A stretch of DNA of 64,000 nt from an uncultured delta proteobacterium (GCA_963789265.1 CAWBKB010000001.1:2336001-2400000); one strand, 5' to 3'; shown: positions 1-64,000, counted from the stretch's first letter. A program made the numbers and translations. The notes: generated by a model from the sequence alone, not told the origin.

Positions 1-162
1 GGCAAGTCGGTTTTCTCAGAGGAAAGACAGAGCGAAGCTCTCCCCGGGGTCGTAACGCGATGCATCGCCTCATGGGCGTTAAAATAAGCCGGAGGGTTTG
101 CTCAAAATTCTCCCTCACCCTGCCCTCTCCCGCCAGCGGGTGGTGGGGTCGGGTTTGAAACC

Positions 163-336
163 CAATGCTGTTGACTTAAGGGACCTCCGTCTACCCCACC
201 GTCACCCCGGCGAAGGCCGGGGTCCAGGGGAGATTAGGAAAACCTGGATTCCGGCCTCCGCCGGAATGACGAGGTGAAGGCCCGTCGAAGGAAAAGCTCC
301 TGGACAAGAGGCATGCGGCTTAAGTCAACAGCATTG
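163..336. mobile_element. MITE with perfect 18-bp terminal inverted repeats and 11-bp target duplication
   Basis: CAATGCTGTTGACTTAAG (163-180) / CTTAAGTCAACAGCATTG (319-336); flanked by GGTTTGAAACC at 152-162 and 337-347; internal CGTC-type palindrome pair at 200-271. Confidence 0.8.
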
Positions 337-500
337 GGTTTGAAACCCGCCTCTACTTGCTTGAACGTGAATCGGTATGAGGCGTTGCGCCGTCCGGGCA
401 GCAATGAATTTCCACAAATCAACCGATATGGTATTGTACCGCTATAGGACGGTTGATCGTTGGGACCGGAACCGGTTCGAGGCTGAGAAGGAGGCATGCA

Positions 501-836
501 ATGGAATTGAAAGTCGATCGAAGCGATCCAGGGTTGACCCGTGTTACTCTTTCCGGAAAGCTTGACGTCTCGGGAGAGGAACAAATCGGGGATGAATTCA
601 GGGGGCTTGTCGATTCTCGTAACACGCACTTCCTGGTTAATATGAGCCAGGTGTCCTATCTCGCTTCGCTCGGCATACGGTTGCTGTTTGCCGCCGCAAA
701 AACCTTGGCCGTGGAAAAGAAGAAGCTGGTCGTCCTCAATCCGCAACCGATGGTTGAGGAGACCTTGATGACTTCCGGCACGGCCAAGCTGATCCCGATA
801 GCCCACGATGAGGACGAGGCTCTGGGCCTTCTGTGA
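501..836 (+). CDS. STAS-domain anti-sigma factor antagonist (RsbV/SpoIIAA-like)
   Basis: LSGKLD...VNMSQVSYLASLGIRLL motif; AAGGAGG RBS before ATG 501. Confidence 0.88.
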   Translation: MELKVDRSDPGLTRVTLSGKLDVSGEEQIGDEFRGLVDSRNTHFLVNMSQVSYLASLGIRLLFAAAKTLAVEKKKLVVLNPQPMVEETLMTSGTAKLIPIAHDEDEALGLL

Positions 837-1291
837 ACGACGCAGACGGGATCGACGGACGAATGAAGCAGCTCAACCTATCCATGCGAAACAACCTCGA
901 GGACCTGATGGGTCTGATCGACGAGGCAGGCGAGTTCCTGGAATCTCAATCATTGCCCGGATCGACTGTTTATAGAGCGAATCTCGTACTGGAGGAAGTC
1001 CTCACAAACATAGTCAAATACGCATTTGAGGACGGTTCCGTGCACGAAATAAGCGTTCTGCTGGCAGTCAGAGACACCGATCTGGTGATCAGATTCGTGG
1101 ATGACGGCCGGGAGTTCGACCCTCTTGCTGTTCCCCCTCCGGCTAAGAAAGCATCAATCGAGGATATCTCTGTGGGCGGTCTTGGCGTTCATCTCGTGCG
1201 ACAGAATGTCAACTCGATGCAATATTCACGGGACCGATTCAGGAATGTCTTGGAGACAAGGATCAGCTTGCGTCCCGCAGATAGTTTGTGA
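833..1291 (+). CDS. Anti-sigma factor / Ser kinase (RsbW-like HATPase_c)
   Basis: LVLEEVLTNIVKYA, DDGREFDP, GGLGVHLV boxes; overlaps STAS gene; start may be ATG 863. Confidence 0.88.
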   Translation: MNDADGIDGRMKQLNLSMRNNLEDLMGLIDEAGEFLESQSLPGSTVYRANLVLEEVLTNIVKYAFEDGSVHEISVLLAVRDTDLVIRFVDDGREFDPLAVPPPAKKASIEDISVGGLGVHLVRQNVNSMQYSRDRFRNVLETRISLRPADSL

Positions 1292-1299
1292 AGAGATAC

Positions 1300-1417
1300 G
1301 GGGTCAGGCCTTGTTTCTTACCTTCTTCCCTTCGCCCTGCACAATCCTGCTCACGGTGGAGTAATGGAGTCCCATATATGCTGCGATCTGCTGCCGCAAA
1401 AAGCAAGGCCAGACCCC
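1300..1417. mobile_element. 118-bp repeat element family A, copy 1
   Basis: Ends GGGGTCAGGCCTTG / CAAGGCCAGACCCC (13/14 inverted); core CTGCACAATCCTGCTCACGGTGGAGTAATGGAGTCCCA shared with 2095, 8486, 9337. Confidence 0.8.
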
Positions 1418-1526
1418 AGTGCACGTGTGACCCCAGTGACCCACTTCCAGGGAACCCAATTGAGCATCGTAATGGTGAGGGCCAGGCTTAGCCTTCCGTT
1501 ATTCAACAGAAAAGGAGTCATTATCC

Positions 1527-2060
1527 ATGCAAGTGAGAGCGCCCCTGATGATCGAACATCGTCTCATTGAAAGAATGCTCGCACTCATAAACAAGGAGGC
1601 CACGCGGATTCGAGAAACCAAGGAGATCGATCCTGTATTCATCGACAACGCAGTTGATTTCATTCGAGTTTATGCTGACAAGACTCACCACGGCAAAGAA
1701 GAAGACATACTTTTTCGAGATCTTGCCCAAAAGGACATGACCGGCGAGGAACAGAAAATTATGGGCGAACTCATTCAAGAGCACGTCCTGGGACGCAAGA
1801 CGGTTGCCGCCCTAGTGGACGCTAAGAAGCGCCATTTCGCCGGGGATGAATCAGCCGTTGACGTGGTGATAGAAAAATTTGAGTTTTTAGTCAGCTTCTA
1901 TCCCCGACATATTGAAAAAGAAGACAAACTATTCTTCCCTGGAATGATGCAATACTTCACTGTGGAAGCGCAGGAAAGAATGCTCAAGGAGTTTTGGGAA
2001 TTCGACAGGAATATGATTCACCTGAAATACAGGGATTTGGTTGAGGAACTGGGGAAATGA
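1527..2060 (+). CDS. Hemerythrin-domain protein
   Basis: EHRLI, HHGKEEDILF, EH, HIEKEDKLFFP His/Glu motifs; AAGGAG RBS. Confidence 0.9.
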   Translation: MQVRAPLMIEHRLIERMLALINKEATRIRETKEIDPVFIDNAVDFIRVYADKTHHGKEEDILFRDLAQKDMTGEEQKIMGELIQEHVLGRKTVAALVDAKKRHFAGDESAVDVVIEKFEFLVSFYPRHIEKEDKLFFPGMMQYFTVEAQERMLKEFWEFDRNMIHLKYRDLVEELGK

Positions 2061-2094
2061 CAGGTCTAACGAGGAATGGACGAACCAAGACGAC

Positions 2095-2212
2095 GGGGAC
2101 AGTCCTTGTTTCCTGCCTTTTTTCTTTCGCGCTGCACAATCCTGCTCACGGTGGAGTAATGGAGTCCCATATATGCTGCGATCTTCCACCCCAAAAAGCA
2201 AGACCTGCCGCC
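2095..2212. mobile_element. Repeat element family A, copy 2
   Basis: Same core and length as 1300-1417. Confidence 0.8.
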
Positions 2213-2291
2213 ACGATTATGACAACTGTAGAAAAAGGGTTTAATGCATGCGTCGCGGCCCTTATGATCGCATGCGTTTGCCCGTCTACTC

Positions 2292-2358
2292 AATCTGCGG
2301 CCATCTGTGAAATCGGCGGATTTCTTCTAATCCACAGATTGCGCAGATTGCCACAGAT
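2292..2358. repeat. REP-like inverted pair (ATCTGYG / CACAGAT units)
   Basis: AATCTGCGGCCATCTGTGAAATC followed by CACAGATTGCGCAGATTGCCACAGAT. Confidence 0.5.
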
Positions 2359-2426
2359 CAGAAAATACGAATCGCTCTGGTTAACCACGCTCTACCTGAA
2401 AGCAAAGCATCAGAAACAAGTGGTCA

Positions 2427-2470
2427 CCCATTATGCTGCGATCTGCTGCCGCAAAAAAGCAGGCCGGATC
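2427..2470. repeat. Repeat element family A, partial right half
   Basis: TATGCTGCGATCTGCTGCCGCAAAAAAGCAGGCC matches about 1377-1410. Confidence 0.7.
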
Positions 2471-2476
2471 CTTGGA

Positions 2477-3211
2477 TTAGAGCGATTGACCCACCAGGCG
2501 TAATCCACCATCACACTCCAGTACGCAGCCGGTCATGAAGGAATTGCCAATCAAAAATACTATCGACTCCGCGATATCTTCCGGTCTGCCGACCCGCCCG
2601 ACTGGTGTCACTGCCGCGAATTTGTTGAATGTTTCTCGCTTTTGATCTTCCGGCATCCAATTCCACCAAGGCGTATCAACTACTCCAGGTGAGACAGCGT
2701 TTACGCGGCGTGGTCTCAGTTCGACTGCGAGCGGCCTGACCAGTCCTTCGATTGCCGAGTTGATTGCTGACAAGCCCGCCGTGCCTGGATTGGCTGCTCG
2801 CGGAGATATGGCAGAAACGAATGTGATCGAACCCGACTCGCTCAGGTAAGGCAGCGACTCCTGCGCAAGGGAGAAATGCGGCCAGAATTTCGCCTCAAAC
2901 CCAGAGCGCAAATCTGCCTGTGCTACCTGAGCAAACGGCCCCGCCCCCTTTCCACCACTGAGGGCCAGCACGAGATGATCGAACGGGCCGATTTCCGCAA
3001 ATGCCCGTGCTCTATCTTTTGGCTGCGTCGCGTCGAAGGCGACGATGGAGGCTTTGTCGCCGAGTTGTTCTTGGACTGCCGCAAGCTTTGAGCGATCCCG
3101 TCCGTTGACCACTACCGTTGCTCCGCAACGGACGAGCAATTTGGCCGCAGCCAAGCCGACTCCCGAGGATCCACCCGCGACTAGTACGCGAGCTCCGCTA
3201 AGGTCGAACAT
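2477..3211 (-). CDS. Short-chain dehydrogenase/reductase (SDR)
   Basis: GGSSGVG Rossmann motif, RVNAVSPG, CDGG; start reassigned to MFDLSG after AAGGAGG RBS. Confidence 0.9.
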   Translation of the reverse strand: MFDLSGARVLVAGGSSGVGLAAAKLLVRCGATVVVNGRDRSKLAAVQEQLGDKASIVAFDATQPKDRARAFAEIGPFDHLVLALSGGKGAGPFAQVAQADLRSGFEAKFWPHFSLAQESLPYLSESGSITFVSAISPRAANPGTAGLSAINSAIEGLVRPLAVELRPRRVNAVSPGVVDTPWWNWMPEDQKRETFNKFAAVTPVGRVGRPEDIAESIVFLIGNSFMTGCVLECDGGLRLVGQSL

Positions 3212-3654
3212 CAAACCCTCCTTGGATTTAACGGCCGAAATCAGTTGAGCGGCCTGCCGCATCTGCTGAATTGAGTGGCTAGGATGTCTCGGCGTTACCT
3301 TTCTCAGCCAATTCTCTTTGGTAGGCTTTCCAGCCCGGACACCACCCGGTGTGCCACCTCCAAATCCGGGCAAGTAATGAATTTGGCTTTCGCTCCGCAT
3401 AGTTCCGCAACCTGCATCTTGCACATTTGGATTTCACTGTTATGTTCTCCTCTATGATGCTCAGTCCGCCTGCTATTAAGCGCCCGTATCCCAACTTCTC
3501 TTTAGATGGTTTCCGGATAAGCACGCTTTCGGGTTTTGCTTCTAAATTATACGCTGCTTCTATACTCGCTCAAACTTTTGTTACCAATGGGTTGCAGCGC
3601 ATTTTACCCCAAAAACCACGGGACTCACACCTCCGGGGAATTTGAGGTGGCCGT

Positions 3655-4002
3655 CTATTTCTTGAGCTTCAAATCGGCCTTGGTCGTGAGCCATTCCCCC
3701 GCTTTGCCCGCGATGGTCACCCAAACAAGCCCTTGCTCGGGCCCCTCACGAAGAAACACCGCACTGTCCCCGTGTTTTGCAATATCTATTTTTCGTTCCA
3801 CAAGAACAAGGCGTCTCAGGCCGTCCATCTCCTCAGGCGAAGCTCCTCGAGCAAAAGCAGCCTTGGATTTCGCGTCCCGGTATACGAGCACATCTGTTTC
3901 AAATCGATAAAGCCGATTCGGGTCTTTGGATTCGACAAAGGAATAGTAGCCTATGAAGGCCACTGACGCGATTGAGAGCATCCCTACAACAATCCTGTTC
4001 AC
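3655..4002 (-). CDS. Hypothetical membrane-anchored protein
   Basis: N-terminal hydrophobic helix; AAAGGGGG RBS-like site; no recognised family. Confidence 0.6.
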   Translation of the reverse strand: MNRIVVGMLSIASVAFIGYYSFVESKDPNRLYRFETDVLVYRDAKSKAAFARGASPEEMDGLRRLVLVERKIDIAKHGDSAVFLREGPEQGLVWVTIAGKAGEWLTTKADLKLKK

Positions 4003-4350
4003 ACTTTCCCCCTTTCATGATGAACCAAATCCTCATCGCGTTCTCAAGAAGCCGCCCCTTTGCACTCCGGGAATTCCCGTCAAGTCCCTTTGAGCGCCCA
4101 CGCGTCAACGCGGTATCTTTCGAAAAAACGACACGAGACCTCGTAGGCACCAGTTTTGCGTGAATCCCCCACCCTCCCCGTTGTAGCTTGGATGTTGGAG
4201 GCAGAAAGCTAATAGAAAAATTCAGATTAAGACTACCAGCCGAGTCGGTCAACGTCAAGCAAAATAATCAGGGTACAAGCCGCATTCCACGGAATGGGGG
4301 CTAAGCTCCGTGCAGCACGGACCTGTTCCTGGGGTGCCCTCAAGATTTAC

Positions 4351-5262
4351 TCAAGATGCCGTTTTGGTGATGAAGTCAATTACTACACCAGCGAACTCTT
4401 CGCCCCGGTCTTCCTGGAGGAAGTGACCACCGCCTTTGATGACCGTGTGAGGCTGCCCTTTGGCGCCGGGCACTCTTTTCTGAAAGATCTGGTCGCCGCC
4501 TCGAGTGATGGGATCTCCGTCGCTGAAAGCAGTAAGGAACGGATTTTCGAACCGGGACAGGCTCTCCCAGGCCTGACGATTCGCCCGGGCGGCCGGATCG
4601 TCAGGGGAAATGGGCACCAGGGAAGGGAAAATGCGAGCTCCTTCCTTGTAGGTTTCATCCGGAAAAGGTGCATTGTAGGCTTCCAATATCTCCTGTGGCA
4701 GATCGGATAGTGTGCCCATATTCATGATATCACCGACGCTGAATTCAGGGACCTCTATGGAGAAATTACGCCACCGGAGAAATGCCTCACTCATGGGGAA
4801 ATCCCCGGCAGGAAGGCCCGTGTTCGCTACCACGGCCCGGGCGAATAGTTCAGAGTGAGCCGCCAAGAGCCGTAGCCCGATCAGTCCGCCCCAATCCTGA
4901 CAAACCAAGGTGATGCGCCTCAGATTGACCTGCTTTAGCCAGGCCGTCATCCACTCCACGTGTCCTTTGTACGTGTAGTTGCTCCGGTGAGCCGGTTTGT
5001 CCGAACGACCGAACCCGACCAGGTCCGGGGCTACCGCCCGGTACCCGGCCCGAAGAAAAATTGGGATCATTTTACGGTATAGGAATGACCAGGACGGCTC
5101 TCCGTGCATCAGCAGAACCGGGTCGGCATCTTGGGGGCCTTCATCAACATAATGGATTCTCAGACGGCCGCCTTCCCCATCGGGAACTTCCGCGTATTTA
5201 GGTTCAAACGGAAAACCTTTCAGATTTTCGAATCGCTCGTCCGGCGTTCTCAAAACTTTCAT
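4351..5262 (-). CDS. Haloalkane dehalogenase (alpha/beta hydrolase)
   Basis: [11 protein letters not shown] start, [15 protein letters not shown] nucleophile, GHFLQED catalytic His. Confidence 0.9.
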
Positions 5263-5299
5263 GAAAAAATGTCCCCCTTTCAGCATTGAGTGTATGGGC

Positions 5300-6691
5300 T
5301 CATAATTCTTGTTGCCAAAGCTGATATTGCCGGACCCTGGCGTAAACGGCCACCACGCGCTCGACCGTTTGGAAAAAAGGCACTCCGGCCTTGCAAAAAG
5401 TTTGGCTAAAAGCAGGGTCAAATCCCGGGATGTTTACGATAAGAAACGGCTTCTGATAATCCTTCTGAGCTTGGATCATGGATTCCGTATACTGTTGATT
5501 GGACTCGGCTGTGAGTCCCCTCCCTATTACCACTACGGCATCCACCCCGGGGTCGGCTGCAATACTTCGCGCCGTCTGGATGTAGATTTCCATAACCAGT
5601 GAGGCTGTAAGTCCCACGTCCACAGGGTTGGAAAGACTCGTGCCGGTAGGAGCAACTAATTCAGCCAAGCGAACCCGCGTCTCCGGAGAAAACTTGGCCA
5701 GCTTTAGGCCCACGGTGGCACAGGCCTCAGCCGCAGCGACTGCGAGGCCGCCCGGCCCTGAAAGAATCGCCATCCGATCTCCCTGGCAGGAAGAGAGCAA
5801 AGAGAAGCCCATGAGAGAATCCACGAACTGTTCAAAACCTACTACCGGGATGCCTCCCCCCTGTCTGACAACCGCTCCCCACGTAGACGCAGATCCCGTC
5901 AACGCCCCTGTGTGCGACAATGCTGCCTTGCTGCCTTCCGCAGTGAGGCCCACTTTCCAGAGGATCACGGGCTTCCGACGGGCGGTCCTTTGGAGGGCCT
6001 CGAAAAAATAGTGGCCGCTCTTAATTCCCTCTACGTATGCCCCGATGACGCCGGTTTCCGGATCATTACCAAGGTACGCGAGCAGGTCTGCACTGTTGAT
6101 GTCGCATTCATTGCCCAGGCTTGCAACCTTGCTGAATCGTATTCCCATTTGTGGGCCCATGCGGCCGAGGATGTTCGCCAGCGAGCCACTGTGCGAAATG
6201 ATCCCCACCGGCCCCGGTTCTCTCGAAAGCTCAGGGAAAAAAGAGAGTCCTGCTTTTGGGCAATAGAGCCCCATGCAGTTGGGGCCGAAAAGTCGCATCC
6301 CGGATGAACGGGCTATGCGTACAAGCTCGTCTTCCAAGGCCTTACCCTCGTGGGTTCCGGTCTCCCGGTATCCGGCCGTGAACAGCACCGCGCCTTTGAC
6401 ACCCTTGGTTGCGCATTGCTCGATCACTGACAAGGCGCTGGTATGCGGGACCAGTATGATCGCAAGATCCACTGCCTCCGGGATAGCCAAGACGCTGGGA
6501 TAGGTCTTCAGCCCATCGATCTCCTCCGCGTCGGGATGCACGGGATAGATATTTCCTTTAAAACCTTGGTCCAGGAGTGCGACAAGAAACAACTTTCCCA
6601 TCTTGGCTCCACGAGGGAGCCCCACGATAGCCACCGATTTAGGGTGAAACAGGTTGTCAAGTTGTGATGTAAGTTCTGTCAGATTTTGCAC
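5300..6691 (-). CDS. CoA-binding protein, ADP-forming acyl-CoA synthetase alpha-subunit-like
   Basis: [34 protein letters not shown] phospho-His, NPVD. Confidence 0.85.
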
Positions 6692-6895
6692 ATTTCCTCC
6701 ATTTACGGGGGCCTGGCAAGTTACCCGAGGTAGGATTCAGGGCAGAAGAAATAGCCGGATAATTCCAACTCGTTGCCATTACATAATAATAAGCAAAGAT
6801 GGACTTGTGCCGACATGATCTTCCGGCTAGGAGCGATTTCGGTCGGTGAGGCAACCCCGATATACACAAAAAATGTGATGAGGTTATGGCGACAA

Positions 6896-7105
6896 CTATT
6901 CGAGAATGAAGATTACTTCCATCCTGACACGATATTCCTTGATCTCATCATTCTCGCAATTCACCCTTAATTCGATGACTCTCATGCCGGTAATGTTTCT
7001 TAAGGTTTTCGTTCCGCGGTCAAAGGCTCTCTTGATCGCATCATCAAAGCCAGTGGGAGAACCTGCGATAACTTCCGTGACTCGGGCGACTCTTCCTTCA
7101 GACAT
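6896..7105 (-). CDS. Dodecin family protein
   Basis: EVIAGSPTGFDDAI...KTLRNI...EYRV pattern, 69 aa, GGAGG RBS. Confidence 0.9.
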   Translation of the reverse strand: MSEGRVARVTEVIAGSPTGFDDAIKRAFDRGTKTLRNITGMRVIELRVNCENDEIKEYRVRMEVIFILE

Positions 7106-7556
7106 GTAGACCTTCCTCCCTGGATGGGGTGCCTCACCCTGAAAAAGTTACCGGAATGACGGTGATTTTGTCAACTCTTCTTGAGCGGAATTATGGGCGG
7201 TCTTGGCATTTAGGGCTTTTGGGCCGGTGCTTGGTTACTGGTCGTTCATCTGATTCGAAAAGGCTCGAGCGTGTCTCCAAGAAGTCCGACAGTTACAAAA
7301 CCGTCGTCACGTGAATGGAAAAGCATCTCTTGTGACTTTTTGAGCATGACGTTTCACACGACCCGTGGTCAACCGTAAAATCTTTCCGGTCGCAATTCAC
7401 CGTCACACAGCTTGGCTGCATCCGACCAAGTGGAAGGCTGACGTCAGAAGAGGTGATCGTACCAAGCTGCGATTGCAAAAAGACCTCTCCGCCGCTCCGA
7501 CACATTTCATGTATAATGTATTGAAAGCAATTCTGCGCGACTTTCGGATCAAGAGT

Positions 7557-8456
7557 ATGAAGTGTCAAAATCCAGGCGAAGTCTGTGATGGCTTATGGTA
7601 TTTAGGACGTCCCGAATCCGGAGTATATCTGCTGGAAGGTCGGGACGGGTCAATTATCATCAGCGGTGGCATGAGTTACCTCGTGCCTGATATTCTGCAT
7701 CAGTTCGATGAGTTTGGACTCAAGGAAGACAGCATCCAAGGCATAATAATCCTTCACGCCCATTTCGACCACATAGGGATCGTGCCCTTTTTTCGTAGGC
7801 GAAACCCGGACCTCAAAATATATGGCTCGGCAAGAGCGTGGCAAATCCTAAGTGAATCGAAAAATATCGATACCATTAACCAATTCAGTGGCCGACTGAC
7901 TGAGCGCATGAAAATTCATGTGCCATACGCCGCGCACCAGCTCGACTGGCCCGTAGGATTGTCCGGGGACATGATTTCCGGAGGAGACGTGATCGACCTC
8001 GGGAATAGGAAAATACGGATATTTGAGACTCCTGGACATTCTTCGTGCTCGATCTCCGCTTACGTCCCTCAGATCAAGGCGCTTTTCCCGTCGGACGGGG
8101 GAGGAATCCCTTATAAAGGGACTATCATTGCCTCGGCGAATTCCAACTTTACCTTATACTTGGAGAGTCTCAAGAAAATGGAGATGCTCCAGGTAGATTA
8201 CTTTTGCGCAGATCACTTTGGTTACATCTGTGGTGATGAGGCGAAGAGCTATATTAGCTCTTCCCTCGCTTTGGCAATAGAAGAGCGAGCCCGTTTGGAA
8301 GACATTTATCGTCGTTCGTTCGATATAGACGCAGCGGCGAGGGAAATGGCTTCCTCCTTCATAAAAGCGAATCCGGACTACTTCCTGACCTTAGATATTT
8401 ATGAAGGTGTGTGTCGTCAGATGATGAGACACATAGCCAAGAGCATGAGTCAATAA
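7557..8456 (+). CDS. MBL-fold metallo-hydrolase
   Basis: HAHFDH, TPGHS, DH motifs; start uncertain. Confidence 0.85.
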   Translation: MKCQNPGEVCDGLWYLGRPESGVYLLEGRDGSIIISGGMSYLVPDILHQFDEFGLKEDSIQGIIILHAHFDHIGIVPFFRRRNPDLKIYGSARAWQILSESKNIDTINQFSGRLTERMKIHVPYAAHQLDWPVGLSGDMISGGDVIDLGNRKIRIFETPGHSSCSISAYVPQIKALFPSDGGGIPYKGTIIASANSNFTLYLESLKKMEMLQVDYFCADHFGYICGDEAKSYISSSLALAIEERARLEDIYRRSFDIDAAAREMASSFIKANPDYFLTLDIYEGVCRQMMRHIAKSMSQ

Positions 8457-8485
8457 GATATCGCAACAGGAAGGGGGCAAAAGAA

Positions 8486-8551
8486 GCGGTCAGGTCTTGT
8501 TTCTTGCCTTTTTTCTTTCACCCTGCACAATCCTGCTCATGGTGGAGTAAT
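8486..8551. mobile_element. Repeat element family A, truncated copy forming the 3' end of the methyltransferase gene
   Basis: GGTCAGGTCTTGTTTCTTGCC...CTGCACAATCCTGCTCATGGTGGAGTAAT. Confidence 0.75.
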
Positions 8552-9281
8552 TGACTTCATCGTGGGGGCTCTGACGAGCTTCGGTTGCTCGACCGGCATG
8601 TTTTCTCAGCTTGACCGTGAGCCATTTTCCTTCCGCGATGGTCCCATTCTCAAATTTTGTCCGGCGGATAATCTCCTCAATCTCCCCTACAGTGTAAGGT
8701 GGCGTGAGCTTGGAAGTGAAAGAGCCCCACCATTTGGCAAGCTGGTCCACCCCCTTGAGCCCTCTCCCCATGACCTGTTGAGCCTCCGGGGTGATGACCT
8801 GTGCCGGATCCAACAGCCAGGCTTCGCACCCAGGTTTCAGGACCCTGAAACATTCGTTGATTACGAGCACCGGATTTTTCCAGGCATGGAGAGAACCGGT
8901 GCTGATCACCAGGTCGTACGAATCATTTGCAAAGTCGAGCCTGTTGCCATCACATTTCACGAATCGGACTCGATCCGACAGGCCGTGCCTCTCTGCATTT
9001 TGTTGAGCTATCCGCACCAGTGCTTTGGACGAATCGATTCCAACTACTTTGATCCGGGGTGCCCGCTTGACGATCTCAATGGGCAGATATCCCGGACCGG
9101 TACCAACATCCAAGACCAACCCATGACTTGTATGGTCCGTGACACTCTCGGCGACTTCCTTGTAGTAAGTCTCGATTGCGCCGGCGGCAATTTGGTCGTA
9201 CAGGCGAGCAGCAAACCAGGGTATTCTTTCGGGGATGAGGGATCGCAAGAACCTCGATTTCAATGTGTCTCTTCGCCACAT
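8490..9281 (-). CDS. Class I SAM-dependent methyltransferase
   Basis: VLDVGTGPG, GIDSS, YDLVIST, RVLKPG. Confidence 0.88.
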   Translation of the reverse strand: MWRRDTLKSRFLRSLIPERIPWFAARLYDQIAAGAIETYYKEVAESVTDHTSHGLVLDVGTGPGYLPIEIVKRAPRIKVVGIDSSKALVRIAQQNAERHGLSDRVRFVKCDGNRLDFANDSYDLVISTGSLHAWKNPVLVINECFRVLKPGCEAWLLDPAQVITPEAQQVMGRGLKGVDQLAKWWGSFTSKLTPPYTVGEIEEIIRRTKFENGTIAEGKWLTVKLRKHAGRATEARQSPHDEVNYSTMSRIVQGERKKARNKT

Positions 9282-9336
9282 CGCCTTTCCTACCCGTTGC
9301 GTCTGGCCGCATCTCTTCAGCTTTCAAAGCAAGAAA

Positions 9337-9449
9337 GGGTCAGCTCTTATTTCTTGCCGTTTCCCTTTCGCCCTGCACAATCCTGCTCACGGTGGAGTAA
9401 TGGAGTCCCACAGATGCCGCGATCGCCTGCCGTAAAAAAAACCGATCCC
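9337..9449. mobile_element. Repeat element family A, degenerate copy
   Basis: Shared core sequence; read through by ORF 9340..9771. Confidence 0.75.
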
Positions 9450-9771
9450 AGGATGTTACTCGTTTCTCTTTTTCCAGCTTCTTTGTTTTGCGATCGAAGC
9501 TACTCCAGAACTGCCGTTCGCAATTCTCAATGCATGCCGCATAGGCATTGGCTTCTGGACTACGAGCCTCCCACGCGGGGTATGTCTCCCGGCAATCTCG
9601 CTCGCAAAGTTCACGGTCAGCGCCTTCGCCAAGAAGCCTAACACTTCTGTCCAGGGATTCGGCACCGAATCCGAGCAAGAATTCCGCAGGCTGCGCTTGA
9701 AGGCCGGATTCAACCCCGCAGAAGACCAACAGGGTTGCAGTTATCGACAACAGCAGAATTTTCCGAATCAT
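9340..9771 (-). CDS. Hypothetical exported protein with two CX3C motifs
   Basis: Signal-peptide-like N-terminus; CERDC and CIENC; C-terminal tail comes from repeat family A. Confidence 0.6.
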   Translation of the reverse strand: MIRKILLLSITATLLVFCGVESGLQAQPAEFLLGFGAESLDRSVRLLGEGADRELCERDCRETYPAWEARSPEANAYAACIENCERQFWSSFDRKTKKLEKEKRVTSWDRFFLRQAIAASVGLHYSTVSRIVQGERETARNKS

Positions 9772-9878
9772 GATACCACCCCTTTGAAAGTTTAAATTTC
9801 ACAGACTTGTAATCGTCAGGTCGTGCAAAACAAATAAGCCGAAATTGCGTATGCCCCAATGTCATGTATCATTACACT

Positions 9879-12144
9879 TCAAGCTCCTTTCACGACTTTC
9901 CGAAACCTCCTGTAGGCATCGGGGGAAACAGACGTGAAACGAACAGTGGCCTCCCAACCGTCCTCCACCGCGGCTGCGGAAACCACTTTGGCATATACTG
10001 CCCCGGGCACTTCTGCCATTTCCTCGCTGAGAATAATAATTCTGATGTCCTCCCATTGGCCTATTGCAGACTCGAAAATCATCACCGCGGACGTCAGGGA
10101 TATATGAGTGATTATAGCAGTTGTACCGGCCCCTGCCAGGATTTTATGATTCAGTCGATACACTTTGACATTGATTTGGCTCTCGAGTGGAACAGGCGTC
10201 TCGTCCCTGTCCGGCAGATGCGCATCGTAAGGACCCTTGATACCGCGAATATCATACAAGGTTATCTTGCCCGGAACACCCTTCATTTCGACCTGAAGAA
10301 CGTTTCTGATATCAAGGAATTCCGCAAGCCTTTCATAAGTAGAGCTGCTGATCAAAACTTGGCCGCCGACCGTGAAAGATTCCATCCTGCCGGTGAAATT
10401 GACTTGCGAACCGACCGCGCCATATTTTGCCCGTTTCTCGGACCCTATGTTACCCACAACAACTGTGCCGGTATTCACAGCGACGCCCATGTCGAGCCGC
10501 GGAAGTCCGTCAGCTTCATTGAGAGAATTCACTTCGTCCATGGCCGCTTGCATCGTAAGAGCGCAGGCCACAGCGCGGGCCGGATGGTCCTCGAGCGACT
10601 CGGGGGCGCCAAAAAAGGCCAGGATTCCGTCGCCTATGATTTCGTCTATTGTACCCTGGTAGTCGATCAGGATTTCCACCATCTTGCCCAGGTAGCGGTT
10701 AAGAAAGGCCAGAACCTGCTGCGGGGGCATACTCGAGGTAAGTGCGGTAAACCCCCTGAGGTCGGACATTATCATTGTGATCTCACGGTTCTCGCCTCCG
10801 AGTCGCAACCCGTCTTTGGATTCGAGAAGTCGGTTTACCACTTCACGGGTCAGATATCGGCCGAAAGTATCTCTTATCCTGTCCCTTTCCTTCAGCCCGT
10901 GGGTCATACGCATAAATGATCGGGCAAGTTGCCCGACCTCGTCCTCGCTGTGGATATCCGACAGATCGATGTCCAGATTACCACGCGCGACCTGTTCCGT
11001 GGCCGCGGCCATCCTGCGCAGGGGCCGGGCAATGGACCGGGCAACCAGCCCGCTTACCGCCAGGAGTAGAATCAGGCCGCCTGCCGCCAGGAGCCCGGTC
11101 CTCCGGTGCAGGCTGTTCATCTGAGCCAATAGCTCATTTTTCGGGAAGACCACTCCCAAAGACCAGCCCGGTGACGGAATCCGGGCATAAGCCAGGTACG
11201 ACTCATCTCCGGTCAGCGCGGAACCGATGTTCATAAAGCCCGATTTTTTCCGTATCATGTCCAAACCCGCTGTACGCAACACTTTCGCGTGCCGCTCTTC
11301 CGCCAGGCTGAACATGGATTCGGACATTATTAATTTCGGGTCGGGATGAGTTACAAACGCTGCGGTGTCGGAGATTATGAAACAGTATCCTGTCCGGCCT
11401 CCATGTACGGTGGAGACCAGATCGGTGAGCCACTGGAGAGAAACATCTGCCGTGACAACGCCTCTCACCTTGGAGTCGCGGTCTTTTCCCTGTTCGAAAA
11501 ACGGCCGAGCGCAGGTGGTCATCACCACCCCTCCCCCGCCTTCATCGAAGTACGGCTCGGTCCAGACCGCAGCCCCGAGCACTTTCGGGAGATGGTACCA
11601 GTCCTTGGTAAAATAGTCGTACGATTCCGATCCGAGCTGCTCGTACTCGATCTCGTCCTTTCCCTTGTAGTAATAAGGTGCGAACCAGCGAAGCTTCGGA
11701 TCGAACGCATACGGCTCGAATGCCGCGGTAGATCCGTACACTACCTTGCTCTCCCGGACCAAGCGGCGGATGAGGCGCAATAAGGTCTCCTTGTCCGGAT
11801 TGCTAGTTTCCAGGTACAGCGGCCAGGGCCTTGGGTACCTCGCCCGCTGCGCGAAATTCCTGCTCTATCCTACGTGCAACCGACAAAGTCAGGCTTGTAG
11901 CGCTCTTTTCCGCTTGAGCGAGGATCATCCGACGGGAGTATGCATAGCTATAAGCAAGGGCCAGGGCAAAGACTGCGGAGGCGCCGCACAACACCAGCAC
12001 GGTTATCTTCAGACTGATGCTCTTGCGCAGCTTGATCAATGCTCCAGGCCCCGGTAAAAATCGTCCAATTTCAGAATGAACATGCTCTTCGGGACCAAGG
12101 ATTGCAAGAATTTTCAGGTCTCTGAGGCGCAAACAGCCATTCAC
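9879..12144 (-). CDS. Membrane adenylate/guanylate cyclase (Cache-HAMP-class III cyclase), split by a +1 frameshift near 11820
   Basis: WTEPYFDEGGG Cache, SEDEVGQLARSF HAMP, SDLRGFT and GDGIL cyclase motifs; removing one base joins ..VPKALA to LYLETSNPDKETLLRLIRR; true start uncertain. Confidence 0.85.
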
Positions 12145-12203
12145 TTGAGTGGAGCAGGCTTTCCAGCATGCTTTTTCTTAACTTGCCTGACGGCAGGCTG
12201 GAA

Positions 12204-12413
12204 GAAACTGTCTAAAAACATTTGAACCGCACGAAATCGTAACACGAAATCCCCTCACCCTGACCCTCTCCCAAAGGGCGAGGGGACTCCAATAGCCGCC
12301 TTGGTAAAACTCCCTCTCCTTGCGGGAGAGGGTTGGGGTGAGGGCAACAATTACACGGATGAGGCCCAATCGTGGCACGATTTTGGGCATCAAAATAGTT
12401 TTGAGACAATTTC
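12204..12413. mobile_element. 210-bp MITE family B, copy 1
   Basis: Ends GAAACTGTCTAAAAAC / GTTTTGAGACAATTTC; internal CCCTCACCCTGACCCTCTCCC..GGGCGAGGG palindromes; related inverted copy at 49046. Confidence 0.75.
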
Positions 12414-12534
12414 GGAAAGCCCGCCCCACGTGAGCGAATGGTTACTCAATACTGAAGAAATTGGTTGTGGTCCGGGAATGCTCGTATTATGTTATTTGGT
12501 CATGCCATGCCTGTCGATCTCTGGAGGGTGCATA

Positions 12535-13713
12535 ATGCCCAAGTCTTCTAGGGCTCTAGTCGTCGCCTTGGCTGTTTCGTCTTTGTGCGTAGTTTCGGCT
12601 TGTAAGGAAGAGCCGCGCAAAAAGGTGGCTCATCCGCCTGATGTTACGGTAACACAGCCCATCCAGCGAGAGGTGACCAGGTACCTGGAATACACAGGGA
12701 CTACCGCTGCACTCGAATCTGTTGACATCAGGGCCAGGGTTCCGGGCTTTTTGGAGAAAATTCAGTTTAAGCCCAGAGCAAAGGTGAAAGCGGGGGACCC
12801 TCTGTTTGTTATTGATCCGAGGCAGTATGCAGCAGCCGTCAAACAATCCGAGGCCAAACTGAAAGCTCAAAAGGCCGGGTACAAGCTAGCCCAGACTGAG
12901 CTCGCCATCAACCGGCAACTGGAGAGTAGAGAGGCGATCAGCGGCCTGAAACTCGAAAAGAAAGCTGCCGAGCGAGACGTTGCGGCGGCCGACGTGGAGC
13001 TTGCCGAAGCTGCATTGGAAGATGCAAAGCTGAAGCTGGAATGGTGCTACGTCACATCTCCCATTGACGGTCATGTAAGTCGCAACCTTGTGGATGTAGG
13101 CAATCTTGTTGGGGACGTAGAGAAGACGTTGTTGACCACGGTGGTCGACGACGCGTCCATATACGCCTATTTCAACGTGAGCGAGGCGGACCTTCTGCCG
13201 ATCTTGCGAGAGCGTGCCAAGAAAGGCGAGAAATGGTCACAGACGCCGCGGGTTCCGGTTTATATGGGGCTGGCCGATGAGACAGGTTATCCTCATGAAG
13301 GATATGTAGATTTTGCAGACACCAAAGTAACCGCTCAAACAGGGACCATCCAGGTTAGGGGCATATTCCCCAATCCTGATGGCTTGTTAATGTCCGGATT
13401 GTTCGTTCGGGTTCGTGTTCCGCTGGAGAAGCGGAAAGCCTTACTCGTACCGGATGTTGCAGTGCAATTCGATCAGGGCGGTAGATATGTCCTGGTTGCC
13501 GATGACAACAACGTAGTTCAGCAAAAGCGTATTAAGATTGGTGGGATATCCGAAGGGCTGCGGGTTGTCGAGAATGGCCTCACGCCCAAGGATAGGGTGA
13601 TTATTGCCGGCGTGCAACGGGCCCGACTCGGCGCCAAGGTCAATCCGACTGTAAGTCATCCCGCGGTTCCACAGGACGACACATCGGTACAGGGAAAGTC
13701 ACGAGAAAAGTAA
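12535..13713 (+). CDS. RND efflux periplasmic adaptor (MFP)
   Basis: Lipobox VSAC, IRARVPG, SPIDG, TGTIQVR; GGAGG RBS. Confidence 0.92.
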   Translation: MPKSSRALVVALAVSSLCVVSACKEEPRKKVAHPPDVTVTQPIQREVTRYLEYTGTTAALESVDIRARVPGFLEKIQFKPRAKVKAGDPLFVIDPRQYAAAVKQSEAKLKAQKAGYKLAQTELAINRQLESREAISGLKLEKKAAERDVAAADVELAEAALEDAKLKLEWCYVTSPIDGHVSRNLVDVGNLVGDVEKTLLTTVVDDASIYAYFNVSEADLLPILRERAKKGEKWSQTPRVPVYMGLADETGYPHEGYVDFADTKVTAQTGTIQVRGIFPNPDGLLMSGLFVRVRVPLEKRKALLVPDVAVQFDQGGRYVLVADDNNVVQQKRIKIGGISEGLRVVENGLTPKDRVIIAGVQRARLGAKVNPTVSHPAVPQDDTSVQGKSREK

Positions 13714-13728
13714 ACGGGGGCAATACGG

Positions 13729-16700
13729 ATGTTCAGCCGCTTTTTCATTGATCGGCCGGTTCTTGCCTCCGTGATCTCCATACTGATCATGGTCGCGGGC
13801 GGAGTTGCAATTCTTGCTCTGCCTGTTTCCCAATTTCCGGAAATAACTCCCCCTACGGTCCAGGTAACGGCATCTTATCCCGGCGCGGATCCGAAAGTGG
13901 TTGCCGACACGGTCGCGGCGCCTATCGAGCAACAAGTCAATGGCGTCGAGAACATGATCTATATGTCCAGCACGTGCGCTCGAGACGGATCTTACACCCT
14001 GCGTATCACATTTGAACTGGGAACCAACGTCGACATGGCAACCGTACTGGTGCAAAACCGCGTAGCGTGGGCCATGGCACAACTGCCCCCGGAAGTTCAA
14101 CGACAGGGCGTAACCACCAAGAAAGCCTCCACGTCTTTTGTCACGGTCCTGTGTCTTTATTCACCTGACGGTAGGTACAACGATTTGTTCCTTACGAATT
14201 ACGTGAACACGACCATAAAGGATCAATTGAGCCGCCTCCACGGGGTTGGGGACCTAACCATATTCCCTTCCAAAGACTATAGCATGCGCATCTGGCTCAA
14301 CCCGAACAAACTTCAGTACAACAGTTTGACAACCAACGACGTCGTCAATGCCCTTAAGAATCAAAACGTTCAGGTGGCAGCCGGTCGCATCGGCCAGGAA
14401 CCTGCCCCTAAAGGCCAAGTACTGGACCTTCCGGTAAACACCCTCGGTCGTTTGACCGACGTGCAACAGTTTAAAGACATCATCGTCAAGACTGGACAAG
14501 GCGATAGCGTTGTACGCGTCAAGGACGTAGCGCGGGTGGATCTAGGCGCAAAAAGCTACGACACCCTCTCGTACTACAACGGAGTGCCGGCAGTTACAAT
14601 GATCGCTTATCAGACGCCCGGCTCCAACGCTCTGCAGGTGGCCGATGAGGTCCAGCAGACTATGGAGAAGCTTAAGAAGGATTTCCCCAAGGGCGTGGAC
14701 TACAAGATCGTGTACGAAACCTCGGATTTCGTGAGAGCGTCCATCCGAGAGGTGGTGATAACCCTTATCGAGGCATTCATCCTCGTTTTCCTCGTAGTGT
14801 TCATTTTTCTGGGAGACTGGCGAGCTACCCTGGTGCCTGCCACGACCATTCCCGTGTCAATTATAGGCGCTTTTTCCCTCATGTACCTGCTCGGCTTTTC
14901 CATCAACATGATAACGCTGTTCGGCATGATCCTTGCCATTGGGATAGTGGTTGACGACGCTATAGTAGTGGTAGAAAACGTGGACCGCAACATGAGGCAG
15001 TATGGATTGAGTCCCAAAGAAGCCTCCATTCGCGCCATGGACGAAATCACCGGCGCCATTATCGGCATTACTTTGGTTCTCATGGCCGTGTTCTTACCGG
15101 CTGCATTTCTTGGCGGAATCACCGGTCAGCTATATCGCCAATTCTCATTGACCATTGCGGTTACTACACTGCTCAGCGCTGTCAACGCCCTGACGCTGAA
15201 ACCCGTCCAGTGCTCGTTGTGGCTCCGTCCTAACGAGGGGAAAAAGGCCGCGTTCTTTGCCGGGTTTGACGCGGTTTTCGATAGGATAACCGTCACTTAC
15301 ACAAAAGTAGTGGCTTTCCTGGTACGTCACGTTGCCCTCATGTTGATCCTGTGGGCCGTTGCCATGGGCATAACGTACTTCGCGTTCACCAAGGTTCCCA
15401 CCGGATTCTTGCCGCCCGAGGATGACGGTCTCATTCTGCTCAATGCCCAGCTTCCCGATGGAGCCTCTCTCCAGCGTACAGATGCCGTTATGAAGCGGGT
15501 CGGGGACATTCTCAAATCCACTGACGGCATTGCTCACTTTGCCGTTCTCCCGGGCTCTTCGATCCTTGACGGCATTGCCCCGAGTCTGGGAAGCGGCTTT
15601 GCTGCTCTGAAACCGTGGGACGAGCGTCTGAAAAAAGGGCGAACCAAGCAAGTTATTATGGCTGAGTTGGCTCGGAAGTTTTCGCACATCCAGGAAGCTA
15701 TCGTGTTCCCGTTTTCCCTTCCCCCTATAACGGGGGTCGGCCAAAGCAGCGGGTTCGAGCTATGGCTGGAGGACAGGGGCGGGGTCGGCCTCCAGAGGAT
15801 GGGCAAAGTCGCGGGCGAATTGATAAGAGAGGCCAATTCCAACGAGGCGTTGCGCACGGTGAATACCACGTTCAGAGCCGGAGTGCCCGCGATTTTCGCG
15901 GACGTTGACCGTGTCAAAGCACTCAGCCTCAAAATCCCGATACAGTCGGTTTTCGACACCTTGCAAGCGTACCTTGGGTCGACTTATGTCAACGACTTCA
16001 ACGAATTCGGCCGCACATGGCAGGTCAAGGTCCAGGCAGATGCCAAATATCGCGTGGACCCGAAGGACATAGCTCAGCTTCAAGTGAGGAATCTGAAGGG
16101 GGAAATGGTCCCACTGGGCACACTGGTCAAGGTGGATCATTCGCTGACCCCTCTGCGTATAGACCGCTATAACATGTTTCCTGCCGTCCGGTTGTTGGGC
16201 GAGGGAGCCCCAGGGGTAAGTTCAGGCCAAGCGCTTCAGACCATGGAGAATCTGGCAGCGGAGATTCTACCCCCGGGCACCGGCTATGAATGGACCGGCA
16301 TGGCCTACCAGGAAAAGAAGGTTGGCAGCCAGGTGATTATGGTCCTGGCGATGGCGGTTCTGGTCGTAGTATTGATCCTGGCAGCGCTGTACGAGAGCTG
16401 GATCGACCCGATAGCAGTGGTGACCATCGTTCCGTTAGCGGTCCTGGGGGCAATCATCGGCCTGACCCTACGAGGAATGGACAACAATCTTTACACGCAG
16501 GTCGGTCTGGTGTTACTGGTTGGTTTATCGGCCAAAAACGCAATTCTAGTGGTGGAATTTGCCAGGGAGAGAGAGGCCGAAGGAAAGTCAGCTCTGGTAG
16601 CCGCTGTAGAGGGCGCGAAGCTACGTTTCAGAGCCATTATCATGACATCGTTTGCCTTCATTGTCGGAGTTTCACCGCTGGTTATTGCCACCGGGGCCGG

Positions 16701-16866
16701 GGCTGCGAGCCGACAGGCTGTCGGCACGGCGGTCTGCTTCGGGATGCTTGGAGTAACCATGCTTGGAGTTTTCTTCACGCCGCCGATGTACGTGCTTATG
16801 CAGAAGTTCAAAAGAACACGCACAAAGGAAACCGAGTCCGGAAGCAAACAGCGGATAGACACGTGA
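13729..16866 (+). CDS. RND efflux permease, HAE1 (AcrB/MexF-like)
   Basis: FFIDRPV, GIVVDDAIVVVEN, KNAILVVEF, RFRAIIMTS. Confidence 0.95.
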   Translation: MFSRFFIDRPVLASVISILIMVAGGVAILALPVSQFPEITPPTVQVTASYPGADPKVVADTVAAPIEQQVNGVENMIYMSSTCARDGSYTLRITFELGTNVDMATVLVQNRVAWAMAQLPPEVQRQGVTTKKASTSFVTVLCLYSPDGRYNDLFLTNYVNTTIKDQLSRLHGVGDLTIFPSKDYSMRIWLNPNKLQYNSLTTNDVVNALKNQNVQVAAGRIGQEPAPKGQVLDLPVNTLGRLTDVQQFKDIIVKTGQGDSVVRVKDVARVDLGAKSYDTLSYYNGVPAVTMIAYQTPGSNALQVADEVQQTMEKLKKDFPKGVDYKIVYETSDFVRASIREVVITLIEAFILVFLVVFIFLGDWRATLVPATTIPVSIIGAFSLMYLLGFSINMITLFGMILAIGIVVDDAIVVVENVDRNMRQYGLSPKEASIRAMDEITGAIIGITLVLMAVFLPAAFLGGITGQLYRQFSLTIAVTTLLSAVNALTLKPVQCSLWLRPNEGKKAAFFAGFDAVFDRITVTYTKVVAFLVRHVALMLILWAVAMGITYFAFTKVPTGFLPPEDDGLILLNAQLPDGASLQRTDAVMKRVGDILKSTDGIAHFAVLPGSSILDGIAPSLGSGFAALKPWDERLKKGRTKQVIMAELARKFSHIQEAIVFPFSLPPITGVGQSSGFELWLEDRGGVGLQRMGKVAGELIREANSNEALRTVNTTFRAGVPAIFADVDRVKALSLKIPIQSVFDTLQAYLGSTYVNDFNEFGRTWQVKVQADAKYRVDPKDIAQLQVRNLKGEMVPLGTLVKVDHSLTPLRIDRYNMFPAVRLLGEGAPGVSSGQALQTMENLAAEILPPGTGYEWTGMAYQEKKVGSQVIMVLAMAVLVVVLILAALYESWIDPIAVVTIVPLAVLGAIIGLTLRGMDNNLYTQVGLVLLVGLSAKNAILVVEFAREREAEGKSALVAAVEGAKLRFRAIIMTSFAFIVGVSPLVIATGAGAASRQAVGTAVCFGMLGVTMLGVFFTPPMYVLMQKFKRTRTKETESGSKQRIDT

Positions 16867-16915
16867 TTTGTCGCTTAGTACTCCATTTCCCAAATACGGC
16901 ATCTTGTTTCGGGCC

Positions 16916-16986
16916 GGGTGCCACTGCTGGCTTGTCCAGCAGTGACTGCTGGAAGAACACTGCTGGGCAAGCCAGCAGTGGCACCC
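16916..16986. repeat. REP-like double palindrome
   Basis: GGGTGCCACTGCTGGCTTGTCCAGCAGTG ... CACTGCTGGGCAAGCCAGCAGTGGCACCC. Confidence 0.7.
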
Positions 16987-17066
16987 CAACACGCGACCGT
17001 ATTTCCGCAATGCAGTACGTTAGAAAGCAAACAATTGCGAGACTTTTACCCGAAAAGAGGATGTTC

Positions 17067-17477
17067 ATGAAAAGACTGGCATTATGCCTAATATTGGGAA
17101 TTTTCTGTACCGCAACAGTGTCTTTAGCCGGGGCTCAGCAAAGCACGGGCAAGGCAAAATCCGCTTCCAAGGGCTTGCCTACGGAAGTGTGCAAAGCAAT
17201 AGAACAATTTGTAGCCCAAATAGACTCAGCTCGTTCGATCACCGAGAAATCAAGCCGTGAGAAGAAATACAATCAGGCCCAAGAACAGCTTGCTGCGGTA
17301 CTGACAAAGTACGGCAAATCTGCTATGTTAAGCGAAGCCTCGCAGTACGTGCTGTACACCGAACTCGTGGTCAGCGGAGATGCAAAGGATGCAAACTTGG
17401 ACCAACTTATCGACCAACGCCTGAAGAAGCGCACCTCACTTTTAGAAATGTGTTCGACTTATACCACCACACGCTAG
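17067..17477 (+). CDS. Hypothetical exported protein
   Basis: MKRLALCLILG..SLAGA signal peptide, GAGG RBS; 3' part of track ORF 16290..17477. Confidence 0.7.
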   Translation: MKRLALCLILGIFCTATVSLAGAQQSTGKAKSASKGLPTEVCKAIEQFVAQIDSARSITEKSSREKKYNQAQEQLAAVLTKYGKSAMLSEASQYVLYTELVVSGDAKDANLDQLIDQRLKKRTSLLEMCSTYTTTR

Positions 17478-17498
17478 TGTCACGTCCCGGAAATGAAA

Positions 17499-17936
17499 CT
17501 ACGCATGGTTGGCCGGAGGGATCGCCTGGATCCAAGATCTAACCTTTTCTTTAATGTTATCTCTGATATCCCTAAACTTATTGAGCTTCTCCTCCTCGGA
17601 CCCTTTGAAAGCAGCCGGATCTTCGAACGGCCAATCCAACCTCACGTTCGAACCAGGAAAAATCGGGCATTCCCCCTCTGCCTTCATGCACACCGTTATC
17701 ACGTATCCAAAATGAGTTCTGCCAAGGAACTGCTTCAAACCTTTAGCCTGATGGCCGCTCATGTCAAACCCAATCTCTTCCATTACCCGCCTGGCAAAAG
17801 GATTAAGTTCTGTAGCCTCAAAACCGGCGCTGTAGGCTTCGAAGCGATCTCCGGCATACTTTCTCAAAAAGGCTTCAGCCATCTGGCTTCTCGCAGAATT
17901 GTGCGTGCACAGAAACATGACTTTCGGTTTGCTCAT
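17499..17936 (-). CDS. arsC: Thioredoxin-coupled arsenate reductase (LMW-PTP fold)
   Basis: CTHNSARSQMAE P-loop, VITVC-X6-CP, WPFEDPA. Confidence 0.9.
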   Translation of the reverse strand: MSKPKVMFLCTHNSARSQMAEAFLRKYAGDRFEAYSAGFEATELNPFARRVMEEIGFDMSGHQAKGLKQFLGRTHFGYVITVCMKAEGECPIFPGSNVRLDWPFEDPAAFKGSEEEKLNKFRDIRDNIKEKVRSWIQAIPPANHA

Positions 17937-17978
17937 TTTTCTTACCTCTCGATTATGTGTTTCACTAATTCAACTCTC

Positions 17979-18171
17979 TAACACCAGTGCGCGACCAAAT
18001 GGTGAACAATCTAGGAAATAGAGCACGGATCTGACAAAGCCCAGATCCGTGGCACCCAGGACCCGATCTTGACGGAAGTTGGGTGCCACTGACCTGAGCA
18101 CCATCATGGCGCCAGGTCAGTGCCGTTTTAGATCGGCCGATTCTCACTTTTTTGAAAGCGAATCGGTATAA
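17979..18171. mobile_element. MITE family C with about 28-bp imperfect terminal inverted repeats and REP-like cargo
   Basis: Right end TCACTTTTTTGAAAGCGAATCGGTATAA; degenerate left end; cargo 18021-18129 is the inverted match of 26491-26602. Confidence 0.65.
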
Positions 18172-18190
18172 AACGACCTCTCCGCCTATT

Positions 18191-19558
18191 TTACGGGGCC
18201 GACGTGTCGTGCTCTCTCCTAACCCAGGCTTGAGCCGCCATCTGAATAGGGTCCCAAGGACTGCTCAAAGGCGGCGTATAACTGAGATCAAGATCGCTCA
18301 ATTGTTCGACCGTCATGTCACTGAAAATAGCCGCGGCAATTATGTCGATTCGCTTGGATACCTCGGATTTGCGGTGTCCGAGCATCTGAGCGCCGAGGAG
18401 ACGTTGAGACTTTCGGTCCCCCGTAATTCGAATTATCATCCTTTCAGCGCCGGGGTAATACACCTTGTGATCCCATGTTTCGAATTGATCGGTGAAAGCA
18501 TCAAATCCGGCTTCCTTAGCTTCAATATCGCGAAGGCCCGTCCGAGCGGCCACGAGATCGAAAATCTTAACAGCCTGCGTGCCGAGAGAACCAGCAAATT
18601 CACGATTGCCGCCGATCGTATTTTCTCCGGCTACACGCCCCTGTTTGTGAGCCGTGGTTCCCAGCGGTAGATAGGTGAATTTATTCAGCAAGTGGTGCCA
18701 TGTTTCCACACAGTCTCCGGCAGCATATATGTCCGGCACGCTGCTTTGCATGAGGCGATTCACCTTTATGGCGCCCTTTATCCCTGTTTGAATTCCCGTA
18801 TCTGCAACCAGCGCCGTACACGGTCGGCAGCCTACGGCAACGAGCACCAAGTCAGCCTGAAAGCTGAATCCTTTGGCTCCTCTAACGGTAAGGCTTTTCT
18901 CTTCAGCTTGGATTGACTCTATTCCTACGCCGGTAACTACGCTGACCCCGTGTCGTTCCAGCTCTTCCGCGACCTTCTCACTTAGAGGCTTGTCAACGGT
19001 GGTGAGAACGGTGTCTGCAAACTCTACAACGGTCACCGAGAGACCGCGCAGAGACAGGGCGTCGGCCATTTCCATTCCAATGTAGCCGCCGCCCACGATA
19101 AGGGCTGATTGCGGCTTGTGTCCGGTGAGCCACTCGTGCACTGCGAAGCTGTCATCCATCCACCGCAGAAGAAAAACCCCCGGCAGATCTATGCCCTTTA
19201 TTTCAGGTTTGATCGATTCCGCGCCGATCCCAATGACCAGTCGATCGTATTGCAATTCTTTAGTTCGACCTTCCGGACCGACAACCCGGACGATCTTCCT
19301 CCGGACGTCAATTGCTTCGGCACGGTGGTTCAGGAGTATTCGAATGCCCGCCTGCTCGATTTCCGCCTTGGTTCTGTGGGCGAGAGATCTCCAATCAGAG
19401 ACTTCTCCGCTCAAAAAGAAAGGAAGGCCGCAAATGCTAAAATTCGGGTAACTGTCCGCAACTATGAGGGTGGTTTCAACGGAGGAATCCAGCTCGCGTG
19501 CCCTAAGAGCCGCGCTGATTCCTGCATCGCTTCCACCAATGATGACCAGATGTGCCAT
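18191..19558 (-). CDS. CoA-disulfide reductase / NADH oxidase family flavoprotein
   Basis: GGSDAG, FSICGLP single redox Cys, GGGYIG, AAGDC, YTPP. Confidence 0.9.
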   Translation of the reverse strand: MAHLVIIGGSDAGISAALRARELDSSVETTLIVADSYPNFSICGLPFFLSGEVSDWRSLAHRTKAEIEQAGIRILLNHRAEAIDVRRKIVRVVGPEGRTKELQYDRLVIGIGAESIKPEIKGIDLPGVFLLRWMDDSFAVHEWLTGHKPQSALIVGGGYIGMEMADALSLRGLSVTVVEFADTVLTTVDKPLSEKVAEELERHGVSVVTGVGIESIQAEEKSLTVRGAKGFSFQADLVLVAVGCRPCTALVADTGIQTGIKGAIKVNRLMQSSVPDIYAAGDCVETWHHLLNKFTYLPLGTTAHKQGRVAGENTIGGNREFAGSLGTQAVKIFDLVAARTGLRDIEAKEAGFDAFTDQFETWDHKVYYPGAERMIIRITGDRKSQRLLGAQMLGHRKSEVSKRIDIIAAAIFSDMTVEQLSDLDLSYTPPLSSPWDPIQMAAQAWVRREHDTSAP

Positions 19559-19826
19559 TACGGCTCTCCCTGATTCATCCGCTCCGGAACAAACAAGCTT
19601 GCTTCGAGGCCGCAGCATTCCTGTAAGGATTGCCTCAAAATCATCCTAAAATATTTTGGTTAGTTTTTCGTTAATTGAATTGTGTGAGAGAAGACTTTTC
19701 GCGGATGTGGAGTTATCGAAGGCCGATCAGCCTACCTTCCTAGGGACAACGGGCAGGCTGATTGGCCCTGAGACGACCGTTTTGGCGACAAAGGGTTGGC
19801 CGAAAACGAACCAATGAGTGAGCGGT

Positions 19827-20084
19827 CTATTTCGCTTGGGGTTTCGTCTTTGATGACCGCTTCGGCGGCTTGAACCGCATGGGCTGGGCTCGATATTGAG
19901 TCTGATACCCATAGCCAAGACCGTATCCACCATAAATAGAGGGGTTCGCATAATATCCATTCGATTGCCCTATGCCTGTGCAAGCGCCCCCGCAAGCGCA
20001 GCCGGCTTCGGATACGGAAGGCATGGCCATCAAGGCCAGTGCCCCAAAGGCTACAAATGGAATGATAAGTTTAAAGATGCGCAT
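19827..20084 (-). CDS. Small exported protein with CxCGGxC after signal peptide
   Basis: AAGGAG RBS; ..SEA|GCACGGAC; Gly/Tyr-rich middle, basic tail. Confidence 0.65.
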   Translation of the reverse strand: MRIFKLIIPFVAFGALALMAMPSVSEAGCACGGACTGIGQSNGYYANPSIYGGYGLGYGYQTQYRAQPMRFKPPKRSSKTKPQAK

Positions 20085-20210
20085 TACTTTCTCCTTTCAC
20101 ATTGTATAATCCGGCACTCGCGCGAATGGCGCAAATTCCGTAATTCGCATGCCCGTCAGGTGCATCGAAGCGTCGCGTCGGGGACCCGCGAAGTCGGTCA
20201 ATCTTGAGGG

Positions 20211-20932
20211 CTATTGCACCTGATAGTGGAATCGGGTCACGTATTCTTCAAGCATTGCCCTTTTCTCTTCTTGGGACGCTATGGTACCTCGCTTGAGGGC
20301 CAAGGTCCGGTTCGCTTTTCGAGCAACCTGTGGATCGTGGGTTACCATAACAACCGTGCGCCCTTCTTGATTGATCTCTTCAGAAACCTGATGACTTGAG
20401 CGCTTGTTTCAGGATCTAGGCTACCTGTGGGCTCATCCGCCAGGATGATCGAGGGATCATTGGCAAGCACACGAGCCAAAGCCACACGTTGCTGTTGCCC
20501 GACACTGAGTTCGGATGGCTTGTGCTCCAATCTGTCACCCAGTCCAAACCGTTCAAGGAGGTTCGCAGCCCGCGTTTTTTGTTCGTCTTCCCCCAAGCCT
20601 GACAGAAATAGCGGAACCTGAACATTTTCAAGAGCAGAAAGGTATGGAACTAAATTAAATGTCTGAAAAACAAAACCGATCTTCTCTCTTCGAACTGCAG
20701 CTCGGCCATCTGGCGGAAGATCGTAGACAGGCTGATCATCAATCAAGACCTTACCGGAGGATGGCGAAAGCATACCTCCGAGCATGAGCAACAAAGTGCT
20801 TTTGCCGCTGCCGCTCGGGCCTACTATGGATACGAAATCGCCTTCGGGGATATCGACACTGACGTCTGAGAGTACCGTCACGGCTGGTCCCCGATGATTA
20901 TAAGTTTTGCTTACAGCTTCCATTTTCAACAT
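20211..20932 (-). CDS. ABC transporter ATP-binding protein (LolD/MacB type), -1 frameshift near 20380
   Basis: [23 protein letters not shown]; shifted frame continues [15 protein letters not shown] to TAG at 20211. Confidence 0.9.
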
Positions 20933-20935
20933 GGA

Positions 20936-22157
20936 TCAAACCTCCTGAAGCGTAGTGAAGGGGTCAAGACGGGCAGCATGGCGGGCCGGGAAATAGCTCG
21001 CAACAAGGGAAATTAAAACGGATATTACTATTGCCCACAATACGAGTGTCGGCATCGGCAACACGATGATTCCGGCTACCTTGGGCCCAAGAATGACTGC
21101 CAGAAACCGTCCCCAGCACATACCCGGCCACTCCGCCGGCAAGACCCAACAACAACGCTTTCAAGAGGAACATCTTCAGCACAAACCTAGATCCGGCTCC
21201 CAAGGCCATCAAGGTTCCGATTTCACGCCTGCGCTCATAGACATTACCGTACATGTAGTTGGCGATGCTCGCTCCCCCCACCAGGACAATGACAGCCAAA
21301 AACACGGTGGAGAGATTCGACATCATGCTATTCGTCTTGATTTGGGTGTCCACAACCTGCCTGATGGTTACGACTTTTGCTTCCGGAAGTAAGTGATTGA
21401 TCTTTGGGACCAGCCCTTTGGATATCTCGTGGCAGCATCCCACGATTTCAATCACGTTGATCACTCGCCCTTTCCCGGCGAGCTGCTGCACCGTGTGCAA
21501 ATGTGCAAAGATGCGTGAATCGTCCACCGTGCCGGTTTGAGGGAGGATCGCCGCCACCGTAAAAGCCTTGCCCATCAGAGACACAGTTTCGTTTCGCTTC
21601 AGGCCCAGAGAGGTCGCGACATCTGCGCCGACGAGCGATTCGTTGGCACTCAGGCTCTGGATGACCCTGGTCCGCACTAATGTTTCTTTAGGTTGTTCGG
21701 GGGTCAGCCCGGGTATAGCCACAACTGTCCCGCAGCCCTTGGGCCGCGAAAACAGCCCCGCGGTTCGCCATGCGGCCTTCGCCTGAAACTCGTTCTTTGG
21801 CAAGATTCCTGTAAGGGTGAACGTGCGGCCGTTCACCTCTACAGGAACTGACAATTTCGGTGAGAGATTGTCCACGCCCTGCAAGTTTGACTGAGTCAGT
21901 CGATTCACGTATTCTTCGGGAAACTCCTGGCCCTGCATATCCGCGCTGTAGTAATTTGCCAGTGATACGGACTTGGGCAGCACCAGAATGTTGGCGCCCA
22001 ATGCATCCAGCTCCTGGGCAACAGCCTTTTCCGAGTAAAAGGTGATGTTCTTGATGGCAACAATCACGGTGATTCCCAGGAGAATAGCAAGTAAACCGGT
22101 AAAGACCTGGTTCTTGCGCTCAAATAGTTCCTTCCACACAAGCTTTCTCAGTCTCAC
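20936..22157 (-). CDS. ABC transporter permease (MacB/FtsX type), +1 frameshift near 21105
   Basis: LGANILV, ERRREIGTLMALGA, final frame PARHAARLDP; GTG start after AGGAGG. Confidence 0.88.
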
Positions 22158-22168
22158 TCCGCGGCCTC

Positions 22169-22967
22169 CTATTTCGTGGCAGGACAGCACTGCCCGGGCT
22201 TACAGGCCGCTCCGCAGCAACCTTTGGACGCTTTTGCGACGGATGCGACGAGCCGATTTTTGTCGGTTGCCCCCTTAAAGCTCCCTATGATCGATCCGGG
22301 GGGAGCTATGAGAAGAGTCATAGCCTCATTCACAGGGCCGCTTATGCCGAGTCTGGTAAGAAATGGGCGCTCCGTAGGGAGGCTGGGATCAAGCATCAGC
22401 ACCTCTGTGGCTGCTGCGTACCGTTGATCGGCTCTGAAAGCCCGAATACCACTCATAGCCTCCGCGTTCTCACGAGTGCGGCCATTTTGAAGGCACAGGA
22501 AAACCAGTTTGCCATGTTGCAGCTCTCCTAGAAGCTTTTCCATGGCCGGTGTGGCGAGACTTCCGAGAAGCTGTTCCTTGGTGAAATTGCCGGGGAAACC
22601 GGCACTTATGGCGCCGTTGGGGGCCAGCACCATGGCGAGAGGCATTGGTGCTTCTTTGACTCCAAATTTAGCCACAAAACCGGCTTCGGAAGGATCGGTG
22701 ATGGGTATAGCGATTGAATCCGCCTGCCCGCCTAAAGTCGCGACGGCGTTGTTGAACACTGCAGTCAGTCTTTGCGTCTGCGCGTCATTTTGGCGATAAA
22801 AAAAGATGAATAGGTGCCGATGGGCCTTGGCAGCACGATCCATGGCAGCCAGAACCTTTATCCTGTGCCACTTGCGGTGCCTCGGTAGCCCCTTCTGAAA
22901 CAGGGAGCCAAGACATTAAGCCCACAAGGGCCAGTACCAACATTAAGATCCACGCCTTTTGAAGCAT
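22169..22967 (-). CDS. Exported thioredoxin-fold-like protein with Cys-pair C-terminal tail, +1 frameshift near 22858
   Basis: MLQKAWIL signal joins DKVLAAMDRAA; FVAKFGVKEAPMP; tail GCCGAACKPGQCCPATK; GAGGAGG RBS. Confidence 0.7.
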
Positions 22968-23107
22968 AGAATTCCTCCTCTGACCCGACGCGTCACGCCA
23001 CCTCATGGTTCATCCGGAAGGTATTCAAATCTCGCTCACCGCTTTCTTGGTGGTCGGCAGCAGCGATTCCAACAGTGAATGATCAGGGATCACACAGCGG
23101 GCAAGGG

Positions 23108-23482
23108 TCATTTTTCACAAACCGCTCCCGGCGGTAAGTTCTCGCAATGGCCCTCAATGGAGAGGCGGCCGACTAAGAGATCAGCCAGCAGCATCACAGT
23201 CTCCCCATCAACCCAACACTCGGTGTAACGCCCCCTTTTTGCCACGTGAATCAGTCCGGCGATCCTCAGTTCCTTGACGTGGTGAGAGATGGTGGATTGT
23301 GCGATCCCGAGTCCTTTCCCGAGATCTCTGACGCACCTTCGCATCTCGTCATCAAAACCGCAGGACGTGCCGGGGGGGCAGCAGGAAACCAAATGCAGAA
23401 AGATGGCCAATCTGTTGGGGTTGGACAGAGCGGTGAACGCTTCGGCATAACGCGTCAGTCTGTCTGATTGATATATCGACAT
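23108..23482 (-). CDS. ArsR/SmtB family transcriptional regulator, Cys-rich
   Basis: FTALSNPNRLAI, CCPPGTSC, CVRDL, QSTISHHVKELRIAGLI. Confidence 0.9.
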   Translation of the reverse strand: MSIYQSDRLTRYAEAFTALSNPNRLAIFLHLVSCCPPGTSCGFDDEMRRCVRDLGKGLGIAQSTISHHVKELRIAGLIHVAKRGRYTECWVDGETVMLLADLLVGRLSIEGHCENLPPGAVCEK

Positions 23483-23518
23483 ACGTGGATGTATCGCATG
23501 GCTGGCCATGTCTGTCAA
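23470..23518 (-). promoter_or_regulatory. Putative promoter/operator overlapping the ArsR start
   Basis: TTGACA at 23518-23513; imperfect palindrome GATATATCGA-N6-TGGATGTATC spans the ATG; -10 is weak. Confidence 0.4.
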
Positions 23519-23568
23519 GGAATATCTCATACGGACCGTAAGCGTTCGGAAATCAGGCGACACCCGCC

Positions 23569-23734
23569 CATAGAGTCTAACTTAAGGCAATTTTATTGCT
23601 TTTGAATAGGGCCATGTGCCATCAAAGTCCCCCTTTTCTAAAGGGGGATTTAGGGGGGTTTTCAAGGAGTTAGACCACCCCCCCCTCTCCCCTCTTTACG
23701 AAAGGGGGGAAAAATCGTTAAGTTAGCGCCTATG
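23569..23734. mobile_element. 166-bp MITE with 17-bp imperfect terminal inverted repeats
   Basis: CATAGAGTCTAACTTAA / TTAAGTTAGCGCCTATG (14/17); internal CCCCCTTT..AAAGGGGG palindromes. Confidence 0.65.
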
Positions 23735-23838
23735 GGGACACCTCCCTAATTGGGCCTACTATCCGCGAATTGAGTAAGTGTCCCCAGATCCATAAAACCT
23801 CATCGATAAAGCTTAGTTTTCGCCCTCTTCAGGCGCTA

Positions 23839-24003
23839 TCACGTCTTTACGGAAACCTCAGACTTAATGTCAGGCGCGTACTTGCCGCCTCCTTTGTCGT
23901 CTCCTTTGCCCTTTCCTTTTCCGCCACAGTTGCAGGCGAAAGCCGTCATAGTAAAAACCAACACTGTCATCACAACCACGAGTGAGACGATAAGTCTTTT
24001 CAT
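23839..24003 (-). CDS. Small exported peptide with CxCGG after signal peptide (54 aa)
   Basis: GGAGG RBS; MKRLIVSLVVVMTVLVFTMTAFA|CNCGGKGKGK. Confidence 0.7.
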   Translation of the reverse strand: MKRLIVSLVVVMTVLVFTMTAFACNCGGKGKGKGDDKGGGKYAPDIKSEVSVKT

Positions 24004-24189
24004 TGAGTTCCTCCGGATTCTGTACATGCTTGCCTGAACGGTAAGGATGATCTTCGACAAACCAGGGACCTCAAATACAGCCTGAGGGGCTAGCTGTAAA
24101 ATCAAGATTACCGGTCGAGGGCTAAAGAACACTCGGGGTACACCCCACGCTTTGCCGCCTCATCTCTGGCAGCAGTAATTAGTTGCTGT

Positions 24190-24519
24190 CTAGAAAAAGG
24201 GCATCATCTTGTTGCTCATCATCTGCTGGCACATTTCCATCATAGCCACAGGCTTGTCCGGGACCTCGCCCATCTTCTTCAATTGATCCTCGGTCAGGAC
24301 AGACTTAGCCTTCTGTCGAGCCTCATTATCAATATCCAGAAGTTGCTTCACTTGCTCGTCGGAAAGTCCGAGAGCCTCCGCCTGCCCGCGAATTGCCGAC
24401 GGTGAGTCCAGGAAGATCGGGGTGCGCATCATAACCATGCATCTCCGCATCATGCTTGGATCTACACCACCTTGCTGCATCATCCCCATCATGTTTTTCA
24501 TCATCATTTGAGGATTCAT
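24190..24519 (-). CDS. Methionine-rich protein, Spy/CpxP/ZraP-like helical region
   Basis: MNPQMMMKNMMGMM; LGLSDEQ and VLTEDQ motifs; 5' end may be frameshifted. Confidence 0.6.
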   Translation of the reverse strand: MNPQMMMKNMMGMMQQGGVDPSMMRRCMVMMRTPIFLDSPSAIRGQAEALGLSDEQVKQLLDIDNEARQKAKSVLTEDQLKKMGEVPDKPVAMMEMCQQMMSNKMMPFF

Positions 24520-24679
24520 AGGGACTGACCTCCTTCCTTCCCTTGTGCTGAGGCTGAGGTTGTTGCTGCTCCGCAGCATGAACGAGAAGCATGCCGACGC
24601 ATAGTCGCGTATGAAGTGAAGCTAAAGGGCACTTGGGGGCCGCCTAGCGTTTTGCTTTGCGACCGGCCCAATCCGATCG

Positions 24680-25777
24680 TCAAGCCCCGAGACGGTCCTT
24701 AGTCCGCGTAAGGTCAGTGCTTTCAACCACTGCGCAAGCGAAGTAACGGCGCTGAAAATACAACGCAACATCGACCAACAGAATCATCACCGGCACTTCG
24801 ACGAGCGGCCCGATTACCGCCGCGAAGGCGGCACCTGAATTAATGCCGAAAACCGACACCGCCACCGCAATTGCGAGCTCAAAGTTGTTGCTGGCAGCAG
24901 TGAGAGACAAGGTGGTTGTTTTACAGTAATCACCGCTGATCTTTGCCGCCATCCAGAAACTCACCATGAACATCACAACGAAGTAGATGCAGAGCGGGAT
25001 GGCGATTCTCACCACGTCCATAGGAATAGTGACGATGAGGTTGCCCTTTAGGCTGAACATGACTACGATGGTGAACAGCAGTGCAATGAGTGTAATGGGA
25101 CTGATCTTGGGGATGAACTTCTTTTCGTACCAGGCTTTCCCCATGCTCTTGATCAATGTAAATCGGGTGATGATTCCTGCGAGGAATGGGATACCCAGGT
25201 AGATGAAGACGCTTTTGGCGATCTGACCCATGGTGATCATAACTATACTTCCACTAAGGCCGAAAAGCGGAGGCAGAATAGTAATAAAGAACCAGGCGTA
25301 AACGCTGTAGAAAAGCACTTGAAAAATGCTGTTGAAGGCAACCAGCCCGGCAGCGTATTCCGTGTCTCCTTTGGCCAGCTCATTCCACACGATGACCATC
25401 GCTATACATCGTGCAAGGCCGATCATGATGAGCCCAACCATGTATTCCGGATAACTTGGTAACAGCAGGATAGCGAGAAAGAACATCAAGATGGGGCCGA
25501 TAATCCAGTTCTGGACCAGGGATAGCCCCAGGACCTTCCAATCACGAAATACGTCGCCGAGCTCTTCATATTTAACTTTGGCCAAAGGCGGATACATCAT
25601 CAGGATAAGCCCTATGGCAATTGGGATATTTGTCGTACCCACCTGGAAATATTGAATGATTCCTTCTACTTTGGGGAAAAAGTAACCGGCGCCAACTCCC
25701 GCCACCATTGCAAGAAATATCCATAGAGTAAGAAACCGGTCAAGAAACGATAATCTTCGAACGACTGCGTCCGGCAT
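24680..25777 (-). CDS. acr3: ACR3 family arsenite efflux transporter
   Basis: [48 protein letters not shown]. Confidence 0.96.
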
Positions 25778-25864
25778 GGCATCGCGTCCTTTCTCTTTCC
25801 AAGAAATTTCCCATCGTTCCGGGCCGTTGATGGGTTGCGTTGGTTTCTAAGGGGCTGGCTCCTA

Positions 25865-26389
25865 CTACGTATCGAACTGGAACCTTCCCAGGTATTCTTC
25901 CAGCTTACCCTTGTTCTCGTCTCCGAGTTCGGGACAATCCTCCGGTCCTTTCAGCCCTTCGACCGCCCTGAGGGCAAACACCATGCAAGTCGGCTCGCCG
26001 CATTTTCTGCAATTCGTTTTGGGCAAGACCCTCATAATCTCCATCATCTGGGGCACGGGTGGTGCGTCAAAACTAGGCTCGATGTTCTCCCGGTTCTCCC
26101 ACGCCTCGTTTATCTCTTTCTTGAGCCATCCCAGAATTTTTTCAGCCTCTTCTTCGTCGTTGAGCGCGTTCACAAATATCTCGCGAGCGTGCAAGGTGAT
26201 TAGCTTACCGTAAACCCTCAGAGTCAGGGAGACAGGGGATTTGCAATAATCGCCGCCTCCCATAGACGTGTTTAGATATGGCAGTGCCTCGGATATATCC
26301 TGGTCCAGGTGAGCCACGCAATGTACTGACTGAAAACTCGGGTTGCATTTCGGCAGGAACATTTCCTTCGTGTATCCCTGTAACAACAT
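25865..26389 (-). CDS. Putative Fe-S cluster protein
   Basis: LPKTNCRKCGEPTCMVFA...CP motif; AAGGAG RBS. Confidence 0.8.
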   Translation of the reverse strand: MLLQGYTKEMFLPKCNPSFQSVHCVAHLDQDISEALPYLNTSMGGGDYCKSPVSLTLRVYGKLITLHAREIFVNALNDEEEAEKILGWLKKEINEAWENRENIEPSFDAPPVPQMMEIMRVLPKTNCRKCGEPTCMVFALRAVEGLKGPEDCPELGDENKGKLEEYLGRFQFDT

Positions 26390-26446
26390 GGCATTGTCTC
26401 CTTGCGCGATGGAATGATACAGCCCGTCGATTCAGGTCGAGACGAC

Positions 26447-26659
26447 TTATAACAGTTCGCTCTCAAACGAGTGAGAACCCGCAAACAGCGAACCGCACTG
26501 ACCTGGCACCATGACGGTTCTCAGGTCAGTGGCACCCAACATCCGTTCCTGAGGTCCTGGGTGCCGTCCCGCGTCCCGCGGGAAGCTTTGTCAGATCCGT
26601 GCCGTATTCATGATTTGGTATCCAACCGATATCACTTTCTTGAAAGCAAATCGGTATTA
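26447..26659. mobile_element. MITE family C copy
   Basis: TTATAACAGTTCGCTCTCAAACGAGTGA ... TCACTTTCTTGAAAGCAAATCGGTATTA. Confidence 0.7.
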
Positions 26660-26669
26660 CCGCTCTCCC

Positions 26670-27242
26670 CTATTCCTTAGCCCCGTGCGCTTTCAGAAAG
26701 GCCACGAGTTCCGGATTGCCCTTGGAGCTCTTAGACGCCATGATCAGAGCCGTCACCCCATCCTTAGCCTTGACGTTTATGTCGGCTCCCTTGTCCAGTA
26801 GCAGCTTCACCACTTCTATCTTGTTGTACAGGCAAGCGCCCATTAGCGGGGTAATGCCAATGCTATTCTGTTCGTTGACATCAGCTCCTTTATCTAGGAG
26901 ATACCGGACCACGTCAGTGCGGCCCAGTACGCAAGCCGCCTTCAAAGGGGAATTTCCCCCCGCGTCTTTGCCATTGACGTCGGCGCCATGGTCCACCAGA
27001 AACGTCGCCATCTTCATGTCTCCGTTCAATGCAGCAAAGATGAGGGGAGACAAGCCGGATTCACCAATTGTATTGGGCTTCGCTCCTTGTTCAAGCAGAT
27101 GCTGAACCGTTTTGAGGTCGCCCTTCTGTGCGGCTTGGGTCAAAGCCGGGTTCAAATCGTCGGCAGCCCCGACTGAGCCGGCCAGCACTCCGCATAGCAC
27201 CAATGAGAAAATGCTAAAGATAACGATCAAGTTTTTCATCAT
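26670..27242 (-). CDS. Exported ankyrin-repeat protein
   Basis: Signal peptide; repeated G-TPL-A...LLDKGADVN. Confidence 0.9.
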   Translation of the reverse strand: MMKNLIVIFSIFSLVLCGVLAGSVGAADDLNPALTQAAQKGDLKTVQHLLEQGAKPNTIGESGLSPLIFAALNGDMKMATFLVDHGADVNGKDAGGNSPLKAACVLGRTDVVRYLLDKGADVNEQNSIGITPLMGACLYNKIEVVKLLLDKGADINVKAKDGVTALIMASKSSKGNPELVAFLKAHGAKE

Positions 27243-27320
27243 ACAGCCCTCTCCAGTTGGTAAAGCCTTTCTATAGAATAGGATTGTTAACTGAGGGGTC
27301 CAAAATGCCGAATACCTCGG

Positions 27321-28487
27321 CTATCTCATTGCTTTTTTTCGCGTGGAATCGCTGCCCTGTGCTGCGATGGCTATGTGAACATCAGAGGAGACAGTTGAGG
27401 CCAGGTCCAAATCAGGTTGACGAGTCCCAGCCTGTTCTCGTCGTCGGCCTATTCCGCTCCTCGTCTGAATCATTTCGGCGATGATGGCAACAGCTAACTC
27501 CTGAGGAGTCTCTCCCCCGATGTGAAGTCCAATCGGCGAATGCACACGCCGAAAATCTTCCTCGCTGAACCCTTCCTTGAGCAGCGTTTGGAACACCACT
27601 GCTGTCTTGCGCCTTGAGCCTATCATTCCGATATAGCGTGCAGGTGTCCTCAAAGCTTGCTCCAGGACGGCCTTGTCATAGGCATGTCCTCTCGTGACAA
27701 TAATGAGGTAGCTATCGTCGTCTATGGGCAGATCAGACAAGGCGCCTCCGTACGAATCTAGGACGATAATCTCGTCGGCCTCGGGAATCTTTACGGACGA
27801 CGCGAATTCGGATCGGTCATCAAGCACAATCACTTTGAAATCAAGGAACGAGGCAAAACGCGCGACCCAAACACCTACATGTCCGGCGCCAAACATATAG
27901 ACTGTACCAGTAGGTTTGATCCACTCGAGAAGAACAGGACATTCCCATCCAGCAAGCTCAGTTAATTGAGCTGCCTTCAGCGCGCGTCTACGGCGCATGG
28001 ACTCGATCAAATCGAGGCACTCAGGGAGTTCCCCTATCCGAAGGCCCGTCCTATCCATCAGAGAATGGTTGAGTCGGTACGAACTGGAGCCCCCGACAGG
28101 CATGGGGACCTCGGAGACAAGATAGGCGGAACCTTTGGTTTGCGTAATATCCGCGAGGCATCGGATGATTTCGTGAAACAGGACGTTGTTGCCATCAACG
28201 TACTCGACCAGGACATCCCCTTCTCCTCCGCAAACCATTTCGCCGGCGCAAAAGGAGAAGACCTCTCGATATGAGGTCCTTGTCTCGATAGCACTGAGTG
28301 CCAACTCCCTCACCCTTGCCTCAAACGATCCCCCTCCGATGGTTCCTACCATTTTCCCTGCCTCATCAATCAAGAGGCGGGTCCCAACATCTCGGGGGCA
28401 GGAACCGTTTACGGCGAGGATGGTGGCCAGAGCCAAAGGTCGGCCTTGAACCAGTTGTTCAGTTGCAGTCTTCCAAATTTCTGACAT
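27321..28487 (-). CDS. XdhC family molybdoenzyme maturation factor
   Basis: GTIGGG, CGG, FGAGHVG, TRGH, YIGMIGSRRK, SPIGL, GETPQELA. Confidence 0.9.
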   Translation of the reverse strand: MSEIWKTATEQLVQGRPLALATILAVNGSCPRDVGTRLLIDEAGKMVGTIGGGSFEARVRELALSAIETRTSYREVFSFCAGEMVCGGEGDVLVEYVDGNNVLFHEIIRCLADITQTKGSAYLVSEVPMPVGGSSSYRLNHSLMDRTGLRIGELPECLDLIESMRRRRALKAAQLTELAGWECPVLLEWIKPTGTVYMFGAGHVGVWVARFASFLDFKVIVLDDRSEFASSVKIPEADEIIVLDSYGGALSDLPIDDDSYLIIVTRGHAYDKAVLEQALRTPARYIGMIGSRRKTAVVFQTLLKEGFSEEDFRRVHSPIGLHIGGETPQELAVAIIAEMIQTRSGIGRRREQAGTRQPDLDLASTVSSDVHIAIAAQGSDSTRKKAMR

Positions 28488-28562
28488 CCTCGTGCTCCCT
28501 TAAATCCAGCGACACTGTTGCCTGCGGTACGGATTGCACATAAGCCAAGCTCTTCAAAATTA

Positions 28563-29071
28563 CTAATTTGCAACTTGAGCTTGTGCCTGTGTGACCCAGT
28601 CTTTGATTCTTTTCGTGGGTGGAACCGTGCCCATTGCAACTACCTTTTCATTGATCATAAGAGCGGGCGTCCGGACAAAGCCGTACTTTACGATCTCCTT
28701 CAAATCAGTCACATGTTCAACGGATGCGGGAACGTCCATCTCAGTTAACACTTGCTTTACAGTCTGCTCCAGTCGATTGCACTGGGAGCACCCCGGACCG
28801 AGAACCACAATGCGCAATGATGTTACCGGGGCTTCTTTGTACGGCTGGCCCAGGAATTTCCTGAACTCCCTGAGGAATGCCTCACGATACTCTTGCATCG
28901 CCCCACTCTCGCGATGTAGTTCTTCTCGGATAATCTCTGCAGCAGGGCATCCTGGATCTCCTCGTCGGCCCTCTCCGCATGAGACAGGGCAATTTCCTCG
29001 ATTGCCTCTTTCAGTCCCCTGAGACCGATCTTGTCGCCACCAACCCAAATTTGACTTCCGTCGTCAGCCAT
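28563..29071 (-). CDS. Small thioredoxin-like (MTH895/redox-disulfide-2 type) protein with N-terminal extension, 2-nt indel near 28908
   Basis: KIGLRGL...NYIA joins SGAMQEYREAF; VLGPGCSQC, TPAL. Confidence 0.8.
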
Positions 29072-29094
29072 TTCCGAGCACCTCTGCACCATAG

Positions 29095-29805
29095 CTAGAA
29101 TGCGAATCCAATACTTGGAAACAGCGCCCCAGCGGCAATGTAAATGCCCACAGCAGCGAGAAGCGCTCCCGCAGCCTTCTTGAGTACTAGGTTAGCGACA
29201 TGCATTCGCGTAGAAGTTATGAGATGTTTGGCCGCTCCCGCGGACGTTCCGACTGCGAGGATGAGCAAGCAATGGCCGATGCCGTAGAACAGCATCATAA
29301 TACCGCCGAAAAGCGGTCCTTTGAGAGGAATAACGCTTACGATCAGGAGCAGGGCCGGACCCGTGCACGGAAGCGACACGAGACCGAACATGAAACCGAA
29401 CAGAGCGGCCCCGAGATAACCCGTGTACCTGGGCAGCTTGTCCTGTGAGATCGGCAGTTGGATGTGGAAAATGTCCATGAAATGTAGGCCAAGCAGAACA
29501 CAAATCGCGGCCACTACGTACACCATGTAATCGGATTGCAGGAACGGAGCGGCAGCCAACCCCACACTGAAGAGAACGGCCAGCTCTACACTGAAGCCCA
29601 GAATGAACACGAGTGAAAACAAAAATGACTTCCATGTGGTCACTTCTTCATCCATACCGCCGATGAAGCCGATCAGAAGCGGGACCATCACTATTACGCA
29701 GGGATTCATCGCTGTGAGCGCTCCCCCCGCAAATGAACCGCCCCCTGCCAACCAAATGCTACCCGAAGAAACCCACTGTTGAACGACGGCGAATAATGAC
29801 TCCAT
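29095..29805 (-). CDS. ccdA: CcdA / DsbD transmembrane electron transporter
   Basis: NPCVIVMVP and LPCTGP Cys pair; multiple TM helices. Confidence 0.88.
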   Translation of the reverse strand: MESLFAVVQQWVSSGSIWLAGGGSFAGGALTAMNPCVIVMVPLLIGFIGGMDEEVTTWKSFLFSLVFILGFSVELAVLFSVGLAAAPFLQSDYMVYVVAAICVLLGLHFMDIFHIQLPISQDKLPRYTGYLGAALFGFMFGLVSLPCTGPALLLIVSVIPLKGPLFGGIMMLFYGIGHCLLILAVGTSAGAAKHLITSTRMHVANLVLKKAAGALLAAVGIYIAAGALFPSIGFAF

Positions 29806-29956
29806 GTCTAGACTCCTTGGTTCAATTCACAACCTTGACCAATTTTCTGATGAAGGACTCAAGATTGTTGAGGTTTACTGTGTCTTGAGAATCCCTGAGC
29901 CGGGCCGTCCGAGCCCGGATCAGGGATGTCTCCGAAGGTATCGCTTGTCCATCTCG

Positions 29957-30415
29957 CTACCACGGCCTCCCTTGTGGTGCCTTAGCCTGAGGTACCGGAG
30001 CCGGAGTAGCCCCCTGCGTTTGGCCAGGGACGCCCATCTTGGCAAAAATCTGCGCTATTTGTTCACGTTCGAGTGTGCCCTCGTTTCTGAAGAACTCTTT
30101 CCCGGTGGGCAACAGAAATACTTGAGTGGGCATCATACGAATCCTGAAATCCCTTACCAAAGCTTTATTGGCGTCCATATCAACCGGCATGACGAACGCC
30201 TTGCCTGCATAAGCTTTTGCCATGTCCCTCAAAATCGGTTTCATGTACTTGCACGGTATGCACCAGCCTCGTCCGAATTCCAACAGTATAGGCACATGCT
30301 TCGACATCAATGTCTTTAGATCAATTCTTCCCTCAGCAGCGTAACCCGGTGAAATAACGATCAATGAAGCCATTATGAGGCCGAACACTACTGCCACACC
30401 TAGTTTTTTCTGCAT
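29957..30415 (-). CDS. Exported thioredoxin family protein
   Basis: Signal peptide; WCIPC; MPTQVF; GGAGG RBS. Confidence 0.88.
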   Translation of the reverse strand: MQKKLGVAVVFGLIMASLIVISPGYAAEGRIDLKTLMSKHVPILLEFGRGWCIPCKYMKPILRDMAKAYAGKAFVMPVDMDANKALVRDFRIRMMPTQVFLLPTGKEFFRNEGTLEREQIAQIFAKMGVPGQTQGATPAPVPQAKAPQGRPW

Positions 30416-30627
30416 CACGAAAACCTCCATGCTTTTCTTATTCAAATTCTTCGATTGAGATTATCTATTGACACCCCTCTCGCGGCATCGAGGAACGCCA
30501 AATTTGGAAATGCCAGTTTGTCTTCAATTCCGACGTCACGCGATAGCTCGTGCATGCGGGCCCAGGACTCAAGGCACGTGCTCTTCGCTCGGATTCAAGG
30601 AGCTCAGTCAGGGTTGTTGATCAGGAA

Positions 30628-31099
30628 TCAGATCAAAAGAACGCAGGTAAGCCCAAGGGGAGCAGGAGAATAAAAGCGCGCACTACTCCCCAAGTCTATC
30701 AATAGCGGAGTGCCTCTTGCTGCAACACAGTGACTCGTGAGATGAGGAATGAGAGTGTCACAGCGAGCAGATTTCGATTGGCGTTGGAATTCGCTGAACC
30801 GGCCACCGGTCGGATCTGAGGTGATAGCGGCACGGGGAATAGTTGGGCACTTATGCTTCTTGCAGCAACAATTGGAATTCCCGCCTTGGCCCTCGGCAGT
30901 ACCCAGAGGCATGCCGGAGACTTCACCACGATCATGAGATGCAGTGACCCTGAGGGCAAGGGGGTCAATTCCAATAACACGAAGCGGACGAAGAATCTCG
31001 CGGGCGCAGAAGAAACCCTGTCCCCGTCATGAGTTGGCAACCAAGCACCAGAGCCATGACGAGACCTGTTGAGCTTTTGTGTGCACCGATATTCTTCAT
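30628..31099 (-). CDS. Hypothetical Cys-cluster protein, probable +1 frameshift near 31012
   Basis: GGAG-ATG MKNIGAHK..LVMALVLGCQLMTGTGF joins FCAREILRP..NCCCKKHKCP. Confidence 0.45.
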
Positions 31100-31293
31100 G
31101 CTCCAACTATCTCACAGTCGGCATATAGCCTCGTTGTCGTACGCCCCGGCTCCTTCCGTTTTTGCCGAGTCCTCCGATCAACGATCCGTGGCAAGTTACC
31201 GTATCCTGGAGGCATTCCTACCACAGCACCCCACCACAGTCAAGTCCGAATCATCGAGAGACCAACCATTTTCAACTCTGCTCTGTGTTCCGC

Positions 31294-31530
31294 TTAAGAA
31301 GACAACCAGTTCAAGATTTCTGATTCCTTGGGTACTTTGCCGGCCACCTTGACTTCGCCATCTACTACCAAGCCAGGAGTCATGAAAACACCGTGTTGGG
31401 CAATCACCTTGAGATCCTGGACATAAAACACTTCCGCATCCAAACCATGCTGCTTGACTACGTCCTGAACCAGGTCGTAGAGTTTGTGGCATTTTGCTCA
31501 GCCCACGCCTAAAACTTCTACCTTCTTCAT
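31294..31530 (-). CDS. Selenocysteine-containing small thioredoxin-like protein (UxxC), 78 aa
   Basis: GGAGG RBS; MKKVEVLGVG-U-AKCHKL..TPGLVVDGEVKVAGKVP; in-frame TGA at 31500-31498 aligns with Cys of LGPGCSQC in the paralog at 28563. Confidence 0.88.
31458..31480 (-). promoter_or_regulatory. Putative bacterial SECIS hairpin
   Basis: mRNA CUACG-A-CCUG-GUU-CAGG-A-CGUAG starting 17 nt after UGA; G first in loop. Confidence 0.75.
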
Positions 31531-31672
31531 TAAGTCCTCCGTTCGTGACACCGCAACAGCGGTTTTGTTTTATTATACCTTGAGCGATCGCAATTCCCGC
31601 GATTCGTGCTCATCTTTTTTTCTGTACAGGCCAAGACACCGGATCTGATCCGCACAGAACTATAACGGCCGC

Positions 31673-32476
31673 TCACCCCTGAGTGCCGGCGCGACGTAAA
31701 ACATATCCCTCCGCTCCCTGTGCAATTTCTTCGGCCAACGCAAACTCCTCCGTACTTAGCTCACCTAGTTCAAATGATGCTCCCAGCGCTTCGCTCAGCC
31801 CTTCTTTGATCGCTGCGCCTACCTCGTTAGGCCCTACGTGTACTCCCAAAATTTCCCCTATGGAGGTGACTTTCCTGCGAAGTTCCAGACGAAACATTTC
31901 TAGAGAATGACCGTCAGACAAAAAAATTTCGGCCAGACAATCAATCTGAGGTTCAATTGCCAGCGAACCGTGCTGGAGGACAGAAGAGCCAATCCAGGTC
32001 TGGGCACTGCCTACGAACTTTTTCCCGCGGCACACGATTTCTCCAGCAGCAGGACGCATAAAGCACACCGCTGGAAGGGAAGACTTACTTTTTCCTATGT
32101 ATGCGTCTGCCTCAATTCCCAAGGACCGTAAACCGATCACCAGTCCTTTGCTGATAAGTTGGTACGCACCGTCGGCAGAGAAAGGGATGCCGTCATGCAC
32201 GCCGCCGATTACTGCGTAGGTCAAGTCACCCAGATGCAAAACGGCGCGGCCCCCGGTAGGCCGGTGGACCACATCCAGGCCCCAGCGCCGACATGCAATA
32301 GGGTCAGGACCTCTTCTCCTTTGAAAATAACCAAGCGAAACCGCCGGCGGATTCCATTGGTACAGGCGTAATGTCGGTGGAGACTTCCCCTCAGCGTGGA
32401 GCTTTAGGAGAGCCTGATCGACAGCCATGTTCATTGTTCCGGACGAGATGCCGGTAAGTAACCGCCAAGTTCTCAC
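31673..32476 (-). CDS. Lipoate-protein ligase / octanoyltransferase (LplA/LipM family)
   Basis: NMAVD, PTLRLY, RPTGGRAVLH, KKFVGSAQ, LQHGS. Confidence 0.9.
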   Translation of the reverse strand: MRTWRLLTGISSGTMNMAVDQALLKLHAEGKSPPTLRLYQWNPPAVSLGYFQRRRGPDPIACRRWGLDVVHRPTGGRAVLHLGDLTYAVIGGVHDGIPFSADGAYQLISKGLVIGLRSLGIEADAYIGKSKSSLPAVCFMRPAAGEIVCRGKKFVGSAQTWIGSSVLQHGSLAIEPQIDCLAEIFLSDGHSLEMFRLELRRKVTSIGEILGVHVGPNEVGAAIKEGLSEALGASFELGELSTEEFALAEEIAQGAEGYVLRRAGTQG

Positions 32477-33351
32477 GACAACTCCTTGAAAAACGTCGAA
32501 GCATCATAGGAACTGCGCACCAGTGGACCCGAGGCTACGCTCCGAAATCCCAGATCTAATGCGAATCGCCGCCAGGTGGCGAACTCTTCGAGTTCAACAT
32601 AACGGGCTACAGGAGCGTGCTTAAGGGAAGGAGCAAGGTACTGGCCTAATGTTAGCATGCTGCAGCCCGCTTCTCTCAAAGCCCGTAAAACATTCTCCAC
32701 CTCGGAGGGTTGCTCCCCCAAACCCAGCATGAGGCCGGACTTGGTTACCATGTCTGGATCTATGTCTTTGATGTTCTTGAGAATCTCCAGGGACCGTTCG
32801 TATTTCGCCCTTGGTTTTATCTTCCTGTGAAGTCGCGGCACCGTATCAAGGTTATGAGCCAAGATATTCGGCCCCTCCTGCACTACCTCAACCAATGCTT
32901 CGTGTGATCCTCCGAAGTCCGGTATGAGCAGCTCAATCGTTGTCCCTGGTGAGTGCCGGCGCAATGCTTTGACTGTTTGAGCGTAATGACTGGCGCCCCC
33001 GTCGGGCAAATCGTCTCTCGTTACGGAAGTAATTACCGCGTGACTGATGCCCATTTCAGCGACTGCTAGGGCCAACCATTTCGGCTCATCCTTCTCGGGA
33101 GGTGTCGGGGACTTGCCGTGTTTGACAGCACAGAATGCACAGCCCCTGGTACACACATCCCCCAAAATCATGAAAGTGGCTGTATGGTTGGAAAAGCACA
33201 CCCCCCGATTGGGGCATTGTGCTTCCTGACACACGGTGGGCAATCCGAACTTGGCCAGGAGCTGCGCGGTCTCTTGGACCCTTTTCTCGCCCAAGCCCCG
33301 CTTGGCCTGTGTTACTTGCCGGATCAACCACGTAGGGGCGCCTTGCTTCAT
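32473..33351 (-). CDS. lipA: Lipoyl synthase
   Basis: CQEAQCPNRGVC, CTRGCAFC, RSSY. Confidence 0.96.
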   Translation of the reverse strand: MKQGAPTWLIRQVTQAKRGLGEKRVQETAQLLAKFGLPTVCQEAQCPNRGVCFSNHTATFMILGDVCTRGCAFCAVKHGKSPTPPEKDEPKWLALAVAEMGISHAVITSVTRDDLPDGGASHYAQTVKALRRHSPGTTIELLIPDFGGSHEALVEVVQEGPNILAHNLDTVPRLHRKIKPRAKYERSLEILKNIKDIDPDMVTKSGLMLGLGEQPSEVENVLRALREAGCSMLTLGQYLAPSLKHAPVARYVELEEFATWRRFALDLGFRSVASGPLVRSSYDASTFFKELS

Positions 33352-34742
33352 TGTCTCACCTCTTCGGGCGGGATGTGGATAGCCTGGCAGTGCAACGCTT
33401 GGGCTGTTTCCAGCACGGCTTCAGATAGAGTAGGATGCGTATGGATTGTGTCCATGATGGCCTTGCTCGGCAAATTCCCTCGCATGGCCACGGCAATCTC
33501 GGCTACCAAATCGGCAGCATGGGCTCCGATGACGTGACATCCCAATATCTCGTCAGTTCGGGAGTCAACAATAATCTTGACCAACCCTTCCAGTTCTCCT
33601 ATGGCCTGAGCCATCCCCAGGGACTTGAAAGGGAACCGAGCAACTTTGATGGGGTGATGCGATGCCGCCTCCTCTTCCGACAGGCCTACCGCTGCATATT
33701 CGGGCAGGCTGAAAACACACCGAGGAATTACACGATAATCCATTTTGCTCGCTCGGCCCAAGGCGTGTTCTGCTGCGCAGATGCCTTCCGCGAAGGCGAC
33801 GTGGGCCAAAAGCCAGCCCCCGATTACGTCTCCGGCAGCGTAGAGGCCCGGAATATTGGTTTTGAGATGCTCGTCCACCACAATTCTGCCCTTATCCATC
33901 TCCACGCCCAATTCATGCACGCCGATTCGATCTGGATTGAATCTTCTGCCTACCGCCTGGATAATGGTGTCGGGGGTCAATTCCGAGCCGTCTGAGAGTC
34001 TTACGACGAAGCCCTCGTCGGTCACATCCACTGAAACCACTTGTATCCCGCAGAAAACCTTGACTTTGCGCCGCTGCAGGATGCCTTGGAGATATGTTGA
34101 TATTTCGGAATCTTCGACCGGTAAGAGTCTCTCCATAGCTTCAATTATAGTTACCTGACAATTTAGCTCGCGGAAGATTGCCGCCATTTCCACCCCTACC
34201 GCTCCGCCCCCGACGACCATCAGGTGCTTGGGTAGATAGGTGATGTCCAGCACCTCGTCGGCTAAGAAAACCCGCGGATCGGATGGAATTACAGACAGGC
34301 CCGCTGGACTGGAACCACTTGCGATAACTATTTTCGCTGCTTCCACGGAGTGGACCTCCCCATTCTTTTCCACCTCGATCCGGTTCGGAGAAATCAGCCT
34401 CCCTTGGCCTTCTACCAGAGCAATGCGGTTGGCCTGAAACAAACGTTCGATGCTGCTCCGCAATCCTGCCACGATCCGTGCTTTGCGGGAAATTATTGCT
34501 CTGATATCCGGGGTGGGGCTAAGTTGATGGAATCCATATTCGCGGGCCCGACGAACAGACCTGGCTACCTCAGCAGAGGCTCGCACCGCTTTGGTCGGAA
34601 TGCAACCCCAGTTCAGGCAAACGCCTCCCACGAACTTGGCTTCAACCACTGCAACCCTAGCGCCCAGTTGAGCTGCTCGGATTGCGCCTTCATAGCCGGC
34701 CGGTCCTCCTCCGAGAAACGCTATGTCAAACTTTTCTCCCAT
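33348..34742 (-). CDS. lpdA: Dihydrolipoyl dehydrogenase
   Basis: GGGPAGY, GGVCLNWGCIP, GGGAVG, HPTLSE. Confidence 0.93.
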   Translation of the reverse strand: MGEKFDIAFLGGGPAGYEGAIRAAQLGARVAVVEAKFVGGVCLNWGCIPTKAVRASAEVARSVRRAREYGFHQLSPTPDIRAIISRKARIVAGLRSSIERLFQANRIALVEGQGRLISPNRIEVEKNGEVHSVEAAKIVIASGSSPAGLSVIPSDPRVFLADEVLDITYLPKHLMVVGGGAVGVEMAAIFRELNCQVTIIEAMERLLPVEDSEISTYLQGILQRRKVKVFCGIQVVSVDVTDEGFVVRLSDGSELTPDTIIQAVGRRFNPDRIGVHELGVEMDKGRIVVDEHLKTNIPGLYAAGDVIGGWLLAHVAFAEGICAAEHALGRASKMDYRVIPRCVFSLPEYAAVGLSEEEAASHHPIKVARFPFKSLGMAQAIGELEGLVKIIVDSRTDEILGCHVIGAHAADLVAEIAVAMRGNLPSKAIMDTIHTHPTLSEAVLETAQALHCQAIHIPPEEVRQ

Positions 34743-34752
34743 GGGGTACTTC

Positions 34753-35184
34753 TTACTCGACGACAATGGTCGGTTGGACGACCAGTTCTGACTTGAGGGA
34801 CTGGTTAATGGTCGAGTATTTGAGAGCCATATCCAAGGCACGCTTCACTACCTCTACTACTCCCGGCTTCTTGCTCCGGACGACCAGTTTGGGGCGCAAT
34901 GTTATTCTCTTAAAATCCGAAGTCTGGTCTATAAACTCCTCGACTTCGCCCACAGCCTCACATTCGAGGGAAATCAAATCGATCTTGAAGCGCTCCATGG
35001 CCCAAACCACCATCTCGTGGTAGCAGGTATTGCTCGCTGCCATAAAAGCATCTTCCGGGGTGAGTATGTTGGGCAAGCCGTACAGAGCAGGGGGCGCAGA
35101 AAACTCCATCTCTACACCATTCCCGCACCACGTGTATCCCTTATGTTCGCCGCGCCATTCTACGCGATTGGTATAGGTAGGCAT
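34753..35184 (-). CDS. OsmC/Ohr family protein
   Basis: TPEDAFMAASNTC, ITLRP, INQSLKSE. Confidence 0.82.
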   Translation of the reverse strand: MPTYTNRVEWRGEHKGYTWCGNGVEMEFSAPPALYGLPNILTPEDAFMAASNTCYHEMVVWAMERFKIDLISLECEAVGEVEEFIDQTSDFKRITLRPKLVVRSKKPGVVEVVKRALDMALKYSTINQSLKSELVVQPTIVVE

Positions 35185-35301
35185 TTATCTTCATCTCCGT
35201 TCTAAGTCGTTTGAATTCTCTTATTCTTGTGTTTCAAGATTTCTTTACCGTAAATCCAGGGACCTTCGTGAGAAACTCTGTGTCCATAGGCTTCTCTTGC
35301 C

Positions 35302-35460
35302 TCAGAACAACCACTTCGCTGCGAGGCTCGCCAGCACAATAGCCGCGGCAGCGAAAAGGATATAAGGAGCCCCCTTGATTTCCTCGGTCGCATGCTCATC
35401 GGTATGCCTCGAAGTACATCCTGAGCAGTCGTTACACGACGGTCCAGGTTCGTTGTTCAT
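35302..35460 (-). CDS. 52-aa membrane peptide with CxxCxxC (below ORF-track cutoff)
   Basis: AGGAG RBS; MNNEPGPSCNDCSGCTSRHTDEHATEEIKGAPYILFAAAAIVLASLAAKWLF. Confidence 0.65.
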   Translation of the reverse strand: MNNEPGPSCNDCSGCTSRHTDEHATEEIKGAPYILFAAAAIVLASLAAKWLF

Positions 35461-35621
35461 GTGAATCTCCTGAAAATTCTAATTCGCCTGTCCCTTCATG
35501 CCTTACTTATATTCGGTATTTCGAGCAGGCAACTGAAACATCAGTGTCGAAGGCTCATTTGATTGCCATGCCATCAGTGTCAGGCCACAGAGTTCGCAAA
35601 GACGAACACAACCTCACCTTA

Positions 35622-36029
35622 TTATTGCAAGACCTCATCCACAGCTTTGGCGATTTCCTCGGCCACGGCTTGTACAGCGGCATTTTCCTGAGAGCCGGGA
35701 TGGCGTCGGTTTGAGAGGCCGTCAATTCCGTGCTTCTCCAGGATATCGGGGATGAGCAGGGACCTGTTAGGTTTTCCCGAAAGCCTTTCAGTGGATTTAG
35801 CCGCACACAGTTTCTCGCAACCATCCACTGTGATTGTTGGGAATTTGCTCGCAAACTGCCGTTCGTCTTTTCCTCCTGCGATAAACAACGGGAGGCAGAT
35901 AGTCACGGTGAGGCCGGGCCTCAGTTCATCCAGGACTTTGCGGCAGGCGATTCGAGATACTGTTCCACCAGGTAACTCCTCGCCACTGCATGATACGATC
36001 CCTACTTTGAGCACCTTGATTTCCATCAC
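35622..36029 (-). CDS. DGC-domain (putative zinc-binding) protein
   Basis: VSCSG, ICLP, ITVDGCEKLCA. Confidence 0.85.
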   Translation of the reverse strand: MMEIKVLKVGIVSCSGEELPGGTVSRIACRKVLDELRPGLTVTICLPLFIAGGKDERQFASKFPTITVDGCEKLCAAKSTERLSGKPNRSLLIPDILEKHGIDGLSNRRHPGSQENAAVQAVAEEIAKAVDEVLQ

Positions 36030-36439
36030 TCATTCCTCTCTGCCGCAAGTCTGTCCACTTCCTCTGCTATCTCCTGAGCAGCCAGCGCTGCAAGCTGTTG
36101 ACCCGCGTCGTTTAACTCAACGATTCCCTCCGGTTTGAGATCCTTGTGATTTTTGTAGAAGTCAATCGCCCTGTGGGCCTTGGAGACTGTCACCCCAAGG
36201 GATTCCACATTCTTTCGAGCACAATCGAACGGGCACCCATCAAGGGTGATTACCGGGTTCTCTGTTACAAGTTTCTTGGCATCCGGATCTTCGATCATTA
36301 AGAGAGGGAGGCAAGTGGTTACAGCCACCCGGGGCCGCAGACTTTCGACGAGTTCGTACGCCGCCTCCCTGCCGACAGAACCGTATACCTTTCCGATCCC
36401 GCTGCAAGGCAGGACCACAACTTGCTTCTTGTTTGTCAT
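36026..36439 (-). CDS. DGC-domain (putative zinc-binding) protein
   Basis: LPCSG, TCLP, ITLDGCPFDCA. Confidence 0.85.
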   Translation of the reverse strand: MTNKKQVVVLPCSGIGKVYGSVGREAAYELVESLRPRVAVTTCLPLLMIEDPDAKKLVTENPVITLDGCPFDCARKNVESLGVTVSKAHRAIDFYKNHKDLKPEGIVELNDAGQQLAALAAQEIAEEVDRLAAERNE

Positions 36440-36888
36440 GTCTTTTTCTTCATCTCCTCTTGGATTTTTTCCTTCATGAGCTCGAGGTACCCATTCCCGT
36501 CCAGAAGTTGACCGCGGTCTTTTTCCAGGCCGGTCAATTCAATCTTGTATATCCAACCTTCACCGTACGGGTCCTGATTGATTAGATATGGACTGGCCTC
36601 CATTTCGGGGTTTACCTCGACTATCTTGCCTGTTACCGGCGAGATCATGCCGAAAGTGGCTTTAATCGTCTCGATCTTTCCGAGTTCCTGCCCCTGTTTC
36701 ACCTCTGCGCCGGGCTCTATCGTCTCCAGAAAAGCCACATCGCCTTTACTCTTCTGCAGGAAATCGGATAGCCCTACTGTGGCCACGTTGCCGTCCACGG
36801 CGGCCCAAAAGTCATCCCCGTTGTACAGGTAACCCACCTTTACCGTGAAGACAAACTTGTCGTATGTCGTTTCCAAAAATTCTTGCAC
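36436..36888 (-). CDS. gcvH: GcvH-like lipoyl carrier protein
   Basis: TVGLSDF, IETIKA (lipoyl-Lys), SPVTGKIVEVN, INQDPYGEGWI. Confidence 0.88.
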   Translation of the reverse strand: MQEFLETTYDKFVFTVKVGYLYNGDDFWAAVDGNVATVGLSDFLQKSKGDVAFLETIEPGAEVKQGQELGKIETIKATFGMISPVTGKIVEVNPEMEASPYLINQDPYGEGWIYKIELTGLEKDRGQLLDGNGYLELMKEKIQEEMKKKT

Positions 36889-36903
36889 GTTTCTCTCCTT
36901 TCG

Positions 36904-37245
36904 TTACGCTAAAATATTGCCGACTTCCTCCACGATCTTGTTGACAGCGATATACCCTGCATACTTCGGCTCACCGTCAACGAGGACCAAAGGAGGAGGA
37001 TACTTGCCGGTCACCAAGAGTTGCCCTGATTCGCTGGCTTTCTCTTCAGGCGATTGGCTCAGATCGATGTATTCCACGCTGGTCTTACCTGGATAGGTTG
37101 CTTCCAGGTCGTCCTGTAACTCCTTTACCTTTTGCTGGAGCATCTTCACGTACTCAGGATTAGCTCCGGGGCTGCCACAAGTCGCGCAGCCGCCACCGCC
37201 GGCCATATTGAGAATTTTCACCGTTACGAGATGTTTGCCTTCCAT
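36904..37245 (-). CDS. Thioredoxin-fold protein with GCATC motif
   Basis: GGGGCATCG, VEYIDL, PPPLVLVDGEP; GAGGAG RBS. Confidence 0.75.
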   Translation of the reverse strand: MEGKHLVTVKILNMAGGGGCATCGSPGANPEYVKMLQQKVKELQDDLEATYPGKTSVEYIDLSQSPEEKASESGQLLVTGKYPPPLVLVDGEPKYAGYIAVNKIVEEVGNILA

Positions 37246-37457
37246 GGGCGTGCTCTCCTCTGCAAATAGCTTTTTCTTTCACGTTTGCCGTCTCTAAAGG
37301 CAAGTGATTTCCACTCCTCTTACGGTGGGATGACCAGCCCGCATTCTTTCAGAACTCCAGTGAACGATCTGAAGGGAATCGTGGCCAGTTCATCGAAAGC
37401 TTGCGCTACAACAAATGACAATTTCTTATTCAGATATCAGCTTTCGTTCCTGAGACT

Positions 37458-37485
37458 ATTTCGTATTTGTCGAAATCCTCAAATA
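37458..37485. promoter_or_regulatory. Candidate ArsR operator(s)
   Basis: Overlapping palindromes ATTTCG-N7-CGAAAT and TATTTG-N10-CAAATA upstream of the lipoate module. Confidence 0.45.
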
Positions 37486-37551
37486 CTAAATGCCAAAATT
37501 TAACCTCTGTGCCTCTCTCTTTGCTCCCCGGTCATCGGCTCCCCACGAGGA

Positions 37552-37881
37552 TCATGCCACAAGCACCGAACGCTGATCTTCAAGCCTTTTGATTACAACG
37601 TCTTCCACGCATCGTGCAAAATCAATGGCGCAAGGCATGGTAAGTCTGTACATGATCTTGAGCCCGTCCCGCCGATCCGCGACGAGACCGGCCTTTTTCA
37701 AGATAGAAAGATGCTTGGAAACATTAGAGATCTCAGTTCCTACATGGGCCACTATATCGCAGACGCACATTTCCCTTGTTTCAAGGAACTCGACAATTCC
37801 CAGGCGAATAGGGTGCCCCAATGCCTTGAAAACCTCGGCTTTTAAGCGGAGCCTTTCGTTTTCTCTTTCATTCACTCCCAT
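37552..37881 (-). CDS. ArsR/SmtB family transcriptional regulator
   Basis: FKALGHPIRL, EMCVCDI (As(III)-type CVC site), SNVSKHLSILKKAGLV. Confidence 0.92.
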   Translation of the reverse strand: MGVNERENERLRLKAEVFKALGHPIRLGIVEFLETREMCVCDIVAHVGTEISNVSKHLSILKKAGLVADRRDGLKIMYRLTMPCAIDFARCVEDVVIKRLEDQRSVLVA

Positions 37882-37893
37882 GTTGATCTCTCC

Positions 37894-37940
37894 ATTCCGC
37901 CAATTGGTTAAATAGTAAATGATGAATCTTCTCTCGTCAA
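37894..37940 (-). promoter_or_regulatory. Sigma70-type promoter with overlapping imperfect palindrome
   Basis: TTGACG (37940-37935) - 17 bp - TACTAT (37917-37912); ATTTAACCAA/TTGGCGGAAT over the predicted +1. Confidence 0.7.
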
Positions 37941-38427
37941 GAGTTCTTTTCAGGTCCGCGATAACATTCTTGCTTACGCATGGAATCGTTGGCCTTTTAT
38001 CATTCCGAGAGGCGAAATCCAATGTCCTGCGAAAAGCAATCCAAATCGTGCCTAGAAGAAAAGATCGCTTTCCGCGGGACGTTGGGTCGATTCCAAGCTG
38101 CGGCCGGAAGCAACTGTCGCAAAACGATTTTGAGCGCGGAATCGTCCGATCTCGGTACACGCGCTGAAGCCGCCGGGTTGCTTTCAGTCGCCCCTGTGGG
38201 GCTCAAACACAGATCGTTCCCGGAGGAACATTCGATAGTAGCCGGTCCCGCGCGGAACGCGGGCTCTCATTCCTCTCAATTTCTGTCGGCACACGGGGAA
38301 GCTACTGACCGAGATTGCAGAGATTTCGGCCCTGCGAGCTTTCCAGGCGATCACAGCAATGTTGACTGGGTACGTAAAATCCGGTAGTGACCTTAAGCCT
38401 TGATACGCGGAACTCGTACTGCGGGAC

Positions 38428-39057
38428 ATGAACTCTGTGAAGGAGAGTATCGGCTTGAAACTTCAGTACAAATTGGCAATTGCAGCAACGGGTCTGGCGG
38501 CCGCGGTGGTGGCATTCAGCTCCGGCACTAATCATAATTTGGTGGATACATTGACCCTTGCCGCGGGATCGGGCGATCTCTCCAGTGTCGGGGCTATTCT
38601 AGATCGAGGCGCCTCTGTTGACGGCTGTGACCGGGAAGGGAAAACGGCCCTGATGCGTGCTTCCCGAAACGGGCACAAGGAGATGATAAAATTCTTGCTG
38701 CAGAAAGGGACTCAGGTCAATGCAAGAGGCAAATACGGCAAAAGCGCCTTAATGCCGGCATCGGCAGCAGGTCACAACGAAGTGGTAAAACTGCTCTTGG
38801 ACGCCGGGGCCGAGATCAACGCAAGAGACCGGTACAGCCAAACCGCTTTAATGTGCGCGTCCCTCAGAGGCCATGTGCATGTTGTCGAAACCCTTCTGGC
38901 CAGGGGTGCGGATATGAACGTCAGGTCCAGAAAAGGCTTCACGGCAATGAGTCTCGCATCTGAACAGGGCCATGCAGAAGTGGTGGAGCTCTTGTTCAAG
39001 AAACAACCCGATCGGTATTTTTGTGATTTTCAGGTGGAACATGCCAGGTATCAGTAG
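38428..39057 (+). CDS. Ankyrin-repeat protein
   Basis: Repeated GKTALM-AS--GH-EVVKLLL--GA units. Confidence 0.88.
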   Translation: MNSVKESIGLKLQYKLAIAATGLAAAVVAFSSGTNHNLVDTLTLAAGSGDLSSVGAILDRGASVDGCDREGKTALMRASRNGHKEMIKFLLQKGTQVNARGKYGKSALMPASAAGHNEVVKLLLDAGAEINARDRYSQTALMCASLRGHVHVVETLLARGADMNVRSRKGFTAMSLASEQGHAEVVELLFKKQPDRYFCDFQVEHARYQ

Positions 39058-39145
39058 AATCGGATGGAATGAAGGCCCGCACGGATGGTTATCCTCAATG
39101 CCGGGCCCGAAAAATTGCACTCCAGAGCAACCCGGGAGGTGACAT

Positions 39146-39589
39146 GTGAAATATCCTGTCCTTGCCGCCAGACTGTTCATCGGAGGTCTGTTCATCTATG
39201 CTAGTGTCTACAAGATAATCGATCCGGCGAGCTTCGCGGTTTCTATACGGAACTACATGATAATTCCGGCTGCTTGGAGCAATGTTGCTGCCCTGACGCT
39301 GCCCTGGATCGAAGTGCTTGTCGGGACATTCTTAATATTCGGGATACAAACAAGACCGTCTGCGTTGATCACGACAGGAATGCTTGCAGCTTTCCTCGGC
39401 GCTTTAGTATATGCATACCACATCGGGCTTGATATTGACTGCGGTTGCTTTTCATCGGCAGTCACTTCCGGCGGTCGGATAGGAATCACCCACATTGTGA
39501 GGGACGCAGCGCTGGTCCTGGTATCCTTCTTTATTTTGGTGTCAGACCGCGGCAACTTCAGTGTTTTGAGGCATCGGCGCTCGAGTTAG
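39146..39589 (+). CDS. MauE/DoxX family membrane protein
   Basis: FIYASVYKIIDP, LPWIE, GLDIDCGCF, RD. Confidence 0.88.
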   Translation: MKYPVLAARLFIGGLFIYASVYKIIDPASFAVSIRNYMIIPAAWSNVAALTLPWIEVLVGTFLIFGIQTRPSALITTGMLAAFLGALVYAYHIGLDIDCGCFSSAVTSGGRIGITHIVRDAALVLVSFFILVSDRGNFSVLRHRRSS

Positions 39590-39818
39590 ACCGCACGAAC
39601 CTGGAGGTGGGAACCGCGGCCTATGAACACGCACATAATAATTGAGGTTTCATTGGGGGGCCCCGAAAGCGTTAATGGATGCCGGCGCACGGAAGACCTA
39701 TGGCCGGGTGGCCTTCTAATGGTAAGACAAACACCTTAGCCGTCAATTGTTGATGGCGGGCAAGATGCCCACCCTACTGACTCTAATCCCGGGGGACGTC
39801 CGTCCCGAAGGTCGTTTG

Positions 39819-40097
39819 TGATACCGATTCGCCGTCGAGCAAGTAAGAATCCTAAAACAGGACGTGGGGGGGCGGTCCCGCCCAGGCAGGATCGCCTGTC
39901 CTGCGTTCCGCGCGATCACTCCAGACTCCGATCCGGGGTATGTAGGGGCGGACCCGCGTGTCCGCCCGAGGCAGACACATAGGTCTACCCCTACAATTGA
40001 TGCCCGCATACGCGGACATGACGATATGTAGGGGCGGGTTTCAAACCCGCCCCTACCGGAAACACAGTATCACCTGCTTGAAAGCGAATTCCTATAA
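39819..40097. mobile_element. MITE family C copy carrying GTAG-type REP palindromes
   Basis: TGATACCGATTCGCCGTCGAGCAAGTAA ... TCACCTGCTTGAAAGCGAATTCCTATAA; internal GTAGGGGCGGGTTTCAAACCCGCCCCTAC. Confidence 0.7.
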
Positions 40098-40188
40098 AAA
40101 TCCCTCCGGCGATAGGCCGGCAATAAAAAAGGACGACTCGCGCCATGGCGAATCGTCCCTTGTGATGCAAAATTGATGAGTTCTGCGC

Positions 40189-41352
40189 CTATTGGGCTAG
40201 TTGCTCCTTGACCGAAAGGGCCACCTTGTACAGGATGGTGAGTATCAAGAAGCCCAAGGCCCACACACCCAGGGTTATCGACATTTCAGTCGGGGTCGGC
40301 ACATACTGAGTTATAGTGTTAAACGGCGAAGGGATGAAGCCCGTAAGGACCAGTGTGATGCCCTTCTCTATCCACAGAGAGACAAAGACGAACACGCATG
40401 CTATGGGCAAGACTTTTTCGCTGTTTCGAGTCCTGGGGTTGACCAGCAGAATCACAGAAAGCAGGCCCAACACCGCTGAAGTCCACATCCAGGGTGTGAG
40501 GTTCGAATGTCCGCGCAGGCCCCAGAAGAGGTAGTCGAAATTCTCCATGTGTTCGGGTATCCGGCTGTAGAATACCGTGAAGATTTCGCACAGGACGAAA
40601 AATACGCTGATGACCATCGCGTAAGTGACGATCTTTGACAGAGTCTGAATGGCTTCCCAACCCGCATCAAACTTGGTGTACTTTCGCAGAAAGACACATA
40701 TTAGAATTAGGAACGCTGGACCTGCGGCAAACGCGGAGCCAAGGAACCGCGGAGCCATAATAGCCGTGAGCCAGAATCCTCTCCCGGGCAGACCGGCATA
40801 GAGAAACGCCGTTACCGTGTGAATGCTGATAGCCCAAGGAATGGAGATATATATGAGTGGCTTCACCCATTTGGGAGGGGGTGCATCCCTCCGCTCGGCT
40901 CCCAGCACCGCCCAGCCGATCACGATGTTGAGAAAGAGATACCCGTTCAATACCAACAAGTCCCAAAATAGAACCGAATTAGGCGTGGGGTACAGCAGGA
41001 CGTTGAACGCTCTCCAGGGTTGCCCTAAATCAATGATGACGAACGAGACACACATGGTGACTGAAGCCACGGCCAGAAACTCCCCTAGAATGGTGATCTT
41101 GCCGAACACCTTGTAATTATGGAGATAATAAGGCAAGACCAACATAACGGCGGAGGCCGCTACGCCGACGAGAAACGTAAACTGGCCTATATAAAGACCC
41201 CATGAAATGTTTCGGCTCATCCCCGTGATGCCCAATCCGTAGCTCAACTGCCTGAGATAGTTAAGAAAACCTATTCCCAGGATGATCAGCAGAAGCAGTA
41301 CCCATAGTTTGTAGCTTCGACTTCCGGTTAACGCTTTTTCGAGCATGGCCAC
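40189..41352 (-). CDS. dsrP: DsrP, NrfD/PsrC-family membrane subunit
   Basis: WGLYIGQFTFLVGVAASAV, SIHTVTAF; operon position. Confidence 0.93.
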   Translation of the reverse strand: MAMLEKALTGSRSYKLWVLLLLIILGIGFLNYLRQLSYGLGITGMSRNISWGLYIGQFTFLVGVAASAVMLVLPYYLHNYKVFGKITILGEFLAVASVTMCVSFVIIDLGQPWRAFNVLLYPTPNSVLFWDLLVLNGYLFLNIVIGWAVLGAERRDAPPPKWVKPLIYISIPWAISIHTVTAFLYAGLPGRGFWLTAIMAPRFLGSAFAAGPAFLILICVFLRKYTKFDAGWEAIQTLSKIVTYAMVISVFFVLCEIFTVFYSRIPEHMENFDYLFWGLRGHSNLTPWMWTSAVLGLLSVILLVNPRTRNSEKVLPIACVFVFVSLWIEKGITLVLTGFIPSPFNTITQYVPTPTEMSITLGVWALGFLILTILYKVALSVKEQLAQ

Positions 41353-41353
41353 C

Positions 41354-42151
41354 TCACAATATGTAATAAACCGATGGTTGTGTTCCTAGTTGGGGTCTGC
41401 GCCGAATGGACGGATTCTTGCGAAGTAGTTCGCTGACTTCGGAGTTGGGATCCGCAAGATCACCGAAATTCAATGCCTTGTATTCCTTGCAAGCATCCAC
41501 GCAAGCCGGGATAAGGCCTTTAGCCAGCCTTTCATCGCAGAAGGTGCACTTTTCCACAACGCCGCGCATCCGCGTTGGATATTCGGGATTCAACTCAGTT
41601 TTGATAAAGGGACGCGGATCCCTCCAGTTCAAGTTCCGCGCGCCATAGGGACAAGCAGCCATGCAGTACCGGCATCCGATACACCTGTGGTAGTCCATCA
41701 TGACAACGCCGTCCGCACGCTTGAACGTGGCCTTGGTTGGGCATACACGTACGCAAGGAGGATTGTCGCAATGGTTGCAAAGGATGATGAAGGGAAGACC
41801 CTTCATGTTTTCCTTGACATATTCCCTCATGAATTCATTTTCGGCATCCGGAAAAGCATTATCAAATGGAGTCTGCCAGATCCATTTGACCTCGTGCTTG
41901 GGATCGGGCATAGTAGGGACATTGTGGGTGCGGTTGCAAGCATCCACACAGAGTCTGCAACCCTCTTTTGCCTTGAGGCACTTCTTTTGGTCCACCACCA
42001 TGCCCCATCTCTTACCCTTGAGGGCTTGAGGACCGATTACGTATTCCGGCTGCCCACCCTGGGCAACGGCATCGACCAGCGGCTTAGCCGCCAACCCCAA
42101 CACGGAGAGACCGGCGACCTGTAAGAATCGTCTTCTTGTGCTATCCATCAC
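41354..42151 (-). CDS. dsrO: DsrO, Tat-exported 4Fe-4S protein
   Basis: TRRRFL Tat motif; CNHCDNPPCVRVCP, CIGCRYCMAACP, KCTFC. Confidence 0.93.
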   Translation of the reverse strand: MMDSTRRRFLQVAGLSVLGLAAKPLVDAVAQGGQPEYVIGPQALKGKRWGMVVDQKKCLKAKEGCRLCVDACNRTHNVPTMPDPKHEVKWIWQTPFDNAFPDAENEFMREYVKENMKGLPFIILCNHCDNPPCVRVCPTKATFKRADGVVMMDYHRCIGCRYCMAACPYGARNLNWRDPRPFIKTELNPEYPTRMRGVVEKCTFCDERLAKGLIPACVDACKEYKALNFGDLADPNSEVSELLRKNPSIRRRPQLGTQPSVYYIL

Positions 42152-42542
42152 TTATTGCTCCTCCCGGCCTCTTTGGTCTCTTTAGGCGCGATATGGCAAT
42201 TCCAACAATCGGGGGATGCCCCCATATAGTTGTGGCATCGATCGCAAAACTCGGCCTTTTTAGTGTGGCACTTGGTACAAGTATTCTGAAGGCTGATGTC
42301 GTACTTTTTGCCGGTGGAACTGACATAGACTCGCTGGTTTTCCCGCACTGCATGGTCTCGCCAGGTGGCCAGCAACTGCATGTGAGAAGATTTCATGTAA
42401 GGCGTCGGCTCCACACACGCTTTCTCGGTCGTCCCAACCTCGAGCTTGGGAGGCACGGATGCTTTCCCCCTGTTGTACCAGAAAGCGGACGTGACCAGCA
42501 CAACAAAGATGATTAGCCCTATGGCGATTTTCACTCCGTTCA

Positions 42543-42546
<4 letters not shown>
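42148..42546 (-). CDS. dsrJ: DsrJ, triheme cytochrome c
   Basis: CTKCH, CDRCH, CWNCH; HMQLLATWRD. Confidence 0.93.
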
Positions 42547-44159
<1,613 letters not shown>

Positions 44160-44161
44160 GT

Positions 44162-45169
44162 TTACTCCTTATCCACCGGGATTCCGGCCTCTTTCATCTT
44201 TTCTCTGAAATCGTCCTCGTACTCTTCGTACGAATGTAGCTTTACAGGGTAGTTCCACGGATTGATGTATCTCTCGCTCCGGTTGTTATTTGCCATATTC
44301 CTCGTGGGGCTGAGAAAAACCCCCGCCGAGTGCATGATCTTGCTGAATGGGATGTAAGCGAGAAGGACGCTCACCAAGAAAACGTGAACGTAAAAAATCA
44401 CTCCGATGTTGGCAGGGGGAGCCGCAGGATGAAGCGTCACCAGACTCATGGTTAATTGTTTGACGCTCAGCAGATCCACCTTCCACACGTTACGCATGAG
44501 AAGGCCGGAGCCGGCGATTCCCAGGATGAGAAACAGCGGGAAGTAATCCGCGGGAAGCGAAATGTACCGCATGTCCGAAAGCGCCACCCTTCTCAGGAAA
44601 AGGTACGTCACAGCGGCGAGAAAAGCGACGTCGGAAATGAAGACGGTAGGTATGAGTAAATGGAAAAAGCCGTCAACTGAGGTGAGAAGGTCAACAAATT
44701 GTGGTACAGGTTCGATGAAGAACCGGAAGTGCCTCAAGACAATGATAAGGAATGAATAGTGGAACAGGATGCCGGCAAGCCACAACCACTTGGCTGACGC
44801 ATAGGTTAGACGGGGGCCCTCTCTCAATTCCGCCCTAGTGTTCCTGAACAGCGAGCGGAAGAGAAGCACTTCCAGCAACATCCGCCCGATCACGCCCCAT
44901 GTGTTGTAAGGGCTCTCAAGATTGTTTGCCTTTATCCAAGGAAGAGATCGGCCCTGTCCGCAGGTCGAGGGAATTCGAAAGGGAACCGGTATCCTTGCCC
45001 ATTGCACCACTCGCCAAATAAAGCCCAGGACAAATATGACGCCTGCGGCATAGGGGATGACGACCCCGAACAGAGTAGCCAGTCCCACCGTCCCCACTCC
45101 CAGCAGGGCGAGCAAAACCAGGACTATCACTGCGAATAGTGCTAAGAATAGGGAAGACCATGAATTCAT
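44162..45169 (-). CDS. dsrM: DsrM, NarI-like membrane cytochrome b
   Basis: PVPFRIPSTCGQ, FRSLFRN, PFSKIMH, SPTRN. Confidence 0.95.
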   Translation of the reverse strand: MNSWSSLFLALFAVIVLVLLALLGVGTVGLATLFGVVIPYAAGVIFVLGFIWRVVQWARIPVPFRIPSTCGQGRSLPWIKANNLESPYNTWGVIGRMLLEVLLFRSLFRNTRAELREGPRLTYASAKWLWLAGILFHYSFLIIVLRHFRFFIEPVPQFVDLLTSVDGFFHLLIPTVFISDVAFLAAVTYLFLRRVALSDMRYISLPADYFPLFLILGIAGSGLLMRNVWKVDLLSVKQLTMSLVTLHPAAPPANIGVIFYVHVFLVSVLLAYIPFSKIMHSAGVFLSPTRNMANNNRSERYINPWNYPVKLHSYEEYEDDFREKMKEAGIPVDKE

Positions 45170-45185
45170 CTGCCACCACCTCGAT

Positions 45186-45755
45186 TTATGTTACGCTATT
45201 CTTGCTGCCGTTTTCGGGAGCCTGCCAATCTTGCGGCATCCCGTATTTCTGACAGGCCCTTTCCAGTATTCTGGAGGTCCTGTTCCTGATCTCAGTAGCT
45301 TTGATCTCAAAAAGTTGTTCTCGGCAGTGCATATAAATGTTGAACGAGAGGAGAGCAAGTCGATCTATTCTCGATTCGATCTTCAATAATTGCCCAAATA
45401 ACAGATTTTCTCGAATTTCTTTGGCAACAGCCTCCCTAATAGCCGTCTTCAGAAGGAACACAAAGCCAACTGCATTGGCCGGGGAAAAATCCTGCACCGC
45501 CCTTATTCGGACAATCTTGTCCAAAGATGTGGCAAACTCGTGGGGTCCGGCGTCTCCGGATTTGAGCAGGCGCTCGTAAATCTCTTCCATCCCCTCGGAA
45601 ATAGACATACCAACAGGATTGGCGAATCGATCGTTCTGTCTTTTCAAGAACTTCCTTGAGTCAGCGGGATAAGTGTCGAGGGTAAGTTCAAACCATCTTC
45701 GCAAAATTACGGTTCGGTTCTTAGCCAGCAGATCTTCCAACATTTCCTGTTTCAT
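45186..45755 (-). CDS. dsrT: DsrT (RsbRD N-terminal domain protein)
   Basis: DRFANPVG, IRAVQDFSP; directly upstream of dsrM. Confidence 0.88.
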   Translation of the reverse strand: MKQEMLEDLLAKNRTVILRRWFELTLDTYPADSRKFLKRQNDRFANPVGMSISEGMEEIYERLLKSGDAGPHEFATSLDKIVRIRAVQDFSPANAVGFVFLLKTAIREAVAKEIRENLLFGQLLKIESRIDRLALLSFNIYMHCREQLFEIKATEIRNRTSRILERACQKYGMPQDWQAPENGSKNSVT

Positions 45756-46038
45756 GTTTCCTTAGTTTTTGCCGGGACGCTTGATTCCAAAAACATCCAC
45801 CGTCAGGGTCATCTTGGTGAGGCAACTAACGTCAGCGTCCCGCGAATTCTGCGGTGGACAATTTCTGTCAACTACCCAGTCGCGCGAGAAACGTCTTGGT
45901 CGAATCGGTTTCTACACTTGGATCGAGGGTACGCCCGTGGGCAACCCTTAACCGCTGGGACCGGCGACTGACAGTTTTTCTATGATTGGACGCCGACTGC
46001 TGGAGATTAGCAATCATGACGGCGAGTTCCGAAGCGGA

Positions 46039-46067
46039 AGTATACTGGCAGGCACCCAGGGTGTCAA
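46039..46067 (-). promoter_or_regulatory. Near-consensus sigma70 promoter for dsrTMKJOP
   Basis: TTGACA (46067-46062) - 17 bp - TATACT (46044-46039). Confidence 0.75.
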
Positions 46068-46102
46068 GACTTTTAGAAAAGTTTTTTGGAACGTATTCCG
46101 AG

Positions 46103-48913
46103 TTATATGACCGGCCGCACCGCTGAACCGATCAACAAGCCCACGGGAAAGGTCCTTAGCACGTCCCCCACAGCCAGTGAATCCCCTCCGTAAGCTATCT
46201 CGTCGGTAAGGGCATTCCTAAACATAGATGGCGAGCGGCCCGGTAAGATCACTCGGGTGTCTTCCCAGACTCGTGTGCCGAGAGGGAAATCGCCCTCCCC
46301 CACCACGGCGCACAAAAATCTTGGAGCTATCGTAATTGCCCAGGTTTCGTCGAACTTCCTCGCGAACGCAATCACGTTGCGCTCAAATCTTCCAATGGTC
46401 TTCAACGCGATGTAGTCCCCTTTCTCGAAGACCAGCGGAGCGTTCTTCCGGGTATTGAGTGCCCTATACACCAGAAAGAGCTTGATTCTACCGTCCCGAA
46501 CGTCAGAAAGAAGCTCGGAAACGAGTCCTGGCAGGTCTGTAGCGGCCTTATTGCAGATGTATTGCGATAACGCGATCCTGCGCTCAAAGTTGACCGGCCG
46601 GCGATTGTCAGGATCAACCAGGCTCAGATCCCAGAGTTCCGTTCCCTGGTAGAGGTCAGGGATGCCGGGAGAGGTAATCTTGATAAGTTCCTGCGAAAGG
46701 GAGTTTAACATCCCATAATGAGCGATCTTCCTTTGGAAGGGGAGGAAATCCTTCAGGAAAGCGTTTTCTTCCGAAGTGTCGAGAATATCTTCTAGGAAAG
46801 CCATGTAAGCAGATTCATAGGGAACATCCGGTTTTATCCATTCGGTGTGTACCTTGGCCTCTCGTACAGCTTTGGTTATGTATTGTTTGATTCTCTCTAC
46901 GAATTCAGCATACTCGGCCTCTACAAAGGGAAAGGCGCCGATCAAGGTCTGGTAGAGAAAGTATTCGTCATTCTTGTCGGGAACATACATGTCACGGACC
47001 CGACTCTTCTTGGATTTGTTGAGCCTACTCCAGTTCCGAACATTGCTTTCCCATTCCCGAGGAATCTCAGAGAGCACGTTTATTCTAGCTCTAACATCTT
47101 CACCTCGCTTGGTATCGTGGGTGGAGGTAGTGTTGAATGAGTGCGGCCACTGTTTTTGCCTCTTCCTGTTGAAGCTGTGGAATTCCTTCACTAAACACCC
47201 AAACCGATCAGGTCTCCCACCCACTTCATTTAGTGAAATCAGTTTGTTGTAGACATATGATGCGGTATCTTCCAATCCCTTTGCCATAAGCGGCCCTGTG
47301 AACTGTTGAAACCTCATGGCAAATCTCAACCATTCGTCCTTCTCTGCTTCATCCAAATACTCAGGGAAATTCAGTAACAGAAAACGCCTGAGGAACTTGA
47401 ATTCATGTACCAGTGCAGGGTTACCGGCTGTCGCTCTAGCCACGGCTTCTTCAATATACTTCCGGTCATTTCCGGAAACCACACGGTCGTTAATGTAGGT
47501 GCGGTAAACCGGGAATGCTGCCAGCACTTCAACGATAGCCCTGCGCAGCCCAAACATTGTTAGATCGCTACCGTGCCGATCACGGCTGGAGATAGTCTTT
47601 GCCTCTTGTGCCAGGTTGATAACATCTCCACCCATGTGCTCGACAATGATCAGTCTCTTCTTGTCTCGGAGCAACTCTGCAAAACCGGCTGTGGAGCCAA
47701 TTAGTTTGAAATAGATAGAGTTAAGTATTCTGTCGTTTCGCGTGTCACAGAATAATCCGTTGGCATAATTCAAGAAATCGTAGCCGGTTGTCCCCTCAAC
47801 AGGCCATGAATCACACAATTCCTCCTCTGAACCGAGGATCTTCTCTACGACGAGGAAAGTGTCCGGCGCCTTGTCTCTTAGCCGCTGTAAATATCTGCCC
47901 GGATCGTACAGACCGTCCACATGGTCGATTCTCAAACCATCGACGGTTCCCTCTTGAACCAGTCTCAGAATAAACTCATGCGTCTGGTCCAAAACTGCCT
48001 CGTCTTCGATTCGTAATGATATTAGTCCGTTGATATTAAAGAATCTGCGGTAGTTTATCTCTTTGGTTGCGACCTTCCAGTACGAAAGGCGGAAAACCTG
48101 GCTGGAGAGCAGTTCATCGAGAAAGCTGAAACTCTCGGACTTTCCGGTAACTCCGTTGATAATTCGTATGTTTTCATCGAACACTTCGTTAACGTCATGA
48201 TTTCGTGAATATATGTCCCACAGCATCCGCTTGATGAATCTTATCTCAACGTAGCGATCAACGGTATCTTCCTGAGAAGCCAAGGTTTTTAGGATGTAAA
48301 GAACCCCCAGAAGCTTTATGAAGTCGGGATGTTCTTCTCCCAGCCTGTTTCTGAGAGACGCCAAAGTCCTGGAGAATACATTGTGATACGTCTGTATTCT
48401 CACAGGAAAAGCCCTGTCGTAGTAACGAACAATCAAACCTTCTTCGCCGTATTCGAGCCTTATCTCCGCGTCTTCGAGAGCCTCCCCGTAAAAGCGTCCA
48501 AGAAAAGGGGCAAGAACCCGACCCTTGAGGTTTTCATAGTCGTGCTCCCAATCGATGTCGAAGAATTGGAAGTACTTGGAGCCCTGACCGCTCTCCAAGA
48601 CATCCATGAGGAGCTTATTGTCAAAAGCAAAGGCCATGTGGTTGGGAACCACGTCTTGAATCCACCCGAGGCCGTTCCTTTTGACTTCGTCGGTCAGGTC
48701 AGAGAAATCGTCCTCAGTCCCCAGTTCGGGATTAAGTTGACTGGGATCGACAATATCGTACCCGTGAGGGCTCCCTTTCCTGGCTTTGAAGACAGGCGAT
48801 GCGTAGATGTCCGATATGCCGAGATCCGCCAGATAAGGTAGAATTCTTCTCAGCGACTGGAAGCCGAAGGCAGGATTGAACTGAATTCGGTAGGTGGCCA
48901 TTGGAATGTGCAT
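46103..48913 (-). CDS. treY: Malto-oligosyltrehalose synthase
   Basis: ATYRIQF, HGYD, DVVPNHM, RIDHVDG, STHDTKRGED, VDPDNRRPV. Confidence 0.95.
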   Translation of the reverse strand: MHIPMATYRIQFNPAFGFQSLRRILPYLADLGISDIYASPVFKARKGSPHGYDIVDPSQLNPELGTEDDFSDLTDEVKRNGLGWIQDVVPNHMAFAFDNKLLMDVLESGQGSKYFQFFDIDWEHDYENLKGRVLAPFLGRFYGEALEDAEIRLEYGEEGLIVRYYDRAFPVRIQTYHNVFSRTLASLRNRLGEEHPDFIKLLGVLYILKTLASQEDTVDRYVEIRFIKRMLWDIYSRNHDVNEVFDENIRIINGVTGKSESFSFLDELLSSQVFRLSYWKVATKEINYRRFFNINGLISLRIEDEAVLDQTHEFILRLVQEGTVDGLRIDHVDGLYDPGRYLQRLRDKAPDTFLVVEKILGSEEELCDSWPVEGTTGYDFLNYANGLFCDTRNDRILNSIYFKLIGSTAGFAELLRDKKRLIIVEHMGGDVINLAQEAKTISSRDRHGSDLTMFGLRRAIVEVLAAFPVYRTYINDRVVSGNDRKYIEEAVARATAGNPALVHEFKFLRRFLLLNFPEYLDEAEKDEWLRFAMRFQQFTGPLMAKGLEDTASYVYNKLISLNEVGGRPDRFGCLVKEFHSFNRKRQKQWPHSFNTTSTHDTKRGEDVRARINVLSEIPREWESNVRNWSRLNKSKKSRVRDMYVPDKNDEYFLYQTLIGAFPFVEAEYAEFVERIKQYITKAVREAKVHTEWIKPDVPYESAYMAFLEDILDTSEENAFLKDFLPFQRKIAHYGMLNSLSQELIKITSPGIPDLYQGTELWDLSLVDPDNRRPVNFERRIALSQYICNKAATDLPGLVSELLSDVRDGRIKLFLVYRALNTRKNAPLVFEKGDYIALKTIGRFERNVIAFARKFDETWAITIAPRFLCAVVGEGDFPLGTRVWEDTRVILPGRSPSMFRNALTDEIAYGGDSLAVGDVLRTFPVGLLIGSAVRPVI

Positions 48914-49045
48914 CGGTATGGTGACCTTGTTATGCCTTGGTGCCCAATTTCTTCAATTCGGTAACGTATTCTCGTGTGCCCAATGCGTAAAGTAGGGCCG
49001 GCCTCCCCGCGGGACGCGGGGTCGCTCAAGATTCGCGGTTAGAGA

Positions 49046-49195
49046 GAAAGTGTCTCAAAACTATGTTGATGCCCAGCATCGTGGCACGATTAAGCCTAGT
49101 CAGCATTTTCGGTGCCCTCGCCCTTTGGGAGAGGGTCAGGGTGAGGGAATTTCGTGTTACGATTGCGTCCAGTTCAAGAATTTTGAGACAGTTTC
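49046..49195. mobile_element. MITE family B, shorter inverted copy
   Basis: GAAAGTGTCTCAAAAC ... TTTTGAGACAGTTTC; both arms match the reverse complement of 12204-12413. Confidence 0.75.
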
Positions 49196-49284
49196 GGGAC
49201 GCCGGCGCTACATTACAAGTGATACCGTACTTCAGGAAATGGACACCTAGCGGATGTCGATCGTCAAATCACGGGCTTACCGAC

Positions 49285-51712
49285 TCATGGAACCACCATC
49301 CTCAGATTTTCCGCCAGAGATTCGAAAAGCTCCATCGATCCCGCTGCGCCCGGATCACCTTCGCCCGCTCTTTGCCGCAACTCCCCGCAGACGGCCTCCA
49401 TGACCTTGTAACAAATGTTTTGCACTTGCCTGAGGTTGACTTGAAAAGGCAATGAAGTAGCCAGCTTGGCCGCAGTATCCAGGGCGCGGAGAATCGTCGT
49501 GTCAGCAGGGGCATTCATCAGTTGGCCGCTCAGGGCCTCCATGTTCTTCCTCAGCGCAAACTCTAGGGTATCTGAGTCCAAAGATATGCCGGAAAGACCT
49601 GCCTCGTCCAGAAGGGGCTGTATGACCTGAAGATCGAGTGGTAACTCTCCGAACGCTCGGCTGAGCCTGACAGTCAACACATATTCTGCCGCGGTACGCA
49701 GCGGCACGGGGATGGGGACCCCAGAATCTCCCAGGAAACGTATCAGAGGGGCGTGGTGCTCGTAGATCTGCCCGTATCCGGCCTCGGCTTCGGCCAGCGT
49801 AGGCTCCATGATAAGGCTCAAGACCCGCCGTTGTTCGTCTCGAAAAAGTGACCTCAGCGAGTAAGACGATATTCCGAAATGGTGATCCATTAGCCGAATT
49901 ATCTCAGAAAATTCGAGCGCGGTCGAAGACCTCACTGAGGTCTGTCGCAAGCGCCTCGAATTTTTCTTCACCCTGATATTCTGTTATTCCGCAGTTTATA
50001 TTGTGGTCTCCCAGATGCAGAACTCCAAAGACAAGCGTTGAGGATTCCAGAGTTATTCTTGATGTCAGAGTGGAGCGTCCCACCGCGAGCTTGGCGCGGC
50101 CTGCTTGGGAACTCTGATAGGCTTCTCGGGTAGCAGAATACGAATATATGGAACTCTCCTCCTCGTATTCCTCGAACAGGGAACTTACTGCGTAGTGACC
50201 TCCCACCTTTGTCAAATCCAGAATGGAAGGTCTGATCCACTTTTCGAAAATCACTCGTCCGTCTTGGTGCTCTGGAATATTGCTCTTGGCCTTTTCGAGC
50301 AGATTCAGGAACTCCCGCTCCAATTCCCCGCCCATGAGTTCGTTGGCCAATTGTAGCGCCCTGCCCGCGTATTCAATCACTTGTACGGTTTCGATGCCGG
50401 AGAGCTCGTCGAAGAACCATCCGCAACTGGTGTACATGAGCATTGTGTGGCGCTGGAGTTCCAGAAGCTCAAGAACCTTTGTTTTGTCAGCCTGAGTGAG
50501 ATATCGAGTAACATGCTGAGCTAAAAACCTTTCCACATTTTCTGGCGACCGATCTAGAATCACTTCTATGTAGTCGTTTCGCGCCTCCCACGGCTTTTTC
50601 AGCAGACTCCCGGCTATTTCGTGATAAGCCGGCGCTATGGAGTCTCTTAGCCAGTCGAACGCTTCCCTGAGAGGGGCCCGCCAGGCTTGATTCCATTCCG
50701 GGCGCCCTCCGGAGTTGCATCCACAGTTTGCGCGCCAACGCTCAACTCCGTGGACACAGCTCCAAGAGCTATTGTTGAAGATTTCCACTTCATGAGTGGG
50801 CGGGTGCTTCTCAAGATACTCACCATAATTAGTGAGTTCAGCCAGGTTGTTCGCCTCGATGTAATCGAGAGCGTAGGCCAGGGCCATATCCCCGAATCTG
50901 TGGTGGTGACCGTAGCTCTCGCCGTCAGTGGCCACCTGCACAATTTGATGTCGAGCGGCCCCTCCGGAAAAGGCTCCCACGAGCCTCTTGGCGAAGGCTT
51001 CACCATTGTTTAGGAGCCCTCCGAACGCCACTGCGTGCGAGATGGCACCATCATAAAAGAAAACGCAAATGGACCGGCCGGAAGGAAGCGATATTTGGTA
51101 AGGCATAGTCGGGTCAATAGTTCCTCGGCTGACGTCGCGCCACCGTTTTTCCCCAAACCGCCGAACCCTATTCGCTTGCGTCTGTGTCAGAACGATGAAC
51201 CGAATGCCACATTCGGCCATTATATCTAGGCTTTCCAGATCCACTGCTGTTTCCGGCAGCCACATTCCCTCAGGGTCACGTGAGAATCGCTTTTGAAAAT
51301 CCTTTATGCCCCAGAGCACCTGCGTATACTTATCGGAGCGATTGGCCAGAGGAAGAATTATATGATTGTAAGCTTGAGCCATAGCGGATCCATGGCCAGA
51401 AAACGTCCTCTGACTTTCTTGATCGGCCTCCAGAATCGCCTGGTACACGTCGCCTGCGTTTTCTTCCAGCCAGACCAGCAAAGTGGGACCGAAATCGAAG
51501 CTCATTCGGGAATAATTGTTTACAAGCCGGCTGATTCGACCTTCACCATCCATTATGCGAGAGGCCGCGTTTGGGCCGTAGCACTCGGAACATATCCTCT
51601 CATTCCAGTCATGGTAAGGATAGGCGGAATCCTGAAGTTCAATTGCCTCCAGCCACGGGTTCTCCCTTGGAGGCTGATAGAAATGACCGTGAATACAAAC
51701 ATACCGTTTCAT
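49285..51712 (-). CDS. GH57 / DUF3536 glycoside hydrolase, +1 frameshift near 49915
   Basis: HGHFYQPPRENPW, WLPETAV, TDGESYGHH, MYTSCGWFF; FDRA joins EFSEIIRLMD. Confidence 0.88.
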
Positions 51713-51716
51713 AGAC

Positions 51717-53568
51717 TCAAATTTCCCCTAGGCCGGTGAAAAGCACAAAGGAATGAGGTGATAGCGTTAGAGAAATCTCCCCATCCGAGGACACCGTTTG
51801 GGGAATAGTACCTGCCGGGGCCTGCCCATGCCTCTGCCGCGGAATCCAAGCGCTTGGTCCACCTGCCGGAAGGTAGTGGAACCGAGACAGAAGTCGAGGA
51901 ATCACCGAAATGAAAGACCGAGGCAGCATGCCCATCAGCGGACCGCCACCGCAGATACACTGCTTTGTGTCGCTCGAATCCGATGGCATCCACTCTGTCG
52001 TCCCCGGTCATCTCAGCCACGCAGTTTAAATTCTCACGGAGGTCCAGCAGTTGCCGGTAGAATTCGAGGAGCACGCGATGCTTCCCTTGGCTGCGCAACT
52101 CGTGATTCAGTTTAGCCTTCAGAAAGACCGTCTCGTCCTGGGGGTCGAGCGGCTCTCCTTCCCAGCTAAATGCAGCAAATTCCTGTCGTCGTCCTTCTCG
52201 GGTAGTCTCGATAAGATAAGGATCCGAATGGCTGATGAAATAGGGAAAGGGAGAAGTCTCGCCATACTCTTCGCCCATAAAAAGGAGCGGAATGTAAGGG
52301 GAAAGTATTGCAACGCCGGCTGCCAACTTGATCGCCTCGAAAGGAAGCAGAGCGCTGAGTCTATCCCCCAGCATTCGATTGCCTACCTGGTCGTGATTTT
52401 GAGCGAACACCACAAACCGATGAGCCGATATGTCTCGTGAATCGTTTCCGTGCCTGCGTTTGCGATAGCGCGAATACTCGCCCGAATAGACGAAGCCGTC
52501 TCGAAAAGCCTTGGCAAGGTGTCGACACAAACCGAAATCTTCGTAGTAACCTGTTCGTTCATTGGTCAGCAGCGTATGCAGCGCGTGATGGAAATCGTCG
52601 TTCCATTGCGCGTCCAAGCCATAACCTCCGAGTTCCCGCGAACGAACCAGACGCGAGTCGTTAAGATCGCTTTCGGCAATTAAATAGGTCCGGCGATTAA
52701 AACGTTCGGTATGCTCGCGGACGGTCACGGCAAGTTCCTCAAGGAATGGGCGGGAGGAAAAATCAAAAATGCCGTGGACTGCATCGATTCTTAGAGCGTC
52801 CATCCGGAATTCAGTAAGCCAATAAAGGGCATTTTCAATGAAGAATCTGCGTACATGGTCACTATGCGGCCCGTCAAAGTTTACGGCAGGCCCCCACGGC
52901 GTCCGATAACGGTCGGTGAAATAGGGACCGAAATCTGCGAGATAATTCCCTTCCGGCCCAAGATGATTGTATACGACGTCCAGTACCACGGCTAAGCCAC
53001 GCTGATGACAGTTGTCCACCAACCGCTTCAATGCATGGGGTCCGCCGTAAGAAGCCTGAACCGCATACGGATAAACCCCGTCATAACCCCAGTTACGGCT
53101 TCCCGGGAATTGTGCGACAGGCATGAGTTCCAGTGCTCTGATTCCAAGGTCTTTCAGCGCATCCAGGTGTGGGATAATCGCGTCGAAGGTCCCCTCCGGT
53201 GTGTAAACACCCACGTGCAATTCGTAGAGGACGTAATCTTTCAAACGCAGACCCGGCCAGTGGGACGCACCCCAGGTAAAATTCGGATCGATCACTTGGG
53301 ACGGTCCATGCACCCCATCAGGTTGAAACCGAGACGTCGGATCGGGGCGTTCCTTCTCGCCGTCAAGACGGAATCGGTACAGGGCACCAGGTTCCAAATC
53401 ATTCACGATCGCCTCGTAGTAGCCCCAGGCATCCGGGCTCATGGGCACGATTTGTTCGTTAGGAGACAGGACATGAACTTCGACTTTGCCGGCAAACGGC
53501 GCCCACACCCGGAACCGGCACCGTCCTATCCCCAAGTAGGAGGCCCCCAGGCCAGTGTAGTTATTCAA
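51717..53568 (-). CDS. treZ: Malto-oligosyltrehalose trehalohydrolase, +1 frameshift near 51812
   Basis: FRVWAP, YELHVG, NWGYDG, RIDAVH, QNHDQVGNR; WAGPG joins STIPQ; TTG start inferred. Confidence 0.92.
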
Positions 53569-53773
53569 TTTCCTTCCCCAATAAGTTGACAAGGAGGCAT
53601 CTGCCGCGAAAACCCTCCATAAAGTTAAGACGCGCAGGCGTCTAAACAGCCCCGAGGAACGGTGTGTTTCCCCCTTTTCTTGCCGGGGGGCAGGAGGAAT
53701 TCTTCCATAAGGACGACCCGCGGCAGCCAAGAGCCAATGCCATCCACTCTTGCAATCCGATCGAAAATCCCTC

Positions 53774-53992
53774 TAATACGAATGCGCAGTCAAAGGGGTG
53801 ACAATACTGGGGCGGATATGGTGGGGCATCCCGCGCGGAATGCGGGACTGCCTGCCATACGTCACCCCGGACTCCGATCCGGGGTCCAATCTGGATGCCC
53901 GCGCACGCGGGCATGACGACAGGCAATCACGCCCGGGCGTGACTGTCCCACTGGGAACACGGTGTCACTTGTTTGAAAGCGCATCGGCATAA
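53774..53992. mobile_element. MITE family C copy carrying CGTC-type palindromes
   Basis: TAATACGAATGCGCAGTCAAAGGGGTGA ... TCACTTGTTTGAAAGCGCATCGGCATAA. Confidence 0.65.
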
Positions 53993-54060
53993 ATCCCCCT
54001 ACACAAGGGCGGGCCATGACGGCTAATCGGCCGTCTAGAGCGTTCACATCAAGGCCCTGC

Positions 54061-55320
54061 TCAGAAGCTGCGGAAGAGATTTCCTCCCAGTTCGATCCTT
54101 TCCCCGCCGCCGTTCATCATCATTAGCATGAGGCTCAGATACTCTCTGAGGTTGCGGGTCAGCAGGAAATTGGCTCTGACGAATTCCCTGGCGTTCAAAC
54201 CTATTTGGATTCCCTCGTGCGGATGGCTCAGCAAGTAACGGATACGTAACGCTGCCCCTTCAGGCGTACTCACCAGAAAACCGGTACGATGATTCGCCAA
54301 CTGCAGACGAATCCCTCCGGCATTCCCCCCGATAACCGGTTTCTGTTTCCACATAGCTTCGGTGACGGTCAAACCGAACCCTTCTTTTACTGATTTCTGG
54401 AGCACTACGGCCGCGGCACGCTGAAGAGCATTAATGATTATGTGGGCATCAGGGGGTAAGAGAAGGATGTGAATATCCTTGTCCTCAGCGCCTTCCGCGC
54501 GGACTTCGGCCAGGATCGACTCGCCTTCCGGATCGTCCGTGGCCCCACCACCAGCGAGGACGAGTTGCAAGGTGGGAGCGAAGGTCTTGGCCAACCGATA
54601 AGCTCGGATCACACCGACCGGATCCTTGAACCGATCGAAGCGAGACACTTGCAGCATCATCGGCCTTTCCGGATCCAAGCCGAACTGTTTCTGAGTTGCC
54701 AGCACCTGATCTTCTTGAAGATCCATGTTCTTGTCGCTAAGCGGATCTATGCTAGGTTGTATGAGATACTGCGTGTGAGGAAGGGGTTGAGCGAAATCAG
54801 GAAGCGAAAAAATACTGGCATCATAGTCCAGCACGAACTGGCGCAGATACCTCCAAACCGGACGGTATGGTCTGCTCAGATCTATATGGCATCGCCACAG
54901 CCACCTTCCCTTTCGGCCCGGACACAACCGCAGGAGCTGCAAAGGCTGCGGATCGTGTATAAAGACCACATCCGCCTCTTCGAGCAGCGGTCGAAGTTCT
55001 TCTGCATTTGCCTCATTAGTTGCTTCGTACGCCTTGAAAATGGAATCCGAAAGAGGAACCGACTTTCCCTGCAACGCATTGTGAAAGCTTTTGGTGCTAT
55101 GGAAAAAGTCTTCTTCTCCGCGGATCACTTCCCAGTGCACGTCGATCCCAAGCTCTCCCATTAGAGGCACAAGCTTGCTGAGCATTTCAGCCACACCACC
55201 CCCGACCCGGGTGGAATTCACATGCACTACCTTGATCCCTTTTAGGGGCTCTGCAAGCTGACGCAAATGAGAGATGACATGTTCTCCGGCAACAGGTGCG
55301 TAGTCGGAAATAGAAGTCAC
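54061..55320 (-). CDS. GT4 glycosyltransferase, TreT-like trehalose synthase
   Basis: HVNSTRVGGGVAE, HDPQP, WRCHID, SRFDRFKDP, EGFGLTVTEA; GTGA overlap with upstream gene. Confidence 0.88.
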   Translation of the reverse strand: MTSISDYAPVAGEHVISHLRQLAEPLKGIKVVHVNSTRVGGGVAEMLSKLVPLMGELGIDVHWEVIRGEEDFFHSTKSFHNALQGKSVPLSDSIFKAYEATNEANAEELRPLLEEADVVFIHDPQPLQLLRLCPGRKGRWLWRCHIDLSRPYRPVWRYLRQFVLDYDASIFSLPDFAQPLPHTQYLIQPSIDPLSDKNMDLQEDQVLATQKQFGLDPERPMMLQVSRFDRFKDPVGVIRAYRLAKTFAPTLQLVLAGGGATDDPEGESILAEVRAEGAEDKDIHILLLPPDAHIIINALQRAAAVVLQKSVKEGFGLTVTEAMWKQKPVIGGNAGGIRLQLANHRTGFLVSTPEGAALRIRYLLSHPHEGIQIGLNAREFVRANFLLTRNLREYLSLMLMMMNGGGERIELGGNLFRSF

Positions 55321-55994
55321 TGGGCGGCCCCCTCGAAAAAGGTAGCGAAAAGTTGCGTCAATTGATGACGCAACTCCGGTAGGCTCCTGAAATAGGGATC
55401 CACCGAGGCCAATTCCCTGCAAAGATCCGCATACTTCTCCTCGAAACCTATCAGCCAGGAGCGCAGATCGTCCATAGAATCCGCACTGCGCCTACGGGCG
55501 TCGATAAAATGATAAAATATGCTCCCAGCGGACATACGGCTTACGGCCGAAGCCAACTCCAATGGCTCCTCTATCCTCTTTTGAGTGTCAAAAACCAGGA
55601 TTTGGGAACGAACAAAATGGAACTCGTCGTCTGCCCGAGTCCAGCTAAGCCATTCGACCTCGTCCAGTCTTTCTTCCACCAGATCGACCAATTCCCCACG
55701 AAGGAATTCCAGATCCGGGTAATTGGTGGGATCCAAAATTGCCAGTCTTTCGGCCAGCGTGTCATCATGGAGCGAATAATGGACCCACCCGGCGAAATCG
55801 TTGTAGTACTCGGGATAAGCGAATTGCGGCCTTAGCAATCCGCCCCAAAAATGGTAGTAGATGCTTCCGGGATGAATTTTGAGCAGGTGGTCCCTCATTT
55901 CCCTCAGATTCTGGACTTTGTGTCCGAGTGCTATGGCGACCAGGGTACAGTCTTTTACTTCAAATGAACCAGGGGCCGCATTCTGTTCAGCCAT
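55317..55994 (-). CDS. DUF5752-like protein
   Basis: Tandem SIYYHF / SIFYHF repeats, NDFAGW; GGAGG RBS. Confidence 0.75.
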   Translation of the reverse strand: MAEQNAAPGSFEVKDCTLVAIALGHKVQNLREMRDHLLKIHPGSIYYHFWGGLLRPQFAYPEYYNDFAGWVHYSLHDDTLAERLAILDPTNYPDLEFLRGELVDLVEERLDEVEWLSWTRADDEFHFVRSQILVFDTQKRIEEPLELASAVSRMSAGSIFYHFIDARRRSADSMDDLRSWLIGFEEKYADLCRELASVDPYFRSLPELRHQLTQLFATFFEGAAQ

Positions 55995-56377
55995 TTCTCC
56001 TCCAACATTTTATGGCCTGCGGAACCGAAACTTCAGAGACGGCTTGGTCCGCTTATCCAGGCCGACCGCTAAAATGAACCGATTTGCAATTGAGAACAGC
56101 TTGCAACAAAACGTCTGCAACATCAATCCATTTTTCAAAGCATTTTATGCGCGTCTTCGATCAAAGCCGCAAGACCCGCGTTCTCTTTTCCTCGGATCTA
56201 ACGGAATTCGCCATCGTGAATTCTAATCCAGCTCACCCTCGGCTTCCTTTTTCGCACTTTTGGAGCTACGATAATCTATGACGAACTGCAAAATTCCCGA
56301 ATACTGAAACGGCTCTGCTATTGACGCTGAAGCGAAAACCCGTTGCCGTATGTGCATGAACTGCGGCGAGGCATGCA

Positions 56378-59300
56378 ATGAAGCTAACTATGGACAGTCA
56401 GTTGGATAAGCTGGCTCAGAGTGATTCCGCCACAAAGTGGGTTCTTTTGCCCGCGATGGTACTCATCCCTCTCCTCTGTATCGGCATTAACCGTTACTTC
56501 AGCAGCCACGCTCATTTCATCGATTTTGGCGATTACGTTGAAATCATAGTTCAAATGATCGTGCTTGGGGGAGCAGGCGTCTATGTTTCCCTCATGCTTG
56601 CGGACAGAGCGAAAATAATCCGAACACTGCAAGAGAGCGAGAGCCGATACCGCGCGCTGTTCGAGAGCGCGGGGGACTGTATTTATATTCTGGAGATGGA
56701 CGGAGACCGACCGGGCCAAATCGTTTCAGCCAATCCCGCGGCTGCTGCAATGCACGGATACACCGTAGAGGAACTGCTATCTCTCAACATTTCCGATCTA
56801 GGTACCCCAAAATCTGCCGCAAAGGACCAGGCCAGGATCGACCGTTTGTTAGAGGGCGAAGCATTGCGGGAGGAAGCCACGCATCGCAGAAAGGACGGAA
56901 CTGTCTTCCCAATTGAGATCAACGCCCGTCTGCTTGACCTCGCAGGCCATAAATATGTCCTTGCCATAGATCGGGACATAACGGAGCGCAAGGCTGCGGA
57001 AGCCGAAGTTCGTGCGAGCCGGGCCAAATTATCAAGTGCATTGAGTATGGCCCGCCTTGGACATTGGGAATATGACGTTGCAAAGGACTTGTTCACTTTC
57101 AACGATCACTTTTACGATATTTTTCGAACGACAGCGGAGAAAGTCGGTGGATACACTATGTCTTCGGCCGAATATGCCCGACGCTTTCTCCATCCTGACG
57201 ACAGGGCTGTGGTCGGGAATGAAATTAGGAAATCCATTGAAGCCACAGATCACGATTTGACCCGGCAATTGGAACACAGGATTATTTACGAGGATGGAGA
57301 GGTCGGCCATATTTCCGTGCGAATTTTCGTGGTCAAGGATGAACTTGGACGCACGGTTGGGGCTTATGGAGTAAATCAGGACATAACAGAGCGAAAACAT
57401 GCGGAGTCATTGCTCCAGCAGGCAGAGAACCGATACCGTCGCCTATTTGAAGATGCGCCCGTAATGTACGTCATCACGCGCAATGAACAGGGCGTACCTC
57501 TTATCAGCGACTGCAACGAGTTGTTCATGGGCTCTCTGGGTTACAAGCGAGAAGAGATAATCGGAAAACCTTTGGCGGATTTTTACTCTCCCGAGTCTCG
57601 TGAGGAAATGCTTCAACGAGGCGGGTACGCGCGGGCTCTTGCGGGAGAATTCTTCATCGGAGAGCGACAACTGCTCACCCGCGATGGGAGACTTATCCCG
57701 ACTCTGCTGCACACCGCAACTGAAATAGATCCCTCGGGAGATGTGATTGGCACCCGTGCCATGTTTGTGGATATAACCGAGCGCAAGGAAGCCGAGAAAC
57801 AGATCAAGCAAGCGGAAGAATTCCTGAATACCATAATAGACAACATCCCCATCCCTGTCTTCGCAAAATCCGCACAAGATGGGCAGTTCATTTTATGGAA
57901 TGAAGCAAGTGAGGCGCTCTTTGGCCTCACGAAAGAAGAGGTTATCGGCAAGACCGATTATGACTTCTTTCCCAAAGAACAGGCTGATTTCTTTCGTGAG
58001 AAGGATAGCGAAAGCTTTGTGTCGGGAGAGGTCATAGATATCTCAGAGGAACCGGTCCTTACCAAGAATTCGGGCACCAGGATGCTCCACACGCGAAAGG
58101 TACCCGTGTACGACAAGGAGAAACGACCTTCGTGTCTCTTGGCGATTTCTCAGGACATTACCGAACGTAAACAGGCTGAAGCAAAACTGGAGAGGGAGAA
58201 AGCGTTTTCCGATACGATTATCGACAGCCTACCCGGCATCTTCTATCTGATCGACGATACAGGTCGATTTGTGAGGTGGAATAATAACGCGGAGAAAGTT
58301 TCCGGTTACTCAGTCCAAGATATTTTGGGTACGCATGCTCTGAACTTCTTTCCGAGTGAAGAAAAAGCGATCGTCGGGAAGGCGATTGAAGATGTATTCG
58401 CAAAGGGGGAAAGTAGTGTAGAGGCCGCCTTTGTTGCAAAAAATGGGAACAAGATGCCGTATTACTTTACCGGCAAGCGAGTGATACTCGACGACAAGCC
58501 GTGCATCGCCGGAATGGGTATAGACATAGCTGAACGAAAGAAGGCTGAGGGGGCTTTAAAGGAGAGCGAAGTCCGATACAGAATGCTCTTCGAAAATATG
58601 GGCGACGCTGTGGCAATATACAGAGCAGTCGATGATGGCCAAGATTTCATTTTAACGGATTTCAACAAGACCGGTGCCAAGATTGAGCAAACGTCGAGAG
58701 AAGCAGTCATAGGCAAGAGCGTCCTGGAGGTGTTTCCAGGGGTAAAGGAGTTGGGCTTACTCGAAGTTTTACAACGGGTATGGCGAACTGGGGAGCCGGA
58801 GCATCATCCTGTGTCCATGTATAAAGATGAGAGAATTCAGGGATGGAGACAGAATTTTGTTTACAGGCTCCCCTCGGGCGAAGTTGTTGCCGTTTATACC
58901 GATGAAACCGAGCGCAGAAAGGCAGAGGAGGCTCTGAAGAGAAGCGAGCAACAATTGAGCCTTGCGTTAGAGGGTGCGGAACAGGGAATGTGGGACTGGA
59001 ATTTGAAGACCGGCCTGCCTATATGGGACGACCGCGCAATAGAGATGATGGGATACACGAAGGAAGAAGTTGAACCCAGCCTGGGATATTGGAAGCGGCA
59101 GGTTCACCCGGAGGATTGGCCAAGGATCTCAGAAGCTTTCAACAGGCATATCCAAGGCGGATCACCGTCTTACGAGGCGGAATATCGAGTTCGGACCAAG
59201 TCAGGCGAATGGAGATGGATTTTAGCGCGAGGCAAGGTGGTGGTGTACGATACAGACGGCAAGCCATTGCGTATGATGGGAACAAACCTGGACATTACTA

Positions 59301-60481
59301 AACGAAAGTCTGACGAGCAAGAGAGGGAACATCTGAGGGTCCAGCTCGCCCAATCTCAAAGGATGGAAGCAATTGGGACTTTGGCCGGAGGCATCGCCCA
59401 TGATTTTAACAACTTGCTTACTGTAATCCTAGGGTTCGCCGAGTTGCTGCTTGTGGGAAGAGATGAACGAGACCCGTCTTCTGCGGACCTTCAGAAAATA
59501 CGCGGAGCAGCCAGGAGCGGAGCCGATCTGGTTCGGAGCATACTTACATTCAGCAGGAAGTCGGAGATCAGTCCCCGCCCCCTCAACCTGAATCATGAAA
59601 TTGAGACGGTCAAGACTCTGTTGAGTCGAACGGTTCCCAAGATGATAGACATTTCATTAGTTTTGTCACCCGACTTAGCTAAGATCAATGCAGACCCAAC
59701 CCAGGTTGAGCAGGTTCTGATGAACTTGGCGGTAAATGCTAAAGATGCCATGCCGGATGGCGGCAAATTGACCATAGAGACTGCCAATGCGACCCTGGAT
59801 GACGAATATGGTGCAACGCACCTCGGAGCAAAGCCGGGCGATTATGCGCTGCTTTCCGTCTCGGATTCGGGTCACGGGATGGATCGGGAGACATTGCAGC
59901 ACATATTCGAGCCCTTTTACACGACCAAAGAGACCGGCCGGGGAACAGGTCTAGGACTGGCCATGGTGTACGGCATCGTTCAACAGAATCATGGATACAT
60001 CAGGTGCGATAGTGAACCCGGAGTGGGGACAACGTTCAAAATCTACCTGCCTGTTATTCCGATGGAAACGGAATCAGAGATTCGATCGGAGAAGCCGCCG
60101 GTGGCTCTGGGAACCGAGACCATTTTGATGGTGGATGACGAAGAGTTGGTAAGAGACCTGGGAAAAAGGATTCTCGAACGCTCCGGCTATACTGTGTTCA
60201 GCGCAGTCAATGGGAAAGATGCCCTGGACGTATACCAGGAAAAGGGCGACGAGATTTCTCTAGTGATTCTTGATCTCGTCATGCCGATAATGGGAGGAAA
60301 AGAGTGTGCCCAGGAGCTTCTGAAGCTCAATTCGCAGGTAAAGGTGCTTATTGCAAGCGGATATGCTTCCGGCGGAACCCTCAGTGATGCCGGCCAACTG
60401 GGTGCCAAGGGCTTCGTCAGGAAACCATATAATATTACGCAATTGCTCCAGTCCGTCCGGGAGATTTTGGACTCGGACTGA
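56378..60481 (+). CDS. Multi-PAS hybrid sensor histidine kinase / response regulator
   Basis: Two TM helices, repeated DITERK PAS-PAC ends, HDFNNLL, NAKDAM, GTGLGL, VDDE / LDLVMP receiver. Confidence 0.95.
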   Translation: MKLTMDSQLDKLAQSDSATKWVLLPAMVLIPLLCIGINRYFSSHAHFIDFGDYVEIIVQMIVLGGAGVYVSLMLADRAKIIRTLQESESRYRALFESAGDCIYILEMDGDRPGQIVSANPAAAAMHGYTVEELLSLNISDLGTPKSAAKDQARIDRLLEGEALREEATHRRKDGTVFPIEINARLLDLAGHKYVLAIDRDITERKAAEAEVRASRAKLSSALSMARLGHWEYDVAKDLFTFNDHFYDIFRTTAEKVGGYTMSSAEYARRFLHPDDRAVVGNEIRKSIEATDHDLTRQLEHRIIYEDGEVGHISVRIFVVKDELGRTVGAYGVNQDITERKHAESLLQQAENRYRRLFEDAPVMYVITRNEQGVPLISDCNELFMGSLGYKREEIIGKPLADFYSPESREEMLQRGGYARALAGEFFIGERQLLTRDGRLIPTLLHTATEIDPSGDVIGTRAMFVDITERKEAEKQIKQAEEFLNTIIDNIPIPVFAKSAQDGQFILWNEASEALFGLTKEEVIGKTDYDFFPKEQADFFREKDSESFVSGEVIDISEEPVLTKNSGTRMLHTRKVPVYDKEKRPSCLLAISQDITERKQAEAKLEREKAFSDTIIDSLPGIFYLIDDTGRFVRWNNNAEKVSGYSVQDILGTHALNFFPSEEKAIVGKAIEDVFAKGESSVEAAFVAKNGNKMPYYFTGKRVILDDKPCIAGMGIDIAERKKAEGALKESEVRYRMLFENMGDAVAIYRAVDDGQDFILTDFNKTGAKIEQTSREAVIGKSVLEVFPGVKELGLLEVLQRVWRTGEPEHHPVSMYKDERIQGWRQNFVYRLPSGEVVAVYTDETERRKAEEALKRSEQQLSLALEGAEQGMWDWNLKTGLPIWDDRAIEMMGYTKEEVEPSLGYWKRQVHPEDWPRISEAFNRHIQGGSPSYEAEYRVRTKSGEWRWILARGKVVVYDTDGKPLRMMGTNLDITKRKSDEQEREHLRVQLAQSQRMEAIGTLAGGIAHDFNNLLTVILGFAELLLVGRDERDPSSADLQKIRGAARSGADLVRSILTFSRKSEISPRPLNLNHEIETVKTLLSRTVPKMIDISLVLSPDLAKINADPTQVEQVLMNLAVNAKDAMPDGGKLTIETANATLDDEYGATHLGAKPGDYALLSVSDSGHGMDRETLQHIFEPFYTTKETGRGTGLGLAMVYGIVQQNHGYIRCDSEPGVGTTFKIYLPVIPMETESEIRSEKPPVALGTETILMVDDEELVRDLGKRILERSGYTVFSAVNGKDALDVYQEKGDEISLVILDLVMPIMGGKECAQELLKLNSQVKVLIASGYASGGTLSDAGQLGAKGFVRKPYNITQLLQSVREILDSD

Positions 60482-60564
60482 CAACCTATGATTTCCGCAC
60501 AGTATGCGGGCCTGCGCTCTTTCCTTTGGCGGGATGGTAATCAGAGCTCAATATGTTGGGGACA

Positions 60565-60680
60565 GTGGGGCGGACTTTCCAGTCCGCCAAATCTGGGACA
60601 AAATACCGCAGACTGGAAAGTCTGCGCCACTAGCTTGGACTGTTGGAATTGCTCCTGTCTGTGGGGCGGACTTTCCAGCG
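60565..60680. repeat. REP-like palindrome cluster
   Basis: GTGGGGCGGACTTTCCAG twice and inverted GCAGACTGGAAAGTCTGCGCCAC. Confidence 0.65.
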
Positions 60681-60785
60681 GCGTGAGCATGTGGTAAATT
60701 GATTTGATAAGTGGCTGCCATCACCCCCCAGGAAAGTGTGTCGGATTCCCAACAGCCACGCTGTGCCAACTATTAGGAAGCAAGT

Positions 60786-63149
60786 ATGCCATCAAAGGAT
60801 AAGCTGGATCTTTCGAGTAGCAACTTCTTAGACGCACTCGTCGATCATCGCCGCCTGCTCGTCGCCCTTATCATTCTGATCACCGCCGTATTGTCAGTGT
60901 TTGTTCCTCGAATGGACACTGATCCAACGCTAAAGTCCGGCGTGGATTGCACGTCTCCCGCGTATTGCCAGTACACAAAGTTTATTGAGATATTCGGAAA
61001 TGAGGAGTTCATTCTGGTTGCGATTCACGGCAACCTGGAGACCGTAGATTCTCGCCTACTAACAGGCTTACAAGCAATAACGCGAACGCTGGAAAATAAC
61101 GATCAGATCGCCGAGGTCATAAGCCTCTCGAACCTGAAGCTTTTTCAGGCCAGGGGCAAACTCTTCGGCAACTACCCTGTCGTTCCGGTCAGTGCGGGCA
61201 AACCTCATTTGCCGGACCCTACGCAACTCCGGACCATGAAAAGAGCCCTCCCGATAACCGATCTTCTTTTGTCCTCAGATCTTAAGACGGTGGGGGTGCT
61301 GGTCCGAGTTGGGGAAAAATGGAAGTTTGACACCGCAGCGATAAAGCAGGTGGTCAGTGACATTGGCGAGGTGGTGAGAAGCAATATCCCGGCAGGTTTC
61401 GAGTACCGAATAATTGGAGCTCCTCTTATTCGCCAGGCCATTGTCCGGTACAATATTCAGACCGGGATTGTTTTCGGAATTCTATGTATGCTCATCGGCA
61501 CCGTAGTTTCCGTCTACGTTTTCAAGAGCATCAAAGTCACTGCCATTACTAATGTGATCCTGGGTGTGTGCATCGTTTGGGTGCTCGGGCTGATGTCTCT
61601 TTTCCGGATCCCTCTGAATTCCACCACGGCCCTGTCTTTCGGCTTCATTCCCATAACTACCTTGGAGATCGTTATTCACATGGTGGTTCGGTACCACCAG
61701 TTTCACCAGTCAGCCAAAGAGAAGATACCTGCCATTAAACTCGCCGTACGCTGGTTGGCCCGACCCTGTCTTATCTGCTCGGCGACCACTGCCGTGGGAT
61801 TCGGGACTTTGATGGTCAGCTCAATTCCAATGGTTCGGCAGTTGGGATTCATTATGTCCCTGGGAATAATGATTTCTTATTGCCTGGCCATGGTCTTAAC
61901 ACCCGCCTTCTTCAGCATCATGAAATCTCTTGATAATCCGGAACCTTCCGGCGTGTTGGGAGATTGGGCGGACGCCGTCCTCGAAAAGATCGAAAAAGCC
62001 ATCTTTCGCTATCACCGAATGTTTGTGGGCGTAGGAATTGTTGTCACTGTCGCACTGTTTGTCGGCACTCCTATGATTCGTAGCGATCCCCAAATCTTGC
62101 GCATGCTAAGCGATTCCACCCCAGTGGTTCGGAATATAAACTTCGTAGAGAAAAAGCTCTCGCCGGTAAATTCGGTGGAGCTGATGCTGGAAGCCAAACA
62201 GGGAACGTTCAAAAAGCCCGCGATATGGAAGAAAGTAAGGGAATTACAGGAACGACTCCGTGGGATACACGAAGTAGTGGACACTGATTCCTTCCTCCCG
62301 TTGCTGGAGTATCTGAACAACGTAGTCGAAGGATCAAGCAAGCCTCGAAGGGATTTATTTAATGATCCCGGCCTAATACCACAATTGATCGTCCTTACTT
62401 CGCTCAGCTCCGATGGGCAACGGATTACCCGGAGGTACCTGAATTCCGAATTTGACAGGTTACATATTTCTGTCCGCATCAAGAATTCTCCATCGGTTCC
62501 CATTGAGAAGACTATCGAAAGAGTTCGCGCCACAGCGGATTCGGTCATGAAAGGTGTTGCAAAAGTCGCTGTTACCGGAGATCTTGCCGTAGTAGCCCAG
62601 CAGGCGTCCAATCTCATTTGCGATCAGATCCGTTCAATGCTTCTAGCGGCGGTGATCATCGCGGTGCTGATGATGATTCAGATGAATTCCCCTCTCCTGG
62701 GTCTGATATGCCTGCTTCCCAATATTCCGCCGGTGGCCGCGGTTTTCGGAATCATGGGTTGGTTCGGGATTTCTCTGGACAGTATAACAGTTTTCGCTGC
62801 CACTCTTGCCATCGGCCTTGCCGTGGACAACACAATTCATTATTTGACCCAGTTAAAGCGAGAGATAAAATTGAACCCGGACCAGGGAATGGAAGAGTGC
62901 GTCCGCAAGGCGTACCGGCTTACTGCCAAACAGATTGCATCATGGTCGGCAGTCACGCTGTTCGGCTTTCTGGCCCTGGCGGTCTCGCCGTTTCGGCCGG
63001 TGGTATTTTTCGGCATTCTAGGATGCTCTTCCATTTTGTTGGGGATGTTCGGGGACCTGATTTTCATGCAGTCTCTGATTCTGTCATCCGCGACGATCAG
63101 GAACACTATCAGAAAACTGATTGACAAGGAGATCGCGGCTCAGGCCTGA
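60786..63149 (+). CDS. MMPL / RND-superfamily exporter
   Basis: Duplicated TM architecture, TTAVGFGTL, GLAVDNTIH. Confidence 0.88.
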   Translation: MPSKDKLDLSSSNFLDALVDHRRLLVALIILITAVLSVFVPRMDTDPTLKSGVDCTSPAYCQYTKFIEIFGNEEFILVAIHGNLETVDSRLLTGLQAITRTLENNDQIAEVISLSNLKLFQARGKLFGNYPVVPVSAGKPHLPDPTQLRTMKRALPITDLLLSSDLKTVGVLVRVGEKWKFDTAAIKQVVSDIGEVVRSNIPAGFEYRIIGAPLIRQAIVRYNIQTGIVFGILCMLIGTVVSVYVFKSIKVTAITNVILGVCIVWVLGLMSLFRIPLNSTTALSFGFIPITTLEIVIHMVVRYHQFHQSAKEKIPAIKLAVRWLARPCLICSATTAVGFGTLMVSSIPMVRQLGFIMSLGIMISYCLAMVLTPAFFSIMKSLDNPEPSGVLGDWADAVLEKIEKAIFRYHRMFVGVGIVVTVALFVGTPMIRSDPQILRMLSDSTPVVRNINFVEKKLSPVNSVELMLEAKQGTFKKPAIWKKVRELQERLRGIHEVVDTDSFLPLLEYLNNVVEGSSKPRRDLFNDPGLIPQLIVLTSLSSDGQRITRRYLNSEFDRLHISVRIKNSPSVPIEKTIERVRATADSVMKGVAKVAVTGDLAVVAQQASNLICDQIRSMLLAAVIIAVLMMIQMNSPLLGLICLLPNIPPVAAVFGIMGWFGISLDSITVFAATLAIGLAVDNTIHYLTQLKREIKLNPDQGMEECVRKAYRLTAKQIASWSAVTLFGFLALAVSPFRPVVFFGILGCSSILLGMFGDLIFMQSLILSSATIRNTIRKLIDKEIAAQA

Positions 63150-63228
63150 GTGATCCACCCTGCCCCTCCAACTTCGCATCGGGTGTTCTTTCGGGCCATT
63201 ATTCTATAATTGATGGAAGACGGGTCGT

Positions 63229-64000
63229 ATGAAGATTTCCAGTTTGTTGAACTGTATTGCCATAGCCGCAAATTTCCTTGATGAGAACCAGATTTATAAC
63301 GGAGGGTTTCGATGCTACATGGCAAATAACGAGGCATTGCAAGCGAGGAACGCTCTTGTCGATAGCTGTACATTCTACACAAGCTGCATCTTGTATTCGC
63401 TGAGCTTCCTTAATAACCCTGAACTCACGCCCCTGAAACGTACCGCCGCAGAGTTCTTGATCAAAGAGATGAGGCCGCCGGGTGTGTGGAAGTACTTCTC
63501 ATCCGGCAATCCGACTCCCGTAGATCCCGACCTGGATGACATCGCATGCGCCTCATTTGTGCTTAGAGGCATCCATCCTGACATCAGAGCAGGACGAAAC
63601 ATTGACGTCATCCTCGGCAATAGAAATCAGGACGGTCTGTTTTTCACTTGGCTGCGAAAAAAGGATGAGGAGAACGACATTGATTCAGTCGTTAACGCCA
63701 ACGTTCTGTTGTACTTGGGTGACAGAGAAGAAACCAGGACCGTTTCAGACTACTTGAATGCTGTAATCGCGGAGTGCCGAGAGGCGGAAAGCTACTATTA
63801 CTACTTGGACGACATTGCACTCTACTATGCTTTGTCGCGAGCTTACTTCAACGAAGTGATCAGCCTCGAACCCACCAAGAAACCTGTCATATCGCGAATC
63901 TTAGCCAGACAGCGTGGGGACGGCTCCTTCGGAAGTGAACTCTTAACCGCTCTTGCCGTTAGCAGTCTGCTTAATTACTCTTGCGACGACCTCGACGTGC
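63229..64000 (+). CDS. Class II terpene cyclase / prenyltransferase-repeat-like protein, 3' truncated by window
   Basis: Open frame from ATG 63229 to window end; FLDENQIYNGGF, DPDLDDIAC, DSVVNANVL, ILARQRGDGSFG. Confidence 0.7.
   Translation, partial: MKISSLLNCIAIAANFLDENQIYNGGFRCYMANNEALQARNALVDSCTFYTSCILYSLSFLNNPELTPLKRTAAEFLIKEMRPPGVWKYFSSGNPTPVDPDLDDIACASFVLRGIHPDIRAGRNIDVILGNRNQDGLFFTWLRKKDEENDIDSVVNANVLLYLGDREETRTVSDYLNAVIAECREAESYYYYLDDIALYYALSRAYFNEVISLEPTKKPVISRILARQRGDGSFGSELLTALAVSSLLNYSCDDLDV

Follow-up and report, generated by a model that had tools for sequence, protein, structure and literature searches.

What is a set of lipoate genes doing in an arsenic-resistance island whose host is an anaerobic sulfate reducer? 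Lipoic acid is the cofactor classically poisoned by arsenite, which chelates dihydrolipoyl groups. A sequence-only reading of the window (the whole 64-kb stretch of DNA that was analysed) had proposed a self-contained, ArsR-regulated lipoate redox module, and the cluster it described was recovered ORF by ORF. Translation gave eleven ORFs at 31294-37940, all on the minus strand, and the coordinates bore out the overlapping stop and start codons, which translationally couple four gene pairs by 4 nt each (GcvH-like/DGC1, DGC1/DGC2, Lpd/LipA, and LipA/LplA-like; Table 1). Family matches or conservation back ten of the eleven, the exception being a 52-aa CxxCxxC ORF. As that reading had also held, gcvP, gcvT, and E1/E2 genes are absent from the window; they are located on contigs C8 and C4. 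The ACR3 pump of the island gave a single tblastn match genome-wide and is the only copy found, while the ArsC homologue (tblastn) shares 56.5% identity over 138 aa with a protein of locus L071 that matches PF01451. The window also holds dsrMKJOP (Pfam), 2 kb from the module.

Table 1. Features of the lipoate cluster and the surrounding arsenic island, in gene order.
Feature	Position	Strand	Basis
Promoter-like site 5′ of arsR, weak	37912..37940	-	TTGACG-17-TACTAT, 9/12 matches
ArsR/SmtB repressor, cluster head	37552..37872	-	PF01022 (HTH_5) 55.7 bits; NF033788 90.6 vs 55
Inverted repeat, 7-nt arms, 10-nt spacer	37463..37486	.	Script
113-aa thioredoxin-fold CxxC protein	36904..37245	-	AF2 model, structure search
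GcvH-like lipoyl carrier (GcvHL)	36436..36888	-	PF01597 110 bits
DGC-domain protein 1 (DGC1)	36026..36439	-	PF08859 53.7 bits
DGC-domain protein 2 (DGC2)	35622..36029	-	PF08859 58.6 bits
52-aa ORF, CxxCxxC and hydrophobic tail, doubtful gene	35302..35460	-	ORF call only
OsmC-fold protein, 1-Cys type	34753..35184	-	PF02566 32.3 bits vs cut-off 27.5
Dihydrolipoyl dehydrogenase Lpd	33348..34742	-	TIGR01350 477.8 bits vs 408.8
Lipoyl synthase LipA	32473..33351	-	TIGR00510 352.5 bits vs 310.25
Single-domain LplA/LipM-type transferase/ligase	31673..32476	-	PF21948 103.4 bits
UxxC selenoprotein, MTH895/ArsE thioredoxin-like (Trx_3)	31294..31530	-	PF13192 87.9; TIGR00412 94.6 vs 62
Thioredoxin with N-terminal hydrophobic leader	29957..30445	-	PF00085 57.8 bits; leader in translation
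CcdA/DsbD-type membrane thiol-disulfide transporter	29095..29805	-	PF02683 66.5 bits
Second Trx_3 (MTH895/ArsE family)	28563..29048	-	PF13192 83.6, TIGR00412 89 bits
ACR3 arsenite efflux pump	24680..25777	-	TIGR00832 457.9 bits vs cut-off 282.8
Second ArsR-family regulator	23108..23563	-	PF01022 30.5 bits
LMW-phosphatase-type ArsC homologue, island's far end	17499..17936	-	tblastn to L071 protein

The translated ArsR carries a CVC motif of the As(III)-sensor type. The inverted repeat sits in the 306-nt gap between arsR and the next gene and, judging from its sequence, is a possible operator; its region has no 11-mer in common with the regions upstream of the window's other ars genes. The promoter-like site is not above chance, since the scan found 5 such sites where 6.8 were expected from shuffles.

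A search of genomes showed that the cluster is conserved across phyla and tied to arsenic genes. Among 80 loci, the best 80 of 574 DGC2 relatives found, 69 keep the order GcvHL-DGC1-DGC2-OsmC-like, and the hosts include Thermodesulfobacteriota, Nitrospirota, Verrucomicrobiota, Bacillota, Chloroflexota, Acidobacteriota, Aminicenantes, Riflebacteria, and Archaea. All seven of GcvHL, DGC1, DGC2, OsmC-like, Lpd, LipA, and LplA-like occur in 29/80. Within 7 kb, 55/80 loci have ArsR or ACR3 (an ArsR homologue in 42; ACR3 is close by in 39, 32 of them at ≥55% identity), and LMWP-ArsC, ArsP, and ArsM-like methyltransferases are recurrent neighbours. Carriers are largely strict anaerobes of sulfidic habitats. 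Work with P. mercurii ND132 placed an ArsR5-ArsP-ArsE-DGC operon among those significantly differentially expressed with arsenic (10.1101/2022.10.17.512643). No paper describing this cassette was found in the literature, and a gene set that stands beside arsenic genes in many phyla appears to be undescribed so far.

The carrier itself is labelled "glycine cleavage system protein H" in the databases and falls under both NCBIfam GcvH cut-offs (113.3 vs 117 and 100.3 vs 115.85). GcvHL is present in 77/80 loci, the three absences being contig ends, and its lipoyl Lys76 and Glu73 are invariant in all 73 sequences. In a tree that included canonical H proteins, GcvHL does not group with them, its clade being separate (support 100/100) from the copy in the canonical gcvT-H-PA-PB set that the host genome encodes outside the window. 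The P-protein was not found in three of five other carrier genomes checked, so that the module does occur apart from a detected gcvP, and in one Bacillota genome it holds the sole GcvH and the sole full LipA. These sequence comparisons are best explained if GcvHL is a specialised GcvH paralogue working outside the glycine cleavage system.

The genes that would serve this carrier are less constant, with Lpd in 44/80 loci (missing from 36) and LipA and the LplA-like gene each in 36/80 (missing from 44); most Chloroflexota forms are among the loci that lack these genes. The supposed lipoyl ligase does have an LplA/LipM-type catalytic domain (PF21948), and among solved structures the Thermoplasma LplA catalytic subunit comes nearest to it (2ars, E 3e-13). 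It scores 75 bits against a cut-off of 480 for NCBIfam LplA_large, and its sequence cannot separate a lipoyl ligase from an octanoyl/lipoyl transferase. Apart from the module's LipA, no intact lipoyl synthase was found in the host genome, the copy on C3 being split in two frames; the module's enzyme is probably used by the canonical glycine cleavage system and a 2-oxoacid dehydrogenase complex as well. Self-containment is therefore only partial, although LplA-like, LipA, and Lpd do accompany their carrier, and some of these genes may have housekeeping roles. The host also encodes an E1/E2/E3 cluster, which comes with a separate ligase-like gene and Lpd.

The two DGC proteins are the steadiest companions of the carrier. 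DGC1 was found in 80/80 loci, with Cys12 in 77/78 sequences, Cys43 in 62/78, and both Cys69 and Cys73 in 78/78; in DGC2, Cys14, Cys45, Cys71, and Cys75 are each conserved in 80/80. The AF2 model of DGC2 (pLDDT 91, pTM 0.87) has a flavodoxin-like alpha/beta fold, and a structure search with it gave no convincing relative, the best being the uncharacterised 3pu6 (Z 9.0) amid generic alpha/beta folds. In the predicted topology, the cysteines are found where strands 1-3 end C-terminally and where the following helix begins, along a single edge of the sheet, which suggests that they cluster in space. Such a cluster could instead form a structural site for Zn or Fe-S.

Further evidence for a partnership comes from gene fusions. 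A search for DGC::GcvH fusions gave 934 matches at E ≤ 1e-5, and 120/120 among the matches listed carry both PF08859 and PF01597. In fusion-type loci, which occur in Clostridia and Bacteroidales, a DGC domain is joined to a GcvH-like protein; in the 43 such loci, two more DGC genes come next, Lpd adjoins the fusion gene in 24, ArsR is found in 30, and the OsmC-like gene in none. Because these loci do without OsmC, the constant core is a lipoyl carrier with DGC proteins, usually accompanied by Lpd.

One way that such a core could work is as an arsenic (ArsR)-controlled thiol relay running from NAD(P)H through Lpd and the lipoyl carrier to DGC, a reading we put forward tentatively, at slightly less than even confidence. 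The LplA/LipM-type enzyme and LipA would install a lipoyl group on Lys76 of GcvHL, and Lpd with NAD(P)H would hold the arm reduced. The dihydrolipoyl arm would then service the Cys clusters of both DGC proteins through dithiol/disulfide exchange, whether or not a metalloid is bound, and the DGC proteins would pass reducing equivalents to those thiol proteins of the island that are lineage-specific. The recipients would be the 1-Cys OsmC-fold protein, the CxC/CxxC thioredoxin-fold protein, the Trx_3/ArsE-type (seleno)proteins, and, via CcdA, an exported thioredoxin. The recurrence of Lpd would imply that the arm is oxidised and reduced again many times over, a turnover beyond mere binding.

Candidate recipients are present but patchy. 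The selenoprotein was scored with its in-frame TGA (codon 11) read as Cys; a hairpin lies 3′ of the UGA, a tRNA-Sec gene is at C3:261385-261482, and Trx_3 homologues occur in 45/80 loci. In the second Trx_3 ORF, the domain spans residues 79-152. The leader-bearing thioredoxin, which by its sequence is probably exported or anchored, has homologues in 19/80 loci and 15/43 fusion-type loci, and the CcdA/DsbD-type protein in 20/80 and 9/43. A CxxCxxC membrane peptide had also been counted in the module. That ORF has no family match in Pfam or NCBIfam and is conserved in 0/80 related loci, which makes it doubtful as a gene; the DGC2-OsmC-like gap in which it lies is 437 nt here versus about 40-90 nt in the closest relatives (42, 66, and 60 nt in L018, L017, and L019).

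The main alternative is capture and hand-off, in which the Lpd-reduced GcvHL arm would chelate As(III) or methylarsenite and pass it to the three- or four-Cys sites of DGC, and perhaps also to the ArsD-like thioredoxin-fold CxC protein, for buffering or delivery to ACR3 or ArsP, as a metallochaperone or decoy and with no electron relay. It would account for the choice of the most arsenite-sensitive cofactor, and the chelation of the arm favours it over the relay, since a lipoyl reductant seems self-defeating under arsenite unless DGC strips or tolerates the metalloid. As(III) proteins typically have three-coordinate thiolate sites, and DGC1 has three near-invariant cysteines and a variable fourth; the fusions, moreover, set the arm beside the Cys cluster, and ACR3 and ArsP recur nearby. 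The 113-aa protein would be the ArsD-like recipient. It has no Pfam or NCBIfam family at E ≤ 0.001 (weak DUF1462 match, E 0.0014), and in its AF2 model (pLDDT 81) the Cys loop, residues 17-27, scores below 50. The model's VIA matches are nearly all thioredoxin folds, including 1xg8 (Z 8.9) and ArsD (3kgk, Z 8.0, 20% identity). Like ArsD, it carries cysteines in a flexible loop past strand 1; the loop is Gly-rich, and its CxxC is CxC in most orthologues (the protein is found in 25/80 loci, with Cys23 in 25/25 and Cys20 in 24/25). However, ArsD's three-Cys motif is absent and ordinary thioredoxins score as well. A recurring Lpd would also be superfluous for a pure binder, as binding would involve no redox turnover, and stoichiometric buffering is costly. 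Capture is thus a real but doubtful possibility.

The peroxidase precedent invoked by the sequence-only reading fares worse. Ohr/OsmC enzymes are described as reduced by protein-bound lipoyl groups (PMC5384416), and the L and H proteins of Trichomonas hydrogenosomes as supplying OsmC (review PMC7946386); by analogy, electrons would run from NADH through Lpd and lipoyl-GcvHL to the OsmC-like protein and on to peroxides arising under arsenic stress, with DGC as an accessory. The L, H, and OsmC-fold parts are indeed co-located (OsmC-like in 72/80 loci), and Cys54, at the peroxidatic position, is invariant (71/71; Cys75, 59/71). Yet the Cys pair is called a hallmark of the family (PMC5384416), with the second Cys about 60 residues downstream, and in 71/71 sequences here that resolving position is Ser124, which faces a Cys of the 2onf chain in the alignment; the protein is therefore not a canonical Ohr/OsmC peroxidase. 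It is also missing from eight of the 80 loci (archaeal L086, L087, L093, L100, L103, and L109, L045, and L082, truncated at a contig end) as well as from every fusion-type locus, whereas DGC proteins never are. Considering that the carriers are mostly strict anaerobes and that the two best-conserved proteins are left without a role, a lipoyl-dependent peroxidase is improbable. What stands of the original interpretation is the conserved cluster, its ars link, and the separate GcvH clade; full self-containment, the Ohr/OsmC precedent, and the CxxCxxC peptide are weakened or unsupported.

Less probable still is that the lipoyl arm and DGC Cys clusters carry sulfane sulfur and act on thioarsenicals or polysulfide-arsenic species, the forms that prevail under sulfidic conditions. 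The sulfidic habitats of most carriers and the nearby dsrMKJOP would suit such trafficking, GcvH-like lipoate-binding proteins function in sulfur oxidation (10.64898/2026.10.01.755906), and P. mercurii turned As(III) and As(V) into potential thioarsenicals (10.1101/2022.10.17.512643). GcvHL would here be a counterpart, and conceivably a relative, of LbpA, the lipoyl carrier of sHdr sulfur oxidation; but sHdr, rhodanese, TusA, and DsrE genes were not seen in the conserved core, and nothing links DGC to sulfur. Finally, the sole intact LipA and the database name of GcvHL could suggest that the genes serve lipoate assembly in general, together with a spare H protein, and are chance neighbours of arsenic genes, but this is highly improbable given the same order next to ars genes in many phyla, the separate clade, carriers with no detected P-protein (3/5), and the host's own canonical GCS and E1/E2/E3 cluster.

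The thiol relay therefore remains the reading we prefer, at the tentative strength given above. A cofactor that arsenite poisons may serve here as a tool against arsenite.

Translation of the region and searches against Pfam and NCBIfam recovered eleven ORFs on the minus strand at 31294-37872, in the same order that the sequence-only reading had given them, with 4-nt overlaps in four gene pairs. Downstream, the same strand encodes a thioredoxin of the exported type, CcdA and another Trx_3 (MTH895/ArsE family) protein, together with XdhC, an ankyrin protein and a PF04060 Fe-S protein. It also carries the one ACR3 gene of the genome, along with genes for a second ArsR and for an LMWP-type ArsC homologue (17499-17936), and the earlier label of an arsenic island is thus a fair one. 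Just upstream of the island, again on the same strand, Pfam matches outline a dsrMKJOP-like membrane complex (40189-45169) with NrfD, 4Fe-4S, HdrD/CCG-like protein and NarI-like genes, and with a 132-aa ORF lacking a Pfam match in the DsrJ position. From the presence of this complex, the organism can be recognised as one that reduces sulfate or sulfite.

Genes of the module, listed from high to low window coordinates
Feature	Position	Strand	Assignment
ArsR	37552-37872	-	ArsR/SmtB repressor, CVC motif
113-aa CxxC protein	36904-37245	-	without family match
GcvHL (GcvH-like predicted lipoyl carrier)	36436-36888	-	PF01597, 110 bits
DGC1	36026-36439	-	PF08859
DGC2	35622-36029	-	PF08859
52-aa Cys-rich ORF	35302-35460	-	without family match
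OsmC-fold protein	34753-35184	-	PF02566
Lpd	33348-34742	-	TIGR01350, 477.8 bits against a cut-off of 408.8
LipA	32473-33351	-	TIGR00510, 352.5 bits against a cut-off of 310.25
LplA/LipM-type enzyme	31673-32476	-	one catalytic domain
Trx_3 / MTH895-ArsE protein	31294-31530	-	in-frame TGA at the family's first Cys of CxxC

An Rfam scan of window positions 22000-40000 returned no family at gathering score, promoter and terminator scans did not rise above shuffles, and the upstream regions of the window's ars genes had no 11-mer in common. The roughly 850 nt between the selenoprotein-type Trx_3 gene and the exported thioredoxin gene (30446-31293) hold no supported ORF and no Rfam match. Inside the island, between the ArsC homologue and an ABC transporter, is a gene for a CoA-disulfide-reductase-like flavoprotein (18191-19618; TIGR03385 369 bits, under the cut-off of 579). 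Ankyrin-repeat proteins are encoded on both sides of the module (26670-27242 and 38428-39057), and a third follows the Lpd gene of a 2-oxoacid dehydrogenase cluster on contig C4 (L029:10515-11198), an odd recurrence of ankyrin genes beside lipoate-linked ones.

Of the proposal of a new system, the conservation of the cluster was supported. A pattern search with DGC1 gave 8 loci, and a search with an alignment of DGC2 orthologues gave at least 599 stretches, at least 574 of them encoding a relative, from which the best 80 loci were kept. The order GcvHL-DGC1-DGC2-OsmC recurs in 69/80 of these best loci of at least 574, and across many phyla. By record labels, the bacteria among the best 80 loci include Thermodesulfobacteriota, Nitrospirota, Verrucomicrobiota, Riflebacteria, Aminicenantes, Bacillota, Chloroflexota and Acidobacteriota, and the archaea include Bathyarchaeota and Nitrososphaeria. 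Six archaeal loci (L086, L087, L093, L100, L103 and L109) read DGC-DGC-DGC(1-3)-GcvHL without OsmC; L067, labelled Methanobacterium, has the bacterial four-gene order including OsmC. The Chloroflexota and Acidobacteriota forms occur without Lpd, LipA and LplA. Cultured carriers, again by record or source label, include Fusibacter sp. 3D3, Desulfitobacterium hafniense, Desulfosporosinus species, Syntrophus gentianae, Caloramator fervidus and Candidatus Formimonas warabiya.

Genes found in the best 80 of at least 574 loci encoding a DGC2 relative (tblastn of window proteins, E<=1e-6; rows marked c, clustering of all ORFs in the best 80 loci) and in 43 fusion-type loci
Gene	Best 80 loci	Fusion-type loci
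DGC1 (DGC1-like)	80/80	42/43
DGC2 (DGC2-like)	80/80	40/43
GcvHL	77/80; the 3 misses are contigs starting inside the module	43/43
OsmC-like	72/80	0/43
Lpd	44/80	24/43
LipA	36/80	0/43
LplA-like	36/80	9/43
Seven genes together	29/80	
ArsR	42/80	30/43
ACR3	39/80; 32 with at least 55% identity	15/43
ArsR or ACR3	55/80	
Trx_3 protein	45/80	15/43 (Trx3b query); SecTrx3 query best in 3 more rows
113-aa protein	25/80	
CcdA	20/80	9/43
Exported thioredoxin	19/80	15/43
ArsM-like SAM methyltransferase (c); methyltransferase in fusion-type loci	15	10/43
LMWP-ArsC (c); ArsC in fusion-type loci	13	7/43
ArsP (c)	12	9/43
Usp (c)	12	
Radical-SAM/SPASM enzyme (c)	8	

The 52-aa CxxCxxC membrane peptide, which had been counted as a module member, was rejected as a conserved component, as tblastn found a homologue in 0/80 of the best loci of at least 574. 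The spacer between DGC2 and the OsmC-like gene (35185-35621) is 437 nt long here and about 40-90 nt in the closest relatives, L017-L019. Being long and holding this non-conserved ORF, it looks like a lineage-specific insertion.

A second architecture is represented by L045 (8119-8985, plus strand), where a 288-aa ORF joins an N-terminal DGC domain to a C-terminal GCV_H domain. A protein search with this fusion returned 934 proteins at E<=1e-5, and both PF08859 and PF01597 were present in all of the 120 matches listed; labels among these name D. hafniense, D. dehalogenans, several Desulfosporosinus species and Desulfofundulus. With the D. hafniense fusion protein as query, 43 loci were recovered from Clostridia, Bacteroidales and others, including Fusibacter sp. 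3D3, C. fervidus and Candidatus F. warabiya. Natural DGC::GcvH fusions are widespread in Clostridia and Bacteroidales. The fusion proteins (L045, L131-L172) measure about 285-290 aa and are followed by two more DGC genes, with OsmC absent. In Fusibacter sp. 3D3 the fusion gene is preceded, in order, by those for ArsR, Lpd (TIGR01350, 506 bits), an unknown protein of 126 aa and a 2x[4Fe-4S] ferredoxin, and is followed by those for two further DGC proteins, an IscA/HesB-like protein, thioredoxin and CcdA. From the gene counts of both architectures, the invariant core thus consists of a lipoyl carrier and two or more DGC domains, with Lpd as the usual companion. Gene fusion is classical evidence of joint action, and the DGC::GcvH fusion suggests that DGC and the lipoyl carrier act together.

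Two genes precede the fusion gene (L141:6334-7008, L045:7446-8122), one for a conserved protein, about 126-129 aa long and of unknown kind, the other for the small 2x[4Fe-4S] ferredoxin, which gives weak HgcB-like matches. Given this arrangement, ferredoxin might be an input in addition to NAD(P)H in the fusion-type loci.

The GCV_H domain of GcvHL has the lipoyl-lysine motif, with Lys76 and Glu73 invariant (73/73) and no Cys. The protein falls under both curated NCBIfam GcvH cut-offs (NF002270, 113.3 against 117; TIGR00527, 100.3 against 115.85). In an IQ-TREE tree of 93 rows (73 module proteins, 5 source-genome paralogues and 15 GCV_H hits from five other carrier genomes), all module GcvHL proteins group in a single clade with 100/100 support and a branch of 0.7, along with five duplicate rows and one extra Bathyarchaeota paralogue. 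This clade is separate from canonical, Hdr-linked and fusion-type copies, in keeping with the non-canonical carrier first proposed; it stands apart from the genome's own C8 copy, which lies between gcvT and gcvPA, and from the best-scoring GCV_H copies of 3 other genomes. P-protein (GDC-P) was found in 2/5 of the other carrier genomes and gave no match in 3/5, whose completeness is not given. In a Bacillota carrier genome, neither a second GCV_H gene above 30 bits nor a second LipA above cut-off was found outside the module. Judged on sequence, GcvHL is probably not a glycine-cleavage H protein. A 306-aa GcvHL relative was set aside as a possible fusion, as its N-terminus is unrelated and without a DGC domain; it probably stems from chimeric gene calling.

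A stress-linked GcvH paralogue with its own ligase and a role other than glycine cleavage has a parallel in the GcvH-L / LplA2 / SirTM operon of Staphylococcus aureus (PMC12440151). Unlike that operon, which is linked to host oxidative stress, the module occurs in an arsenic context; sirtuin and macrodomain genes were not found here, and the partners are DGC, OsmC-like, Lpd and LipA proteins.

The source genome (6.06 Mb in 9 contigs, 95.6% complete) has a canonical gcvT-gcvH-gcvPA-gcvPB set on contig C8, an E1-alpha/E1-beta/E2/Lpd cluster with its own LplA-like gene on C4, and four more GCV_H-domain genes; a genome search found no DGC genes beyond the window's two. The only other lipA (G000:C3:704817-705669; L030:7403-8694) is split into two adjacent frames, the result either of a frameshift in a pseudogene or of faulty assembly. 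The module was at first called self-contained for lipoate, and it does have its own LipA and LplA-like genes; but since the window LipA is the only intact lipoyl synthase found in the genome, the module is not fully private in this organism.

Among the paralogues, one on C5 (L025:7857-12640) lies beside HdrB-like (CCG), HdrA/MvhD-like, FAD-oxidoreductase and MetF-C-terminal genes, and a counterpart from a Desulfobacterium genome groups with it at 96/88. Two near-identical proteins of 300-360 aa with a divergent GCV_H domain (L027:7481-8377 and L028:7464-8540, on C3 and C1) fall in a fusion-type clade at 100/99, and one of them adjoins Mrp/Nuo-type antiporter subunits.

The redox-active CxxxxC of Lpd is present as CLNWGC, and the radical-SAM CxxxCxxC appears in the LipA translation. 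The LplA-like enzyme (267 aa) consists of the catalytic domain alone (PF21948) and scores under the two-domain ligase cut-offs (LplA_large, 75 against 480; TIGR00545, 31.8 against 280), and no accessory-domain gene was seen in the cluster; by its sequence, a function as octanoyl or lipoyl transferase is equally possible. ArsR matches HTH_5 and NF033788, and its CVC motif is the predicted As(III) site, which in As(III)-responsive repressors lies in the helix before the recognition helix. The Trx_3 selenoprotein scores 94.6 bits against 62 for TIGR00412 when TGA is read as Cys, and signs of Sec decoding include a tRNA-Sec gene in the genome and a hairpin 3' of the UGA.

Most orthologues of the 113-aa protein have CxC, the window copy and its nearest kin CxxC, and the model of the protein shows a thioredoxin fold with a flexible Cys loop. 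Its top structural matches are 1xg8 (Z 8.9) and ArsD 3kgk (Z 8.0; rmsd 3.4 over 85 aligned residues), among many thioredoxins. Identification as ArsD was rejected, as the protein has two conserved Cys in place of a three-Cys site and no sequence-family match.

An ArsR-controlled pairing of a DGC-domain gene with an MTH895/ArsE-family thioredoxin-like gene also occurs in the ArsR5-ArsP-ArsE-DGC operon of P. mercurii ND132, which was among those significantly differentially expressed with arsenic and whose DGC protein its authors called "of unknown function" (10.1101/2022.10.17.512643). That operon differs from the module in its single DGC gene, and the available part of the report describes no lipoyl carrier, Lpd or OsmC in it.

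Taken together, these genes could form an ArsR-controlled relay in which electrons would pass from NAD(P)H to Lpd, to lipoyl-GcvHL, to DGC and on to lineage-specific thiol proteins. We tentatively favour this relay because the recurring Lpd implies turnover, because thioredoxin-fold proteins and a CcdA export relay fill the neighbourhoods, and because the chemistry has precedent; lipoylation, electron flow, metalloid binding and induction of the module are all predicted. Ohr was reportedly found by Cussiol et al. in 2010 to be reduced by lipoylated proteins, and Bryk et al. are said to have described an Lpd-SucB-AhpD-AhpC relay of Mycobacterium tuberculosis in 2002. Both resemble the proposed relay in leading from NADH through Lpd, a protein-bound lipoyl group and a small Cys adaptor to a thiol enzyme. 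Those relays borrow an E2 from a metabolic complex, whereas the carrier here is a dedicated GcvH paralogue, the adaptors would be DGC proteins and the setting is arsenic. PMC5384416 likewise makes lipoyl-dependent Ohr a precedent for lipoyl-driven thiol chemistry, and the Trichomonas L/H/OsmC system and S. aureus GcvH-L are two more.

The predicted fold of DGC2 is a flavodoxin-like alpha/beta domain (pLDDT 91, pTM 0.87). Its Cys14, Cys45, Cys71 and Cys75 are each present in 80/80 proteins and, in the predicted structure, lie at the ends of strands 1-3 and at the start of the next helix, so that they would be grouped on one edge of the domain. Foldseek against PDB gave no match at E<=0.001, and a profile search of PDB sequences gave nothing under E 0.6. 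In a VIA-wide fold search the best match was the uncharacterised Wolinella protein 3pu6 (Z 9.0), followed by transketolase and E1-beta C-terminal domains (Z 8.3-8.7) and HybD-type proteases (about Z 7); all of these scores are in the range common for generic folds, and no function was therefore drawn from them. A protein atlas returned one unnamed cluster for DGC2, at 0.75. Prediction of a DGC1, DGC2 and GcvHL complex from alignments scored 0.00 against a mark of 0.32, which has no bearing either way.

In DGC1, Cys69 and Cys73 are present in 78/78 proteins, Cys12 in 77/78 and Cys43 in 62/78. The lipoyl swinging arm is a textbook victim of arsenite. The main rival to the relay, that the module captures arsenite or an organoarsenical and hands it off, would better explain both the use of so arsenite-sensitive a cofactor and the presence of just three invariant Cys in DGC1. 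We consider capture unlikely, and tentatively favour the thiol relay on the grounds of turnover, neighbourhood and precedent already named.

Cys43 of DGC1 is lost in 15 loci (L089-L110) with a long DGC2. Since this was probably one lineage event, it carries no statistical weight. The long forms, from Chloroflexota and Acidobacteriota, have a C-terminal extension of about 100 aa with a CxCGSG-type motif and no Pfam match (for example L020:8413-9135, L021:8417-9142, L022:8431-9162 and L024:8484-9203). There was no covariation between DGC1 Cys43 and Cys75 of the OsmC-like protein (both present in 40, single losses in 16 and 12, joint losses in 0).

A third reading is a peroxidase like the hydrogenosomal L protein-H protein-OsmC peroxide reductase of Trichomonas vaginalis (Nyvltova et al. 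2016, as cited in the review PMC7946386), which likewise pairs an orphan Lpd (L) and a lipoylated H protein outside glycine cleavage with an OsmC-fold protein, lipoylation being a prediction in our case. The OsmC fold is evident here (PF02566, 32.3 bits against 27.5), and the nearest solved chains are the OsmC-like 2onf and 2d7v. The family hallmark, according to PMC5384416, is a pair of Cys about 60 residues apart. This catalytic pair is missing from the OsmC-like protein: Cys54 is invariant (71/71) and Cys75 frequent (59/71), and the second position, opposite a Cys of 2onf in the alignment, is occupied by Ser124 (71/71). The alignment also shows an invariant Glu44 and a near-invariant Arg65, candidates for the catalytic Glu and Arg of the Ohr or OsmC subfamily; TvOsmC is described in PMC5384416 as lacking the Arg/Glu of true OsmC. 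Unlike the Trichomonas system, the module is prokaryotic, lies in ars islands under an ArsR-type repressor, has its own LipA and LplA-like genes and keeps two DGC proteins as constant partners, with OsmC dispensable. A peroxidase would account neither for the DGC proteins nor for the lack of a second Cys nor for architectures without OsmC, and we regard it as improbable.

Trafficking of sulfur or thioarsenate seems highly improbable. The sHdr-LbpA system of sulfur oxidation, as described in PMC10332631 and 10.64898/2026.10.01.755906, resembles the module in that a GcvH-like protein that binds lipoate, with lipoylation genes dedicated to it, functions outside glycine cleavage; unlike that system, the module has no Hdr-like gene in the cluster or among the conserved neighbours, and it has a canonical LipA in place of LipS1/S2 (LipS2, 25.8 bits against a cut-off of 270). 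Plain housekeeping is scarcely credible.

A literature search found no paper tying GcvH-like proteins, DGC proteins or lipoate genes to ars operons, and the main texts of the Fusibacter 3D3 (PMC9751042) and Paraclostridium (PMC11653729) papers do not mention the module genes.

It is possible, if doubtful, that the lipoyl arm has been recruited as the working part of an unrecognised arsenic-handling machine. In that case DGC would represent a new domain for metalloid binding or thiol exchange, docking with a dedicated lipoyl carrier to which it is fused in many genomes, and the two together with Lpd would give anaerobes a cytoplasmic thiol system for arsenicals, the third after those of thioredoxin and glutaredoxin. 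Acting on As(III), methylarsenite or thioarsenates as a lipoyl-dependent reductase or as a chaperone, such a machine could supply ACR3/ArsP as well as the CcdA export relay. The paradox is that cells apparently deploy their most arsenite-sensitive cofactor when arsenic is present. If true, this would provide the first function for PF08859 (DGC), a domain widespread in anaerobes, and hundreds of proteins now annotated as "glycine cleavage system protein H" would have to be renamed. It would also reveal an overlooked ars-island component in sulfate reducers, syntrophs, Clostridia, Bacteroidales, Chloroflexota and Bathyarchaeota, groups that govern how mobile arsenic is in aquifers, paddy soils and sediments.
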